A stretch of DNA of 64,000 nt from Rhizophagus irregularis. Its lineage: Eukaryota. A program made the position numbers and the translations under genes. Positions 1-64,000 of the stretch are shown in pieces. Within the stretch, counting starts at the first letter, position 1; the number at the start of each line of letters is the position of its first letter. The stretch covers positions 3,534,001-3,598,000 of the forward strand of contig NC_089431.1 of the NCBI RefSeq assembly GCF_026210795.1, in the 5' to 3' direction. Under the pieces are notes generated by a model. That model saw only the letters and a program-made list of their open reading frames with translations. It was not told where the DNA came from and ran no database searches.

Positions 1-2562
1 ATAAAAGAATTTTTTGATGATAATAATAAAGATTTATATTATTTTTTAAAAATAATGGAATATCATGATGAGAATGAAAATTGGTTTTCAAGTTTAATAG
101 GATTTTTTTATGAACATGGTATAGGTACTAATGATAATATTATTAATAAAGATAAATCTTTAGAATTATATTTATTATCAATTAATAATAATAATGATAA
201 TAATAATCAAAAATCATTTTTTTCTATTTATCAATTAATTAATATTATCATTTCAAAATTTTTATTATCATTTTATTATTATAAATTTATTATTTTAGAT
301 AAAAGAGATTATATTACAAATGATTTTTTATGTTCTGATAATGTACATGTAATGTCACATAATCAATTTGAAAATTTTAATAATTTATTATTAATGATTA
401 ATTTAAGTAAAGATGAATTAAATGCTATGGAAAATTATTTTAATTCAAAAGATGCTAATAATGAAGAAAATCAATTAAATATTATTAAAAAGAAAGAATT
501 AATAGAATTGAATAATTTAGGTTATTGTTATCAATTTGGAATAGGAAAAAAGAAAGATGATAAAAAAGCATTTGAATTTTATTTAAAATCTGCAGAAGGA
601 GGAAATTCTAGTGCAAAAAATAATTTAGGTTATTGTTATAAAAATGGTATTGGAATAATAAAAGATGAAAAGAAAGCATTTGATTTATATTTAAAAGCAG
701 CTAATGATGGAGATTTATATGCTCAGTATAATTTAGGTGATTCTTACAAAAATGGAATAGGAATAAATAAAGATGATAAAAAAGCATTTGAATGGTTTTA
801 TAAATCTGCTAAAAATGGATATTTATGTGCTCAATATAGATTAGGTAATTATTATCAAAATGGAATTGGAACATCTAAAGATGAAAATAAAGCATTTGAA
901 TTATATATGATGGCTGCTAAAGGAGGAATTATAGATGCAGAAATGATTTTGGGTAATTATTATAAGAATGGAACTGGAACTCCTAAAGATGAAAATAAAT
1001 CATTTGATTGGTATATGAAATCTGCTAAAAAAGGAAATGCAAAAGCACAATCTAATGTAGGTTATTGTTATCAAAATGGAATTGGAATAGAAAAAAATGT
1101 TGAAAAATCTATTTATTGGTATAGGAAAGCAGAAGAAAGTGAATGTGAAATAGCACAATATTATTTAGGTTATTGTTATAAACATGGAGTAGGAGTTAAA
1201 AAAAATAAAGTTAAAGCATATGAATATTTTAAAAAATCAGTTGAAAAAGAATATTTAGATGCTCAATTTGAACTTGGATATTGTTATGATAAAGGATTCG
1301 GAATTGGTGTTAATAAAACAAAAGCATGTGAATTATATAAACTAGCAGCTGAGAGAGATCATATTGTTGCACAATGCAATATTGGAATTTTATGTGAACA
1401 TTTTAATAAAGAATTAGATCAAGCTATTTATTGGTATAGTAAAGCAGCAGAAAATGGTGATAAAATAGCACAATATAATTTAGGTGAATGTTACTTTTTT
1501 GCTAAAGGTGTAAAAAAGGATGAAACAAAAGCTTTTAATTATTATGAAAAATCAGCCAATCAAGGATTTTTAAATGCTCAAGTTCAACTTGGTTATTTAT
1601 ATAGTAATGGTCAAGGAACAGTAAAGGATTTAGAGAAAGCTGTTTACTGGCATAGAATAGCTGCAGATAATGGTGATAAAATGGCACAATATAATTTAGC
1701 CCAGTGCTATCTTTCTGCAAAAGGTGTAGAAAAAGATGAAACTAAAGCTCTTGAATATTATAAAAAATCAGCTAATCAAAATAATCTAGATGCTCAAATT
1801 CAACTCGGTTATTTATATTATAGTGGTCATGGAACAAAAAAAGATTTAAAGGAAGCTGTTTATTGGTATCATAAAGCAGCAGAAAATGGTGATGAACTTG
1901 CGCAATATAACATAGGCGAATGTTATGAATTAGGAAATGGTGTAACAAAAGATGAAGTTAAAGCATTCAAATATTATAAGAAATCAGCTGAAAATGGATA
2001 TTTAGACGCAAAGTTTTTACTTGGGTATTGTTATGTAAATGGTATTGGAACAGAGATTGATAAAGAAAGTGGATTGAAATTATATGATGAGGCATCCAAT
2101 AAAAAAAATGTTAATACACAAAGTATTTCTAATGATTTTTTAGATAAAGTTAATCATTGGTATCATAAAGCAGCGGAAAATGATGATAATAAAGTTGCAT
2201 TGTATGAATTAGGTGAACTTTATTCAGAAGAAGGTATTTTTCAAAATGAAACACGAGCATTTGTATATTATAAGAAATCAGCTGATCAAGGATTTATTGA
2301 TGCTCAGTATAAACTTGGTTATTACTATGAACATGGAATTGAAGTTGATATTGATAAAGAAAAAGCGTATAATTTATATAAAATTGCTGCAGGAAAAGGG
2401 AGTATCGATGCACAAAGAAGTCTTGCTTCATTATATGAATTAGGAGAAGGAACTGAAAAAAATATAATAAAAGCTATCTATTGGTATAAAAAAGCTAAAA
2501 AAAATGGATGTCTAAAAGCTAAAAAAAGATTAAATATTCTTTTAAAACAACAAGAAACTTAA
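1..2562 (+). CDS. Sel1-like repeat (SLR/HCP-like) protein, probably 5'-truncated by the window edge
   Basis: Many ~36-aa repeats of the form AQYNLGxCYxNGxGxxKDxxKAFxWYxKSAxxG. The frame is open from base 1, upstream of the ATG at 55. Confidence 0.92.
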   Translation: MKEFFDDNNKDLYYFLKIMEYHDENENWFSSLIGFFYEHGIGTNDNIINKDKSLELYLLSINNNNDNNNQKSFFSIYQLINIIISKFLLSFYYYKFIILDKRDYITNDFLCSDNVHVMSHNQFENFNNLLLMINLSKDELNAMENYFNSKDANNEENQLNIIKKKELIELNNLGYCYQFGIGKKKDDKKAFEFYLKSAEGGNSSAKNNLGYCYKNGIGIIKDEKKAFDLYLKAANDGDLYAQYNLGDSYKNGIGINKDDKKAFEWFYKSAKNGYLCAQYRLGNYYQNGIGTSKDENKAFELYMMAAKGGIIDAEMILGNYYKNGTGTPKDENKSFDWYMKSAKKGNAKAQSNVGYCYQNGIGIEKNVEKSIYWYRKAEESECEIAQYYLGYCYKHGVGVKKNKVKAYEYFKKSVEKEYLDAQFELGYCYDKGFGIGVNKTKACELYKLAAERDHIVAQCNIGILCEHFNKELDQAIYWYSKAAENGDKIAQYNLGECYFFAKGVKKDETKAFNYYEKSANQGFLNAQVQLGYLYSNGQGTVKDLEKAVYWHRIAADNGDKMAQYNLAQCYLSAKGVEKDETKALEYYKKSANQNNLDAQIQLGYLYYSGHGTKKDLKEAVYWYHKAAENGDELAQYNIGECYELGNGVTKDEVKAFKYYKKSAENGYLDAKFLLGYCYVNGIGTEIDKESGLKLYDEASNKKNVNTQSISNDFLDKVNHWYHKAAENDDNKVALYELGELYSEEGIFQNETRAFVYYKKSADQGFIDAQYKLGYYYEHGIEVDIDKEKAYNLYKIAAGKGSIDAQRSLASLYELGEGTEKNIIKAIYWYKKAKKNGCLKAKKRLNILLKQQET

Positions 2563-3428
2563 AAAACATTCACTGTTTAATAATTTTCTACTTTTTTTTT
2601 AAAAAAAATAATTTTGCTATTAAATGATTATTATTCGCTATTATATTTGTACATAATTAATTAAATATCATTTTTAATAAACTTAAACCATATCATCATA
2701 CATTCATGCACGTATATCGTAACATGAATTTTTATGTCAATGAAGATATTTTATCGACTCTGCCATTTTATTATTTTATTTCATCTTTTTAATTTATTTC
2801 ATACTTTGAATAATTCTTATGTGTAAAATAATTTGTGAACTTTGAATATTTTGTGCTTACATTCATGCACCTATTAACCCGACTTCTGCCAATAAAAAAA
2901 AAATAGCTTAGCAGAAAATAACTTAATGCTGCTGATGCACTAAATTTATGGTAAAGATGGTTTAAATCTAAAAAATAAATGATGCAACCTTATGGTTTTG
3001 CATTTTGTGCTAATCAATAGATTAGAGCTGCGACTCGGGATCCGGATCATATCCAAATCAAAAAATGTGTTACTCAACTCCAAAACGGGTATTACCCGTT
3101 TATCTTTTTGTTAGATATGATATATAAATTAAGATATTTATCAAATATAAAACAAAATAAAGAAGTCTTTTAGAATTTAGGATAAGTATTGATAAAACTC
3201 ACCAGTAGTAACCACTCAATTCTGGATGAAATAATAATTTTGGCCAGAATTAATAAGAATCTCTGTAGGTCAAAAATTTTCATAAATTATTTCGTGGCGA
3301 CTAGTGAGTAGTGATGATCACCAAGTGACATCCATAATATAAAAAATATTAATTCCGGCCGGCATTAAAATTCTGGCCAGAGTCAACATCTTAATTCCTG
3401 CAAAATTTATAAAGCAATTAGTAATACC

Positions 3429-4037
3429 CGGGTATGGTATCTGAACTTTTCGTCAAAGTCCATTTCACTGAAACCCATTTCGCCGAAACCATTTTACCGA
3501 AAGGATATTTCACCGAAGGGGTATTTCGCTGAAATACCATTTCACTGAAACTCCATTTTACCAATATCCATTTCACTGAAGCCATTTTATCAAATGGACA
3601 TTTTGCTGAATGGACATTTTGCCGAAAAATTATTATTTTATCGTTTTATACTAAGTACATTTTTCTAGAAAAATTTTTGAATTAGCTGATTTCTATTGAA
3701 TTTATCTCGTTGTTTATAATACATTAATCTTTTTTATGCTTACTTTTTCGCAAATATCAGGAAAATAAAGTTATTTATTTATTGCTTAACAATTAATATC
3801 AGTTACTTGAACGTTAAAGTGATAATATCCTGGAAAAAAAAATCCCTAAAAATAATTTGAATTTTATTTTTATTGCGTGATGAATAATTTTTACAAAAAT
3901 GTTAATCGCTACCATTTTCTGTGAAATAGAATTCAGCGATTCGGTGAAATGGATTCATAAAATGTACTTTCGGAGAAATGAAACGTTCCTTCGGTGAAAC
4001 TTAATTGCTTCGGCGAAATGTACTTATTAGATACCCG
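3429..4037. mobile_element. Possible foldback/MITE remnant
   Basis: CATTT(T/C)(A/G)C(C/T)GAA motifs clustered at 3460-3630 recur inverted (TTCGG(C/T)GAAATG) at 3940-4020. Ends CGGGTAT / ATACCCG are inverted. No clear TSD. Confidence 0.45.
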
Positions 4038-4405
4038 CCCATGGAATAACAGGCTTATCTCATTGTGTATGACACATACACCGATGGATTTATACTTTTT
4101 TCAGCGTATACATAATACCGATGGGATAAAAATTTAGAATATGCATTACCTGTTAAATAAATCAAATTTTGAACCAGAATAGAATAATAATCGAAGATTA
4201 TTTGAGTATTCGTAAGTTTATGCGTAAAAAGTAACACAAAGAAAAAAATGTATTTAATTACGCTTGTTAAACGTAACTCTAATTAAAATGATTGACATTT
4301 TCTAAATTAGTTGAGAGACGGATTAACGTTTAACAGAAGATGTGTATCGTAAAAAAGTTACCATTTGTTCAAAAGGGGCATTCAGTATCTAAGTTTACTT
4401 CAAAG

Positions 4406-5562
4406 TAGAGGTCTGCATTTGCCCATATTTTAAAACCCGGCCCGGCCCGGAAATAATATATGAATATATATGCCGGCCCGGGCCCAGCCCGGGCCTTAAA
4501 TATATATTTTATGCCAACCCGGCCTGGCCCGGATTCATAATATCAAAACCCGGCCCAACCCGGAATTCTTATAATTATTTATATAAATGTAAATCATTTT
4601 AGTATAGTGATTTTGGCAAATCAAAATAAATTTATATGTAGATCATTTTTGTGTAGTAATTTTCGGCAAATCAAGAAATTCAATAATAATATTCATTTAT
4701 ATAAACAGTTGAAACAAAATTCACTAATTATTTGAAAATGTTGATACTTAATATAATAAAAATTGTGAATATTAATAATATGTAATAAAAATTTTGAAAT
4801 ATAACGTGAAAATATAATGTAGATCACAATTATAAATTTTGTGTCACAGAAATTTGATAATTTTAAACAACGCGAAAACTTAGTGATTTGAAATAACAGA
4901 TAATGTATTTATTTATAAATAAAAATTTTGTATAGTAATTTACTATTTCTTTTTAAAAAAATAATTTTATTATAAATAATTTAATAAATAAAAATTTATT
5001 TATTTTTTTTTAGCAAATCAACTATTTTTAACCATTATTTTTGTTGATCGTAGTTCGTATTATGATGCGCGTTTTTATTTTTTTTTTCAATAATAATAAA
5101 AAACAAAATAAAATTTTATTTATTTATTTATTTATTCTATTTATTTAAAAAAAACAATGAAATTGTAGCATAACATTTAAATTTTTTTTAAAAAACAATA
5201 CAAGCGAAAAGTTATATTAGAAAAATTTATTAACTATAATATACTATAATACACCAAAAAGGAAATAAATTATATAAAATTAAATCAAAAAATGTATAAA
5301 AATAAAATAAAAATTATTATATTTAATATTAAAAAACTTAAATTTAAATTTCGGCCAGAATTAACAAAATTTTGGCCAGAATTAATAAAATTCCGGGTTG
5401 AGAATCTAAACCCGGACCCGGCCCGGAAAATTTATGAAAATCAAATGCCGGCCCGGACCCAGCCCGGGTGAATTTTGAAGGAAAATTTGCCGGCTTAAAC
5501 CCGGATCCGGGTCTGGGCCGGGTCCGGGTTTCCGGGTTGCGGGTCCTGTTTGCAGACCTCTA
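4406..5562. mobile_element. Non-autonomous hAT-type element (MITE)
   Basis: 12-bp TIR TAGAGGTCTGCA / TGCAGACCTCTA; exact 8-bp TSD CTTCAAAG (4398-4405, 5563-5570); subterminal CCCGG clusters at both ends; no ORF. Confidence 0.88.
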
Positions 5563-5701
5563 CTTCAAAGTCCTCAACAATGTATTATAAAGAAGTTATT
5601 TTGACTTCTGAATTTAATACATATCTTGTGTTTCATTAATATCAATGATGTTACTCATCAATATTTCCTTGACCATTTATTATTTTCGTCTCCTTTAACG
5701 T

Positions 5702-6250
5702 TTATCCCTTAAACTGTTTTGCAGCCAAATTTGCCTGCAATTTTGTTTTTTAATTAAAGCCACTTTTAAATACCTTAAAATATTTTATTACATAAACCAA
5801 TATTTTTATAATAAATTCTATAGTATTTTCTAAGTAAAAATCGAAAAAAAAGTTCAATTTGATTAATGATTTTTTAAAAGTAAATGATCGACAAATTATA
5901 ACAAATAGTAGCTAAATTTTTCAAATTGAAATATCTTTTTATTCATTAATCCTAGAAATATAAAATTACCACCATTTGATGTGTCTTAATGAGAAGAATC
6001 TGATAGAAATAAAATTGTCCTTCTACAAATATTATGTGACAGGATAACTTATAAAATCTAAAAATTTATAAATTAATATAACTTTTTATTTATCAATTTT
6101 AGAGCTATAATTTTATTACCATTAAATGCGCCTTAATAAGAGGAATCTAACAAATATAATTTCATCTTTCTATAATCACTAGATCTTAAGATATTTTAAA
6201 AATTCAAAAATTTTTAAAATTAATTTTAACCCCTACAGTTTAAGGGATAA
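5702..6250. mobile_element. Small TIR element (MITE) with CCCTT...AAGGG ends
   Basis: 16-bp inverted repeat TTATCCCTTAAACTGT (5702-5717) / ACAGTTTAAGGGATAA (6235-6250); no coding capacity. Confidence 0.55.
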
Positions 6251-6703
6251 TGTGTAGAATTTTTTTTTTTCGGAGATATTATCATAGAACTAGAATAGGG
6301 TTTTGTATTACACTTTTTTTCGAGTTAGTAAAATTTTTACAATAATTTTGATTTACTGATACCTGAATAATTAATTTTTACCTTAAGGAAGACGCTGATC
6401 ATATTCTTTGAAAGAATTCTCGTATTTTTAAAATACAGTTCTAGATTAGTTCTTTAGAATTTCCACTACAAGGAATTTTGTATGAAATTTTTTAGAATTC
6501 GAAGAAAGAATTTTTTAATTAACCTTTGTCAAAGATTTTTATGATCAAAATATTATATATATCGATAATTTTCTTTCGCTAATGATTAAAAAAAAATTGA
6601 TATATTTATAATAATCGACGAACTACATACTTAAATTTAACTTTTAATATCAGAAAACATGTATTTAAATTAACCAGTGCGAAACTCACAACGTAAAAAA
6701 AAT

Positions 6704-7766
6704 ATGTTTATAAAATGTAATGAATGTAAGAGAAAAAGAAAAACTTTAGATGAAAGTCACCAGATTTGCCACATATGCCACAAATCAAAGATACTGTTTA
6801 AATCAAGTGGAAACAAAATTATTGATGACTTCATCAGATTTACACAAGTCAACCTTGCCAGGGAGGAAGGTAAAATGGAGTTTGTTACTTATGATCAATT
6901 CAAAAATATAGAATTTATTGCCGAAGGAGGATATAGTAAAGTTTATAAAGCTACTTGGGTAGATGGTCCAATTGATTGGTATAATATTAAACGTGAAAAT
7001 TCGAATATTACTCATAGAACTTGCGTGAAAAACTATAAAGTTATTCTTAAAAATCTTAATAATTCCAAAAACATTACATTAAAGGAGCTGAATGAGGTAT
7101 GATCCATGTAATATTTTTAATCTTCAATGTAATGAAAATGGTAAACTAATGATTCTTTTTTTAGCTCAAGGTATTTTATCAGATACTTTCAAATATAAAT
7201 AATAGTGTTTATTACATCAGTACTTATTTAGGAATAACACAAGATCCTATTACCAAAATTATTATTATTATTATGCCATATTATAGTTCGGGTGATTTGA
7301 CACATTATTTAAGTAATGACTTTTATATTAAAGATTGGAAGACAAAACTTAGTAGATTACTAGGGAAAATGGCAAAAGGACTTAGTACTATGCATGCAAC
7401 AAAATTATCCATAAAGATTTACATATATAGTGGAAATATCTTGGTTGAAATAAATGATTATGGCAATAGTAATACATATATAGCTAGGTGATCTAGGAAT
7501 AAGTAAATCTGCAACTGAATATACAGATAATAATGATGAGAAATATGGTATTATTCCTTATATGGCACCAGAGATTTTTAAAGGACAAAAATATACTACA
7601 GCCTCAGATATATATAGTTTTGGGATGATTTATGTGGGAATTGATGACAGGTAGAAGACCTTTTTGGGATAGAATTCATGATACAGAACTTATAATTGAA
7701 ATATGTGATGGTTTAAGACCACCAACCGCTACAAATGCACCTGAAGGATATATTGAATTAATGAAA
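6704..7766 (+). pseudogene. TKL-like protein kinase pseudogene, 5' part (split by the CACTA insertion)
   Basis: FIAEGGYSKVYKATW, an intron after LNE, IHKDLH/SGNI region frameshifted, GDLG, YGIIPYMAPE, DIYSFG. Ends ...PEGYIELMK exactly at the CACTA TIR. Confidence 0.88.
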
Positions 7767-7944
7767 CCCTATGAAAAAAGCCTGTGTGATTTTTGTTGAA
7801 AAAACATCCAATTAAATTCACTATGATTTCTGTATATTTGACCATACAATAATTGTGCTAAAAATTGCAATAAATCACACAATAGTTGTATGGCAATCAT
7901 ACAATAATCATCCAATTTATGACCTGATTTTATATAATTATTGT

Positions 7945-8160
7945 CTAATTTTTGAGCCAAATTTTAGGCTGAATTTTAGGAATTATTCTGGGCCGAATTT
8001 AGAAATTATTGTGAGCCAAATTTTAGGAATTATTAGGAATTATTATGGCCGAATTTAGGAATTATTGTGGGCCGAATTATTAAGAATTATTATGGCAAAT
8101 TTAGGAATTATTGTAAGCCGAATTTAGGAATTATTGTGGGCCAAATTTTAGGAATTATGA
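7945..8160. repeat. Subterminal tandem repeat of the CACTA left arm
   Basis: Repeated TTTAGGAATTATTGTGGGCCGAA-like units. Confidence 0.75.
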
Positions 8161-8789
8161 TTACAGTAAGTTAAAATTTGGTCAGTAACGATTAACGACA
8201 AGCAAATTTATAAAGTGAAATTATGGATTTTTATTAATTTAATATACAAAATAAAACACTATATTTGATATGAATTATAAATGTAGAAAACTATAAAAAA
8301 ATATAAATATATATATATAATAATTCATAAATAATATACTATCGCTGTATTAGATATAAACTATAAATTAAAACTATAAATGTATAAAGAAAATAAAATC
8401 AAATATTAAAGAAAGTAAAGTAAATTATTGGTATAAGTAAATTATTAATATTAAAAATAAAAAAGTATGAAGTTAGTAAAGAAAGCAAAATTAGAATTAG
8501 TAATAAGTAGTATGGAAAGTAAATTGTTAGCATTTGTTAGCGTTAGTAATAATAAAAAAAAAGAAAGTAAAATAAATTATTGTAAGTAAATTATTAATAT
8601 TAAAAATAAAAAAGTATGAAGTTAATAAAGAAAGCAAATTAGTAAGTAGTATGGAAAGTAATTGTTAGCGTTTGTTAGCGTTAGTAATAATAAAAAAAAG
8701 TATAAAGTTAGTGAAAAAAGCAAGTTAGTAATTGAAATGTAAAAAAGTTAGAAAATAAATAAAAGGATAAAAAAAATAAATTTTCTTAC

Positions 8790-9050
8790 CGAAAAGAAAG
8801 TTTGAAGAAAAAAAGTTTGAAGAAAAGAAAGTTTGAAGAAAAGAAAGTTTGAAGAAAAAAAGTTTGAAGAAAAAAAAGGTTAAAAAAAATAAACAAATAT
8901 TTTCTGCGTAGTGAAAAAAGTAAGTTAGTAATGTAAAAAAGTTAAAAAATAAATTCTGCGTAGTGAAAAAAGTAAGTTAGTAATGTAAAAAAGTTAAAAA
9001 ATAAATAAACGAAAAGAAAAGTTTGAAGAAAAAAGAAAAAAAGTTTGAAG
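8790..9050. repeat. AAAGTTTGAAGAAA short tandem repeats
   Basis: About 5 tandem copies at 8795-8870 plus further copies near 9015-9050. Confidence 0.7.
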
Positions 9051-10313
9051 AAATAAAAAAATAAACAAATATTTTCTGCGTTATATTTATTATTTATTTT
9101 GATGATCAGATCACGTGGTATAATATAATTTAATTTTAATTGGACGATCAGATCACGTGTATTATATACATAATTTTAATTGGACAATTTCTTTTATTTT
9201 CCAAACTAACCGGATAAGTAGTGACACAAAATTTTAACTAACGAAAAATGAACTTTTAAACTTTAATTTTGCATTAGTTACAAAATTTCATTACAAAAGC
9301 AATACGACAACACAAAAATTTACTTTATTTAAAATATATATGCATATTATGTATGTTATCTCTAATTTATGAAATAAAATAAAATATTAGTATTTGTAAC
9401 TAATTAATTTCAAATTAAATAACTTACTTTATTATTTTCGTTATAATCTAAAATAAAAATAAAAATTAATTGATTATTATAAAAAATTTTTTGTAATATA
9501 AAATGAAAAAATAAATATTAATTATTACCTTTTCGCGGTTGATTGGAAATCCGCCCAGATTTTTTTCTTTCATTTTTTTTCTTCCCGCTCTTTTCGCTGG
9601 CATTTGTATTGCCAACGTCTGTACTATTATCATTTTTTTTCTTTCCGCTCTTTCCGCTGACATTTGTATTGGTATTGTCAACGTCTGTATTATTATCATT
9701 TTTTTTCTTTCTGCTCTTTCCGCTGACATTTGTATTGGTATCGTCAACGTCTGTATTATTATCGTTATTATCAGACTTCAAGAAAAGTTTAAAAGAGATA
9801 TAACTGAAGTTAAAAATATGTTTTTAACAAAATGCTTATACTATATATATTATACCTTATCTGATAAATCATCTGCAGTTCCACTACTACTAATGACCAC
9901 TTTGTTTTTAATTTTATCTCTAGTGATCACCGATTTATTCTTTTTTAAAATAACTTCCGTTTTCTTCTTCTTTAGTTTTTTTTTGGTGGGCACCTTTTAT
10001 AAAATTCAAAAATTAATACGTATTTATTTTTATAAATAAATATAATTCAAAAGATGAAATTATTATTTACGTTTATTGTTCATCGAGCGGCGAAATAATT
10101 CTTTGATAGCCCAATCTCCTGTTGTTTTGGGAAAATGACTATTATTCCCTTTGAACTGAAAAAAAAATTTTGTTAAATGTATTATAAATGTATTGATTTA
10201 AAGTATGATTAATTTACAATATACTCACCTTCTCGATAATTTTTAATATTGCTCTCCTCTCCTGCTTTTCCCAGGACGTTTCAACATCGATATACGCTTC
10301 AATTAGGTCACGT

Positions 10314-10806
10314 TGATAACGAAGATTATGGCGCAGTAAAAATCACGTGATTTAAAAATCAGATGATTAATTAGTAGATCAATCATTATGTAATCAAATA
10401 ATTTTGTAGATCTGATTAACGTTACAATTGTTATTTTTGTTATTTATATTATTTATGTTATTTTTATTATTTTTATTATTTCTTTTATTTATTATATTTA
10501 TTTTATTTACTTTATTTATTTTAGTTATATTATTTTCTTTATATTTTATTTTTATATAAATATCTTTTGATTTTTCTTAAGTTAAAGTGTGTGTCAGTGT
10601 GTCAGATAGATAGAAAATAGATAGTATAAGTTAGGGATTAACTTGTATTAACTATTTAATAAACTCTTATATTAAAAACGAACTGTGATTGTGTTATATT
10701 TTGCGTATTGTGTTTTTGCGTGTCTTGCTGATATAAACTACGTTATAGCTATTGACTCCCTAACGTTTAGTTATAGTTGACAGAGTCTGAGACGGACCTG
10801 TTAACA
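10314..10806 (+). repeat. 5' LTR
   Basis: TGATAACGAAG...CCTGTTAACA; direct repeat of 18366-18858. Confidence 0.95.
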
Positions 10807-10809
10807 AAG

Positions 10810-10826
10810 TGGTGATTCCTGCCAGG
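10810..10826 (+). promoter_or_regulatory. Primer binding site (tRNA not identified)
   Basis: TGGTGATTCCTGCCAGG, 3 nt after the 5' LTR; starts with TGG, complementary to tRNA CCA. Confidence 0.75.
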
Positions 10827-10839
10827 TCATAAGAGATTT

Positions 10840-13800
10840 ATGACCATACAAGATCATTTCGAACAACAATTACAATTAACTACTCGCCATACTGCTCAAC
10901 ATCTTTTAAATATAAATCCACCTACTACTGTAGATCATTCTTGTCGTATCTGTTATCCTCCACCTCTTGTTTTACCACCTGCCTTTCAAAATTTCTGGAA
11001 TTGGATTAGTAACTACTTCTTTGCAGTTAGTTATACCTCCTACACTATAAGGGCTTTACCTATCTTCTGTCAAGCATTTCAATTAGATAACAATAGAATC
11101 AAAGGACTCCAAGTTTTAATCCTATCTAGTAAACTACTTTTTAGTATTAGATACCAGCAAAGACCTGATCCTATCAGAAATCTAGTATTTTTCTTCTTCA
11201 ATCTTACTCATAGAACAAACTATTTTAATAATCCTGTTACACCTCAATTAGTTGCTCAACTTAACACTGATATCCAAACTGAAAGAAATAATAACCCTAA
11301 TAATCTCATAGATAACCCTCCTGTTTATAATCAAAATATGGCTGACGAAGCTGCTATCACCAATGCTTTGCAAACTGTTTTTGGTAATAATGCTGCCAAT
11401 CTTTTGAGCAGAGGAAGTAATATTGCAAAAATTGAACCCTTTTCTGGAAAAGAAGATGAAGATCCTATCGAATGGTTAGCTATTTTTGAAAAGGCTGCTG
11501 CTACTAATGGTTGGACTACTCCTGAGAGAAAACTAGCAGTTGCAGCTTCTTATTTAAGAGGTGCTGCATCTGATTGGTATGATACTAATTCTGCTACAAT
11601 AGGTAACCACTGGGAATCTGGACAAAACACTGGCAATAATTTTACAGACCTTTTTAAAAAATATTTTGCAAATGATACTTGCAAAAATAAATGGTATCAG
11701 GAATTACTCACCTTAAGACAAGGTAGTAATGAAACAGTAAATGATTATGCCGCTAAATTCCAAAGGTTATTAAAGAGAGTTGATACTACCAATGCTATTC
11801 CTGATGCTCAGAAAATTAGAATGTTCCTTTTTGGATTAACTCCTACTATCACTCCTATGGTACATTTACAAGATGCTAATACTTTATCTGATGTCATTGG
11901 TAATGCAAGAAAAGTTGAAACCGGATTAAATTACGCACATTTAGGACCAAGTGTTACTGGAATTGCTACTAAAGTAGCTACTGTATTAACCACACCTGCA
12001 AAAACTGAAAGTCCTCAAATGGAAGCAATTGAAGCATTAACTCAACAAATGCAGAAACTTTCACTTAACTATGCAAATTTATCTAGTGCTTTATTAGCTC
12101 AAACTCAACCCATTCAACCACAACCTGTTAGAAGAATCCAACCTGCGAGATATACTCAACCAAATAATTTAACCCAAACTTTCAGACCTAATAGACCCAG
12201 AACTGATATAAGAGATATCGAATGCTACAGATGTGGAGAAAAAGGACATTACACTAGAGATTGTATGTCAGAAAGAAATGCAAGAAGACCTCAAAGAAGA
12301 GATGCTCATTATTTGGAAACATATGAAGAAACTTATGATTCTTATGATAATTATTATGAAGATGAATATTATCAAGATTATTACGATGACAATTATGAGG
12401 AAGCTGAAGCCTATGTCACTACTCGTTCTAGATCTCAACCAACCACTAACTATAGGCCAAAACCTAAACAACCAAGAGCTGTAGAAAATATTATTTCATC
12501 TGAATCACAACAAGAACAGAGATTGAGAAGACCCCAACCAAGACAAAATATCAATATTCCAATGGATGAAGTTATTGAAACAACTGCTACTCCTGCTGTT
12601 CCACCAAAAAGAACTGTTAAAAGAACCCCAAGAATGCCCTCAATTATTGAACAGATGCCTCCTTATCGCATTTCAGATGACATATTAAATATGCCATCTT
12701 CAGCAAAGATTGGACAACTTTTGAAATATAACGACCAAAAGAAAGATTTTGCCAGAATTTTGAGAAGACCACCTAAGACTCAAGAAACTAACTATGTAGA
12801 TAGAATCTCTGATTCAGAAGAAGGTGATACTAGAGACACCACTGCTGTGAAATGTGCAGTGAGAATTAAAGGAGATCCTGTTTATGCAATTTTAGATTCA
12901 GGAGCTGCTGTTTGTGTTATCACCAAATCTCTTGCTCGAAAGTTGAGATTGAAAATCACTAAACCCTCCAACACTATTGTAGTCACTGCGGATGGGACAA
13001 GAAACAGAGCCTTAGGACAAATAGAAAAAGTACCTATAGTAATTCAAACTCTCCTTATCCCTACCACTTTCCATGTTATTGACTCAAAGGATGAAACCCT
13101 ACTCTTAGGAACTGACTGGTTTAGGCGTACCAGAGCTGTACTTGATTTCAATAATAAATCAGTTCAATTGACTTTCCTAGCTAAAACTATTCTTGCACCT
13201 ATTTCAATTCATATTGGAGAAGTTCCCAGATATGTATCTTTCCAAGAAGAAGAAATTGACAATGAAATAGACGAAATTTTTGATGAATATGAGTATGAGG
13301 ATGACCTAATTGAAAAAGAAATTCACCTTCTTAATAGTGAATCAAGTGAAGATGAAGAAATATGGGAACAATGGTATCAACAACCACTAAACTATAACCC
13401 TTGGGATGAAAAGGAGGAAATTCCTGACCAATATAATTTATTAGAAGATATTTTAAATGATTACCTAACTGAAGATGATGAAGATAAAACTGATAATCCT
13501 GCACTATTCTTAGCTCAAGCAGAAAAAGGAAATGAGTGGAATATCCAAAAAGACCTACATGTCGGACCGCTTACAGATCATCAACAGACACAATTCCAAC
13601 AAGTATTGAACAACAATGAAGATATTTGTGCAAAGAGCCAGACTGATATTGGGAGAACTGGATTAATTAAACATCAAATCCACACTGGAGACGCTGCACC
13701 TCAAGCAAGAAGTCCCTACAGAACTAACCCTAAGAAGAAAGAATTCCTTAGAGAAGAAATAAAGAAGTTGGAACAACAAGGAATGATAAAGAAATCCATG

Positions 13801-15177
13801 AGCCCATGGGCTGCACCAGTAGTAATAGTAGACAAGAAAGGAGGAGACCTGCGAATGTGTGTTGATTATAGACCGCTCAATAAAGTTACAAAACCTGACG
13901 CATATCCCTTACCTCGTATCGATGATTTGCTTGAATCCTTCAGAACTGCTAATTGGTTCTCTACATTAGACCTTGCTAGTGGCTTTTGGCAAGTGGAAAT
14001 GGATCCTAAAGACAAGGAAAAAACAGCTTTTATAACAGATTTTGGATTATATGAATTTAACGTCATGCCTTTTGGATTGAGGAATGCTCCAGGAACCTTC
14101 CAAAGGTTAATGAACTATGTATTACAAGAGTTTTTGGGAAAATTCGTGGCTGTTTATTTAGATGACATAATTATTTACTCAAAGACCTTTGAACAACATC
14201 TGGATAATATTACTCAAGTTTTCCAAGCGCTCAGAAATGCTAATTTAAAAATTAAGCTGAAGAAATGTTATTTTTGCCTTCCTAGTATTGCTTTCCTTGG
14301 ACATATCGTAGGAAGAGATGGTATAAGAGTTGATCCTTCAAAAATAGAGAAGATTAGAAATTTTCCTGCACCCACCTCTGTTACTGAAATTAGATCGGCT
14401 TTAGGATTATTCTCCTATTACAGAAAATTTATCAAGGATTTTTCTAAAATTGCGAAGCCTATCTCTAAGTTATTACAAAAAGAAACTCCATTTCAATGGA
14501 CAGAGAAGCAACAGAAAGCATTTGAACACCTGAAAGAAAGATTAATCTCAGCACCTATTTTGAGGTATCCCGACTTTGAACAACCTTTTATTTTATATAC
14601 TGATGCTTCTGGAACAGGATTAGGAGCTGTACTCTCTCAAAAAGATAAAGAAGGAAAAGAATATGTAGTTGCTTATGCAAGTAGAAGTTTAAATAAACAT
14701 GAACAAAACTATGCTGTAACAGACCTAGAATGTTTGGCTATTGTATGGGCAATTAATTATTTTCAGCATTATTTAGGATTATTACCTTTCTCAGTAGTTA
14801 CTGACCATTCTGCCCTCAAATGGTTACAAACTTCAAAAATTCCAACTGGAAGGAGAGCGAGATGGATTATGCAACTACAGCAATATGATTTTACTATTCA
14901 GCATAGAGCTGGAAAAGCCAATGCCAATGCAGATGCTCTCTCAAGAATTAATCCAACAGAAGAACCTATTAATTCAGCTGAATGTTTTCTAGCAATTATT
15001 GGCGAAGAAAAGAATATTTATGAAGTACAAAATGATGGATATAGTAGACCACAAAGAATTCCTAAGAAATTCAACATTATTCAACCTGAATTTAAACCTG
15101 AATATTTAATTAATGAACCATTTTGGGAACACTCTCAAAGGAAATATCGATTTAATTTCTTTTCCCATCTTTATTAA
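10840..15177 (+). CDS. Ty3/Gypsy Gag-protease-RT-RNase H polyprotein (no integrase)
   Basis: Gag PFSGKEDEDPIEWL...LRQGSNETV; CCHC knuckle CYRCGEKGHYTRDC; protease ILDSGA; RT MPFGLRNAPGTFQR and YLDD; RNase H YTDASGTGLGAVL, TDH, NADALSR. Confidence 0.96.
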   Translation: MTIQDHFEQQLQLTTRHTAQHLLNINPPTTVDHSCRICYPPPLVLPPAFQNFWNWISNYFFAVSYTSYTIRALPIFCQAFQLDNNRIKGLQVLILSSKLLFSIRYQQRPDPIRNLVFFFFNLTHRTNYFNNPVTPQLVAQLNTDIQTERNNNPNNLIDNPPVYNQNMADEAAITNALQTVFGNNAANLLSRGSNIAKIEPFSGKEDEDPIEWLAIFEKAAATNGWTTPERKLAVAASYLRGAASDWYDTNSATIGNHWESGQNTGNNFTDLFKKYFANDTCKNKWYQELLTLRQGSNETVNDYAAKFQRLLKRVDTTNAIPDAQKIRMFLFGLTPTITPMVHLQDANTLSDVIGNARKVETGLNYAHLGPSVTGIATKVATVLTTPAKTESPQMEAIEALTQQMQKLSLNYANLSSALLAQTQPIQPQPVRRIQPARYTQPNNLTQTFRPNRPRTDIRDIECYRCGEKGHYTRDCMSERNARRPQRRDAHYLETYEETYDSYDNYYEDEYYQDYYDDNYEEAEAYVTTRSRSQPTTNYRPKPKQPRAVENIISSESQQEQRLRRPQPRQNINIPMDEVIETTATPAVPPKRTVKRTPRMPSIIEQMPPYRISDDILNMPSSAKIGQLLKYNDQKKDFARILRRPPKTQETNYVDRISDSEEGDTRDTTAVKCAVRIKGDPVYAILDSGAAVCVITKSLARKLRLKITKPSNTIVVTADGTRNRALGQIEKVPIVIQTLLIPTTFHVIDSKDETLLLGTDWFRRTRAVLDFNNKSVQLTFLAKTILAPISIHIGEVPRYVSFQEEEIDNEIDEIFDEYEYEDDLIEKEIHLLNSESSEDEEIWEQWYQQPLNYNPWDEKEEIPDQYNLLEDILNDYLTEDDEDKTDNPALFLAQAEKGNEWNIQKDLHVGPLTDHQQTQFQQVLNNNEDICAKSQTDIGRTGLIKHQIHTGDAAPQARSPYRTNPKKKEFLREEIKKLEQQGMIKKSMSPWAAPVVIVDKKGGDLRMCVDYRPLNKVTKPDAYPLPRIDDLLESFRTANWFSTLDLASGFWQVEMDPKDKEKTAFITDFGLYEFNVMPFGLRNAPGTFQRLMNYVLQEFLGKFVAVYLDDIIIYSKTFEQHLDNITQVFQALRNANLKIKLKKCYFCLPSIAFLGHIVGRDGIRVDPSKIEKIRNFPAPTSVTEIRSALGLFSYYRKFIKDFSKIAKPISKLLQKETPFQWTEKQQKAFEHLKERLISAPILRYPDFEQPFILYTDASGTGLGAVLSQKDKEGKEYVVAYASRSLNKHEQNYAVTDLECLAIVWAINYFQHYLGLLPFSVVTDHSALKWLQTSKIPTGRRARWIMQLQQYDFTIQHRAGKANANADALSRINPTEEPINSAECFLAIIGEEKNIYEVQNDGYSRPQRIPKKFNIIQPEFKPEYLINEPFWEHSQRKYRFNFFSHLY

Positions 15178-15299
15178 ATTTTCTTTTTTTTTATTTTATT
15201 ATTTATTATTATTATTTATTTATTATCTATACAATTATCCAATTCAATTATTAACCAATTAAAACAACAAAACCTTTAATAATAATCAATCAAAACAAT

Positions 15300-16592
15300 A
15301 TGGAACTACAACAATACCAAAACCTTTATCAATATTTACAATCACAACAACTACCACCAAATTTAACAACACAACAAAAGCGCAAATTTATTAATTTTTC
15401 TAAAAATTTTATCATCAAAAATAACTTTATCTACAAAATAGACAAAAGACAACAAAACAATTTACTCAGAGTAATCAGAAACTATGAAGCAGAACCTGTT
15501 CTTTTTATGATGCATAATGATCCAACAGCTGGACATTTTGCTACAGATATAATGTTTGAGAAAATACGTTCCAGGTATTACTGGCCTCAAATGTATGAAA
15601 ATATAAGAGCGTATGTTCAAGCATGTGATCAATGTCAAAGAAGGGGAAAGTATAAAAGAACAGAACCATTACACCCAATACCTGCCTTTGAACCTTTTTA
15701 TCAAATTGGAATAGATATAGTAGGACCTTTACCATGCTCTAAAAAAGGTAATAGATATATTGTAGTCGCAATAGATTATTTAACAAAATGGCCTGAAGCG
15801 AAAGCCTTATCAGAAGCTACAGCAGAAAATGTTGCTACCTTTATTTATGAAAATATTATTTGTCAACATGGATGTCCTTCAAGAATTTTATCAGATAGAG
15901 GATCTCATTTCAATAATAAAATGATCGACAGTCTTACCCAGCGATTTCAAATTAAACATCATTTTTCTACTCCTTATCATCCACAAACAAATGGATTAGT
16001 GGAACGATTTAATAGAACACTATGCGAAGCTTTAGCAAAAACTGCAACAGATACTGATGAATGGGATTTATTTATCGCACCAATTTTATTTGCATATAGA
16101 ACCAGTAAAAATTCTTCAACAAAAATAGAACCTTTCTTTTTAGTATATGGACGATCAGCAAAATTACCAATAGATAATGATGATAATTTGTGTAATAATT
16201 CTGATACTTTATTAAAACGTGTCAAACATTTAATTGATGATGTACCACAAATCAGAGAAGAGGCACGTGTGCAGATCAATAAATCACAGCAGAAACAAAA
16301 GGATCGACATGACGCAAAATTAAAGAAAAATATTTCTTACCAAATAGGAGACAAAGTTCTTTATTTTAATGCAGCTAAAGAAAAACAATGGTCTGGAAAA
16401 TTAGACCCTAAATGGAAAGGACCATTTTACATCCATCAAGTTTTATTAAATGGATCATACAAATTAAGAACTTTGGAAGGACGAGTTTTAATAACTCCAG
16501 TTAATGGAACGTTACTTAAATTATATCATGATCGACAAAATTGGCAACCTATGGTTGTTATAAATAATATAAAAAGACTAGACGTTCAGTAA
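15300..16592 (+). CDS. Ty3/Gypsy integrase encoded as a separate ORF
   Basis: HHCC (HNDPTAGH...CDQC), GIDIVGP, SDRGSHF, HPQTNGLVERFN, GPF motif WKGPFYI; own ATG. Confidence 0.95.
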   Translation: MELQQYQNLYQYLQSQQLPPNLTTQQKRKFINFSKNFIIKNNFIYKIDKRQQNNLLRVIRNYEAEPVLFMMHNDPTAGHFATDIMFEKIRSRYYWPQMYENIRAYVQACDQCQRRGKYKRTEPLHPIPAFEPFYQIGIDIVGPLPCSKKGNRYIVVAIDYLTKWPEAKALSEATAENVATFIYENIICQHGCPSRILSDRGSHFNNKMIDSLTQRFQIKHHFSTPYHPQTNGLVERFNRTLCEALAKTATDTDEWDLFIAPILFAYRTSKNSSTKIEPFFLVYGRSAKLPIDNDDNLCNNSDTLLKRVKHLIDDVPQIREEARVQINKSQQKQKDRHDAKLKKNISYQIGDKVLYFNAAKEKQWSGKLDPKWKGPFYIHQVLLNGSYKLRTLEGRVLITPVNGTLLKLYHDRQNWQPMVVINNIKRLDVQ

Positions 16593-16611
16593 ATAAGAAA
16601 TAATTTTCAAA

Positions 16612-17013
16612 ATGACTCCAGTAGATATTTTCAACGATTTAATAGAAATTGAACCAATAGAAATAATTTTTCCTGTAGATCCTGTAAATGACGAATTATC
16701 ATCAGACCAAAAATTTATCCAATACTATCAATTATTACAAAGATATTCACGACTAAAAAGGAGACAATACACTTTATTTTATGCTTATAAACTTGGACAA
16801 TTATTAGAAAATCAAATATTATCACGTGCTCAGAAAACTTTATTTAGATCTAGAATGACGACACACTTTTATCAAGGATGTATTAGGACCTATCATATTT
16901 TTCTTAATATAGGAGTAGAACAAATATTTAGAACAAAATTAGTAACTTTTATGATGTTGAAAAAGTTAAAGTCACAAGAATTTCGATTATTATGTGGAGC
17001 TGAATTTAGTTAA
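16612..17013 (+). CDS. Extra ORF of the Ty3 element, unknown function
   Basis: 133-aa ATG-initiated ORF 19 bp after the integrase, with globular composition. Confidence 0.55.
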   Translation: MTPVDIFNDLIEIEPIEIIFPVDPVNDELSSDQKFIQYYQLLQRYSRLKRRQYTLFYAYKLGQLLENQILSRAQKTLFRSRMTTHFYQGCIRTYHIFLNIGVEQIFRTKLVTFMMLKKLKSQEFRLLCGAEFS

Positions 17014-17396
17014 TGATAATCCTTAAAATCGATAAATTAATCGTGAATGATTGACAAAATTAGAAATCAATGATGATCGACAAATCAAATTAGTTTTTAT
17101 GTTGAACAAACTGATCAAAAATGATCAGCATGAATATGCGACTCAATGCCCCAGAAAATTTACAAAATTTTGTGAAAAAAAAAAAAAAAAAATTTTTTTT
17201 ATCATATATATATTATATTTATTATATAACAAAATAATAAAAGATGATTACATAATAGAAAAGAAAATTATATGGAAGAAGGAGGATTACGAGAATTATC
17301 TCTATTTCTAAGCAAAACTATCATCCCTTCAGCCCTATAGTGTGCAGCATTTCTTTCCCGACGCAACCTATTGCAATTTTCCTTCAAAGCTGAAAT

Positions 17397-17969
17397 TTAC
17401 CGACGAAAAGCAAGATGTTCATTTACTCTCTCATTTTTAAGCCGTTGAATGAAATCGTCACGTTCCTGGATATCATTCAACATAATTTCATTCTCAGCGA
17501 CTAGTTGATACTGTTCAGAATTAGTAAGAGGAAGAGAAGCTTGTTGTTGTTCAACTAATTCGTCACGTGACGAAGCTTCTTGGAGTTGCTCCTGGAGTGA
17601 TGATAATTGTTGTTGCAGTTGTTGAACTTGTTGTTGAAGTTCTTGTTGCACCTGAGATTCTTGAGAAGATTTTATAATCGAAAAATCTTCTCGGACTTGT
17701 ACTTCCTCCTGAAGTTCTTGAACTTCTTGACGTAGTTGAATTATTTCTTCACGAAGTTCCCTGTTTTGAAGAAAAAATTCAGAGGCCACTCGAACTGCCC
17801 TTTGTGATAATTTTTGCGTTTCCTTTCCTTCTTCTTTTTCTTTCTTAGATTTGCGAACAAAAAATCGCTTATTATGGTTTTTTTGAGAACTACATTTATT
17901 TTTCTTTTTAGTTAGTCTGATACGTTCTCTTGGCGTAGATTTCTGGTTATTGTATTTCTTGTATACCAT
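17397..17969 (-). CDS. Antisense extra ORF of the Ty3 element (basic N-terminus, coiled coil)
   Basis: 190 aa; K/R-rich N-terminus followed by E/Q heptad-like coiled coil. Confidence 0.6.
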   Translation of the reverse strand: MVYKKYNNQKSTPRERIRLTKKKNKCSSQKNHNKRFFVRKSKKEKEEGKETQKLSQRAVRVASEFFLQNRELREEIIQLRQEVQELQEEVQVREDFSIIKSSQESQVQQELQQQVQQLQQQLSSLQEQLQEASSRDELVEQQQASLPLTNSEQYQLVAENEIMLNDIQERDDFIQRLKNERVNEHLAFRR

Positions 17970-18352
17970 GATGACGAGAAAAGAAAGGAGACGAGAAAAA
18001 TCTTAATTAGGTTACCAGATTTTCAACATTTATGGAAAAAAAACTTACAACAATTTTCTGATGATTTACCAGCCCATCCCGATCCCATAATTCATGATTT
18101 TCTTTTAAATTGATAATGAATTTCTTCCCAGGATCGATGTCACCCGTGTCCTGATCATTTGATGGCCACATTTGAGAAGGCTAATACCTTAGCTTTACAT
18201 GGACTTTGGTTCGTGTCCCTTTCGAGGGCCTACTGTTTTGGTATTACATGGATGACCAGTTTTTTTTCATTTAATAGCGGGTTGGGAGTGAAGTGAAAAG
18301 AAAAGATAAAATTTATTTGGCTTTAATTATTTTTCGTGGGAACTCAAAATTT

Positions 18353-18363
18353 AGTGAGGGAGA
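18353..18363 (+). promoter_or_regulatory. Polypurine tract
   Basis: AGTGAGGGAGA immediately before the 3' LTR. Confidence 0.7.
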
Positions 18364-18365
18364 TT

Positions 18366-18858
18366 TGATAACGAAGATTATGGCGCAGTAAAAATCACGT
18401 GATTTAAAAATCAGATGATTAATTAGTAGATCAATCATTATGTAATCAAATAATTTTGTAGATCTGATTAACGTTACAATTGTTATTTTTGTTATTTATA
18501 TTATTTATGTTATTTTTATTATTTTTATTATTTCTTTTATTTATTATATTTATTTTATTTACTTTATTTATTTTAGTTATATTATTTTCTTTATATTTTA
18601 TTTTTATATAAATATCTTTTGATTTTTCTTAAGTTAAAGTGTGTGTCAGTGTGTCAGATAAATAGAAAATAGATAGTATAAGTTAGGGATTAACTTGTAT
18701 TAACTATTTAATAAACTCTTATATTAAAAACGAACTGTGATTGTGTTATATTTTGCGTATTGTGTTTTTGCGTGTCTTGCTGATATAAACTACGTTATAG
18801 CTATTGACTCCCTAACGTTTAGTTATAGTTGACAGAGTCTGAGACGGACCTGTTAACA
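18366..18858 (+). repeat. 3' LTR
   Basis: Direct repeat of 10314-10806, followed by TSD ACGT. Confidence 0.95.
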
Positions 18859-20760
18859 ACGTATACTTGACTAGTAAAATATATAAAAGTTAAATCCTAA
18901 AATGATAATACATGAATTATATCAACAATTACATATTTATATATTACAAACTTTGTAACCATTAAATTCCTCATTAGTCAGGTTTAAAATTTTTGCAATA
19001 TTAATGTAAGCACCGGTTGGTTTGGAAATTGATACAGTTTCATCCACCACTTTTTCTAGAATTCTCTATATTTATAATTAAAACTTAATGTTAAAAAGAG
19101 ATCAAACTGCAATATAAATGCTAAAATTAACTTACATTTTGTTGAACAGGAAGATCTGACGATTTTTTTGATTGATTAAGAATGGTTATTTTATTTAATT
19201 TTTTGTTAGTAGCCATAACAAAAAAATCCAAATGTAATGAAGAGAAATTCAGATAGAATGAAGAAAACGAAGAAAAAAGAATGAATTAAATTTCTCTGAA
19301 TTTATATTAACTTGACGAGGTTTTTTTTTAAAAAAAAATATAGAAACATTAGCGATTTTTCCTAAAAAGGAAAGATAAACGAATAATTTTTTTTTTAAAA
19401 AAAAAGGCAGAAACATCATCGACATTTCTTAAAAAAGAAAAATACAACGATCAAATTTTTTTTCTAAAAAAAATTGATAGCGATATTGTGTACAAAAAAG
19501 GAATATAAAAGGGTTTTTATAACATCTATTTTTAGCTATTTCAACAGTTACGGTAGAGTTTTTTAAATAAAGAATAATAAAATGAATAAACGATACAAAT
19601 TATTATAACAAATTATTATAATCGTGCGTGACTTAATAAAAATATGAAGATTTTCCACTAGATTTAGTATTAATATTTTTTGGGAAGTTGTTTCCTATTT
19701 TTTTTTTTTTTTTTTTTTAAAAAAAAAAGTAGAAACATTATCGATTTTCTTAAGATTTTTTAAAAAAAATTGACAATATTTGACAGCAATATTGTATACA
19801 AAAAAGGAATACAAAAGTGACAATATTTGACAGTAATATTGTATACAAAAAAGGAATACAAAAAGGGGTTTTTCATCATAAGACTTCAACCGAAGACCAA
19901 AGTTTCTTAAAGCGATCTTTTTTTTTAAAAAAAAAAAAAAGAACAATCTTTTTTTAAAAAATGACAGCATTCAAAGTACAAAAAAGGAATACAAAGGAGG
20001 TTTTCATATCTATTTTAAAATTACACAGCCATTTTATCATAAGATTTTAACCCCTATAAAAAATTTTTATCCGAATTTTTCCATTATTTCTCCGTGTCTT
20101 CCGTGTCTTCCGTAAAAATTCCGTGAAAATGATACATTCACGGATATCGAGATGAAAATTTCCATGATTTAAAGCTATTTTTACAGGAATGTAATACTTA
20201 TTTAAAATAATAGTTATTTAATTTGATGAATAATTGTTGACGTAAAAATATATTTTTTTTGACGACAAAAAAATAGTGATAGTATTACTGTAGATTAAGT
20301 GTTAGATCCTCGAACGAGGATAATTTTTTTTAAGATGATTAATCCGTCGTTAATCGCAACGAAATAAATGGGTGTGTAACACTGGTGTAAAGATGTATGT
20401 AAAGAGATATGTATAATGCTTTTTTTTTAAAAAAAAAATAGGCAGAAACATTATCAATTGTTCTTAAAAAAAAAAAATCTTTTTTTTAATACAATATTCG
20501 AAGTACAAAAAAGGAATACAAAAGGAGTTTTCATCTATTTTTAAATTACACAGCCATCTTAAAACGACAGGAATATTTGTGTACAAATTATTCCGAATAA
20601 AGATAAATCAAAATTTTTTAGCTTATAAAATCTGAAACATAAATTTTATGCAGTGTGAAAAAAAAAAGTATTTTAGTTTTTAATTTTTATAAATCTTGTA
20701 TAGTGTAAAAAAAAAGTGTTTATTTTTTATAAATTGTGAAAAAAAAGTATTGGAAAAAAA

Positions 20761-23700
20761 ATGTCGAATAATAAAGTATTATGTATATGTTCCAAATGTA
20801 AAAAAAAAGGATCAGATAATATTGGTAAATATGTGCATCCTACTACCAAATGGAGACATATTAAAAATGCAAAAAAGAATTATAATTTTAGCGACAACGA
20901 TGATGATAGCGACGACGACGATAGCGATAATGATGATAATAATAATAATAATAACGATCATGAGGATGATAATAATGATAACGATAATGATGATAATAAT
21001 AACGACCACGACAAAGACCACGATGACGATAACGATCACGATGACGACCACGATAATGATGGCGATAATGATGATAATAATAACGACTACGACGATAATA
21101 ATCATGATGATAATGATGTAGAATATAAACAGTAAGTATTAAGGAGAATATTTCTGTTATTCGTTAACTAATAATGATTATTAAATGTTTTATATTATAT
21201 TTTAATTGTAATGATGATAGGAGGAATGAATTTGATAATAGATCTTCAAGATCTCCTACTCCCGTTCTCATGGTAATTGATGATGATTGCTATGATGACA
21301 ATCAAGAACACCATGACAATCGTGACAATTCTGATGAAAAAACAGAATCATCAACTGCAACTGAATCTGAATCTTATGAAAGTTTATATGATTCTTTTGA
21401 TGATAATAATACGTTTGAAGTATTACAAAAAGGACTATATAGTAGCGATAATGAATCATCTGATGACGGTATTAATTTAACAGAAGGTAATATACGCAAT
21501 ATTTATTTATTTATTTAAAATTATTTATTATTAATGCAAATACATATTATTTGTAGGGTCTAATATTGTAGGGTCTAATATTAATAGTATTAATGATGAA
21601 GTTGCTAGAGGTTTACGTCTTCTTGAAGTAAAAACTCGACGAAATATTACTGATGCAGCCTTTAAAGAAATTGTTACTGCAGCTAGTGGTAATTTTACAA
21701 GTCAATATACACTAATAAAAACACTTAAAAATATAGTTCCTATTAAACCAATTTGGGTTGATATGTGCATAAATTCATGCTGCGCTTTTACTGGTAATTT
21801 GGAAACATTAAATAAATGTACCTATTGTAAAGCTGAACGTTATCAAGAAGGAGGACGACCAAGAGCACAAGTAGCATATTTTTCAATTCAGAATCGATTT
21901 AAAATTCAATATCAAGATCCAACACGCGCAAAACAATTACGTTATCGTTCTGAATATATTACCAGAGAAGATAATGGTGCTATTGGCGATGTATTTGACG
22001 GCTCACAATATAAATATCTATCCCAAGAGGGATATTTTCAAGACGATCGTGATATTGCACTTTTAGGTTCTGTTGACGGTTATCAACTATTCAAACAAAA
22101 ATGTGATGATTGTTGGATAGTTTTATTTATTAATGCTAATTTGCCACCCCATCAACGTGTAAAAAAAGAAAATTTACTTATTACTTCAATCATCCCGGGT
22201 CCTAAAGCTCCAAAAAATTTTAATTCTTTTATGAAACCAATAGTTGAAGAATTATGCTTATTAAATGGTAATTTTAATTACATACATTATGATAAAACTT
22301 AATGATAAAAAAAATATATTAAAAATAATTGTAAATTTGTAAATTTGTAGATGGTGTTGAATGCTATGATGGTGCTACGAATGAGAATTTCCTCTTAAAA
22401 GTTACGGTACTTTCCTGGTCTGGAGATACTCCTGGATTGTCAAAACTTGCTTGCTTAACTGGACATAATTCATACATGGCATGTCGTTACTGTGATCTTC
22501 GTGGGATATATAATAATCATGTATATTATCCTACAACACCACCACCATCAATTGAAACATATAAAACTTATAATCCATCAGATTTACCAAAAAGAACTCA
22601 TAGAGATTATATGATAAGAATTGAACAAATAACGACAATACCGCCATCAAGAACACGCGATACATTAATTTCTGATTTAGGTAAATAATAAATCTATTGC
22701 AACATAATTTTTTTTACTATAAAATTAATAATTATTATTTTGAAATAGGTGTTACAGGACGTAGTGTTTTATTAGAAATAGAAACAACTCGATTTCCTAC
22801 ATGTTTTCCAATAGATATTATGCATTTGTTTTATGAAAACATCGCATTATATATGTTAAAACATTGGATGGGTTGTTTTTTTAAAGATTCTATTCTTAAT
22901 GATCAGCCATATGTAATTAACAACAAACAATGGACTGAGATTGGGATTGAAATGGAAACCGTAAGAAAATCCATTCCAACTGATTTTGGTCGACCACCAC
23001 GAAATATCTTACATCACCATAATGGTTACAAAGCAGAGGAGTGGGCTTCATGGATAACCTTATATTCTTTACCTTTATTAAAAGATCGTTTGCCGGCAAA
23101 TTATCTTAAAGGTTGGTCCTTTTTTGTTAAAGCTGTTCAGCTTTGTCAAAAACGAGTATTATCTTTACATGATCAAGAAGAAATAAGGAAATTATTATTG
23201 CTATTTTATCAACATTATGAACGGTATATATATTACAACATTTATTTTATTTATTGAATTATTGTTCTTTTATTAAAATAATATTATTTTTAGTTATTAT
23301 TATCAGTTTTTGGCTGCCCGACTAAGTGTAATGAAAGTATGCTTTCATTATATTTTACATGTTGCTGATAGTATTCAGGATACTGGACCATGTTGGTCAA
23401 CATGGCAGTTTCCTATGGAACGTACTTGTGGAATGTTACAACCGCTAGCAAAATCACGCCTCCATCCATATAAAAATCTAACAAACAATGTATATTTGTT
23501 AGAATTATTTAATAATTTGTGTTATTTTAGAAAATTTTATGACCAGATCTTTCCTCCTATATCTGATAAAAAATATAAAGAGCACTTGGTTTATACAAAT
23601 GAGAATTATGAAGAAGAATTTCAATGGCCTTCTAAACCATATACTCTTACATTCCAAGAAGTTAAAAAAATAAAAGATCATTTATGTGTAATAGATGATC

Positions 23701-24302
23701 GTGCATCAGAAATGCGATTAAATGTATGTATTATTTTATTTTATGTTATTTTATTTTCAATTTTAAAATTAAATATTGACTAATATTTACATTTTTTACA
23801 TTTTTTAGGATTTTGAAACTAACGGAACAAAATTTGGTCGTTTAATAACTTCCGATGGTCGAGTAATTGGGTCAGAATGGATACGTAGAAATAAAGACTG
23901 GGCACGAATTAATTACACTGTTTTGGTTAGTATTTAATGCAATATAATCATTTATTAATTTTGTAAATTAATTTTGTAAGTTTTATTTAATAATTTTCAT
24001 TTTAGACCCGTTTAGAAATTGACAAATGGGCTCACTTACCAAGTGCAATCCCAGAATTCGTAACTAAATCATTTTACGCCCAGGTTAATTATTATTTTTT
24101 ATACGGGTATATGGATCAGAAAATAATGCTAGCGAACGTAACATGGACAAATGAAGTTAATGAAGATTCATTAGGTACAACTTCCTTTGTAGGTGATGGT
24201 TCTACACAATTTATTGATGTTACTGCAATCAATAGATGTGTAGGTTTTATGAAATTGGGACGTAAAACATATATTATTGATAAGGAATGTATGGAAGAAT
24301 AG
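20761..24302 (+). CDS. CACTA/EnSpm transposase (Transposase_21/DUF4218-like), multi-exon
   Basis: N-terminal CxCxxC...H, D/N-rich linker, DMCINSCCAF...CxxC...RY, DVFDG, VDGYQLF, PGPKAP, GDTPG...GHNSYMACRYC, DIMH, KAEEW, WQFPMER; exons separated by short GT-AG introns. Confidence 0.9.
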
Positions 24303-25148
24303 AAATAAACAATTTAATTAAAAATTGTCAAATAATCTGAAATTGTATTACGCGCGATGTGTATGTCGGATTTCTTAAATAAAACTTTCTTAAATAAAAC
24401 TGTAGGAAAAATTCTTATTAGTTCTTTTTGTATTGTAAATTTTATAACGCCCTATATTATACGTAATTTCAATCTAATAAAATTAGAAATAAACGTCTGC
24501 CTTACTTGCCGTTAAAATCTGAATAAGTATTTGCAATAGTTCTCAAATAAGTATAGAATTCTTTACCGATATCTGGACTAATAACAGACGTATTTATTAT
24601 AACAGACTGCATAGACGACGTATTGTAATGTATTATAATAACGTTTATAAATAAAATTGTTTATAGTTAAATATAACAATTAGGCAGGCATTCATTTGGC
24701 CAATTTAGCCTTTATAATAAAAATCGCGTTAATATTATAGCAATGATAATAATATAAAAATTTTTTTTATTAAAATGAATAATATTAATTAATTAATTAT
24801 TAAAACGTTAATATATACTAAGAAATAAGCAATAATTATAATAATATGAAATTAATTAATTAACATCAAGCCTCGCAATTTAATTAACATTAATTAATCA
24901 TCGTCGATTTCCCAAATTGCGAGGCTTGCGAGGCTTGATTGAGAACCTCCTTCTTCTTCCTCAAATATTTGAACCACTTCCTGTTCCTGATCCTGCTGCT
25001 GCTGTTGCTGTTGCCTTTGTTGATCCTGCTGTTGCTGTTGCTGTTGCCTTTGTAATTTTTGATCCTGATCCTCCTGATTCTGATCTTGATCCTGCTGCTG
25101 TTGTTGTTGGCTAAGTAATTTTTTTTGATCCTGATCTTGATCCTGATT

Positions 25149-25724
25149 CTAATCCCGATCCCGATCCCGATACTGCCAATTCTGATCCCGCTGCTGTTGC
25201 TGTTGTTGTGTTTGTGACCGTTGCCGTTGCAATTGTGTTTGTGACCGTTGGAATTGCAATCCTAAAAATATTATTTAGAATTTAATATTATTTAGAATTT
25301 AAAAAAGAAATTAAAACACTTTACAAGATGATTCAAAAGTTAATACTTGGTTTTTTCCAAAACTTATTTCTGAATTCTAAATAATATCTTTCCCCGTTTC
25401 TTGTTATTTTTCCCCTCGGATCCTTAATAATAGATAATTCCATACTCTAAAGATTATAAATTAGTAAATTAGCCTACATTTGAAGAGATAATGACAATAT
25501 TGTATAATATTATATTGAATATTTACCCGGCAATCCTTTACAATACCATGGAATTTTTCGCTCGCTTGACGTCCAGTATAAACTGTTTTGAATCTTTGGT
25601 TGATTTTTCCAGCGGTTGAGATCCACCAAGCTCGCTTGCAATTACTACCGCCAAGCGAGTGGTAATGTGCATTACCTTCTTTCCTTTCATCGATGAGCAT
25701 TCTTACTTCGTCGTCGGTCCACAT
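25149..25724 (-). CDS. Myb/SANT-like (trihelix) DNA-binding protein inside the CACTA element, 3 exons
   Basis: WTDDEVRMLI...WISTAGKIN...YTGRQASEKF; exon 2 SMELSIIKDPRGKITRNGERYYLEFRNKFWKKP; Q/R-rich last exon. Confidence 0.7.
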
Positions 25725-25994
25725 AATGTTAATTGAAATTGAAATATTTTTTTTTTTTGAAGAAAAAAAAATTTTGAATTAATTTTTTTTAAAAAAAAAA
25801 TGTAAAATGGAAACGAATGAATTTGATTTAATTTTTTTTTCATAAATTAAATAATACTTACGTTTTAATGATGTAATAAATATCAATAAATTAAAAAAAG
25901 TCTAATAAATAATATTACTTATTAATGATGTAATGAATTACTACGCTGATTGATCAAATTGAATTACTTATGTTTATGTGTAATTCTGCAATTT

Positions 25995-26113
25995 TACCCG
26001 CGACTCACCCGTGACTCACCCGCAATAATATAATACTTATAATATACTGAACACCGCGACTCACCCGCGACTCACCCGCGACTCACCCGTGACTCACCCC
26101 GTGACTCACTCGC
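25995..26113. repeat. GACTCACCCG(C/T) tandem motif cluster
   Basis: About 7 copies of an 11-bp unit, upstream of the Myb-like gene. Confidence 0.7.
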
Positions 26114-27202
26114 AACATTACTAAACACTTTATAACCATCTCTCTATAAAAAAAATTACACAAATTTGAACCTTTTTATCAATTGAAAAAAAGAATTTAA
26201 TCACTTATTACTTTATCAACAGCGGCCTCAATTTCGAATGGTATGTGATTACAAAATGATGATCTAATACTCAACAGCGGCCGCCTCAATTCAAATATAT
26301 TCGAATGGTATGTGATAACAAAATGATGAATTTACCTTAAGTGCTCGCTAGACGTTTCAATGATTTTGGTTTAGTTTTTAACAAAATGTAATACTTCATA
26401 ACTAAATGTACAAGCATTTGACCTGACAACTGGTCTACCATTATTTTTTTGCGTCATTGATTTTTTAAATGCGCCATTTATTATTTTTGCGCTACTATTT
26501 ATTTCACAATTGGATTTCTTATATGACCGATATGCAAAATTGCATGTGATATTTTAATAAACGTTTTGCACTATATGTGTATTCTGCAGTTAGCCCATTA
26601 TTTTATTTATATGGTTAAATTTATAATACTAGATTATCAATTATTACGCCAAAATTCTAAAAAATACTATGTACGTATATATATATGTTGTGCCTCAGAT
26701 CGATTCTTGCCTCAGATCGCAACTCACGCACCTCAGATTGAAATCGTCATGTGAGGTGCGTGATGTGGATCATTGATAATCTGAGGTGCCTCGGTTTTAA
26801 TCTGAGGCAAATAAAAAATTTTTTTTTAAAAAAAATATCGATCGTTTTCTACTATTTTTTACTATTTTATTAATCTGAAATAGTGTTAGTTTAACTCATT
26901 AGTAACTACACTAAAAATTACTTTAATTATTATAAAGTTTTTAATAAGAACGGTTCTTTACGGCTAATTGGCTCTTTGAGGTAAGTTCGGAAGCTTTTAT
27001 TTTATTTTTTTTTGTTTTTTTCTTTTTCGGAACGGTACTAACCATTCCTACCTTTTCTTTTTTTGTTAAACATTTTAAGTAGGTTTTTTTTGTTTTTTTC
27101 TTTTTAGGAGCCGTATTTAACCCATTTCTTTTTCTTTTTTTAATAGGAACGGTTAAAATGTTTTAAGGTAGAATTCAATTTTTATTTTATTTTTTCTTTT
27201 TT

Positions 27203-27770
27203 GAACGGTACTAACCGTTTTTTTTTCTTTTTTTTTTAGCATTTCGGCCTGGGCTCTCTCCCGGTAAATAGGTATGCTATAATGTTTACTATAGTGTTAG
27301 TTTCTTTCTCCTAGAACGGTACTGACCGTTCTTTTTCTTTTTTTTTTTTTAGCAGTTCAGCCTGGACTTTCTCCCGGTAAATATTTGGTGCTATGGTGTC
27401 TATGGTGTTAGTTTCCTTCTCCTAGAACGGTACTGACCGTTCTTTTTCTTTTTTTTTTAGCATTTCGGTCTGGTCTCTCTCCCGGTAAATATTTGGTGCT
27501 ATGGTGTCTATGGTGTTAGTTTCTTTCTCCTAGAACGGTACTGACCGTTCTTTTTTCTTTTTTTTTTAGCATTTCGGTCTGGACTTTCTCCCGGTAAATA
27601 TTTGGTGCTATGGTATCTGCGGTGTTATTTTCTTTCTCATATGTTTAAATAATCGGCGTATTTGTAAAGTAGAACGGTACTGACCGTTCTTTTGTCTTTT
27701 TTTAGCATTTCGATTTGGACTCTCTCCCGGTAAATAGGTGGTGTTATGGTATCTATAATGTTGGTGTTTT
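27203..27770 (+). repeat. ~111-bp tandem repeat within the left Ginger TIR (mirrored at ~30385-30950)
   Basis: Five units beginning GAACGGTACT(G/A)ACCGTT at 27203, 27314, 27425, 27533 and 27672. Confidence 0.85.
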
Positions 27771-28186
27771 CTTCTAGATATTAGCCATTCTCTTTTCTTT
27801 TTTTAATAGGAATAGATTAATGGTTTTTTGAGAATAGGTAAATAAGATTTTGAGTAAGAAAACATGGATGTTAGAGAAATGAAAATTTATAATAAGAGGA
27901 ACGAAAAAAAATTTAATGTAAAATCTGATATTGAATAATATAAAAATTGTGTAATAAATAAAATCAACTTAAAAATTGAGATTATTGTCAGGTGATATGT
28001 GTGATGCAAATCATTGATAATCTTTACAAAGACACGACATTTTTTTATTACAGTTTTTTTTTATGGAAAACACGTTTTATCGCGTTAACAGATTGAAAAC
28101 ACATGTTTTATCTCGTTACAGTCTGAAGACACATGCTTTATATCGTTACAGCTTGAAAACACATGTTTGTAGCTATATGTTTTGTC

Positions 28187-30055
28187 ATGGAATATACGTT
28201 TATCAGCAGAGATACATTTAATGGAATTATTGAACGTTACATTGGCAACCTCCCTACGTCAAAGCAAGAAAAAGCTTTGATAAATCTTAATTTTTTAAAT
28301 AAAATTAAAGAAGTATTGTTAGACCCTAAAAATAATACTATTTCTAATAAAAATACACGTAGTTGGATTAAGAAAAAGTTTAAGCTTGAGGAAATAACAC
28401 CTGGTGACTATAGGGTAATTGTTGCAGCAAACAACAACCCAGTGTTGGCTGTAGAAAATATGTACGAAGTTTTATATCGAACTCATGCAGAAATTACACA
28501 GCATGGTGGGCAAAGACAGACATGGAAGTCTATTATAGAAAGGTGGGGTTGGATTAAACAAGATATTGTAGAACAATTTGTTAATAATTGTACAATATGT
28601 GCAGTACGAAAACCATCATTTCACCCTTTAGCAGCAAAGCCTATCATTGCAAGGAATTTTCTATCTCGTGTGCAAGTAAATATTTAATTTATTTTATATT
28701 CTTTTTTTTATTATTATTATATTTAATTTATTTTTTATTTTTTTTTAGATGGATCTTATTGATTTATCATTTGACGCAGATGGCGAATATAAATATATTT
28801 GCCATGTAAGAGATCACTTTACAAGATTCTCTTGGGCCAGAGCTCTTACTTCAAAAAGAGCTATTGAAGTAGCAGCATATCTTTTTGAACTTTTCCATTT
28901 TTTAGGCTCTCCTCCAACTATTTTACAGTCTGACAATGGGAAAGAGTTTTGTGCGGGAGTAATAAAGGAATTAATTGAAATGTGGCCTACAGTAATGATT
29001 ATAAATGGTCGTCCATGACATCCGCAGTCTCAGGGCCTAGTTGAACGTGCTAATGGAATTTTACAACAAAAGCTTGGTAAGTGGCGAGAGAATACTGGCC
29101 GAACTGATTGGTCTTTTGGTCTTAAATTTGTTATTTCAGCTATGAACAATTCATGGTGTCGGTCCCATAAAAAAACACCATATGAACTCGTATATGGTGA
29201 TAAACCACGTGGAAATTGTACTTTAATTGATGAATTATTTGCAAAAAATATCTATAATGAAGAGGATATACCTGATACTATACAAATATATGATAGTATT
29301 GAAGATTTGGATAGTGATATAATAGATGATTTGCAAGGTAAGGTTTTTAATACTAAAAAAATTATTAATTTCAATAATATTTATTAAATTTAATAAAATG
29401 TTTTTTTTAATCTAATTGCCAAATTTTATTATTTATCATACTAATACAATTAGAATCAAATATTCCAGTTCAACAATTAGATATTGAAAGAGCAGTGGTC
29501 CAAGATCAAGATAATGAAAATAATAGACATATAGTACTTATTGATCCAGTCCTTTTAGATATTACAAATAATACACAGCACGAAGTATTAAGAAATATGG
29601 CTCGTCAAGACCTTCAAGATTATACAAATAAGATGGCCAATCAAATGAGCAAGGGAAGAAAAAGAATTAAAGAATATCAGATTGGTGATCTGGTAAGGGT
29701 TGCTGTTCCTAAAATTGATAGATTTAGTGTTGATCGACCCACTTTGCCATGTAAAATTATGGAAAAAACTGAAAATAATAAATATAGTTTGGGATCAAAA
29801 TTTGGAATAATTGGAGTGTATTATTCTGCTAGTGAATTAGAACCACTTGGAACAGAAACTTTTCCTGAATTAGAAGTCATTCCCTTAAACAAAATATCAA
29901 TTAGAGAGGCTGCACGTCTTCAGAGTGCGGGTTTAGTATCAGGGGGTATATGTAATTGTAAAGGTGAATGCAATAGTAATAAATGTCGCTGTAAGAAGGC
30001 AGGTGGAGACTGTAGCAGTAGATGCCATAGTGGACGTTCATGTCAAAATAAATGA
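28187..30055 (+). pseudogene. Ginger-like / KRBA2-SCAND3-like integrase-transposase with a premature stop
   Basis: HAEITQHGG...CTIC (HHCC), QMDLID, QSDNGKEF, GRP*HPQSQGLVERAN (TGA at 29016-29018), C-terminal CNCKGECNSNKCRCKK...CSSRCH; two introns. Confidence 0.88.
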
Positions 30056-31717
30056 TGCGGCATTTGTTATATGTAAAAATATATTAATTAGTCAAAAAAA
30101 TGCATTATTACTGATGTCTTATATGAAAAAATAATAAAGAATTTGAATTTAAGTAATTTCATGTATGCTTAAATCATTGATTTTATTTGTTAATAGATTA
30201 TACACAATTTTATATTATTCAATATCAGATTTTACATTAAATTTTTTTTCGTTCCTCTTATTATAAATTTTCATTTCTCTAACATCCATGTTTTCTTACT
30301 CAAAATCTTATTTACCTATTCTCAAAAAACCATTAATCTATTCCTATTAAAAAAAGAAAAGAGAATGGCTAATATCTAGAAGAAAACACCAACATTATAG
30401 ATACCATAACACCACCTATTTACCGGGAGAGAGTCCAAATCGAAATGCTAAAAAAAAAGACAAAAGAACGGTCAGTACCGTTCTACTTTACAAATACGCC
30501 GATTATTTAAACATATGAGAAAGAAAATAACACCACAGATACCATAGCACCAAATATTTACCGGGAGAAAGTCCAGACCGAAATGCTAAAAAAAAAAGAA
30601 AAAAGAACGGTCAGTACCGTTCTAGGAGAAAGAAACTAACACCATAGACACCATAGCACCAAATATTTACCGGGAGAGAGACCAGACCGAAATGCTAAAA
30701 AAAAAAGAAAAAAGAACGGTCAGTACCATTCTAGGAGAAGGAAACTAACACCATAGACACCATAGCACCAAGTATTTACCGGGAGAAAGTCCAGGCTGAA
30801 CTGCTAAAAAAAAAAAGAAAAAAGAACGGTCAGTACCGTTCTAGGAGAAAGAAACTAACACTATAGTAAACATTATAGCATACCTATTTACCGGGAGAGA
30901 GCCCAGGCCGAAATGCTAAAAAAAAAGAAAAAAAAACGGTTAGTACCGTTCAAAAAAGAAAAAATAAAATAAAAATTGAATTCTACCTTAAAACATTTTA
31001 ACCGTTCCTATTAAAAAAAGAAAAAGAAATGGGTTAAATACGGCTCCTAAAAAGAAAAAAACAAAAAAAACCTACTTAAAATGTTTAACAAAAAAAAGAA
31101 AAGGTAGGAATGGTTAGTACCGTTCCGAAAAAGAAAAAAACAAAAAAAAAAATAAAATAAAAGCTTCCGAACTTACCTCAAAGAGCCAATTAGCCGTAAA
31201 GAACCGTTCTTATTAAAAACTTTATAATAATTAAAGTAATTTTTAGTGTAGTTACTAATGAGTTAAACTAACACTATTTCAGATTAATAAAATAGTAAAA
31301 AATAGTAGAAAACGATCAATATTTTTTTTAAAAAAAAATTTTTTATTTGCCTCAGATTAAAACTGAGGCACCTCAGATTATCAATGATCCACATCACGCA
31401 CCTCACATGACGATTTCAATCTGAGGTGCGTGAGTTGCGATCTGAGGCAAGAATCGATCTGAGGCACAACATATATAATGGAATATTCCTTAATTTAGAA
31501 ATTTACCATGATTTTAAAATTTTTTCCGTACAAAAAAAATTTTTTTCCATGATTTTTTACTAAAAAAAAAAATTCCCCTAATTCCATGATTTTTAATTTT
31601 TTTTACCTCCTTAAAAAAAAAAAATAAAAAAATAAAATGGATTTTATTTCAAGTCTCTCACCTTTCTCGCGTCTCTCACCTTCTTCGTATCTCACACCTC
31701 GCTTCTAATTCTAAAAA

Positions 31718-31732
31718 ATGAATACCAATAAT

Positions 31733-31793
<61 letters not shown>

Positions 31794-32682
31794 TTCTATT
31801 TGCTCATCAAATAACAATGCAGGAGTTTAAAGAAGGAACTAACTCTATTCATAAAACGACGCTTAACGCGCTTATTAATAACTTGCAGTAAGTAAAATAA
31901 TTAATAAAAGAAATAAATAAAGTAAAAAAATAGATAAATAAATAAATAAATAAAAGAAAAATCTTTAATTATAATCTTATAATCTTAAAATACATTTTTT
32001 GACGACTTGTAATAAATAGACCACCAGTATTTGGAAGTGGGAGAACTTCTACGTTTAGTTCGTTTGGAGTACCTTCGTTTGGAGCACCCTCGTTCGGAGT
32101 GCCTTCGTTTGGAGCACCCTTGTTCGGAGTACCTTCGCCTTCGTTTGGAGCACCCTTGTTCAGAGTACCTCGTTCGGAGTACCTTCGTTCGGAGTATCCT
32201 CGTTCAGAATTGGTAATAAAATTAATAAAATTTGTTTTTTTATATATATATATATTTAACTTTAAAACAACTTCTATTATATTATTATAGCTGCGGCAAG
32301 AGCAGCAACAATAGCAGCAACGACCACAGCAGCAACAACAACACCAACACCAACCGCACCAACAACAACAAGTGCACTAATACTAGCTGCACCAACACTA
32401 CCAATCACATCAACAACCACATCAACAACCGCATCAACAACCGCATCAACAACACCACCAATACCAACCGCATTAACAACTACATCAACAACCGCATTAA
32501 CAACCGCATCAACAACCGCATCAACAACACCACCAATACCAACCGCATTAACAACTACTGCTGCATCAACCGCAACAACAGCAGCTATTGCAACAACAAC
32601 AATAGCAGCAGCAACAACAACAACATATCACCAGTCATCAATTCCATCATACTGGCCTTTACAGCAGCAGCAGCAGCAACAG

Positions 32683-32728
<46 letters not shown>
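31718..32728 (+). pseudogene. CACTA accessory gene, 5' part (poly-N, SFG repeats, T/A-rich, poly-Q), interrupted by the Polinton-like element
   Basis: ATG 31718, (AAT)n, GT-AG introns; exon 3 ends ...SYWPLQQQQ at the insertion point. Confidence 0.65.
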
Positions 32729-33187
32729 GTCGTCGGGCTGGATGTGGGCCTCGCTACCGCTCCACCCACCTCGGCCTCGCGGCCTCGCAGTACCTATATC
32801 CCCCCTACGGGGCACAGGAATCCCCATATATCCGCCACAATCTGGGACAACATATGGAACAAATATATATACCAAATAACTAGAAAACAATAGAAAAGGA
32901 AGGAATAACGGATATAATGAGAGGGTTGTCCCGGATGTGGCAGATGTGGCAGATGTTTCAGAAAAAATATGAGAGGACATCCCCCCAGAAAAAGTTTTAT
33001 TTTTACCCCCCCAGATCCGCCACATCCGGAACATCTGGAACAAGTCAGGATTCCGTCTAATAATCTATTGGAAGCAGTGAGACAGCAAACCAGGTAAATT
33101 AGTAGGTAAGCCCCTAGAAGGTCTATAGAGCCAGTAAGACCAACCCCGTTCTGCCCCCGTCAGAAAAAATAAGTAATTGAACAATGG
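32729..33187. repeat. Left TIR of the Polinton-like element
   Basis: GTCGTCGGGCTGGATG...GAACAATGG; reverse complement of 46808-47266 with ~3 mismatches seen. Confidence 0.93.
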
Positions 33188-33230
33188 ATATTGAGAATAG
33201 AGCATATCCAGATAAGTTTAGAAGACAGTA

Positions 33231-33551
33231 CTAATCTGTTTTCCTCTTTTTTGCCTCCTTAAGGCATTTATCAATACACTGTTTACACACGTCATCAGAA
33301 TCTAAGATTTTCTGTCCAAGTTTTTTGCATTGCCGATTGTAAGCCGTCTGCTGTCTTTTAGCAGCGGTTTCTTTCTTTTTCTCCTTAGTCTTCTTCTTGA
33401 TCACCCAGTCTATTCCAGTAAAAGTATTCTTATGCATACCACAAATTGTGCAGTCACCATGCAGCCGGTAACGCCCATTTGTAGTCATATCTTGTATTTC
33501 ACTAGCCGTCTCAGTTTCCTTCTTGCACTTTAGGCAGTAAAAACGTGTCAT
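33231..33551 (-). CDS. Small zinc-ribbon protein (DUF5679-like) with basic tail
   Basis: FYCLKCKKETET...TTNGRYRLHGDCTICGMHKNTF; K-rich C-terminus with CxxCxxxC. Confidence 0.7.
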   Translation of the reverse strand: MTRFYCLKCKKETETASEIQDMTTNGRYRLHGDCTICGMHKNTFTGIDWVIKKKTKEKKKETAAKRQQTAYNRQCKKLGQKILDSDDVCKQCIDKCLKEAKKRKTD

Positions 33552-33595
33552 TTTAAGATTTGAAGTCTAAAACCATTCCTTTAATTTGTTGTAAT

Positions 33596-34687
33596 ATGTC
33601 ACACTTAGAGAATTACTATAAGTACTACAATCTCTCCGGAGTACCAGCACGAATTCTAAAAGGTGAAGAGCACTACAACCTATACAAAAAGCCCCTAAAG
33701 GAAAAGTCAACAGAACGCCCAAAGGTAATTGTATGGAAACCAAATGCAATACATCAGGCAGATCTTGCAGAGATGCCAGTTGACCCCAAAGGATTCCACT
33801 ATTTTCTCGTAGTGGTGGAAGTTGCAGGAAAGAGAGTTGATGCAGAACCCCTAAAGGATAAGACTGCAAATAGAGTTCTAAACGGGTTTGTCAAAATCTA
33901 CAGAAGAAATCGTATTAAGCCACCAACACACAGACTGGAGACAGACTCCGGATCAGAATTCACTAACGACCAGGTACGTGATTTTTTCCTGAACAGCCTA
34001 GGGGTAATGATGAGGTTCGGAGAGCCAGGAAGGCATAAACAGCAATCTTATGCTGAAAGAGCTATCCAAGCCATCCAAGAACCCCTTCTTAAACGAATGG
34101 TAGCACAGGAGTTGAAAACCGGGGTGACATCCGTGGAATGGTCAGAAGATTTCCATAATATAGTGAGTAAAGTAAATGAACTCTGGCAGAGAAATCCCCC
34201 AGACATTCCGACAGGATCACCCAAAGTGTCAAAAAAGACGGATCTCCTCTCTGAAGGAGCACGTGTCAGAGTCAAGTTAGATGAACCTATCTCAGTACTC
34301 GGTAATAAACTTCACGGAAAATTCCGTACAGGAGACATAAGATGGAACCCAAACATTCGTGTAATCAAAAAAATGATACTCTCACCCGAACAGCCTCCTA
34401 CATATCTCCTTAATGGACCACATGGTCGATTAGGTGTATCCAGATGTGCATATACCCGAAAGGAATTGCAAGTAGTTCCTATTAATGAAAAGCCTCCACC
34501 TGACTCTGTGATAAGAGGACAACCTGAAAGATTTGTTCCTGAGCAGATACTTCGGCATCGCATTAGAAAAGGTCAAGACCAGTATTTGGTTAAGTGGGAG
34601 CGCTATCCAGACACTGAGGCTACTTGGGAACCTGCTGACCGTTTGAAGGAGGATGTCCCTGACTTAATTCGCAAATTTTGGGAATAA
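33596..34687 (+). CDS. Polinton-type retroviral-like integrase with C-terminal chromodomain
   Basis: DDE: HQADL, ETDSGSEF, AERAIQAI; chromodomain FVPEQILRHR...YLVKWERYPDTEATWEP. Confidence 0.92.
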   Translation: MSHLENYYKYYNLSGVPARILKGEEHYNLYKKPLKEKSTERPKVIVWKPNAIHQADLAEMPVDPKGFHYFLVVVEVAGKRVDAEPLKDKTANRVLNGFVKIYRRNRIKPPTHRLETDSGSEFTNDQVRDFFLNSLGVMMRFGEPGRHKQQSYAERAIQAIQEPLLKRMVAQELKTGVTSVEWSEDFHNIVSKVNELWQRNPPDIPTGSPKVSKKTDLLSEGARVRVKLDEPISVLGNKLHGKFRTGDIRWNPNIRVIKKMILSPEQPPTYLLNGPHGRLGVSRCAYTRKELQVVPINEKPPPDSVIRGQPERFVPEQILRHRIRKGQDQYLVKWERYPDTEATWEPADRLKEDVPDLIRKFWE

Positions 34688-34711
34688 AAAAAATAGAAGA
34701 ATTAAAGGGTC

Positions 34712-35458
34712 TTATTTTTTATCCCCTCGATTAGCATCAGGAACTATCGGGATAAAAACATTCTTCCCATCACAGGTAAAGGCTATATGTTCACGTGATT
34801 CATGGACATCATAATTGTAACGTTTCAGACACGTTCGGCTTAACCCAATTTCCCTATGCTTGTAACCACTTAAGACTGCAAGGTCCTCAGTGATAGCATA
34901 ATCAGGGGTAAGTTTGATTGTCACTCCCTTTACCATGCCGAATGTCCTACCTGTTCCTGAAGCACCAGATATGTTATATGTAATACTCTTGTCAATATCC
35001 AACCCTAATTCCTCAGCAGCTTCTCTCTGAATAAAAGACGCATTAGCACAAGTGTCTGCTAAACACTGAATTGCTATTCCATTAACCTCCCCATCCAGTG
35101 CTAAAAGATCTTTAGTATTCTCTAAACGAGCTATGTCAATATCCATAGGATCATCTACCCTGATATCCTCTTCTTGTTCCTCCTCAACTAGGTCCTCCGG
35201 AATCTCTGTGACTTTTCTAGCAGACAATAACTCCTCCTGAAGAATCTCACGGAGTAATTTCCTAAAGTCTGCAGACCTTAACAGGCTTAATAAATCATTC
35301 TTAGTAACAGCTTTTGCAGGTGTAAACTTACTACCAGTAACTTTCACAGGAATCTTAACAGGGGTTGCTTTGCCTTTCAATGGCACACTAGAAGAGTTAA
35401 CTGCTGTCTTATTTGGGGACGACTTAAGAAGTTTTGAGATACTCGAACCTACTTTTTT
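34712..35458 (-). CDS. Retropepsin-like aspartic protease, probably expressed by -1 frameshift from Gag
   Basis: GEVNGIAIQCLADTCANASFIQREAAEELGL, ISGASG flap-like segment. The frame is open from the A-run at the Gag stop; no ATG near the 5' end. Confidence 0.78.
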   Translation of the reverse strand, partial: KKVGSSISKLLKSSPNKTAVNSSSVPLKGKATPVKIPVKVTGSKFTPAKAVTKNDLLSLLRSADFRKLLREILQEELLSARKVTEIPEDLVEEEQEEDIRVDDPMDIDIARLENTKDLLALDGEVNGIAIQCLADTCANASFIQREAAEELGLDIDKSITYNISGASGTGRTFGMVKGVTIKLTPDYAITEDLAVLSGYKHREIGLSRTCLKRYNYDVHESREHIAFTCDGKNVFIPIVPDANRGDKK

Positions 35459-36879
35459 TTTGACCCAACACGAACCATATAGACATCACCATCTTTTTCT
35501 CTCAATTCTACCTTTTCACCAAAACTCGCAGTATCAATGTCCATAGCATCATCATTAAGATCGAGGTTTCTCATTGCTTGGGCCAAATCCAGATCATCAC
35601 GTCTATCTTTAGCCTTCTGAAGTTGTTTTGTAAGTATTTTAGACGTCCCACGTTTATATCCCATAATAAGATCAATAGCATTTTGATGATCATCCAAAGT
35701 CCACTCAGGAGCATCAGGGTCATCACCAACATCATGATCTACATAACCATCATCCCAATCAGGATCCTGAGGATCCTGAACAACACGTCTCTGTGGTTTT
35801 GGTCGAACAGGTTTAATCTGCTGTCTATAGACTGGTGGATTACGAACTGGCCGAGCCTGTAATTGTTTAAATTGCACCTGAAAATTCTTGGTAAGTTCCT
35901 CAGCTTGAGCCTTAAGTAACTCTTGTAATTGTTCTTGAGTAACCCCAGATGACTTTGATGTCAGTACTACAGGTTCCTGTTTTCCTAACGGAGGTTGAGT
36001 TACATCACTGTAATCTGCTTGAAGTCGTCGATTTCTATCTTGTAACCCCAAGCGCATTTCAGCCCTTCTCCGTTCTAAATTTCTCAGATGTTTAACCAAG
36101 TCATCAGGATTAAGATTACTAAACCTTTCTGCTTCAAAAATATTATCAGCCGAAAGACCTCTAAAGAACTGGTCGATAATAAGATCATCAGTTAGTTTTA
36201 GTAATTTTCCAGCTCTCTTTACAGTTCTATAAAATGCATCGACTGGCTCATTTTCCTGATAAAGACTGTTAAAACGGATACGTTTCTTTTCATCTAAAAT
36301 AGTTGGAAATTGTGTTCTAAGCCAATAAAGCGCCTGGTTAGGTTTAATACCTGGAAAAACTATAGAACGATTATTATTAGCAGCAACACCAGCATCTGCA
36401 GTAGCTGGAGCAGCTCTATCTGTCGGACGAGCACCAGCTCTTCCCCAAGCTTTATCTCCACCTATTAAATCATGGGTAGGAATAAATGCTGCTCTAATAG
36501 TTACTAATGCATTAGCTGCATCTGTAGCATGAACATGTGCTTCAGACCCATTTACATAGGTACCTGCATTTGGTCCTCCTGCACCTTCTGGTATTACTAA
36601 TGCTACAAAAGCAGCTAAATTAGCTCCACCTCTTGAAGTAATACCAGAAAGTTCCCAATTTTTTCCTGTAATTTCTCGATCAAACCATTCAGCCGCTTCA
36701 CCAGCCATGCAGCTTCTAAGTATACCCATAGCTCTTTTCCAAGACTCTGGTGGTCCTCCAGCAGCATATGGGTTAAGATTAATAGTATCAAGATAACCCA
36801 TGTAAAGCCTAACAAATGTATCAACATCATCAGTAGCTTTACCCTCAAAAATCGGCAATCCTATCGCAGTGGTAGCCAT
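35449..36879 (-). CDS. Retrotransposon-type Gag capsid protein
   Basis: LPIFEGKATDDVDTF...MAGEAAEWF...GKNWE and FNSLYQENEPVDAFY...QFFRGL align by eye with the Ty3 Gag in this window (IEPFSGKEDEDPIEW...LRGAASDWY...GNHWE; LTLRQGSNETVNDY...MFLFGL). Confidence 0.82.
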   Translation of the reverse strand: MATTAIGLPIFEGKATDDVDTFVRLYMGYLDTINLNPYAAGGPPESWKRAMGILRSCMAGEAAEWFDREITGKNWELSGITSRGGANLAAFVALVIPEGAGGPNAGTYVNGSEAHVHATDAANALVTIRAAFIPTHDLIGGDKAWGRAGARPTDRAAPATADAGVAANNNRSIVFPGIKPNQALYWLRTQFPTILDEKKRIRFNSLYQENEPVDAFYRTVKRAGKLLKLTDDLIIDQFFRGLSADNIFEAERFSNLNPDDLVKHLRNLERRRAEMRLGLQDRNRRLQADYSDVTQPPLGKQEPVVLTSKSSGVTQEQLQELLKAQAEELTKNFQVQFKQLQARPVRNPPVYRQQIKPVRPKPQRRVVQDPQDPDWDDGYVDHDVGDDPDAPEWTLDDHQNAIDLIMGYKRGTSKILTKQLQKAKDRRDDLDLAQAMRNLDLNDDAMDIDTASFGEKVELREKDGDVYMVRVGSKKK

Positions 36880-37658
36880 ATCGTCTCTAGTGGATTGTTT
36901 AAAAGAGGTGGAGGAGGGTTCAATTGTCTAATTCGAAACCATTGTACCTGAATTCTAAGAGCAGCTATCTGTTGGAAAAGTCTATTTCTAAGTCTCCCTA
37001 ATGTCTGAATCCCAAAACGCACCCTATTATTAGCATGTGCTAGCTGTGCATTAACCTGTCCAAGTTGCGCATTAACCAATACAAGTTGTCCTCCAGTCTG
37101 AGTAGCCCTCAGCCGCCAATGATTTAAAAGGATATTACCACGATTCACAGCATTTTGAGCCTCATTACGATCCCTTACTGCTTGAGTATAATCTGCTTGT
37201 AATACATTACGTTCATGTCGTGCCTGATTACGTTCACCTATAGCCCGTCGACGAAGCTCTACCATAGTATCATAATCTCTTTGCAGGTTATGGTTTTCTT
37301 CTATGAAATTATCATTGGCAGCACGTATAATAACTAATTGACGTTCTAAATTAGTAAACGTTTCATCAAATGCATTTATCTTACCTTGTGCAAAAACTAA
37401 CAAATCTTTTGTAATACCAAGTTCTTCATGTTTTGCTTTACAGCGATACATTAATATATTAATAATATGTTTGATTTGATTATTTGCCTCCTGTATCTCT
37501 GAATCAACAGTTAAACGACCCCTGGTAGTCAATAAATTTGCATGAGCCTTAAGTATTCTAACTAATTCATCATCGTCTTTTTCATTGACCAAGTGTGCAG
37601 GAGGCGGTCCAGTAGGTTCTGAAGGAGTATAAACTGGAATTGGTGTTGATGTCGACAT
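36861..37658 (-). CDS. Coiled-coil protein overlapping the Gag start
   Basis: 265-aa ATG ORF with heptad-like ERNQARHERNVLQADY; 19-bp overlap with gag. Confidence 0.75.
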   Translation of the reverse strand: MSTSTPIPVYTPSEPTGPPPAHLVNEKDDDELVRILKAHANLLTTRGRLTVDSEIQEANNQIKHIINILMYRCKAKHEELGITKDLLVFAQGKINAFDETFTNLERQLVIIRAANDNFIEENHNLQRDYDTMVELRRRAIGERNQARHERNVLQADYTQAVRDRNEAQNAVNRGNILLNHWRLRATQTGGQLVLVNAQLGQVNAQLAHANNRVRFGIQTLGRLRNRLFQQIAALRIQVQWFRIRQLNPPPPLLNNPLETIWLPLR

Positions 37659-37689
37659 AGTATTTAAACTAAGTTAGAATAAAATTCAA

Positions 37690-38913
37690 ATGGATCTTTA
37701 TGTATACAATTTGGACGAGTACACGACTGACTCAAGACAAGGCAATGAGTTTGCTCCATCATGGCCCTTTCGATTAGCCGTAGCAGGTAGCTCAGACTCA
37801 GGTAAGACAACTATGATCATTAATTTGTTAATGGGTAACAAGAAAGCAAAGGAGGATGGTAATCGGTATGTACTATGTGATGCGGTACTTTTAGTTGGCA
37901 GATATCTTGACGAGCCGAAGTGGGCAGTTGTACATGATTTTTTCGAAGAGGAGAAGATCCCATTCACTGCAGTAACCCATAGTGAGATTCCAGAGATTGA
38001 CTCCTTCAACCCTACTCAAGCTACTGTGGTAATCTTTGAGGATCTGATGGATGCACCTAAAAAAATCCAGGATCTCATCACTGGTTACTTTACACATGGA
38101 CGACACAAAAATATTTCATGTATTTATGTAGCCCAAAGATTCTTTGCCATTCCTAAGGCTATTCAAGAAAATGTTAACTACATCTCACTGCATGGAGGTC
38201 ATGGAAGCCTTACAGATACCAAGAGAATCATCCGCCTATATACAGAAGAATCAGAGTCATTAGCACCAGTAATTGATGATCTTACTCTGCAACGTGAATT
38301 TGTAGTGTTTGATCTTAGACGGTCCAAAAGTGATCCACTGTCCATTCGAGTAAGATGGGATACTAGTCTCAGTTCGATTACAGAGCAATCTCAGTTCAAT
38401 CCTAGTTTGATCTCAGTTCAATCTCAGTTTGATCCAAGTTTGAACCCAGTTCGATCTCAGTCTGAACCCAGTTCAATCACAGTTCGATCCAAGTTTAGTC
38501 CCTATGGTCAGAAAGCTGTATTTGAAGCAAAAAAAGGTGGACACTTGATTGAATTTGCTCGGGTATTTCCATCCCCTAAAGAACGTCAACATTTACTTGT
38601 ACCTGGTGTCTTAGCCAAGAATGCAGATACCTGGATTAAATATGTCTTTCGGGAAGCTTATGGACTCTCTGGTAAGACCTTAGGAGCTGACTTTCAGGAT
38701 TTCTTAGCAAAAGTACAGGGTAGGACTGCAAAGACTGAAACTCTGAAAACTGAGAATGTGAAGGAGTTATTCTCCCGATATGAAGCCCTGAAGTCTAGTC
38801 GCCCTCTGGATAATAAACAAATAATAGAAGGTATTGAAGTCCTTCTACAGATCTTTTCTAAGAGCCACATGGACCGTCGAGCATTACAAGTAGGGATTAA
38901 TAGTATCTTGTGA
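37690..38913 (+). CDS. A32-like (FtsK/HerA superfamily) DNA packaging ATPase
   Basis: Walker A GSSDSGKT, Walker B VVIFEDL, GRHKNISCIYVAQ...IPKAIQEN as in poxvirus A32/Polinton ATPases; C-terminal extension. Confidence 0.88.
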   Translation: MDLYVYNLDEYTTDSRQGNEFAPSWPFRLAVAGSSDSGKTTMIINLLMGNKKAKEDGNRYVLCDAVLLVGRYLDEPKWAVVHDFFEEEKIPFTAVTHSEIPEIDSFNPTQATVVIFEDLMDAPKKIQDLITGYFTHGRHKNISCIYVAQRFFAIPKAIQENVNYISLHGGHGSLTDTKRIIRLYTEESESLAPVIDDLTLQREFVVFDLRRSKSDPLSIRVRWDTSLSSITEQSQFNPSLISVQSQFDPSLNPVRSQSEPSSITVRSKFSPYGQKAVFEAKKGGHLIEFARVFPSPKERQHLLVPGVLAKNADTWIKYVFREAYGLSGKTLGADFQDFLAKVQGRTAKTETLKTENVKELFSRYEALKSSRPLDNKQIIEGIEVLLQIFSKSHMDRRALQVGINSIL

Positions 38914-39457
38914 GAATATCAAGTAATTCGTCTGCAGAAGCTCTAAGAATCATAGCACTTTTTTTACGGCCTTCAAAGTCAATCCTTAACATCTTAGCCT
39001 TCAACCCTATTGCTCCTAAAGCACGAGAAGCAAAGTTCTTAGTCATTGGATTACTTATATGATTTACATAGTTCTCATAAAATGTAGTGAAAGGCTCGTC
39101 AATACCATCTGGATATGTATCCCTTAGAAATTGATATAAAGCAATTTCTCCACTGTCATAACCTATGGCTATAAGCTGTTCGAGAAGCCACTTCCTAATA
39201 TCTTCATATGGCTCTCCATCCATAATATTCATATCCAGTTTTTGTGTAAACAATTGTGTAAAGTCCACATTACTTCCCCGACGAATGATCTGAACTAACT
39301 TATCCCTAGCAAGTCCCAAGGCTTGTAGAGGGTCATTCTCATCACTAATCTTCTTTATAATCTGTCTGTATAATACACTGGATAATCCTCTATATGCTGT
39401 TTTTGGAGTGATTACTCCACAGTTTTGGCACTGGTTTATTACGATTGATGTTGACAT
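38897..39457 (-). CDS. Hypothetical protein of the Polinton-like element
   Basis: 186-aa ATG ORF, N-terminal CQNC, tight gene packing. Confidence 0.7.
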   Translation of the reverse strand: MSTSIVINQCQNCGVITPKTAYRGLSSVLYRQIIKKISDENDPLQALGLARDKLVQIIRRGSNVDFTQLFTQKLDMNIMDGEPYEDIRKWLLEQLIAIGYDSGEIALYQFLRDTYPDGIDEPFTTFYENYVNHISNPMTKNFASRALGAIGLKAKMLRIDFEGRKKSAMILRASADELLDILTRYY

Positions 39458-39502
39458 GGCTATCTTTCTTTATGTAAAAAAGAATTATTCAAAATTAAGT
39501 AA

Positions 39503-40084
39503 CTATTCGGAGCAGTCCTTGCACAACTTGTCCGTTAAGTCACTTGGGCTTACAGGCATGAGACATTCCCTACACAACTCAATATTAAGCTCTGCAAGTC
39601 TCGGGGTATGGTCCTCCAAAGTTCGTGGACGACTGGAAGGACCGGAGGAAGGTGTTCCGTTAGTCATATCTTGCTGTAAGATAAAATCATCATATTCATC
39701 TTGGTCAGCCTGAATAGCAGTCCTGATTTGTTGTATATCATTGAAAGTTAACCGCTGCCCATCAAGATTTTCCTCATTATAGCGTGTTTCATTGATGATT
39801 TCCTCTATAAGCGCCTCTTCTTCATAATGGACAAGGTAGTAATTCTCAACTACCTCATAGTCACTCTCAATCAGTCTATGATATGTTCTAGTACCACGTC
39901 GAACATAACGTCCTGTATCTGTATTTAAATATACAGGTTGCTCTTCAGGTGGAGGTGCAGTTTGTCTACGGACAAGCCTTCCATCAATATAATCATGGGA
40001 TTCCATAACTATTCGATTAAAGGTATCTCCACCGATAATAATTGGACGTCCAGTTATAGGGTTAGCTATATAAGGGTAAGACAT
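39503..40084 (-). CDS. Protein with two NPxTGR-like repeats and a C-terminal zinc ribbon
   Basis: YIANPITGRPIIIGGDTFNRI and YLNTDTGRYVRRGTRTYHRL; CRECL...CKDC. Likely start MSYPY. Confidence 0.65.
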   Translation of the reverse strand: MSYPYIANPITGRPIIIGGDTFNRIVMESHDYIDGRLVRRQTAPPPEEQPVYLNTDTGRYVRRGTRTYHRLIESDYEVVENYYLVHYEEEALIEEIINETRYNEENLDGQRLTFNDIQQIRTAIQADQDEYDDFILQQDMTNGTPSSGPSSRPRTLEDHTPRLAELNIELCRECLMPVSPSDLTDKLCKDCSE

Positions 40085-40146
40085 GTCTTTTTTTCTGTAC
40101 GTGTCTACATACCTAATAGTTTTCTTCAATTTATAATAACCAAGTG

Positions 40147-40300
40147 ACATGGTCATCAGTCCTTATCAAAAAATACAAGAATACCTGATGATAAGGTTAC
40201 ATGGTCATCAGTCCTTATCAAAAATGCAAGGATACCTGATGATAAGGTTACATGGTCATCAATCCTTGTCGAAAAAATGCAAGGATACCTGATAAATAAG
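40147..40300. repeat. Three ~52-bp tandem units, each an imperfect hairpin
   Basis: ACATGGTCATCAGTCCTT...AAGGATACCTGATGA at 40147, 40199 and 40250. Confidence 0.85.
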
Positions 40301-40632
40301 TTACTGGGTTATTGGCCTAGAATGCATTCATGGAAAAACTATGGATTATATTACAGAAAATGTGAACGGAGTTCATGTCACGTGATACCCTGAACAAATG
40401 TGTAGAGTGTCACGTGATTTCATGCGGTACGTAGATCATTTCCTTTTTGGGCGATACCCGTTCCACAAAAAATCGATTTGGTAAGAATGCGTTTGGAACC
40501 CTGTGTAACATAAATTTCTTTTTTCGGTAATTCGGGATTACGCGGTAATGCCGGCCGGATCTAAAAAATATGACTCTGCAGGGTAATTCCTACGAAAGTC
40601 AAGTACAAAATGCTTACTCCTGTTGAGTCCAA

Positions 40633-41019
40633 TCATTCCAATCTCCAAGGATCGCCTCCCCATCTATGTTCACTTAATGCATGCTCTATGGTTTCCCTTT
40701 CCTGGGGGTTCACAACCATCCCATTCCTAAGCATTTTCTCCATAATATAAAGCTGATCCTCGGTGAGGCGGTCTATCCATCTTTTATAGAAGTCATTTAC
40801 ATCTTCAAATGATATCCAGTCAATATTCCCTTTTTCAAACGGCTTTCCAAGAGCTTGGACATGACCAATTGTAATAGCGTAATTTTTCCATCTCTTATAT
40901 GCTTCTTGACGAACCTCCTGCCACCACACACTATCTACTTTACTCGCTGCAATAAGGTCAGTATCTGGGATCTTTGCAACAATGCGTTCGACTATTTCTA
41001 CTGGTAATCGGTCCAACAT
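40633..41019 (-). CDS. F-box-like protein
   Basis: N-terminal LDRLPVEIVERIVAKIPDTDLIAASKVDSVW fits the F-box pattern. Confidence 0.7.
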   Translation of the reverse strand: MLDRLPVEIVERIVAKIPDTDLIAASKVDSVWWQEVRQEAYKRWKNYAITIGHVQALGKPFEKGNIDWISFEDVNDFYKRWIDRLTEDQLYIMEKMLRNGMVVNPQERETIEHALSEHRWGGDPWRLE

Positions 41020-41112
41020 GATGTTATGTTACTTATACTATAGCCATCTTCAATTACTGTATGCCCATTACAAATGGATAAAAAATATAAACTAAATTCG
41101 TACAGGAGCCGC

Positions 41113-41583
41113 TTATGCAAGAAGTTCTGCTAAGGTTTTCTCAGCCTCATTCATAGTGACAGCTCGCTTTGGGGGACCTGTTAATGAGTCCTTAGTTACA
41201 TTATAATACAACTCGAAGAGGGCCTCAAGTTTGTCTAAAAGAGCTTGTTTATTCTTGTATGATTCACGAATCTTTGCTATCTTAGCAGTATATGCTGCAT
41301 TATCTGGGAAGAGTTTTCTGGCCACGAACTTTACATATGATACAGGAGACTTTGCTGTCTGGATTCTCTTGATATACTTCACATGATCCTGGACAAGGTA
41401 GCTGGTTTTGCTAAACCCAGATACTAATGCGACTACTATAGTGTCTTTCAATGCACGGATAATCTTGAGGACAGTTTCATCAGAGACAATGGTAAACTGA
41501 TTGTGTGATGCATCATAAATAACTTTATCACTAATGCTGTCAGTGCTGTTAATAATGCTTGCTAATTCGGTATATGTTGACAT
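41113..41583 (-). CDS. Hypothetical protein of the Polinton-like element
   Basis: 156-aa ATG ORF with the shared upstream TTGAA motif. Confidence 0.7.
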   Translation of the reverse strand: MSTYTELASIINSTDSISDKVIYDASHNQFTIVSDETVLKIIRALKDTIVVALVSGFSKTSYLVQDHVKYIKRIQTAKSPVSYVKFVARKLFPDNAAYTAKIAKIRESYKNKQALLDKLEALFELYYNVTKDSLTGPPKRAVTMNEAEKTLAELLA

Positions 41584-41696
41584 GATTCCTTATACTTTTT
41601 TGTACTTTGTAATAAATAGGAATCTTCAAATTGACTTTACATTCAAGCAAGAAAAAATATATATACCTACTGTAAATCCAACCGCATTCTTGGCAA

Positions 41697-43576
41697 TCAT
41701 GTCCAGATAACCTTGTTTGCATTTTTCACATGGCAGTATCCTGCGGTTTCAAACTTGAGAGCTTTCAATGCTTTGGATGCATTTTCTGGACAAGTGATAA
41801 GTGTAGGACTACTCGGCTGTTCCTCTAGAATAAATCCATCTGTATGGATGCGTCGTACTTTATCCTTATATGGTTCTAATAACTCTGAAGTCGTCTTCCG
41901 TCCATGTGCTAATAAGAATGGAGCGATCCTAGGATACTCACCCTTGAAGGGACTACCTGGGTTTGTGAACTGGAATCGCCACTGGTCAGATCCTACTGGT
42001 ACGATGGAGTCAAGTGTGTGGCCTTCTGGAAACTTGAATGGATCTGTTTGATCTGTGGTGAGTGTCTTGTAATTGCGTTTCCTCTGGCAGAGTGCTCCCC
42101 ATAGTGTATTGAGAACTCTCTTTGCAACACGACCGGCCACGCCACCCTGGTTCTTTATATTGAAGAGAAAGTGGACATACTCACCAAATATTACAGTCCC
42201 AGGAATTCTTGCTTCTCTGTCATATATCAAGGCATTTGGCTTTCCATCCTGGATTAACTGTATATCGAGTCCAAGTTTCTTTGCTCGTTGTAAGTCAATG
42301 AATGTATAGACTCCCCTCTTATTCTGTCGGAAGAGAATGTCATTACCACTTACCTTGCCCTTGGGCGCTCCTGGGAGCTAGCACGAAATAATCCATACAA
42401 GGCATAACCTCTATGGTCTACAAAGTCTTTGAGTATTTGAAACTTACCTTGTCGGATTGGAAAGTTTGCATTTGATTGCTGAATACTTGGATACAAACTT
42501 GTCACGTCGTATTGCCTTCCATAGCCCTTCCATTCGTTGTCTGCCCAGATAAGACCTCCCATCATTGCATCACTTATCCACTCTGCTTCGACTGGGTCAA
42601 GAGGATCATTGGCTGGAACCCCTACACTAAACCGTTCAAAAAGCCAGAGTGCAGTTCTCTTGTACGACCAGTTGTGGTAAGATAAGTCGATTCCTAGACC
42701 GAACTTCTTTGTAGCCTGTAGGAAGGAATCCCGCTCTTCATGGATCCTCTGGTATGTTTCCTCAAGTGTTTCATATATTCCAGTTTTACAATTCTTCTCG
42801 ATAGGGATGAAGGAGTAACTATCAGAGTTCTTACCTTTCTGAAACTGTCCAACTGTAAGAGACTTAACTGTCTTACCATTGTATATTGTTACTACATTAT
42901 TAACCCCATCTTCACGATAAACAAAGGGAGACTTTTGTTTTCTATCTAATTTGCTAGGGTGGAGTCTTCCGGGATTCAGTGCAAGAGAGTAGTGGCCTTC
43001 AGACAGGATAAGTGTTGCACGTCTGTCAGATTTGCTCTTAGAAATTCGAGTGGAATCCCCTACAATATTAAGTGCAAGGCTTCCTGCAAGTTGTTCAACC
43101 TTATCCATATATGAGACTGGAACTGAAGCATCACGATTGAGACCTAATGCCTTTTTGATATACTCGGGCTTTTCGATTGACTTTGGCATTTTAGAGAATG
43201 TGCCGTAGATATATTTCAGGCATTTATACAGGCAATCATTTAGCTTCCCATTGCACCCCCCTGCAACCGGTGGGGCATCTCTCACATAAATTATGAATCA
43301 TTCAAAATAATCAGGGTCTGCATCATCCGGTAGTTGTGCTTCGTCGTAGTGGTCCAAGAGTGAGAAGAGGCTGGCTGGTTGGTTTCCTGATGTCCATCCA
43401 CCGGGTTTCCAGTTTTCATAGGGGAGCAGAATCTGAAATTTATGTGTCGGATACCGGGATTGGAGTCGCTGTCCAAGTCTTGCTATTGCTCCTCTGGAAA
43501 ATCTTGCGCCTGAATACTGTAATTCTTTGATATCCGGTCTTGTAGGTAAAGCACGGACAATCTCTGAATAAACCAT
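41697..43576 (-). pseudogene. Family B DNA polymerase (protein-primed/Polinton type), disrupted
   Basis: Motif A YDVTSLYP preceded by GG, motif B AKRVLNTLWG, motif C IHTDG. In-frame TGA at 43298-43300 and a frameshift at ~42350-42380. Confidence 0.85.
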
Positions 43577-43767
43577 TTGACGTATTTATGAATTGTGTTC
43601 AGTTGTAATATAGGTTTTTTATACAAAAAATATAAGATAACTAAGAAGTGCTTATCTTATTAAAAGGAGTCAATCTTGCTGCATACACGATCAAGATCCT
43701 CTTCATCCCAGTCGTCGATGAGTCCATTGGCGGCTTCCCATTCACGTTCCATATCGGTTTTTGGACG

Positions 43768-46194
43768 TTACTCGGGGATCTCTCGTGCTTTACCCTTATT
43801 CATCTTCATAGTTTCATAACCGGAGGTGGTAGGGATAATCTCGGCATCATGATCCTCCTTATATGCTCTTATTAGATCTGTGAGTTCTTTACGGCTAGGT
43901 GTTTTAGGTAAGTACCCATTATATTCTATCCAGTCCTTGAAGCGGTCTACTACCTCCCTAAGGTAGTACTGGTACTCGTCCTCAATACGTGTTGTGGGAC
44001 ATTCCTCTACTTCAAACGCGAGTATTTCCCAGTCATAGTCGTCTGACACGTCTTGATACTTAGCCCATAAATCCTTACCTGTATTGTAGAGATCATTGAA
44101 GACCTGGTTCTTTGAATTCTTGACCCATGGCTTACGATCCCATCGGTGCCTTTCATGCCAAGCCCAGTATGCTCGAGTACCTTCCTTTGGTTTAGGGTCC
44201 CAGTCAACTTCTAGTTCTGTGTCGGGTTCTGGGATAGGTTGCTCTTCAGGAGCTGGTTCTGGGTCAGGCTTAGTGACAGATGCAGAAAATTCTGCGGGAG
44301 ACTCGGGTTGTTGTTCAGAAGCTGGGTTTACAGTTGTAAAATCTGAGTCAGATAGCAAGTCATCTAAAACGTCGTAGTCATCATCAGCTTTAAATGCAGG
44401 TTCCTCAGCAGGCGGCTCATTTTCTTGATCAGGTTCCTCATCAGATAGATAACAGTCCGAGAAGCTATCTATAGGTTCATCAGTATCTGATTCTATAGGA
44501 GCTGGAGATTCCTCAGGAATAGGATCCTCATTGATGACAGGTGCGGGTTTTACCTTCAAGCAATCGGGCTTAAGTGGTACTGGTGGTGGAGTCTTTTTGG
44601 TCTCTTCAGTAGGCTTCTTCTTGACAGGAGCGGGTTTTTCCTCAGCAGGTTTCTCTTGTACGTCTTGTGGATTATTAGCAGGAATGCTATATATATTTGC
44701 CAAGAACTTTTCTAAGGCTTTGGGATCAGATGCGGGCTTCTCGGGAGTTTCTACATCTATTCCTTCTATATTGATTTCATCTGTTTCATGGATCCATTTT
44801 TTGGTGAGAAACTTTTTGTAAAGGTCCTCCCTAGATATGCTGTAAACTCGTGGTGTTGTCTTACCTACACGTATTTTTCTGCTATTTATACCCAACTCAT
44901 TTGATAGGATTCTAGAAGCGTTTATCTTTGATAGGGGTGTAATGCAATGAGTTTCACAGTATGAAGTATATACCCTATAAAATTCTTGAACAGGTAGGTC
45001 GGTTATATGATTTTTTACTATGAGGTAAATGTCCTTTATGAATTGAAATAGGGGTGGGAGAGTTGATATGATGTGATCCTGCTTAGATGTCGTCATAGGT
45101 GGTGGATTCCCATTGAAGTCTGGGTAAGCGTCTGCAATGGCTCTCAAGTAAGCATAGAATGCCTCACTGGCACCTGGGTATTTCATAGCGTCACTGAGTT
45201 TCTTAAAGTAGTTGAGGTCTCCCTTGCGGGATGGTGACACATCCAAGAACACTGTGCGCCTATCGTCATTCTCCACTCTGAGAGCATTTTCATTAGTGAG
45301 TACAATGGTGGATATAAAGTTTTTGTAATGTGTTGGCGTCTTGTATTTTTCATGGATTTCCATTATGTCACCTGTTACCTTATCCTTCAATGATCGATAC
45401 AGATTATTCCACTGGCTTTTTTCTGTAGGCATTTCCTCGAGGAGGAGAAGAACCTTACCTTGTAATTGCCCATTGAAACTTCCAAGAATCGTTTGAGGAT
45501 CACTGGTCTTATAAACAAGTTGAGTACCTAAAACACTACGTTGAATGAAATCTGTTATAATACTCTTACCCCAACCCTGTCCAGATTTCAGGTAGAGAAT
45601 CGAATACATTTTCCTTCCGGCTGCCACACCGGCCAACCACTTTATGATATACTCAGTAAGATTCCAATCGCCTGAACACCAGATATCCTGAATGTGGGAG
45701 AAGATAAATTTAACCGCGAGGTGGGTTGTAGATTCAAAAGTGGATATCGGACGCAGGATATGGAGGAATCCTGGAAAGATATTGAGATAAAGTTGGCCAC
45801 CTAGTTCAAAGATACGGGATTTTTGAGGGTCACAGGTAGCTACACATACAGTACTATATTCGATCATAAACCATTTGTTGATATTAAATTCAACCTTTTG
45901 TGAAGGACCCTGTTCAGATTGTGTGTAAAAGACTTTGGTAATTGGACGGATAAGTTTATTAATATTTTTATCAGGGATGTGCTCGAGGTTTTTGATTTCT
46001 GATCGCCACATGAAGACTCCATGTGGGTTGGAGCAGGGGATAAAGTAACTGCAAAGATAACCTTTAGCTTGATTGAGATCCCTCATATTCTTTGCAGCGT
46101 TAATGAGCCGTTTAAGCTCATCAATACTAAAAGCCTTCTTCTGTTCACCGAACTTGGGGATAACTTGAGCTTGAGTGCTAGTTTGGGCAGTCAT
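43768..46194 (-). CDS. SF3/D5-like (DUF5906-type) helicase with long acidic/proline-rich C-terminal region
   Basis: YLNIFPGF, YIIKWLA, Walker A SGQGWGKS, FNGQLQGKVLLLLEEM (Walker B), VLTNENAL...DDRR. The frame continues ~36 codons past the TAA. Confidence 0.85.
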   Translation of the reverse strand: MTAQTSTQAQVIPKFGEQKKAFSIDELKRLINAAKNMRDLNQAKGYLCSYFIPCSNPHGVFMWRSEIKNLEHIPDKNINKLIRPITKVFYTQSEQGPSQKVEFNINKWFMIEYSTVCVATCDPQKSRIFELGGQLYLNIFPGFLHILRPISTFESTTHLAVKFIFSHIQDIWCSGDWNLTEYIIKWLAGVAAGRKMYSILYLKSGQGWGKSIITDFIQRSVLGTQLVYKTSDPQTILGSFNGQLQGKVLLLLEEMPTEKSQWNNLYRSLKDKVTGDIMEIHEKYKTPTHYKNFISTIVLTNENALRVENDDRRTVFLDVSPSRKGDLNYFKKLSDAMKYPGASEAFYAYLRAIADAYPDFNGNPPPMTTSKQDHIISTLPPLFQFIKDIYLIVKNHITDLPVQEFYRVYTSYCETHCITPLSKINASRILSNELGINSRKIRVGKTTPRVYSISREDLYKKFLTKKWIHETDEINIEGIDVETPEKPASDPKALEKFLANIYSIPANNPQDVQEKPAEEKPAPVKKKPTEETKKTPPPVPLKPDCLKVKPAPVINEDPIPEESPAPIESDTDEPIDSFSDCYLSDEEPDQENEPPAEEPAFKADDDYDVLDDLLSDSDFTTVNPASEQQPESPAEFSASVTKPDPEPAPEEQPIPEPDTELEVDWDPKPKEGTRAYWAWHERHRWDRKPWVKNSKNQVFNDLYNTGKDLWAKYQDVSDDYDWEILAFEVEECPTTRIEDEYQYYLREVVDRFKDWIEYNGYLPKTPSRKELTDLIRAYKEDHDAEIIPTTSGYETMKMNKGKAREIPE

Positions 46195-46414
46195 TTTTTG
46201 TTCTATCAAATCGAGTACTAATTTATAGTTACCTAATCTTCAATTGCCGAATATTTTTCCAAAGATCTGCACTCCTACCAATTTACCCTCCTGTAGTCCT
46301 ATGGTCCTGCGATTCTGCGGTCCTCCGGTTATATCTGGTTATCTTCTAGGGGTAAAAAAAAAAACTATAAACCACGAACCTTTACGACTGCTCTAAATCT
46401 TCCCTTCCCCTTTT

Positions 46415-46774
46415 TCAAACTACATATATCTGAAATCCAAACCGCTCAAGAGCTCCTTTTACTATAGTTAGCTTTTTTCTAGTGTCCGTTAACTCTTTAC
46501 AAGCCTTTTGATACGCCTTCCATTCAAGTTCACGGAGGGTACCCTCCTCCTCCAATGATTGGCCAAGAGCATCGTTTGCTTTTTCCTTCTTTTCTACTGC
46601 CCTGTCGTATGCCTCCTCGGCTTTTTTATGCCGCTTCCAGAGTACTCGTTCAGCTTCGGCTTTCCAGATTGGGCTGACTTCTAAAAGATGTGGCCCGAAA
46701 TTGCTACTTGGAATGTGTTCCAGGATATGGCCTACAAGTTCAGGAATTACTAATACTGCGTGCGGGGTATACAT
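46415..46774 (-). CDS. F-box-like protein with coiled-coil tail
   Basis: IPELVGHILEHIP...LLEVSPIWKAEAERVLW. Confidence 0.6.
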   Translation of the reverse strand: MYTPHAVLVIPELVGHILEHIPSSNFGPHLLEVSPIWKAEAERVLWKRHKKAEEAYDRAVEKKEKANDALGQSLEEEGTLRELEWKAYQKACKELTDTRKKLTIVKGALERFGFQIYVV

Positions 46775-46807
46775 GTTATCTGTCCTTATAGGTTACTTAT
46801 GGTATAC

Positions 46808-47266
46808 CCATTGTTCAATTACTTATTTTTTCTGACGGGGGCAGAACGGGGTTGGTCTTACTGGCTCTATAGACCTTCTAGGGGCTTACCTACTAATTTA
46901 CCTGGTTTGCTGTCTCACTGCTTCCAATAGATTATTAGACGGAATCCTGACTTGTTCCAGATGTTCCGGATGTGGCGGATCTGGGGTGGTAAAAATAAAA
47001 CTTTTTCTGGGGGGATGTCCTCTCATATTTTTTCTGAAACATCTGCCACATCTGCCACATCCGGGACAACCCTCTCATTATATCCGTTATTCCTTCCTTT
47101 TCTATTGTTTTCTAGTTATTTGGTATATATATTTGTTCCATATGTTGTCCCAGATTGTGGCGGATATATGGGGATTCCTGTGCCCCATAGGGGGGATATA
47201 GGTACTGCGAGGCCGCGAGGCCGAGGTGGGTGGAGCGGTAGCGAGGCCCACATCCAGCCTGACGAC
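46808..47266. repeat. Right TIR of the Polinton-like element
   Basis: CCATTGTTC...CAGCCTGACGAC; reverse complement of 32729-33187. Confidence 0.93.
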
Positions 47267-47308
<42 letters not shown>

Positions 47309-47611
47309 GCAATGGCAACGGCAGCAGCAACACCAGCAGCGTATGCAGCGCCGACAGCGCGAATGTTTTGAATCAACGGGTAATAAAATTTATTAATTTA
47401 ATGTAAAAGTAAATTTTATAAATTATTTAATAATAAAATTTTTAAATTAATAAAAATAGGAGCTGTTTGCTATTATTGTAATGATAATCATTACATCTTC
47501 GCTTGTACTCAAATACCGAAAGAGTACAAAGGCCGTTGCGTTAATTGCTGGGCGGACGATCATATGGTTATGAGTTGTAATAATGTTAAAATAAGAGAGC
47601 CTTGGCTCTAA
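47267..47611 (+). pseudogene. CACTA accessory gene, 3' part (poly-Q plus two zinc knuckles)
   Basis: QQQQWQRQQQHQQRMQRRQRECFEST, intron, CYYCNDNHYIFAC...CVNCWADDHMVMSC...PWL*. In frame with 31718-32728 after removing the element and one TSD. Confidence 0.7.
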
Positions 47612-47704
47612 ATTTTTTAATTTTTTAACTTTTTTCTAATCTTTTTAATTTTTTAAGTTAGATTAAAAATTATTTTCTGAATCATGTTATGTTCTCGAAC
47701 ATTT

Positions 47705-47925
47705 TTCCGATTGGGGTCGGATAATAAAAGATTAATTAAAATATTCGATTGGGGTCGAATATTTTTCTTTTTCCGATTGGGGTCGGATATTAATCTTTTA
47801 AAAAATGTTCGATTACTATTTTTTTTTTGTCCGATCGATTGGGGTCGAATTAATTTTTGATTACTATTTTTTTTTGTCTGAGTCGGATTAATTTTTTTAA
47901 AAAACGTTCGATTGGGGTCGAACCA
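47705..47925. repeat. CGATTGGGGTCG repeats in the CACTA right arm
   Basis: About 5 dispersed copies. Confidence 0.7.
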
Positions 47926-49443
47926 ATATAATAAAAAAAAATTTTTTTATAAAATTATATATTTATTTTCATATATATTATTTTTAATATTTTTTATTTA
48001 TTTTTAATATTTTTTATTTATTAATATTATTAATTCGCAATTCGTAAAAAAAGTAAACATGAAAAAATTTACATTACATTTATATAATGATCGGTAGGAA
48101 TAGTAGTGATAATAAAATGCGTTAATATTCGTTAATACCAATAATTAAATGTGTTAATACTAAGAATCTCTAATCATTTTAGATCTAAACATGAATAACG
48201 ACGATACTTGATGTAAAACTCGTTTCTATTAGTTAGTAAATAGTATGTACATGAGAGGTAACAGCAATCCAAAAGGCGCGTTACTTTATAAACTGGTAAA
48301 CTTTATAGAATAAAATAACAGCTAAAGGAAACGAAAATAATGAGATATTACTAAGGTATACAAGGTATAGGTATCATGTATCATTCAGCGATATTAAAAC
48401 AGCACCAAGTTATGTATGATAAGTTTATACGAAGTTTATATCAACGACGAAGTTTAATTTTCTAGATCTTTTATTAAAAATTGGAATAATAATGAATTTC
48501 TAAGTATTTTTCTATTTATTATTTTATTTAAGAATTTTTTTTATAATAAAACTTGCTTAGTAATACAATATATAATAAAATCAATAAAATCAATAAAATA
48601 AGTTTCATATTGCATAAAAAATTTTTTTATTTAATTAAATTTTTTTATTTAATTAATTATATTAATATATTTATTATAAAAGATTATTAAGGAAAGGTAA
48701 AAAAATTAAGTAAATTTAGAATGTGACGAAGGTGGATAAGGAAATAACGCGAGCGTGATGGTAGTTGCAGATGGTATGTGTATATGGTGGCGGCGGCGGT
48801 TATTGTGGTGGAGGAGGAAGTAATTGTAGTAAAGGAAGTGATCAAAAAAGTAATTTTAGAGACGGAAAAGGTGATCGTGATGAAGCGATTATTGTGATGT
48901 TTGCAGATATTTTCGGTTTTACTATAATATAAAAACTTGATACACGATTATAATATGGTTGAATTACGGTTAAATGGGTTAAATGATATTAAATGTATAT
49001 TATAGAAACGCGGTTCTGTTATAATAAAATAACTTGATCGCTAATATTATTATAAATTATAAGTTAATTTAAAATAAATACATTGTAGGTAAACAGTCAT
49101 ATATATTACTTTTTAAATACATTCACAATTCACAATTAAAGTAAAATGATCTCCCATCGTACAATTGTAACGATTGTACTAAAATAAACGTATATTTCGT
49201 ATATTTTCAAATATTGTACAATAATCGCACAATTTTTATATCCTAAACTTTTATTGCACAAAAGTTGAACGTTTTCTGTATACTTAATTTAAGTTTATTT
49301 TCAATTGTACAAAGATCGCACATTTTCAATACACTATAAAATCGACATGGCCATTTTTATCCAAAAAACTGCAATAATTGTATGATTTCTGCACGGACTT
49401 GAACAAATATTGCACAAAAATTGGATGATCTTTTTTCATAGGG

Positions 49444-50290
49444 AAAGAATGCTGGAATTCTGATCCAAATAAAAGGCCAACAGCTACTGTTTTAAAAAAC
49501 AAAATGTGTAAAATAGTCATTATCGAAAATGAAAATCCAACTAAAATTATAAGATCGTCAGGTATTGGACCTGTAAAAACAAATAATCCAGGCGCAATTT
49601 ACAGGAGTAGATCTTTAAGTGGTATGATTCAATCTGCAATGTCTACAAGAAGTTTAGATAATTACGGAAGTTGGTAAATATGATATTAAATGTTTTTACT
49701 TGACAAAAAATAGGATTCTGAATGATACCGTCCCAAGCTATTTATAAACTGTCCAAATAATTGGACATGGATGTCTGTTCCTAATTTGGATGATTGAATC
49801 AATCTGAATTATATATCAGAAGTAATAATAATACTATGCTTCATTACTATTTAGATTTTTTTTTTTAATGGTATTATTATTTGTATTCATTTAAAGGTAA
49901 AAGGAAGTTTGAAGACAACAAAATTGAAAACTGTTTTAATGAAGGTATTATAAAGTCAAAAATTATATAGTATATAAGTGCAAATGGATTCAATATTTAC
50001 TAAAGTGAAATATTTTCAGATAAAATTATTAAAAAGATAAGATCAATAGAAAATGAGAATAATGGTAAAATCCTTTTTATATCTTTGTAACAAAATACTA
50101 TTTATTCCTAATAAAATTTATTTTCATTTATTTAGATTATATTAAGCAAGAATTTGGATATAAAATATATTAATGATGAAAGTAAGTAAATACTATTGTA
50201 TAATTCTATAAATATTTTTATTATCTTAATCTGATTTTTTAATTTAAAAAAATAGGATATATTTCACAGGAAATTGATTTTGATATTTGA
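49444..50290 (+). pseudogene. TKL-like kinase pseudogene, 3' part
   Basis: (K)ECWNSDPNKRPTA...SSGIGPVKTNNPGAIYRSRSLS, then small exons ending GYISQEIDFDI*. Confidence 0.85.
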
Positions 50291-52795
50291 ATATTATATC
50301 TAAATTATCTTAAAGCCTATAAGTCGTTATTTATTCTTTTTTTCATTCTTTTATTTTATTTAATAAATAACATTGTTATTAAGTGTGTTATAATATACAT
50401 TCTACATTAGAGTTATAATTGATGTCTATTATGATTTGCTTTTGTAAACATATTCTCTAAGCTAAACTTTCAAACTTATATTTCTATAAACTTAAAAATT
50501 TAATAGTGAATCTGGACAATTAAACGAAATTTGCCCTTTTACCAATTTATAGTAATAACAAGATAAAAAAAAAATGAATTTTGCATCATCCATTATATTG
50601 TATTACTCAAAAACATATGAGTGATCTGACCTAAGGAAATCTCATAAATTGCATATTAATTTCAAGCTCGTTGAATTTTGAAATTCAATTGTTGAAAATG
50701 CGTTAAATGATCACACGTAATTTATCTGATTGGATATCTATCCTGTGATTGATGATTTCAAATGCATCAAATTCACTACGATTAAACATCTTAATATTTT
50801 TTTTTAACATATAACATTGTTTTTGAAAAAATTATATACTTAAAGAAGTTACATATATGGAGCTTTCTTTATTTAGAGTTAACCTTTTGTGGAAAAAAAT
50901 AGTGCACCCATGATTGTAATAATTGTAGTATTGGGATTATAAATTGGTTTTAATTAGTTATTATACATATGATACTTTCATTTCAAGGTTAAATAATATC
51001 TTTGCTGAAAGAAATGTCTCTTAATAATCCAATTAAAAATAAATGACCACAATTTATTAAAACTGTAATAGGTGAAAATTACAAATTGCTTTTTATCGAG
51101 GATCGAGGATTTTGTATGAAAATTTGATTTGAAAGAATTTCTTATTATTATGTTTAAGAAGGTGTTTAATTCAGAAACTCTAATTTGTACAATTAATTTC
51201 TATCATGTAATGAGACGATATTAATAGTTATTTTTTTATAGAAAATACTATCAAATATTCAATCAATAAATACAATATTGAATTTGTTCTTTATGCACGA
51301 TAATTTATTTTCTTTTAAATTTATAGTTTTAAATACCCGAGTAGCTTATTAAAATATGGATGAAGCATTACTTGTACTACAGAAGTTTATGAAGTATCGA
51401 AAATTTAAAATCATGGAAAATATTAACATCATTTATTAATTATATAATTTATTTTAAAGAATACAATATACACAATTTTTGATTACAATGGAGTTTAAAG
51501 TTTAAAATCATTATTAAAAAAAATAAACAAGTAAAATACGATTTAATTATGTAATGCATTGCTAAATTTAAAAACCAGTACATGTGATACTGCAAACTTA
51601 ATCTATATTTAACTTAAATAAAATGTATATATTAACTCATACTCATTGTAAAATAAATTTTTCATTATAAATACGCATCATATATTTTTTTTACAAATTA
51701 TTCATATAACCTAATAAAATGAACATATTAACAAATAACTATATTAGCTTGTGTTGACGAGACGTTCCTTAATGATATTGCTGAAAGCTTTATATTGAAT
51801 TAAATGTGAGAATCTTACACTACTAGTAACAAAAACTAATAGATATGAAAAGCGATTATCTTTACGGAATCAATGTAACTAAATGTCTTTCTTGCTTGTA
51901 TTGTGAATAATTATTTGATTTCTGATTTCAAGCTCAATCATAAATATTTATAAATTTACATCTAAACATAGAGTGGTTAAAGAGGACAAAAATCACAAAA
52001 TATACGAGTAAATTGCAAGGACAGATCTTTGCTATTTTCAAATGCGAAAGATTTGCATTTAAAAATATAAAAAGTTGGTAAGTGAAATCTTTCAAGTATG
52101 ACCAACATGAGAAGCAAAAAACAAATATATTATAAGTTTCAACATAATTAATTATGATACGGTATTTGACAACTCCATAAGGTGAATGGAATAGAAAGGA
52201 CTAAGGAGTAATTTTTGACCGAGGTGTTTCAACGACTTTACCACGTAGAAACCTGACATCCAATAAACAATATAACACTTATTCAGATTAGAATATGGAT
52301 AATCTCATATAAAGGTTTTCATTTAATATGGCGATTAAGATTATTAATAGTGCCTATTATTGTATTATAAATGTTATTGAACTTCCTGTCAAGGATATAG
52401 AAAGTGAAATGTATACAAAAAAAATCTTTGTAATTTTCTGAGGAACGAAAATTATTAAGGATTGAATCTGGGAGTTCACAAAGAATCACGTAACTTTTCT
52501 TAGTATTGAATTAGTCGATCAGTTCTTGTTATTTGATACCTTACTAGTATTGTAGGAATACCATGGTTTGGAAAATAATGTGGGTATGTCATGTAGTTCG
52601 TAACTCACTATAATTTTACAATTCCAGCCAAAATCATAAAACATGGTATAGAAAATGACATGCTAAATGCACACGTGACACCTTGAACAAATGTTCAAAG
52701 TATTTTATGATGGACAATACGTTATTCCGATTATGGATTGTCACTATGAAAGAAATCAGGATTTTTTTTACGACTGACTAGTGACTGCCGTATGC

Positions 52796-52925
52796 CGTAT
52801 ACATCCGATATTAAGCACCCCGAAATAAGCACCCCTGGCCAGAATTATGAAAATTTTGGCCTGCGTTATGCTGTTCCTAGCTAGCATTACGGTCAAAAAA
52901 GGGTGCTTAATTTCGGATGTATACG
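52796..52925. mobile_element. Tiny TIR element (Tc1/pogo-like MITE remnant)
   Basis: 25-bp inverted repeat CGTATACATCCGA(T/A)ATTAAGCACCC with 1 mismatch. Confidence 0.6.
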
Positions 52926-53926
52926 ATATCTATATTTTACTACTATTTCACATGCTTTTTTGAGATGGACATTTAACCGTTAAAAAATATGGAATCTTTA
53001 ATCTTTAATAAACCGTGCTTCATTACTTCAAACAGTCACTCAAAACGAATGTTAACACTAAAGAAAAAAATTATTTTTGTAATTCTTTTAAAAGCAAACT
53101 ATTTCATGAAAGAAGTAGTAATGATTTAGGATGCTTTTCGATGCAAATCTGGAATAATAGGAATTTTATTACAAAAGCAAAGAAAAAATCTATCAAATAC
53201 AGTATAAATTTTATATGGGACTAGACATATATTTGATTTATTAGGCCAATGATACTTATCACCATCATATTAAAATTTTCTACCTTAGAATGATGTCTAA
53301 GAATCTTTTTGGATTAATCTACTTAGGGTTATTAATTGGTAATTAAAATGAGTTTGTTAACATGAAATTTATTATTAAAATTCATGTATTGCAAGAATTT
53401 TTTCAGTATTACCTTCGTCCCTTCTCTTCGTTTTTTCGCAAGAAATGAAAGTTCAATACATTATGAAATTTTGATAGACTTAATTTAGTGTTCTTTAAAA
53501 TTTTTGATATTAAAATTTTGAGAATAAGTAAAATAATTGCAATTTATATAAGATATAATATTTTACATTACTAGTAAGTGTAAATTGGATCTTATTTACA
53601 ATTCTACTGTAAATTTCTATCAAATCTGTGTAATATTCTAATTTTTAAAAGTTCATTGCAACTATTAACTAATAAAATGAGTTAATTACTAGATTCCACC
53701 TTTAGACTTATTATTTTTGATTTTTTTTTGAAAAAAAGGAATTTAAAATATATACTATATATGCTAAATACAGTATGAATCAAAATCAAGCCTTCATAAA
53801 ATCTAAGAATTTTACCATTTTCGTTAATTTTCAATTGAGAAATATCAATTTCTTAAATTCTATTTAACAAAAATAAAGTATTATTTTTTATTATTACATA
53901 AATAAATTATAATATATAAATATTAG

Positions 53927-55320
53927 TTACCTGTATCGTTCTTCTGAATTTTTTGGTTCTGGAAGATTAATACTAAAATTAAGTAATCTACTTGTATAAA
54001 TGGCTTCTGGATGTATTTCATATGATATTCCTAAACTAGTTGAAGGAATAGCACTAGTCGATGATTTATTGCTATTATTAGTTTCTTCCGATTCTTTAGC
54101 CTGTTCTCGTATTTCTGTTTCAATCATTTTATATTTATCATATACTTCCTTTACATGGTCCCCAAGATAATCATAAGCTAATTCTGTTTTCCACTGATCT
54201 ACAATTTCATGAACTTCTCCTGCCGTTGGTCGATTTAAAGCATTCGCATCTAAACATTTATTAATTAAATCAAAAATTATTTGAGGAACCCTAATATTAA
54301 AACTTGGTCTAAGTCCTTCACAAATATCTAATGCTAAAAATTCATCATGAGATGAATTATGATATGGAGGTAATCCAGTAATTACTTCATACATAATTAT
54401 ACCAAAACTGTAAATATCAGCAGCTTTGGTATAATTTTGCCCTCGTAAAATTTCAGGAGCCATATAAGGTAAAACACCATAAACACCCTTTTTCGTATTT
54501 TCAGATGCATTGTGATCTGCAGGTTTACATAATCCAAAATCAGCTATACAAATTACACTATCTTTACATAATATATTGCCAACATGTAAATCTCGGTGAA
54601 TTATTTCATTATCATGAATATATCGAATTCCAAGTGCAATATCAGTTAAAATACAAATCTTATCACTCCAAGATAATTCATTATAACTTGTATCTAAATA
54701 ATTTCGTAAACTTCCTAATTCTGCATAATCTAGAACTATCATATAATTTTTTGTTTCTGGATCTTGAGTTATTCCATAAGGTTTAATAACACCATAGTTA
54801 AAATAAGTTATTACATCTGTGTGAAATATAATCTGAATTTAATGTACAAAATAAAACATATTAGTTATAAATAAAACTTTTCAAAATTTGTTAAACAACA
54901 ATACAACAATACCTCTTTCAAAAATTCAAATGTACTATTTTTTGAATTATTTAGGCTTTTCAGAGCTACAAATCCATTTTGATCTATTCTATTCCAATTT
55001 TCGTTTTTATCATCCCACGAAAATAGTCTTTCTATAGGTCCATCAATCCAGTTTGCTCTATAGACTTTGCCAAACCCACCTTCTGCAATATATTTAATAT
55101 CATAAAATCTGTCATAAGGTATCCATTCTATTCCTACATAATAATGTGATGATAACTGAATAAATTGAATCAATTTATCAACTTCATCACTACCACTAGT
55201 CCAATTTTTGAAATTTTGTTGAAAATGTAGTGCAGGACATGTAGCATCACATACTTCACATACTTCTATATAAAGTAGATTGTCTATTAAATCTTTGATA
55301 TATTTGATAAAAGAATTCAT
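53927..55320 (-). CDS. TKL-like Ser/Thr protein kinase (multi-exon; 3' end approximate)
   Basis: IAEGGFGKVYRA, VALK, intron 54833-54912, IHRDLHVGNIL, DFG, GVLPYMAPE, DIYSFG, HPEAIYTSRLL. Confidence 0.92.
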
Positions 55321-57950
55321 ATGAAAAATCAAATTTACTATTGTGCGAAACAAATAATAAAAAACCGGAAATAAAAATTGTTTTTCGTCCCGATATGACA
55401 ATAGAAATGGAAATCAAGATGCAAAAAAGTTATTATATGAGAATCGTTAATGTTACACTGTCGATCACTTTGCAGATCCTATATATGTACTACATAAATT
55501 CCCTAAATCTTTAGCTTATTACGCATATCTACCATTTAAATCCGTTATGTCATTTGTACGACAGCATACCAGGACCCAGAAATATATATAAAGGGTCAGG
55601 TTTGAGTTTGCGTATTTTGAACTAAAAAAATCATGAAAACCTTTCCTTTTTTAGATAATTTTTGATAATGCCGGTCAGAATTTTATTTCCTATTATAATA
55701 ACCGACTTCCTTTTTTCGTCCGCGTAATTTCTTATATCACATGAGATCAACAATTTATTTTTATCCATGTGTCTATAAAAATATACAGTATAATATGCCA
55801 ATGAAAAAAGTTTCTTTAAAAAACTATAAAAAATTTAGAGCTTAGATCCGGTGAATGATCCTAATGGGTTATTCAGTGAATATCCTAGGATTACGGATAT
55901 ATCCGAACTTTTATAAATCATAAACTAGGAAACGGCAACTATTGTAAGTCCGGAGCGAAAAAAAAGGTTATTATAGACAAACCTTTAATATCTCATGTAT
56001 TACAATTTATTTTTATCGTTTATTTTTGATGTAGCTCAAAATTTCAATGCCATCAATAACAAAAATAAAAAGCAACATGTGCTTCAGTTTAATTTATAAA
56101 TTTTGATAATGTAAAAGTATGAAATCTCAGATGAAATTTTTATGGGCTACGAAATTCCATGGAAATCCGTAGAAGTTTTATCTAATACTGTATAACAAAA
56201 GAAATTATTTTGCCGCTTACGCGAAAATTATTATATTACTATAAAATTAGGTTACACAATATAAAATAAATATAGATTTCAAATTTGCGATTTAAATGTA
56301 ACAGCAAACATAACAATAAAGAATCAATATTATAAAAGTCCATACCCGTAGCTTCATATTCAGGGTATACTTTGAAAACAATAGGATGAAGAATAGGTGA
56401 TATGTATTCTCTCCGTGAAGCTTCATTAGTGGAAGTTTTTTTGAATTCAATAATAATATCTATTGTCTTCTTTTAAACCGATATTTCCATGGTTGAGCCT
56501 TCGTATGTTGGTAATTCTTCCCAGCTATCATCTCTAAATACAAAAAGCTCCTTTACATCAGTGAAGCGCCATAAAGAAAAGGATTTCTGGGGAGTGTATA
56601 TTGTCAAATGTAATTCTATATGGAGAAAATTTCCGCTCAGATAATTCAGTTCTCAGCAACACTATCATCATCCATGAACGGAATAGTATCAGGGTATTTA
56701 TCTCGTGTTTAATGTTTAAATTTTCATCTTTCAACTCATTTGGAATAAAAATTGTAGAACGAAACAATTTTTTGAGAATTGTCAGTGTAGTTTTAGTTTC
56801 GCTATATACTATCCAGCAAAACTGCCAGTTTTTCGTCCATAATTCACATGACAGGTTACTTCTCTTTTAGAAATAGGCAATTGCACCATAATATGAATGC
56901 AATTACTACTACTTAGGTTTGTGGGAAAATGTGTAGAGATTTTTATCTAAATCACCCATTGACTCGGATCTTATTCAAAAGATATAAATACACTCGTACC
57001 AAATGTAATAATCAAAAGTTTCCGAATATAGATGATCCTAAAAGGTACGATTGATTAAATAGCTATCCAAATTCGCCATTAATATACTCAAGAGCCGCAA
57101 AAGTGGGTTACTACCAGTGGCAGTTTCATTACCATCAAAGCCATCATATACAAAACCGAACACCAGGTGCTATAAGTAATTAAAGTTAACATAAAAGTTT
57201 ACGTACTATTAAAGACAATAGTGGGAAGTTTTTTACCTATGGAAACTAGATGGCCGTGGTGATAGAATTATACCATCAGTAGCCTTAGCATTCTGAAATG
57301 AAAAGTTGAACATTTATTTTAATAAAATTGGATTGTTAGAATTCTCAACTAAATAAAATACCTTTACGTACCATGATGATAATTTCGTATTATACAATAA
57401 AAGAATCTAAAAAAAATAAAGTTAAATAAAATTATTAATTACATTCATTTATATATACTGTGTGTTTTTATTTTCACCCTATTCATAGGAATATTGTTCT
57501 CACTACTATGAATACCATAACCATTACCATAGAGGCTTAACCAACGAGAAATCTTAATTAATTAAATATTAGTAATTGGATAGGTAGTGGATAGGTGCAT
57601 GTTAGAATATCACTAAGAAGGCAGTTAAGATGACTATCCAATTATTGTATGATTATTTAATTACCAATATATTTTTTTTCGTGTACTATTATAACAAGTG
57701 GCATTCTAATTGTTGCAGCATAAATACTAATGTAAAGATTTTTATTTCTATAAATATTTAAATAACTATACAACTAAATAAAAAAAATAAACGGTAGAAG
57801 AATACAATCTCATGAATAATAATAGCTATTTCTTTATGTGTTTGAATTTAATTTTTTGGAATGTAAAATTAGCAATTAAAAATTTTCTAAATTCATTGAA
57901 TTTCTTTTGATAAAATGGTTAGTTTGAAATTTTTTTGATTTAAAGTATTA

Positions 57951-58137
57951 ACTAGGTAACGGGATCCGTTGTAATGTCCGAAGCACTCATTTAAAATCAC
58001 GCGTCAGGCGCATCACCGAAAATCTGATCACGTGATAATAATCAATAATACATCTTATTGGTTAATCACGCGTACGGACAGACATACCTTGCATTACAAT
58101 GTGTCTAACCATTAATGTCCTCCGCTAACGCTTCAGA

Positions 58138-58140
<3 letters not shown>
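57951..58140. mobile_element. Possible non-autonomous Helentron (HINE/DINE-like) element
   Basis: Starts ACTAG; subterminal inverted TTGTAATG / CATTACAA; ACGGACAGAC motif; TGTCCGAAGC / GCTTCAGACA inverted pair; followed by a T run. Confidence 0.4.

Positions 58141-58173
<33 letters not shown>
58141..58173. repeat. Poly-T tract (33 nt)
   Basis: Directly visible. Confidence 0.9.
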
Positions 58174-58177
<4 letters not shown>

Positions 58178-60651
58178 AGTAACGCGCTTTATTAATTGAC
58201 CTCGATTTAAAATAAATCTGATAAATCACATACAAAAGCACCTAGAGCAAAGAAAGTTCAAAAACTTTCTAAACCCTATAACTGAGTATTTATCTAACTA
58301 TAACTAAAAAAAAAATATAAAATCTAAACTAATACATTGTGTTCGATTCTATAATTATATTGTTTCCAACTACGCTACTGTTCTAGTGTTTTACGATGTT
58401 TTTTTGGTTTTTTTGCTATTTTATATGTTTTGAGGCTTTACTATTTTAAAATCAATCAAATTAATTGTGAAGATAATTCAAATAAAAACTAAATGATTTA
58501 AACTACATTAAAAGCGATAAAAATAAAGCAAAATAAAATTCTGTCTCGAAATTAAAAGAAAGAAAAACTATACTATCGCAGAAATTATCAATGTTTTCTC
58601 TTGAACAAGCTCTCTGTTGTCAAGTAGTTAAAAACTCGATCAAATTCCAGTATTGTTCTTCTAAAAATAAATTTTCAAGATTGTTAAAATTTTTTGGGAT
58701 AATTTGTTCATTCTGTATCAGAATTTTCCCTTTCTCCCTGCTTTCGCACTACACGCTTTTTGTTTTCATTTTTCTGTTCTTCATCATCATCGTCCGATAA
58801 ATCTGTTACTTTCTTTTTTCCTTTTTTTTGTGACATGTCTGTTGTCGTTTTTAATTCTTCTAATCTTTCTTTAAAATTGTTGTTCAAATTGTCTAACTCT
58901 TCATGTTCTTTTGAAGATCTTGGAATCGTTGAAAACGCTTCGGACAATAAATAACCAGGACCCCGAAATATAGTAAGGTGCATAATTGTATCGCCAGCAT
59001 AGAGAAATTTACGGGGTTAGGTATTGATTTGCAACCTAAGGATTTTTTAGCCATGGTCAGACTATTAAAATGCATATTTTTAACAGGTTTTTTGTTTAAA
59101 TAAAGGTTTATTTTGCGTATTTTTAGATCATATATGTAAATATATATATTTCATTGAGATAAATAAAAATAAATATAAATAACTATTAGTGCAAAAAACT
59201 TTATTTGGTGCAAAAAAATGTGTAATGCTTGTGCATTTAATTATAAAAAAATTATTCTTCTATTAAAACAATAGGTAAATTACATGATGATCGGTGGTTA
59301 AGAAATTAATTTGCGTATTTTTTCCAATTATCCAAAGTAAGGAGGTAATTTTACGTACTGAACTTTATAGAAAACCGTTGTACAGCTAATAGTAAAAAGT
59401 TTGAAGGTCACCTTACTGTAGCGATCGATCGATCACGTGACCAAAATTCACGAGATGACGATCAATGTTTCAAATGTTTCAAATGTTTGATATGTTAAAT
59501 ATGTCAAACATGTCCAATATGTCAACATAGTAACTATGTATTATATGTTAGATCTAATTAATTAGAGTAAAATAATTATAAATAGTGAAGCATTTGTAGC
59601 AGAACGAAAGTAAGTTCAATGGAGTTTTCTAATAAAAGAGGGTTTTTTTGAATATAATAAATAAACTATTGTTTGGTGCACATTGTTTAAGTGTAAAAGT
59701 AAATATGATTTTTGTTTAATCCTTTATTCGTGTTGTGAGTATATGCCGACGTAAAGTGCTATACTACACGTCTGATTGGATTGTTTATTAAGTATTTTTA
59801 CATAGAGTTTATTTATTGATTGTACACACATAGCTTACCCTTCTCCTTTTGTTTACGTTTGTAAACGATAAAGAACTGGCTTAACATTACCTTTTTATAT
59901 ATATTTCGGAGTCCTAAATAACCATTCTTGTTTACTTATATTTTCGTAAGCTGTAACGGGAGGGTAAGATGTAGGTTGCCGTGATTATCTTTTATATTTC
60001 ATTGTAATGCTCTAAGACATTTCCCAGTCACAAAGTTGTTTATACCTAAGTATTCAAAGTTTTCTCTGAGCTTGGTATGAAAGCGAAATAATAGGAATAA
60101 TCATTGAAAAAGTGCGTTACTCTTAAAATTATATTGAACTAGTAGTTCAGATCGCACAGTCCAAACATTCTGCTAAAATATATTTAGTTTAACGTTAAAT
60201 AAAGTTAGTCTATATACTATAGTAAATGTTATACAAATATATAAATAGTTACCACTATTATCATAGAATTTGGTAAGAGCAGGTTCAATCTCTGTGATGA
60301 AACATGATTCAAAATTAAAATTGTTGATAAAACTAAGACTAATATTTTTATTTTTACCTGATATAAAATTATTTTCAGTTTTTGAAATTCATAATAATAA
60401 TTAGGCAAGTTATTTTAGTATTAAAAGAATGAATTAATTAAATAAATTAGCGAGCAATACAAATAAAGGTAACAATATAGATTAGAATGAACAAATATAA
60501 CGTGCAGATCATAATTCTGATCTATTACTCGGGTTCCTAATAAATTTGTAAACAAGTTTATTTTACCTGATATAGGCACAACTTTTTCAGCTTGAAAATT
60601 CATGAGATAAAGTTAATATAGTTATATTGATAGGAATAAGTTAACTATCTG

Positions 60652-63600
60652 TTATATACAAGAAAAATTACCTTTTGAAATTAGCACTTTAACATCATCA
60701 TCCATGAAGGATTGTTTAACAACATTTTTGATATCATCAAATTTATCAATCCTATAGAATAAGTCTTTATTCAAATTTTTTTCAGTTAAAACATATCCAA
60801 ATGAATCTAGCAAACAATTCATTTGCATGTTATCAATTTTAAACTTTTGCAATCCGAATGTAATATACAGATATGTAAATCTATAATTGGATTCTCATAT
60901 GTTGATTTTATTTCAATATCAATGGAATTATATGACCATCCAGTTAATTTAATTATGTTGTATTCATAATCTGTCATTGAGAAATTTGCATTAATAAGCA
61001 CAGTGTATTCTCGAGATAAAGGAAACGAAGTTTTAACGCTGTAAGTTGACTCATTAGGTTTTAAGGTAATAGATTCTTTGATGTGATCGACTTGAAATTC
61101 TCGATTATTTGGACTATAAACTGATAATTTTAAAGGATTTCCAATAATAATCCATAAAATATAACATTCTGAAATATTGATATTTTCATTATTTGATGTA
61201 TCTATTATGGCAGAAAATCCATTAACATCATATAATCCAAACTTTATAAACCCATTTATCTTCAAATTATTTTCTGCAACAATTGACCCAAATACTTCAT
61301 AATTTTCATTTTTTAATGGCGGATCTATATTTATTCGCTTATAGTGTTCAGTATTAATATTATTTAAATCCTTTAGTTTCTTAATTCCTGTCATTATGAT
61401 TTTATAATTATCTTGATTATTATTATTTAATGCAATGTCAATTTTTCTCTTTTGTTCCAAGTTAAGAATATCATAAAAGGAAATTACTTCATTCATTTCA
61501 ACAATATCTAACTCCTTATTTGCATTTGCATTTTGAATCCATTCATCTAGATTATTTTTTTTAATAACATTTCCTTTTTGTGTTATAAGATATGAAATAT
61601 CCAAATTCTCTAAATACGAATGTAAAGATCCAATAGACGTTGGCAATTTTAAATTAATCTTTTCAAAAGTACCAAAAAAAGTACTGGTGGTAATATTTTT
61701 AAGTGATTTTCCCAGAATAGTTTTTAAGGGGAATAAATGACCATATTCATTAAATAAATCTTGTAAATCATTTAATGGTTTCATACTACTAAGTGCTTTT
61801 TCTAAAGAATTATTAAATTCATCTGAAGGTTTTATACAGTCCTTATTTATAATTATTTCATATTGTTCACATTTGATTATTAAGTGAATATTATTCTTAT
61901 CACTAAAATTATCATTAGTCTTAATAAATGGAAAGGATTCAATATTTTTAACAGAAAAAATATTATTGGATATTAAATTATTTTCCAATTCTGTTATTGG
62001 ATTTAATATTTCAAAATAAGATTTATCACTTAGGATTACTTTAGGAATTTCAGTAAATACAACAGCAATCTTTTTACTATTTTTAATTATATATGAATTA
62101 CTAATTATTAAACCCTGAAGCAAATGAAATCTTTTAATCCATTTTACTAAATCAATGTATATTCCATTATTAATCCATTCTTTTAAGCTTAATCTCTCTT
62201 TATAGCTATCAATTCCGGAATGCTTTTCATTTATACTATCTGCTGGCATCTTTTTTAATTGAGAAATGAAATTATCCGACTCTTTTTTTAATTGAGAAAC
62301 AAATTCTAATTCAGGTGTACTACTTATTGATTCCTTAAAAAAGTTAATTGACATCATTTTTAATTGAAAAACAGAACAAAAATTTTTATATGAAATTATA
62401 TCTATTATTGTATCTTGATATAATCTTTTTAGCCAATTATACAATTTTTTGGGAGTATCCAATATTACACCATTAGAAGTTTCTATTCTTGGTAAAAAAT
62501 GCATATCAAAAAATCCATTATGGAATGGAAATTCATTGTTATTTTTGGATGAATTATATGCCCAAATTAAATAAAATTTCAAAATATCAATTTGTTTTGG
62601 AGTAGCTAAATTGAAATCTTTAATAAATAACTGTCCACCAGCTATAAATTCATTTGTATAAAGATGACCAAACAGGCTATACAATTTTATATCATCTGAA
62701 TTGGTTTCTGAATCAAGTTCTTCAAATTTCTCAAATGCATAAGTTGAAAATAATTCTGATATGTCAGCCTTGTATGTAATTTCAGCAACTGGAAAATTAA
62801 TACAAACATCAGAAGGCTGCATTAGATTAGAGTCAGTATTAGCGTTATTCATAAAAGTAAGCAAATTCATAGAAGAATTAGGATAATTTATATTGGTGTA
62901 AACTATAGGCTCTCCATTATATAAATTTGCAATCAAATCACCATTATTAACAACAATAGCTTCTTTACTTGGTTGTATACATCCATCCAACAATAAACCA
63001 TGGTTTAATTTCCACCGTTGTATTAATTCTTGTTTACTTGATGAAACGTTCTCTATTTTTATGATAAGATATAATTAATGAAAATTTTCTTTCTAAATTA
63101 TATAAACAATTAATTAATTAACTTACCGATTTTCTTTTCTTTATATCCTAAAAGTGAGTCTTTGTATAATTCATTTAATTCATTTAATCTTTCTATAGCT
63201 CTATCATAACCATTATCTGCAGATCTTTTATACCACTGTAGAGCCATGTCAAAATCTTTTATTGCACAAATACCATCATCAAAACAAATTGCAACATTAT
63301 ACTGAGCAACTTTATTCTCCATATTAGCGGCTTTTAAAAATAAATTAAAAGCCATTTTTTCATCAACAGATATTCCAATACCTTTTAAATAACAATAACC
63401 TAACATATATAAACCAAAAGAACATTCATTATATGCACTTAAATTATAATAATAAAAGGCTAAATTATAATCTCTATTGTCAAAAGTTCCAAATTGATAA
63501 ATATTTCCGATAGAGTATTGTGCAATTGCAAAATTATTATCTGCTGCTTTTTTATACCAATAAAGCGCAATTGATTCAATCTTATTAACTCCGAAACCAT

Positions 63601-64000
63601 TTTCAAAACAAATTCCTAAATAATATTGAGCAGCAGGATGCTCTTGTAGTGATGCAGACTTAAAATACTTAATTGCATTATCAATGTTAATTGCATTATC
63701 AATTGTGCCAAATCCTGAAAAATTTAAATATCCCATAAAAAACATATTATCCAAGCTTGTCTCATAATTATTGCTTAACCATTCATAAATTGTTTCATTG
63801 GTGACATTGTATGATGATAAGTAATCATGGAGAATTAGGTTGCGTTGATCACAAGATTTTCCTTCATTTGTTATACGTACAAATAATTTTACTAAATCTG
63901 AAACGATAGTATATGTATTATCAACTAATAATGTTTGTGATTGTTCAGCTGTAAATTCTTGATTACTTAATGTATTTTCATGAGATGTTGGAATTGTTTT
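60652..64000 (-). CDS. Sel1-repeat protein fused to a large C-terminal region with MACPF-like motifs; runs off the window end; apparent frameshift near 60840
   Basis: Frame open from 64000; Sel1 repeats at 63130-63750; intron 63053-63126 joins in frame to the 724-aa ORF; FGHLYTNEFIAGG and NEYGHLFPLKTILG motifs. Confidence 0.8.

What the first reader, a model, noticed from the sequence alone, without database searches (positions are those of the whole stretch)
32729..47266. Polinton-like DNA element with a retrotransposon Gag capsid and aspartic protease in place of the jelly-roll capsid module
Seen: one element bounded by 459-bp TIRs and a TSD encodes a chromodomain integrase, an A32-like packaging ATPase, PolB and an SF3-type helicase. 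Between integrase and ATPase sit a Gag and a retropepsin. There is no RT, RNase H, LTR or PBS near the Gag, and the cassette abuts both neighbours with only 24-31 bp gaps, so it does not look like a nested retrotransposon. Established: canonical Polintons pair the A32 ATPase with double- and single-jelly-roll capsid proteins and an adenoviral-type cysteine protease; I recognise none of these among the ORFs. Inference: the morphogenetic module has been swapped, giving a chimeric dsDNA element that may package DNA in a Gag shell. I do not know of a description of this arrangement but cannot search the literature.
Basis: partly seen in the sequence, partly recalled or inferred. Interest (0 to 1): 0.95.

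Follow-up and report, generated by a model that had tools for sequence, protein, structure and literature searches.

The report
DNA-virus element with retroviral capsid
A mobile DNA element, likely from the root-symbiont fungus Rhizophagus irregularis, carries the copying, integrating and DNA-pumping genes of virophage-type DNA viruses next to a protein predicted to fold as a retrovirus-type shell and its protease, keeps this gene order in distant relatives, and likely packs its own DNA in that shell, which would make it a hybrid of two unrelated virus worlds.

Summary
Confirmed and extended. The 14.5-kb element has 463-bp TIRs and sits in a host matching Rhizophagus irregularis. Its Gag model matches only retroviral/retrotransposon CA in the top 38 VIA rows. 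A retropepsin follows in the -1 frame behind an A-run kept in 7 of 8 related loci. The order A32 / coiled-coil / Gag recurs in 10 of 10 long-enough metagenome loci at 40-63% Gag identity or closer. One sister family has its own TIRs and the full order. Gag, protease and A32 are mostly under purifying selection. No RT was found and no ORF is large enough for a jelly-roll capsid. New here: the replication module is mavirus-type (TP-vOTU-palm pPolB, separate SF3 helicase, chromodomain integrase); IMG/VR relatives of it carry virophage capsids. This copy's PolB is broken; intact ones exist. Particles, expression and DNA packaging are untested. Prior art: the Fig. 5 legend of Starrett 2021 labels an unnamed element with Gag, retropepsin and S3H (figure not seen), and Bellas 2021 lists the Glomus Polinton capsid as missing.

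The parts
32724..32728 (.). left copy of probable 5-bp target-site duplication (in a microsatellite)
   Evidence: sequence
32729..33191 (.). left TIR, 463 bp
33231..33551 (-). DUF5679 small Cys-rich protein, also in sister family
33596..34687 (+). rve (DDE) integrase with C-terminal chromodomain; 34-40% identical to integrases of five IMG/VR viruses
34712..35458 (-). retropepsin ORF in the -1 frame of Gag (protease domain 34712-35146, catalytic Asp in D-T-C)
35452..35461 (-). A-run slippery site directly before the Gag stop; inferred -1 frameshift
35449..36879 (-). Gag, 476 aa: predicted two-lobed CA (residues 1-277, 36049-36879) with an insertion of about 100 aa between the N-lobe helices and the C-lobe; no CCHC knuckle
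36861..37658 (-). coiled-coil ORF, 265 aa, overlapping the Gag ATG by 19 nt; fused in frame to Gag in some distant relatives
37690..38913 (+). A32-type packaging ATPase with intact Walker A/B motifs and a conserved C-terminal extension
38897..39457 (-). conserved 186-aa ORF; C-terminus weakly resembles the D5 C-terminal domain
39503..40156 (-). 217-aa ORF with weak 2-cysteine adaptor match; also in L009
40633..41019 (-). 128-aa F-box-like ORF (below cut-off)
41113..41583 (-). 156-aa ORF, unassigned
41697..43576 (-). mavirus-type protein-primed PolB (TP-vOTU-palm), broken in this copy by one stop and one frameshift
43768..46194 (-). D5/SF3 helicase with acidic tail; 34% identical over 432 aa to the helicase of capsid-bearing virophage L020
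46415..46774 (-). 119-aa ORF, unassigned
46804..47266 (.). right TIR, 463 bp
47267..47271 (.). right copy of probable 5-bp target-site duplication

Best explanation
This is one copy of a multi-copy, TIR-bounded DNA element family, likely of arbuscular mycorrhizal fungi, that joins a mavirus-type replication and integration module and an A32 ATPase to a Gag predicted to fold as a retroelement capsid and a retropepsin, and it likely packs its own linear DNA in the Gag shell. Shown: gene set, order, conservation, selection, and no room for RT or a jelly-roll capsid. Inferred steps: (1) the linear DNA is copied by the protein-primed PolB with the SF3 helicase; (2) coiled-coil protein and Gag are translated as a coupled pair, and a minority of ribosomes slip -1 at the A-run to make Gag-protease; (3) CA builds a closed shell that the protease matures, replacing the jelly-roll capsid and cysteine protease; (4) the A32 motor loads the 14.5-kb DNA, with the coiled-coil protein as a possible scaffold or adaptor; (5) the chromodomain integrase inserts it into another nucleus of the shared hyphal cytoplasm or of a fused hypha. 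This copy has a broken PolB and would need it in trans.
For: CA fold: 38 top VIA rows are retro-type CA (best Z 9.9, rmsd 2.2, 77 aligned; first unrelated row Z 4.5), several spanning both lobes; 40 of 41 listed Foldseek rows are CA. Synteny: A32 upstream of Gag in 10 of 10 loci that reach far enough, protease after Gag in 6, integrase after protease in 3 of 3 long enough. A-run before the Gag stop in the window and 7 of 8 loci; 19-nt overlap in 14 of 14. Sister family has its own inverted ends, 659 bp at 96.7%. dN/dS at most 0.50 in 12 of 14 defined CA pairs; A32 0.08-0.17 in 6 informative pairs of 10. PolB model is closest to Mavirus pPolB, E 3e-44, TM 0.70, with OTU and phi29 matches. IMG/VR viruses with this PolB, helicase and integrase carry virophage major capsid proteins (2 of 5 by Pfam).
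Against: No particle, expression or frameshift measurement; the 'RNA' runs laid are guesses. No Foldseek hit reached E 0.001, the model is moderate (pLDDT 73, pTM 0.60), and Z under 13 is common for helical folds. No stable hairpin follows the A-run (-4.6 to -8.5 kcal/mol), and an internal ATG at 35146 could give a stand-alone protease. The protease motif is D-T-C or D-S-G with an altered third motif. I recall no portal or DNA motor on any CA shell, and such shells are thin and porous (recalled). Integrase and PolB linkage rests on only two element families. Two close CA pairs gave dN/dS 0.82 and 2.0 on few changes.
Confidence: 0.6

Rival explanations
1. Gag forms particles, but they co-assemble around the DNA-integrase complex or element RNA without motor-driven filling; A32 does another job such as resolving or moving the linear DNA.
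For: 6 of 18 relatives fetched keep a CCHC knuckle, the nucleic-acid-binding part of ordinary Gag; this Gag has a basic stretch after CA. Co-assembly is how retroelement shells load (recalled).
Against: The knuckle is absent in the lineages shown to sit beside A32. A32 has the lowest dN/dS of the four genes tested and sits beside the cassette in 10 of 10 loci. With no RT, packaged RNA is a dead end.
Confidence: 0.17
2. The element is a satellite that borrows a jelly-roll capsid from a helper virus using its own A32, and Gag-protease is a captured accessory, for example a decoy against LTR retrotransposons.
For: The backbone comes from virophage-like parasites. CA varies faster than A32 or integrase and is swapped between near-identical backbones (L002, L010, L013), as in an arms race.
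Against: A decoy would not need a conserved frameshifted protease or an invariant overlap with the coiled-coil gene. No capsid gene has been reported for the Glomus Polinton (PMC7805220).
Confidence: 0.14
3. A jelly-roll capsid is hidden in an unassigned ORF or in spliced pieces.
For: The small ORFs were not folded. Pfam missed the probable 439-aa capsid of L019, so profile negatives are weak.
Against: The largest unassigned ORFs are 265 aa (coiled coil), 217, 186, 156, 128 and 119 aa, against 439-589 aa for the capsid-sized ORFs in L019, L020, L022; the largest non-coding gap is about 480 bp. The sister family shows no large spare ORF.
Confidence: 0.05
4. The Gag-protease is the remnant of a one-off nested LTR retrotransposon.
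For: Retrotransposons do nest in mavirus-like elements (PMC8547959); this may be how the cassette was first gained.
Against: Same position and junctions across families at 40-63% Gag identity, purifying selection, and about 55 bp between protease and integrase in L003. No RT domain among listed homologues and no Gag-Pol-length relative (weak).
Confidence: 0.03

Closest known systems
Mavirus and endogenous mavirus-like elements (EMALEs)
   Same: TIRs, short TSD, chromodomain rve integrase, short TP-vOTU-palm pPolB (617 aa in intact R. irregularis copies and in Mavirus), separate SF3 helicase, packaging ATPase
   Different: No major capsid, penton or cysteine maturation protease found; Gag, retropepsin and a coiled coil lie beside the ATPase; the A32 is 27% identical to the Pox_A32-type ATPase of L021 and 19-20% to those of the virophage-capsid loci
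Maverick/Polinton elements, including the capsid-less Glomus intraradices Polinton
   Same: pPolB, rve integrase, A32, TIRs, TSD; Mavericks are reported as expanded in Glomerales (PMC11952901, PMC8647823)
   Different: Short pPolB of mavirus architecture plus SF3 helicase; retro-type structural module. I could not check whether this family is the original Glomus Polinton
Unnamed 'related element' in Fig. 5 of Starrett et al. 2021 (PMC8502044)
   Same: [quoted passage not shown]
   Different: Figure not visible, so host and gene order are unknown; section 3.4 does not discuss it. This copy has no NC knuckle and a mavirus-type PolB; L014 has the cassette with a different PolB
Ty3/Gypsy Gag-protease and its domesticated forms (PEG10, Arc, PNMA)
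   Same: Predicted CA fold, retropepsin behind an inferred -1 frameshift
   Different: No RT, RNase H or LTR; integrase on the opposite strand and of the virophage family; large insertion in CA
Other cross-lineage chimeras (bidnaviruses, EMALE02; cruciviruses recalled)
   Same: Replication and capsid modules from unrelated lineages
   Different: None that I know combines an A32 motor with a retroelement CA

Membership tests
Maverick/Polinton (transposon definition) | TIRs and TSD | tested here: met
   TSD in a microsatellite
Maverick/Polinton (transposon definition) | protein-primed PolB and rve integrase | tested here: met
   PolB broken in this copy, intact in relatives
Polintoviruses / virophages (virus definition) | double jelly-roll major capsid protein | tested here: not met
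   no unassigned ORF above 265 aa and no space for one; Pfam detects virophage capsids in L020 and L022 but none in 14 window ORFs
Polintoviruses / virophages (virus definition) | single jelly-roll penton | tested here: inconclusive
   small ORFs have no match but were not folded
Polintoviruses / virophages (virus definition) | Ulp1/adenain maturation protease | tested here: inconclusive
   no Pfam hit in the window; Pfam found it in 1 of 3 candidate ORFs of related viruses
Polintoviruses / virophages (virus definition) | A32/FtsK packaging ATPase | tested here: met
Mavirus-type replication module | TP-vOTU-palm pPolB with separate SF3 helicase and chromodomain integrase | tested here: met
LTR retrotransposons (Metaviridae) | Gag with CA fold and retropepsin | tested here: met
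   (predicted model)
LTR retrotransposons (Metaviridae) | reverse transcriptase, RNase H, LTRs | tested here: not met
   no space between protease and integrase
Any virus | particles that package the genome | not testable with these tools
   needs bench work

The most novel reading that the evidence does not exclude
A new kind of virus: a virophage-derived dsDNA genome, copied by protein priming, pumped by an A32 motor into a retrovirus-type CA shell matured by a frameshifted retropepsin, widespread in arbuscular mycorrhizal fungi and explaining the missing capsid of their Polintons.
Probability: 0.5. Interest if true: 0.96.

Novelty: new variant of a known kind. Interest (0 to 1): 0.87.

Why it matters
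It offers an answer to a stated puzzle, the missing capsid of the Glomus/Rhizophagus Polinton (PMC7805220). It points to a capsid swap between the jelly-roll DNA viruses and reverse-transcribing elements. If the A32 motor fills a CA shell, that is a virion design I found no description of, and it can be tested with four small genes. The family is multi-copy in the main mycorrhizal model fungus, where its genes are annotated as host 'hypothetical proteins'. A CA shell that carries 14 kb of DNA with an integrase would also interest vector designers.

Tried and rejected
No host genome was available, so copy number and insertion sites were not counted. L001 is an unrelated phage and was dropped. 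Viral-contig scans with single A32, PolB and the integrase alignment, and the prokaryote-genome scan, found nothing. The 'longer' search covered only 1564-4465 aa and is weak. Sequence searches of PDB gave at best E 0.015-0.5. PHROGs and NCBIfam gave nothing for the small ORFs. A T-TTA-AAC heptamer before the Gag ATG in the window is not kept in most relatives, where the Gag frame is closed 2-6 codons upstream, so a coiled-coil-to-Gag frameshift was rejected. Complex prediction and the protein atlas were not available, so Gag self-assembly and the small ORFs were not modelled. Earlier-findings look-ups returned nothing. PMC3671162 passages had nothing on fungi; the 2006 Polinton paper was not held.

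Full report
Observation. The element spans 32729-47266 between 463-bp inverted repeats that are 99% complementary. A 5-bp repeat flanks both ends, inside a microsatellite, so it is weak alone. Pfam names an rve integrase with chromodomain, a retropepsin, a Pox_A32 ATPase and a D5-type helicase; the Gag ORF has only a sub-threshold Retrotrans_gag match, E 0.029. Integrase and A32 are on the + strand; the cassette between them (coiled coil 265 aa, Gag 476 aa, protease) is on the - strand with gaps of 24 and 31 bp. PolB is in three pieces here, by a stop and a frameshift; intact 617-aa versions are on record for R. irregularis, and contigs of two runs lack the frameshift.

Host and spread. The Gag search gave 193 hits among 7995 candidates; most of the 120 listed are R. 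irregularis gene models, up to 98% identical, many ending in a retropepsin and none listing an RT domain within the 261-833 aa searched. A profile search without length limit found 330 proteins; the longest of the best 150 is 893 aa. Named distant members come from R. clarus, Entrophospora, Diversispora and Acaulospora (20 proteins looked up); their genomic context is unknown. Four runs covered 30 of 30 bins of the element with many variants, consistent with a multi-copy family; no contig spans it.

Gag is predicted to be a capsid. AlphaFold2 on residues 1-277 with 11 sequences gave pLDDT 73, pTM 0.60. Foldseek had no hit at E 0.001, but 40 of 41 listed rows are CA proteins, led by PEG10 at E 0.015. 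In the VIA search of 48,161 chains the top 38 rows are retroviral, retrotransposon or Arc-type CA (best Z 9.9, rmsd 2.2, 77 aligned); HIV-1 CA and dArc1 align across both lobes (163 and 156 residues, rmsd 8.0 and 6.3); the first unrelated row has Z 4.5. The Z values are modest for a helical fold; the uniform family is the evidence. About 100 inserted residues separate the N-lobe helices from the C-lobe. This Gag has no CCHC knuckle; 6 of 18 relatives fetched have one.

The cassette is conserved. A metagenome scan gave 16 loci from 164 pattern matches. A32 lies upstream in the opposite orientation in 10 of 10 loci that reach that far; the protease follows Gag in 6; the integrase follows in 3 of 3 long enough. 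These three and L004 are one family (95-99.8% DNA identity), which also shows helicase and an intact 624-aa PolB in the window's order and has its own inverted ends (L004 362-1019 against L015 3516-4173, 96.7%). So the full order rests on two families and the A32-coiled-coil-Gag order on about six. The window and 7 of 8 loci end Gag with an A-run and a stop, with the -1 frame open 234-245 codons where the contig allows; the eighth has an earlier stop. In the four loci of the sister family the -1 frame is closed just before the A-run. The Gag ATG overlaps the coiled-coil ORF by 19 nt in 14 of 14 cases. Against the frameshift: no stable downstream hairpin, and an internal ATG could yield a 144-aa protease. 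Nei-Gojobori dN/dS: CA 0.22-0.50 in 12 of 14 defined pairs of 16, with 0.82 and 2.0 in two close pairs with few changes; protease 0.14-0.52 in 13 of 15 (2 saturated); A32 0.08-0.17 in 6 of 10 (3 saturated, 1 near-identical); integrase 0.15-0.35 in 6 of 6. Many pairs have dS above 1, so values are rough.

The backbone is mavirus-type. The intact PolB of L004 (pLDDT 90) matches phi29 polymerase (Z 21.6) and, at residues about 107-205, OTU proteases; the Cys and His are invariant in 35 sequences. Its best viral match is Mavirus pPolB, E 3e-44, TM 0.70 over the whole length. Krupovic et al. (10.1101/2024.03.18.585575, passages) describe that polymerase as uniquely TP-vOTU-palm, with only an exonuclease remnant and a separate SF3 helicase. 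Five IMG/VR contigs with 28-31% identical PolB also have the helicase (34% over 432 aa for L020) and an integrase 34-40% identical to the window's. Two of them have Pfam-detectable virophage major capsid proteins; a third has a capsid-sized ORF that Pfam missed. These show the same module with the ordinary structural genes, so a swap of the structural module is the simplest reading; no tree was built, so direction is inferred. L014 has the cassette next to a C-terminal PolB fragment with no similarity to the L004 type, so the cassette likely rides on at least two polymerase types.

No jelly-roll was found. Unassigned ORFs are 265 aa (coiled coil, SMC-like match), 217, 186, 156, 128, 119 and 106 aa; the 186-aa one weakly resembles the D5 C-terminal domain. 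A major capsid does not fit. A small penton is not excluded because these ORFs were not folded.

Mechanism. I commit to motor-driven loading of the DNA into a protease-matured Gag shell (0.6). The reason is the joint retention of an intact, strongly selected A32 and a CA-protease pair in a genome with no other shell and no RT. By hand arithmetic, 14.5 kb occupies about 15,500 cubic nm; a T=9 retrotransposon shell of about 48 nm (diameter recalled; T=9 for Copia in PMC12724554, passages) would be about half full, whereas a small Arc-size shell would be too small. Nothing about particles, binding or expression was shown.

Literature. Ten searches of open PMC and bioRxiv text found one lead. Starrett et al. 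(PMC8502044: passages, section 3.4 whole, part of the supplement; preprint 10.1101/697771: passages) define in the Fig. [quoted passage not shown] I could not see the figure, the supplement was cut before any accession table, and section 3.4 does not discuss the element; Rhizophagus is named once elsewhere. It is likely a relative of this family. Bellas and Sommaruga (PMC7805220, passages) state that no capsid was found for the G. intraradices Polinton, and a 2026 preprint (10.64898/2026.06.19.733378, passages) reports only A32 genes from Glomus and Rhizophagus. PMC8647823 and PMC11952901 (passages) report Maverick expansion without gene content. PMC8547959 (passages) gives EMALE gene content and nested Ngaro elements. 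PMC11296320, PMC5751038, PMC4409740 and PMC3671162 (passages) add nothing on Gag. Subscription journals and RepBase were not searched.

Verdict. The feature is real, conserved and selected. At sequence level it is a new variant of Polinton/virophage-like elements, probably glimpsed once in a figure; if packaging is confirmed it would be a new kind of virion. Interest 0.87.

Noticed in passing
window 26680-31477: A second element with long, internally repeated inverted ends and integrase-like ORFs (28157-30055) ending in a Cys-rich tail; looks like a Ginger-type DNA transposon (name recalled).
   Followed up: partly
window 10313-10612 and 18365-18664: Identical direct repeat of at least 300 bp, 8052 bp apart; possible LTR element or duplication.
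   Followed up: no
window 404-2543: 108-nt (36-aa) repeat array, like Sel1 repeats (name recalled).
   Followed up: no
L002, L010, L013: Mosaic copies: L002 has Gag 93% but coiled coil 45% identical to the window; L010 and L013 have coiled coil 92-93% but Gag 45-49%. The CA region is exchanged between backbones.
   Followed up: partly
L014:1-904: Degraded C-terminal PolB of another type beside the same A32-Gag cassette.
   Followed up: partly
window 35146 and about 35550: A D-x-M-D-I-D motif occurs both near the Gag end and just before the protease domain, and in relatives; possible cleavage sites.
   Followed up: no
L018-L022: Five IMG/VR viruses share the mavirus-type replication module but appear to have different capsid modules (virophage-type in L020 and L022, another type in L019).
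   Followed up: partly
window 40633-41019, 46415-46774; L004, L016: Small F-box-like accessory ORFs vary between copies, possibly host-protein degradation adaptors (weak Pfam matches).
   Followed up: no
window 40144-40312: Short imperfect direct repeats (66 bp, 80%) in the largest non-coding gap, upstream of the 217-aa ORF.
   Followed up: no

Follow-up and report, generated by a model that had tools for sequence, protein, structure and literature searches.

A predicted retro-type Gag and protease cassette, with a conserved candidate -1 recoding site, in a Polinton-like DNA element of Rhizophagus irregularis

The window analysed here is a 64,000-nucleotide stretch of Rhizophagus irregularis contig NC_089431.1, and repeat and Pfam analysis of this 64-kb window located a 14.5-kb Polinton-like DNA element which encloses the adjoining genes ORF-A, Gag and Pro (protease). 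Copy-level conservation was drawn from 16 metagenome loci (L series), protein homologues (P series) and contigs of public runs; the public-run evidence consists of assembled contigs, which lose rare variants and whose RNA status is mostly presumed. The closest homologues were from Rhizophagus, and three scans of viral contigs and one of genome contigs gave no relative. The features, with positions in the window, were as follows.

32724..32728, plus strand: left target-site duplication ACAGC, within a CAG/CAA microsatellite; same 5 bp at 47267-47271
32729..33191, no strand: left terminal inverted repeat, 463 bp, terminus GTCGTC, 99% to the right arm
33231..33551, minus strand: small DUF5679 ORF (E 4e-17), which adjoins the integrase in L002 too
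33596..34687, plus strand: rve integrase with C-terminal chromodomain (rve 3e-9, Chromo 4e-17), convergent with the protease ORF
34712..35461, minus strand: protease ORF (Pro), shifted by -1 against the Gag frame, with linker, DPMDID motif and retropepsin domain
35449..35461, minus strand: candidate Gag/Pro recoding site A9-G-TAG, holding in-phase A_AAA_AAA (35455-35461) and A_AAA_AAG (35452-35458)
35449..36879, minus strand: Gag (476 aa when read from its own ATG), a predicted two-domain retro-type capsid
36861..36882, minus strand: start/stop overlap of Gag ATG and ORF-A TAG, with a purine at -3, ATGGCT, and a TAG that starts 16 nt beyond the first base of the ATG
36897..36903, minus strand: U_UUA_AAC heptamer, in phase, lineage-restricted
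36861..37658, minus strand: ORF-A, a 265-aa coiled-coil protein, upstream of the capsid gene
37690..38913, plus strand: A32/FtsK-type packaging ATPase (E 1e-8), divergent from ORF-A
41697..43576, minus strand: pPolB region, broken in this copy, a single 626-aa ORF in L003
43768..46194, minus strand: D5-like primase-helicase (DUF5906/Pox_D5, Pfam match) with acidic tail
46804..47266, no strand: right terminal inverted repeat, pairing over 463 bp with the left arm
47267..47271, plus strand: right target-site duplication ACAGC, repeating the left 5 bp

Polintons are characterized by long TIRs, a 5-6 bp target-site duplication and a short terminal tandem repeat; the ends of this element read GTCGTC. 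The first-pass annotation had placed the cassette in a DNA element, and this was borne out by the terminal inverted repeats, target-site duplication, integrase, pPolB, A32 and D5 genes. The divergent ORF-A/A32 arrangement recurred in L002 (A32 match, E 2e-11), L004, L006, L008, L014 and L015, while Pro ends at 34712 where it meets the antisense integrase, a layout shared by L002, L004 and L012. DNA_pol_B_2 matched a piece of this copy's pPolB, with the intact L003 ORF above the cut-off; the decay lesions that break the polymerase here were absent from L003, and this copy is therefore not autonomous. A polymerase-like fragment in L014 had no Pfam or phage match. Nine reading frames were of at least 200 aa, the sole unassigned one being a 219-aa ORF with no Atlas match. 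By Pfam and frame length no jelly-roll capsid was detected, as there was no Pfam match and every frame of a length that would accommodate a major capsid protein was already assigned; a divergent penton among the small ORFs is possible. Pfam likewise gave no match to an Ulp1/adenain cysteine protease among 14 ORFs, though one may be encoded by a small ORF, and none to a reverse transcriptase; the repeats of the element are inverted and not LTRs. Inspection by eye upstream of 12 genes of the window and 10 ORF-A starts gave no shared promoter motif.

The predicted structure of Gag (pLDDT 82) was compared with known folds. On VIA-align the top 33 of the best 50 rows were retroviral or retrotransposon-derived capsids, the best match having Z 9.4 and rmsd 7.9 with 170 aligned positions over residues 5-282. 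The best Foldseek match was PEG10 CA-CTD (E 2.1e-3; best viral match, 8.1e-3), with no capsid match at E 0.001, and the Retrotrans_gag profile matched 18 of 61 Gag homologues, the Gag of this copy giving a weak Pfam match (E 0.03). These scores are individually moderate and consistent across methods, and they predict a two-domain retro-type capsid at about residues 5-282, with a ~100-aa insertion in the N-terminal domain, followed by a coiled, low-complexity tail. No CCHC knuckle was present in this Gag or in any of the 17 split-clade Gags checked.

Pro comprises a ~100-aa linker with a conserved helix, the DPMDID motif and a retropepsin domain with the active-site motif LADTCAN. Its fold matched Ddi1/retropepsin (E 2e-8) and the catalytic Asp was invariant (39/39). 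The active-site motif was D-[TS]-C, not D-[TS]-G, in 56 of 64 homologues, so that protease activity is not assured. The first Met of Pro is residue 114 of 257, and the annotated starts of 59 homologous proteins fell at 37 different positions. Comparison of the linker with that of L013 gave 19 synonymous and 9 non-synonymous codons over 77 Met-free codons, which shows, at the level of codon comparison, that the -1-frame linker is under selection in a part that precedes any ATG; the pair L002 and L004 (5 synonymous, 12 non-synonymous) gave no purifying signal. Production of a stand-alone protease from an internal Met was considered unlikely as the main route, since each full-length locus has an uninterrupted linker upstream, which carries a conserved helix.

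In the PDB the matches of ORF-A were confined to generic coiled coils, and its position upstream of the capsid suggests a matrix-like placement. In a related clade the coiled coil and Gag share a single reading frame, and a Met-[AV] is retained where the capsid begins, without any stop close by. Profile-profile comparison found no link between ORF-A and the coiled coil of the fused clade (probability 1.6%); only P0178 and P0180, both gene models, scored above reversed controls, and the C-terminal part of P0266 did not match the integrase of this element.

The ORF-A/Gag junction was compared in 14 DNA sequences and in 66 Rhizophagus gene-model proteins. Gag has an ATG of its own (36879), which precedes the ORF-A stop by 16 nt, and in 14/14 DNA sequences there was, at the N-terminus of the capsid, a purine at -3 followed by ATGGCT, with the out-of-frame ORF-A stop 16 nt later. 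The ORF-A C-terminus read W-x4-stop in 20 of 22 ORF-A proteins. Translation of Gag thus likely begins at this ATG and does not depend on an upstream frameshift, and we give about even chances to initiation there from a nested transcript or by internal entry. Leaky scanning to the Gag ATG was rejected on the 12-37 upstream ATG triplets.

Termination-reinitiation, by which ribosomes ending ORF-A would step back 16 nt onto the AUG of Gag and so couple the amounts of both proteins, we hold to be a weaker candidate, at roughly one chance in three. The overlap is like that of caliciviruses, CHV1, HvV190S and SART1, whose out-of-frame ORFs overlap so that the second AUG lies no more than 20 nt from the stop of the first (PMC10275272). 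In the present element no TURBS-like motif or structure was found, the Kozak context is strong, and as a DNA element it could use a second promoter. Neither UGGGA nor a conserved structure was found upstream of the Gag ATG in the 9/9 sequences folded, and the conserved strong Kozak context is reportedly unneeded for TURBS reinitiation. The fused clade keeps the same Met yet has no stop from which to reinitiate, and the fixed stop position could reflect selection on both peptides.

Heptamers of the type X_XXY_YYZ drive -1 frameshifting in retroelements and RNA viruses. The first-pass annotation had reported that Gag ends TCA AAA AAA AAG TAG, with A_AAA_AAG in phase at 35452-35458, that its -1 frame continues as KVGSSISKLL into the protease ORF, and that the latter lacks a nearby ATG, and each of these observations was confirmed on the minus strand. 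The site is a nine-A run (35453-35461), which also holds an in-phase A_AAA_AAA (35455-35461) and is the only A/T run of at least nine in any coding region of the element. Nine sequences representing four independent contexts, with Gags 38-61% identical, were compared. Exactly nine A's stood shortly before the Gag stop in 9/9, with Pro in the -1 frame and without a conserved ATG, so that both heptamer and offset were kept throughout; an in-phase A_AAA_AAA lay 10 nt before the stop in all nine, including L008, where the run is offset by one base relative to the codons and its length is still nine. In one lineage (L002, L003, L004 and L012) a -1-frame stop at -13, 13 nt upstream, confines frame entry to the A9 run. 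At the protein level KK occurred within the final 7 residues in 32 of 36 selected Gag C-termini; exceptions among the proteins were P0169, a single Gag-Pro ORF, and P0107, which continues into the +1 frame. Contigs lacking two A's of the run, which fuse Gag and Pro in frame, made up ~4-5% of depth in two runs, with one contig each. Contigs of other public runs crossed both junctions without gaps, so the offsets are not assembly error. By these comparisons the Gag/Pro -1 junction is strongly supported and looks like programmed recoding, and the protease is likely produced only as a minor Gag-Pro fusion through a one-base slip on A9.

The first reading by eye had noted no convincing stimulatory structure, and folding agreed with this, as in this copy z was +0.6 downstream of both sites and no H-type pseudoknot scored above shuffles at either. 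Structure downstream of the Gag/Pro site was not conserved among 6 sequences (z -1.2 to +1.4), and a simple scan for H-type pseudoknots there exceeded shuffles in 1/6, L004 alone (2 of 100). Separately, L002 and L004 alone had a hairpin ~45 nt downstream (z -3.9 and -1.6).

The lack of a conserved RNA structure is compatible with both a ribosomal -1 slip and polymerase slippage. We lean towards the former, a tandem slip on A_AAA_AAA/A_AAA_AAG aided by the adjacent stop codon. A_AAA_AAG is an E. coli-type shift site (PMC5009743) and high-level -1 frameshifting nearly always requires a stimulator (PMC7618472); because no conserved stimulatory structure was seen, slippage of the ribosome at A9 would be of low efficiency. 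Alternatively, RNA polymerase would add one A on A9 and ordinary translation would give Gag-Pro, an explanation to which we assign something like a one-in-four chance. It would account for a run of exactly nine in 9/9, even in L008 with the run shifted against the codons, where a ribosomal heptamer requires just seven, as well as for the absence of an RNA stimulator, and nine A's or T's give productive slippage in bacteria (PMC5009743). That cited efficiency is, however, bacterial, and none of the sequences, not even L008, was without the in-phase A_AAA_AAA at -10. In several distant Gags no more than two Lys precede the tail (VKKS, RKKS), so that their A runs are probably shorter, and no extra-A contig at 35453 was present among those listed from RNA-like runs, although contigs drop rare variants.

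Splicing across the junctions, as in the public gene models which join ORF-A, Gag and Pro by introns, was judged improbable. Most NCBI homologues are spliced fusions and the TAG-G at the ORF-A stop, which is invariant, looks like a 3' splice site, but the model joints differ between subfamilies (FGEK^SSPN, FRI^FKMTP), and splicing would not preserve the A9 run or the terminal KKK. Contigs of two possibly-RNA runs, strand unspecified, passed the Gag/Pro junction unspliced, and among the joints listed for the runs none coincides with either junction; the sole confirmed RNA run gave short low-depth contigs, with none of the pieces listed spanning a junction. The public models joining these ORFs by introns are probably wrong.

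The first-pass annotation had proposed two programmed -1 frameshifts yielding ORF-A, ORF-A-Gag and ORF-A-Gag-Pro in decreasing amounts. Its observations at the upstream site were correct: TTTAAAC at 36897-36903 (minus strand) is in phase in ORF-A (CTT TTA AAC) and the -1 frame reads FKQSTRDD-MATTAIG into Gag with no stop. U_UUA_AAC is moreover among the most shift-prone heptamers (PMC5009743), L001 has it as well even though a one-codon indel lies close by, FK[QH] is kept in 20 of the 66 gene-model proteins, and coiled coil-Gag fusions occur in the related clade. Yet the heptamer was present in only 2 of 14 DNA sequences (this copy and L001), confined to one terminal clade, and was missing from the other 12, among them L009 and L013, where the peptide context is the same but the codons read CTC AAC; 46/66 gene-model proteins cannot encode it. 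The Gag frame was closed at -9 or -21, that is at or after the heptamer site, in 9/14, there was no structure downstream, and the Gag ATG was invariant in a strong context. In-phase canonical heptamers occupied 15 of 3,819 codon positions in the ORFs of the element, so that the chance of at least one in the ~20-codon ORF-A/Gag overlap is 7.6%. On this comparison U_UUA_AAC is probably incidental in this copy, and the two-shift model, or its weaker form in which the subfamily of this copy makes a little ORF-A-Gag through a recent heptamer, is left with a very small likelihood. The Gag/Pro half of the proposal thus stood, and the ORF-A/Gag half fell under the refuting condition of heptamer conservation that the first-pass annotation had itself set; a meaningful ORF-A-Gag fusion draws some support from the in-frame clade. 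The set of proteins made is likely ORF-A, Gag and Gag-Pro.

An origin of the offsets by decay or by homopolymer errors of assembly in what was once a single polyprotein gene, suggested by the pPolB lesions of this copy and by existing fused Gag-Pro forms, is largely refuted and highly improbable, since the offsets recur across relatives down to ~40% Gag identity and account for most of the contig depth in independent runs, while the pPolB breaks, by contrast, are absent from L003.

We therefore consider it rather likely that the element carries a Polinton-like structural module of coiled-coil, retro-type Gag and retropepsin genes, with Gag-Pro made by a slip on A9 and Gag from its own ATG. These genes are predicted to occupy the place of the jelly-roll capsid and cysteine-protease genes. 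Gag would probably assemble into particles, and the protease would probably cut Gag and Gag-Pro at two MD[IT][DS] motifs.

PEG10 is laid out as coiled coil-CA-knuckle-frameshift-protease. The present cassette is like retroelement and PEG10 Gag-Pro in its two-domain capsid, its -1 protease behind X_XXY_YYZ at the end of Gag and its upstream coiled coil, but has no reverse transcriptase, RNase H, LTR, CCHC knuckle or conserved pseudoknot; its coiled coil is a separate overlapping ORF, its protease is of the D-[TS]-C type and its capsid N-terminal domain has the ~100-aa insertion. Of the traits of LTR retrotransposons (Metaviridae), the two-domain Gag and downstream retropepsin are present while RT-RNase H and LTRs are absent. 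Polintons/Mavericks, including Glomerales Mavericks, share long TIRs, TSD, pPolB, rve integrase and A32 with this multi-copy 14.5-kb element of Rhizophagus-type genomes (PMC11952901, PMC8647823), whereas here coiled coil, Gag and retropepsin stand beside the ATPase, and neither a jelly-roll capsid, double or single, nor an Ulp1/adenain protease could be recognised. Nine capsid-less Polintons had lost protease and ATPase too (PMC4028283). In adintoviruses, predicted -1 fusions of penton and 'Hexon-Adenain' likewise join capsid and protease in a Polinton-type element, but those cases, given in Buck et al. 2024, are software predictions in animal elements with jelly-roll capsid and cysteine protease, while the proteins here are retro-type and the site is conserved (PMC11071296). 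The element in Fig. 5 of Starrett et al. 2021, an adintovirus-like PolB with a Gag-like and retropepsin module which the legend labels capsid/protease, is probably of the same family, and that paper names Rhizophagus PolB sequences; its accessible text holds no module analysis, panel host, frames, frameshifting or start codons (PMC8502044). No description of recoding in these elements was found in the literature, within the portions of it available, the capsid/protease-labelled element having already appeared in that 2021 legend (PMC8502044).

More tentatively, and at somewhat less than even odds, the whole may be a chimeric dsDNA virus with protein-primed DNA polymerase and Polinton-like integration, its linear DNA packaged, possibly by A32, in a Gag shell that no longer has the RNA-binding zinc knuckle and is matured by a retropepsin that is dosed by a structure-free slip at A9-stop. 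If true, a retro-type capsid would serve a DNA element without a reverse-transcription step. Known sources of retro-type capsids are elements that use reverse transcription and host genes that arose by domestication; Polintons are the textbook jelly-roll lineage. A9-G-stop would be a minimal, structure-free recoding signal, and the conserved Gag/Pro offset suggests that the stoichiometry control of retroelements came with the module and that selection still maintains it, an argument for the module being in use. If a Polinton family has kept its packaging ATPase and carries a conserved module of Gag and protease, this would amount to an exchange of capsids from one virus realm to another, in an element recently expanded in crop-associated symbiotic fungi.

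The cassette lies inside a 14,538-bp island with a GC content of about 40%, compared with roughly 27% for the host. The principal features are listed here.

32729-33191 and 46804-47266: terminal inverted repeats, 463 bp each, 99% identity between arms
36861-37658, minus strand: ORF-A, coiled-coil ORF
35449-36879, minus strand: Gag, predicted capsid ORF
34712-35461, minus strand: Pro, protease ORF
41697-43576, minus strand: pPolB, split into three pieces (stop near 43298, change of frame near 42360)

The element has GTCGTC termini and an ACAGC duplication, and Pfam analysis of its ORFs revealed an rve integrase with chromodomain, A32 ATPase, pPolB, D5-like helicase, DUF5679 and an aspartic protease; the overall anatomy is that of a Polinton. 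Pfam searches of the element ORFs, with structure folding confined to larger ones, turned up neither a jelly-roll capsid nor an Ulp1-type protease, and of nine frames of at least 200 aa a single 219-aa ORF was without assignment. The closest homologues were Rhizophagus irregularis proteins (98-99% identical), pointing to Rhizophagus as the likely host, and the summed contig depth in two public runs, a depth and not a copy number, reached thousands, in agreement with a multi-copy family. In L003, a related metagenome locus, pPolB is one 626-aa ORF, indicating that the broken window pPolB carries real decay lesions, a yardstick for judging both cassette junctions; the window copy is probably non-autonomous despite its 99% identical terminal repeats.

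The divergent starts of ORF-A and the ATPase are separated by a 31-nt gap (37659-37689), a spacer which is short and AT-rich in relatives as well. The ATPase gene contains 11-bp tandem repeats (38345-38509), and four 51-bp repeats lie in a non-coding part of the element (40117-40323). Small ORFs with F-box-like N-termini were observed on the minus strand at 40633-41019 and 46415-46774 (weak Pfam match, first ORF only), with similar ORFs in L002, L003 and L015. An ORF near the ATPase of locus L014 (371-904, NKPVIVGVSILDLAK...), without a match in Pfam or phage searches, resembles by eye a family B polymerase of a type unlike that of the window, and the module may be paired with more than one polymerase type. 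Outside the Polinton, an intron-split integrase gene with Integrase_H2C2 and a Cys-rich C-terminus (28157-30055, plus strand), accompanied by 109-bp repeats (30376-30975), is probably a separate DNA transposon.

The first-pass annotation had proposed programmed -1 frameshifting at two heptamers, A_AAA_AAG between Gag and Pro (35452-35458) and U_UUA_AAC between ORF-A and Gag (36897-36903). Both are present in phase, but only the Gag/Pro site is conserved. Here the heptamer is part of a run of nine A residues (35453-35461) that immediately precedes G-TAG and includes A_AAA_AAA, likewise in phase. Sixteen metagenome loci were gathered; in all eight that extend to this junction, and in the window, the run has exactly nine A residues and finishes 1-2 nt short of the Gag stop, A_AAA_AAA is in phase at -10 from that stop and Pro is in the -1 frame. 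These nine sequences represent four independent contexts (window/L013; L002/L003/L004/L012; L008; L005/L010) with capsid identities of 38-61% between them; only 15 such runs exist across 63,966 nt of Gag-strand sequence, and nine of the 15 are theirs. A stop closes the -1 frame of the L002 group 13 nt before Gag ends, leaving the A run as the only place where the Pro frame could be entered. The first Met in Pro after the Gag stop is at codon 10, 17, 93 or 103, and among 59 Pro homologues the called start lies at any of 37 distances (five of 64 lacked the anchor motif and were left out). Between the window and L013 the Pro linker (77 codons, no Met) differs by 19 synonymous and 9 non-synonymous changes, which shows selection in the -1 frame; this was not visible between L002 and L004 (5 synonymous, 12 non-synonymous). 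All four contexts have a helix in the linker. Gag ends in KKK or KKR in 25 of 36 homologues hand-picked as reaching the profile end, and in 32 KK lies at most seven residues from the end. Some observations count against recoding: two runs each have one contig (4-5% of depth) that is missing two A residues, which fuses the Gag and Pro frames; the homologue P0169 is a single Gag-Pro ORF and P0107 continues into the +1 frame. RNA structure and pseudoknot checks found no conserved 3' stimulator, and by sequence comparison Gag/Pro appears to be one conserved, structure-free recoding site.

A ribosomal -1 tandem slip on the A run fits the phase, fixed across sequences, and the retroelement ancestry; with no stimulator it should be inefficient, since frameshifting at high level almost always depends on one (PMC7618472), and a low-efficiency slip may be enough for a protease. 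Polymerase slippage also fits, as the length is always nine, even in L008 where the run is offset by one base, and nine A's support slippage in bacteria (PMC5009743). Free ribosome sliding on the run is less likely because the product yield of A9 was low when measured in an E. coli system (PMC4363877). Splicing of Gag to Pro, as in public gene models, fits least, since the modelled joints are not the same between subfamilies and unstranded contigs from two possibly-RNA runs span the junction without a splice. GT..AG joints on the plus strand at 35629-35700, 42814-42927 and 43960-44088, antisense to Gag, pPolB and D5, come from two possibly-RNA runs, one contig each.

The ORF-A/Gag frameshift was not upheld. 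An in-phase heptamer would occur in this overlap by chance in 7.6% of cases (15/3,819 codon positions), and of the 14 sequences compared (the window and 13 loci) just two have it, the window and L001, which are 92-93% identical and belong to a single terminal clade. In L009 and L013 the peptide context matches that of the window but the codons are CTC AAC, and the Gag frame is closed in nine of the 14 sequences (at -9 in five loci, at -21 in four). Of 66 gene-model proteins that extend the Gag frame ahead of its ATG, 20 keep FK[QH] and 46 lack it. A trace of ORF-A-Gag fusion could still occur in the window's own subfamily.

The Gag ATG, at 36879, falls at the capsid N-terminus and lies 16 nt ahead of the first base of the ORF-A stop. 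All 14 sequences have a purine at -3, ATGGCT and then TAG 16 nt on; W-x4-stop ends 20 of 22 ORF-A homologues from metagenome-type sources (10 NCBI rows were counted apart), and 41 of 43 Gag homologues, chosen for starting at profile position 1 and thus partly circular as a sample, begin with Met-Ala. As the start context is invariant and the heptamer is not, Gag likely initiates independently at its own ATG. A nested transcript or internal entry is favoured by the conserved internal Met, which a more distant clade with coiled coil and Gag in a single frame keeps with no stop nearby, while reinitiation after the ORF-A stop is favoured by the fixed 16-nt spacing (cf. PMC10275272).

This fused clade includes four JGI/ENA gene calls, assumed to be intron-free, and most members keep Met-[AV] at the capsid start. 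The coil of its member P0178 matched ORF-A at E 3e-8 (best reversed control 4e-3), that of P0180 had weaker support, and profile-profile comparison gave no link between fused-clade coil and ORF-A; homology is supported for P0178 and more weakly for P0180. An unrooted tree separates fused from split forms, in which ORF-A and Gag are separate frames, with weak support for the split clade (81/78). ORF-A is a coiled coil with a conserved C-terminus and ranges from 157 to 441 aa among relatives. Longer forms occur in L002 (2583-3908), L006 (752-1561) and L015 (3353-4633), where an internal Met (EEEMADT, EIIMADT, NIMSINH) aligns with the short-form start, and nested in-frame starts may be general across this module.

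Gag residues 1-311 were predicted with pLDDT 82 (61 homologues in the input). The best Foldseek match in the PDB was the PEG10 capsid C-terminal domain (E 2.1e-3), with no match below 1e-3, while a wide VIA-align search placed retroviral, Arc/PNMA/PEG10 or copia capsids in its 33 highest rows out of 50, and many of these covered residues 5-280 (best Z 9.4, rmsd 7.9, 170 aligned). Retrotrans_gag matches 18 of 61 Gag homologues and Atlas also points to a capsid (0.93). These scores are singly moderate and all concur in predicting a retro-type capsid. The N-terminal domain of the capsid is interrupted by an insertion of roughly 100 aa (about 36350-36670, minus strand) that includes several beta-strands and a conserved W-x3-G-G/A-R-P motif. 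A CCHC knuckle was seen in none of 17 split-clade Gags and in 6 of 17 fused-clade proteins checked; PEG10 has the layout coiled coil-CA-knuckle-frameshift-protease. Pro is predicted to adopt a Ddi1/retropepsin fold (E 2e-8), with the catalytic Asp kept in 39/39 and the motif D-[TS]-C in 56/64 homologues (the other eight unmatched). MD[IT][DS], a candidate protease cleavage site, occurs at two conserved places on the minus strand, near the Gag C-terminus (35520-35540) and just upstream of the protease domain (35140-35155). Compared with window positions 35380-36930, L013 (1-2235) is a mosaic: only 40% identity in the capsid, but almost full identity at the end of ORF-A, in the tail of Gag and in the Pro linker, which suggests capsid-domain exchange between subfamilies.

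Mavericks are reported to have expanded in Glomerales and to have been active recently in R. irregularis (PMC11952901, PMC8647823); the portions consulted of those papers ascribe neither Gag nor protease to them. The Fig. 5 legend of Starrett et al. carries the label 'Matrix/Capsid/NC/Pro' (PMC8502044); the one supplement searched gave no match, and the others could hold more. For adintoviruses, Buck et al. predicted -1 frameshifts in the penton and in hexon-adenain fusions (PMC11071296). Term searches found no Gag in PMC4028283, PMC11161782 and 10.1101/2023.08.22.554363, and Gag for LTR elements only in PMC6431247; literature searches, mostly at listing level, found no description of this recoding. 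The element is Polinton-like with a predicted retro-type capsid module, a probably recoded Gag/Pro and a Gag that likely starts independently, and it is possible, though less likely than not, that Gag forms particles which package DNA.
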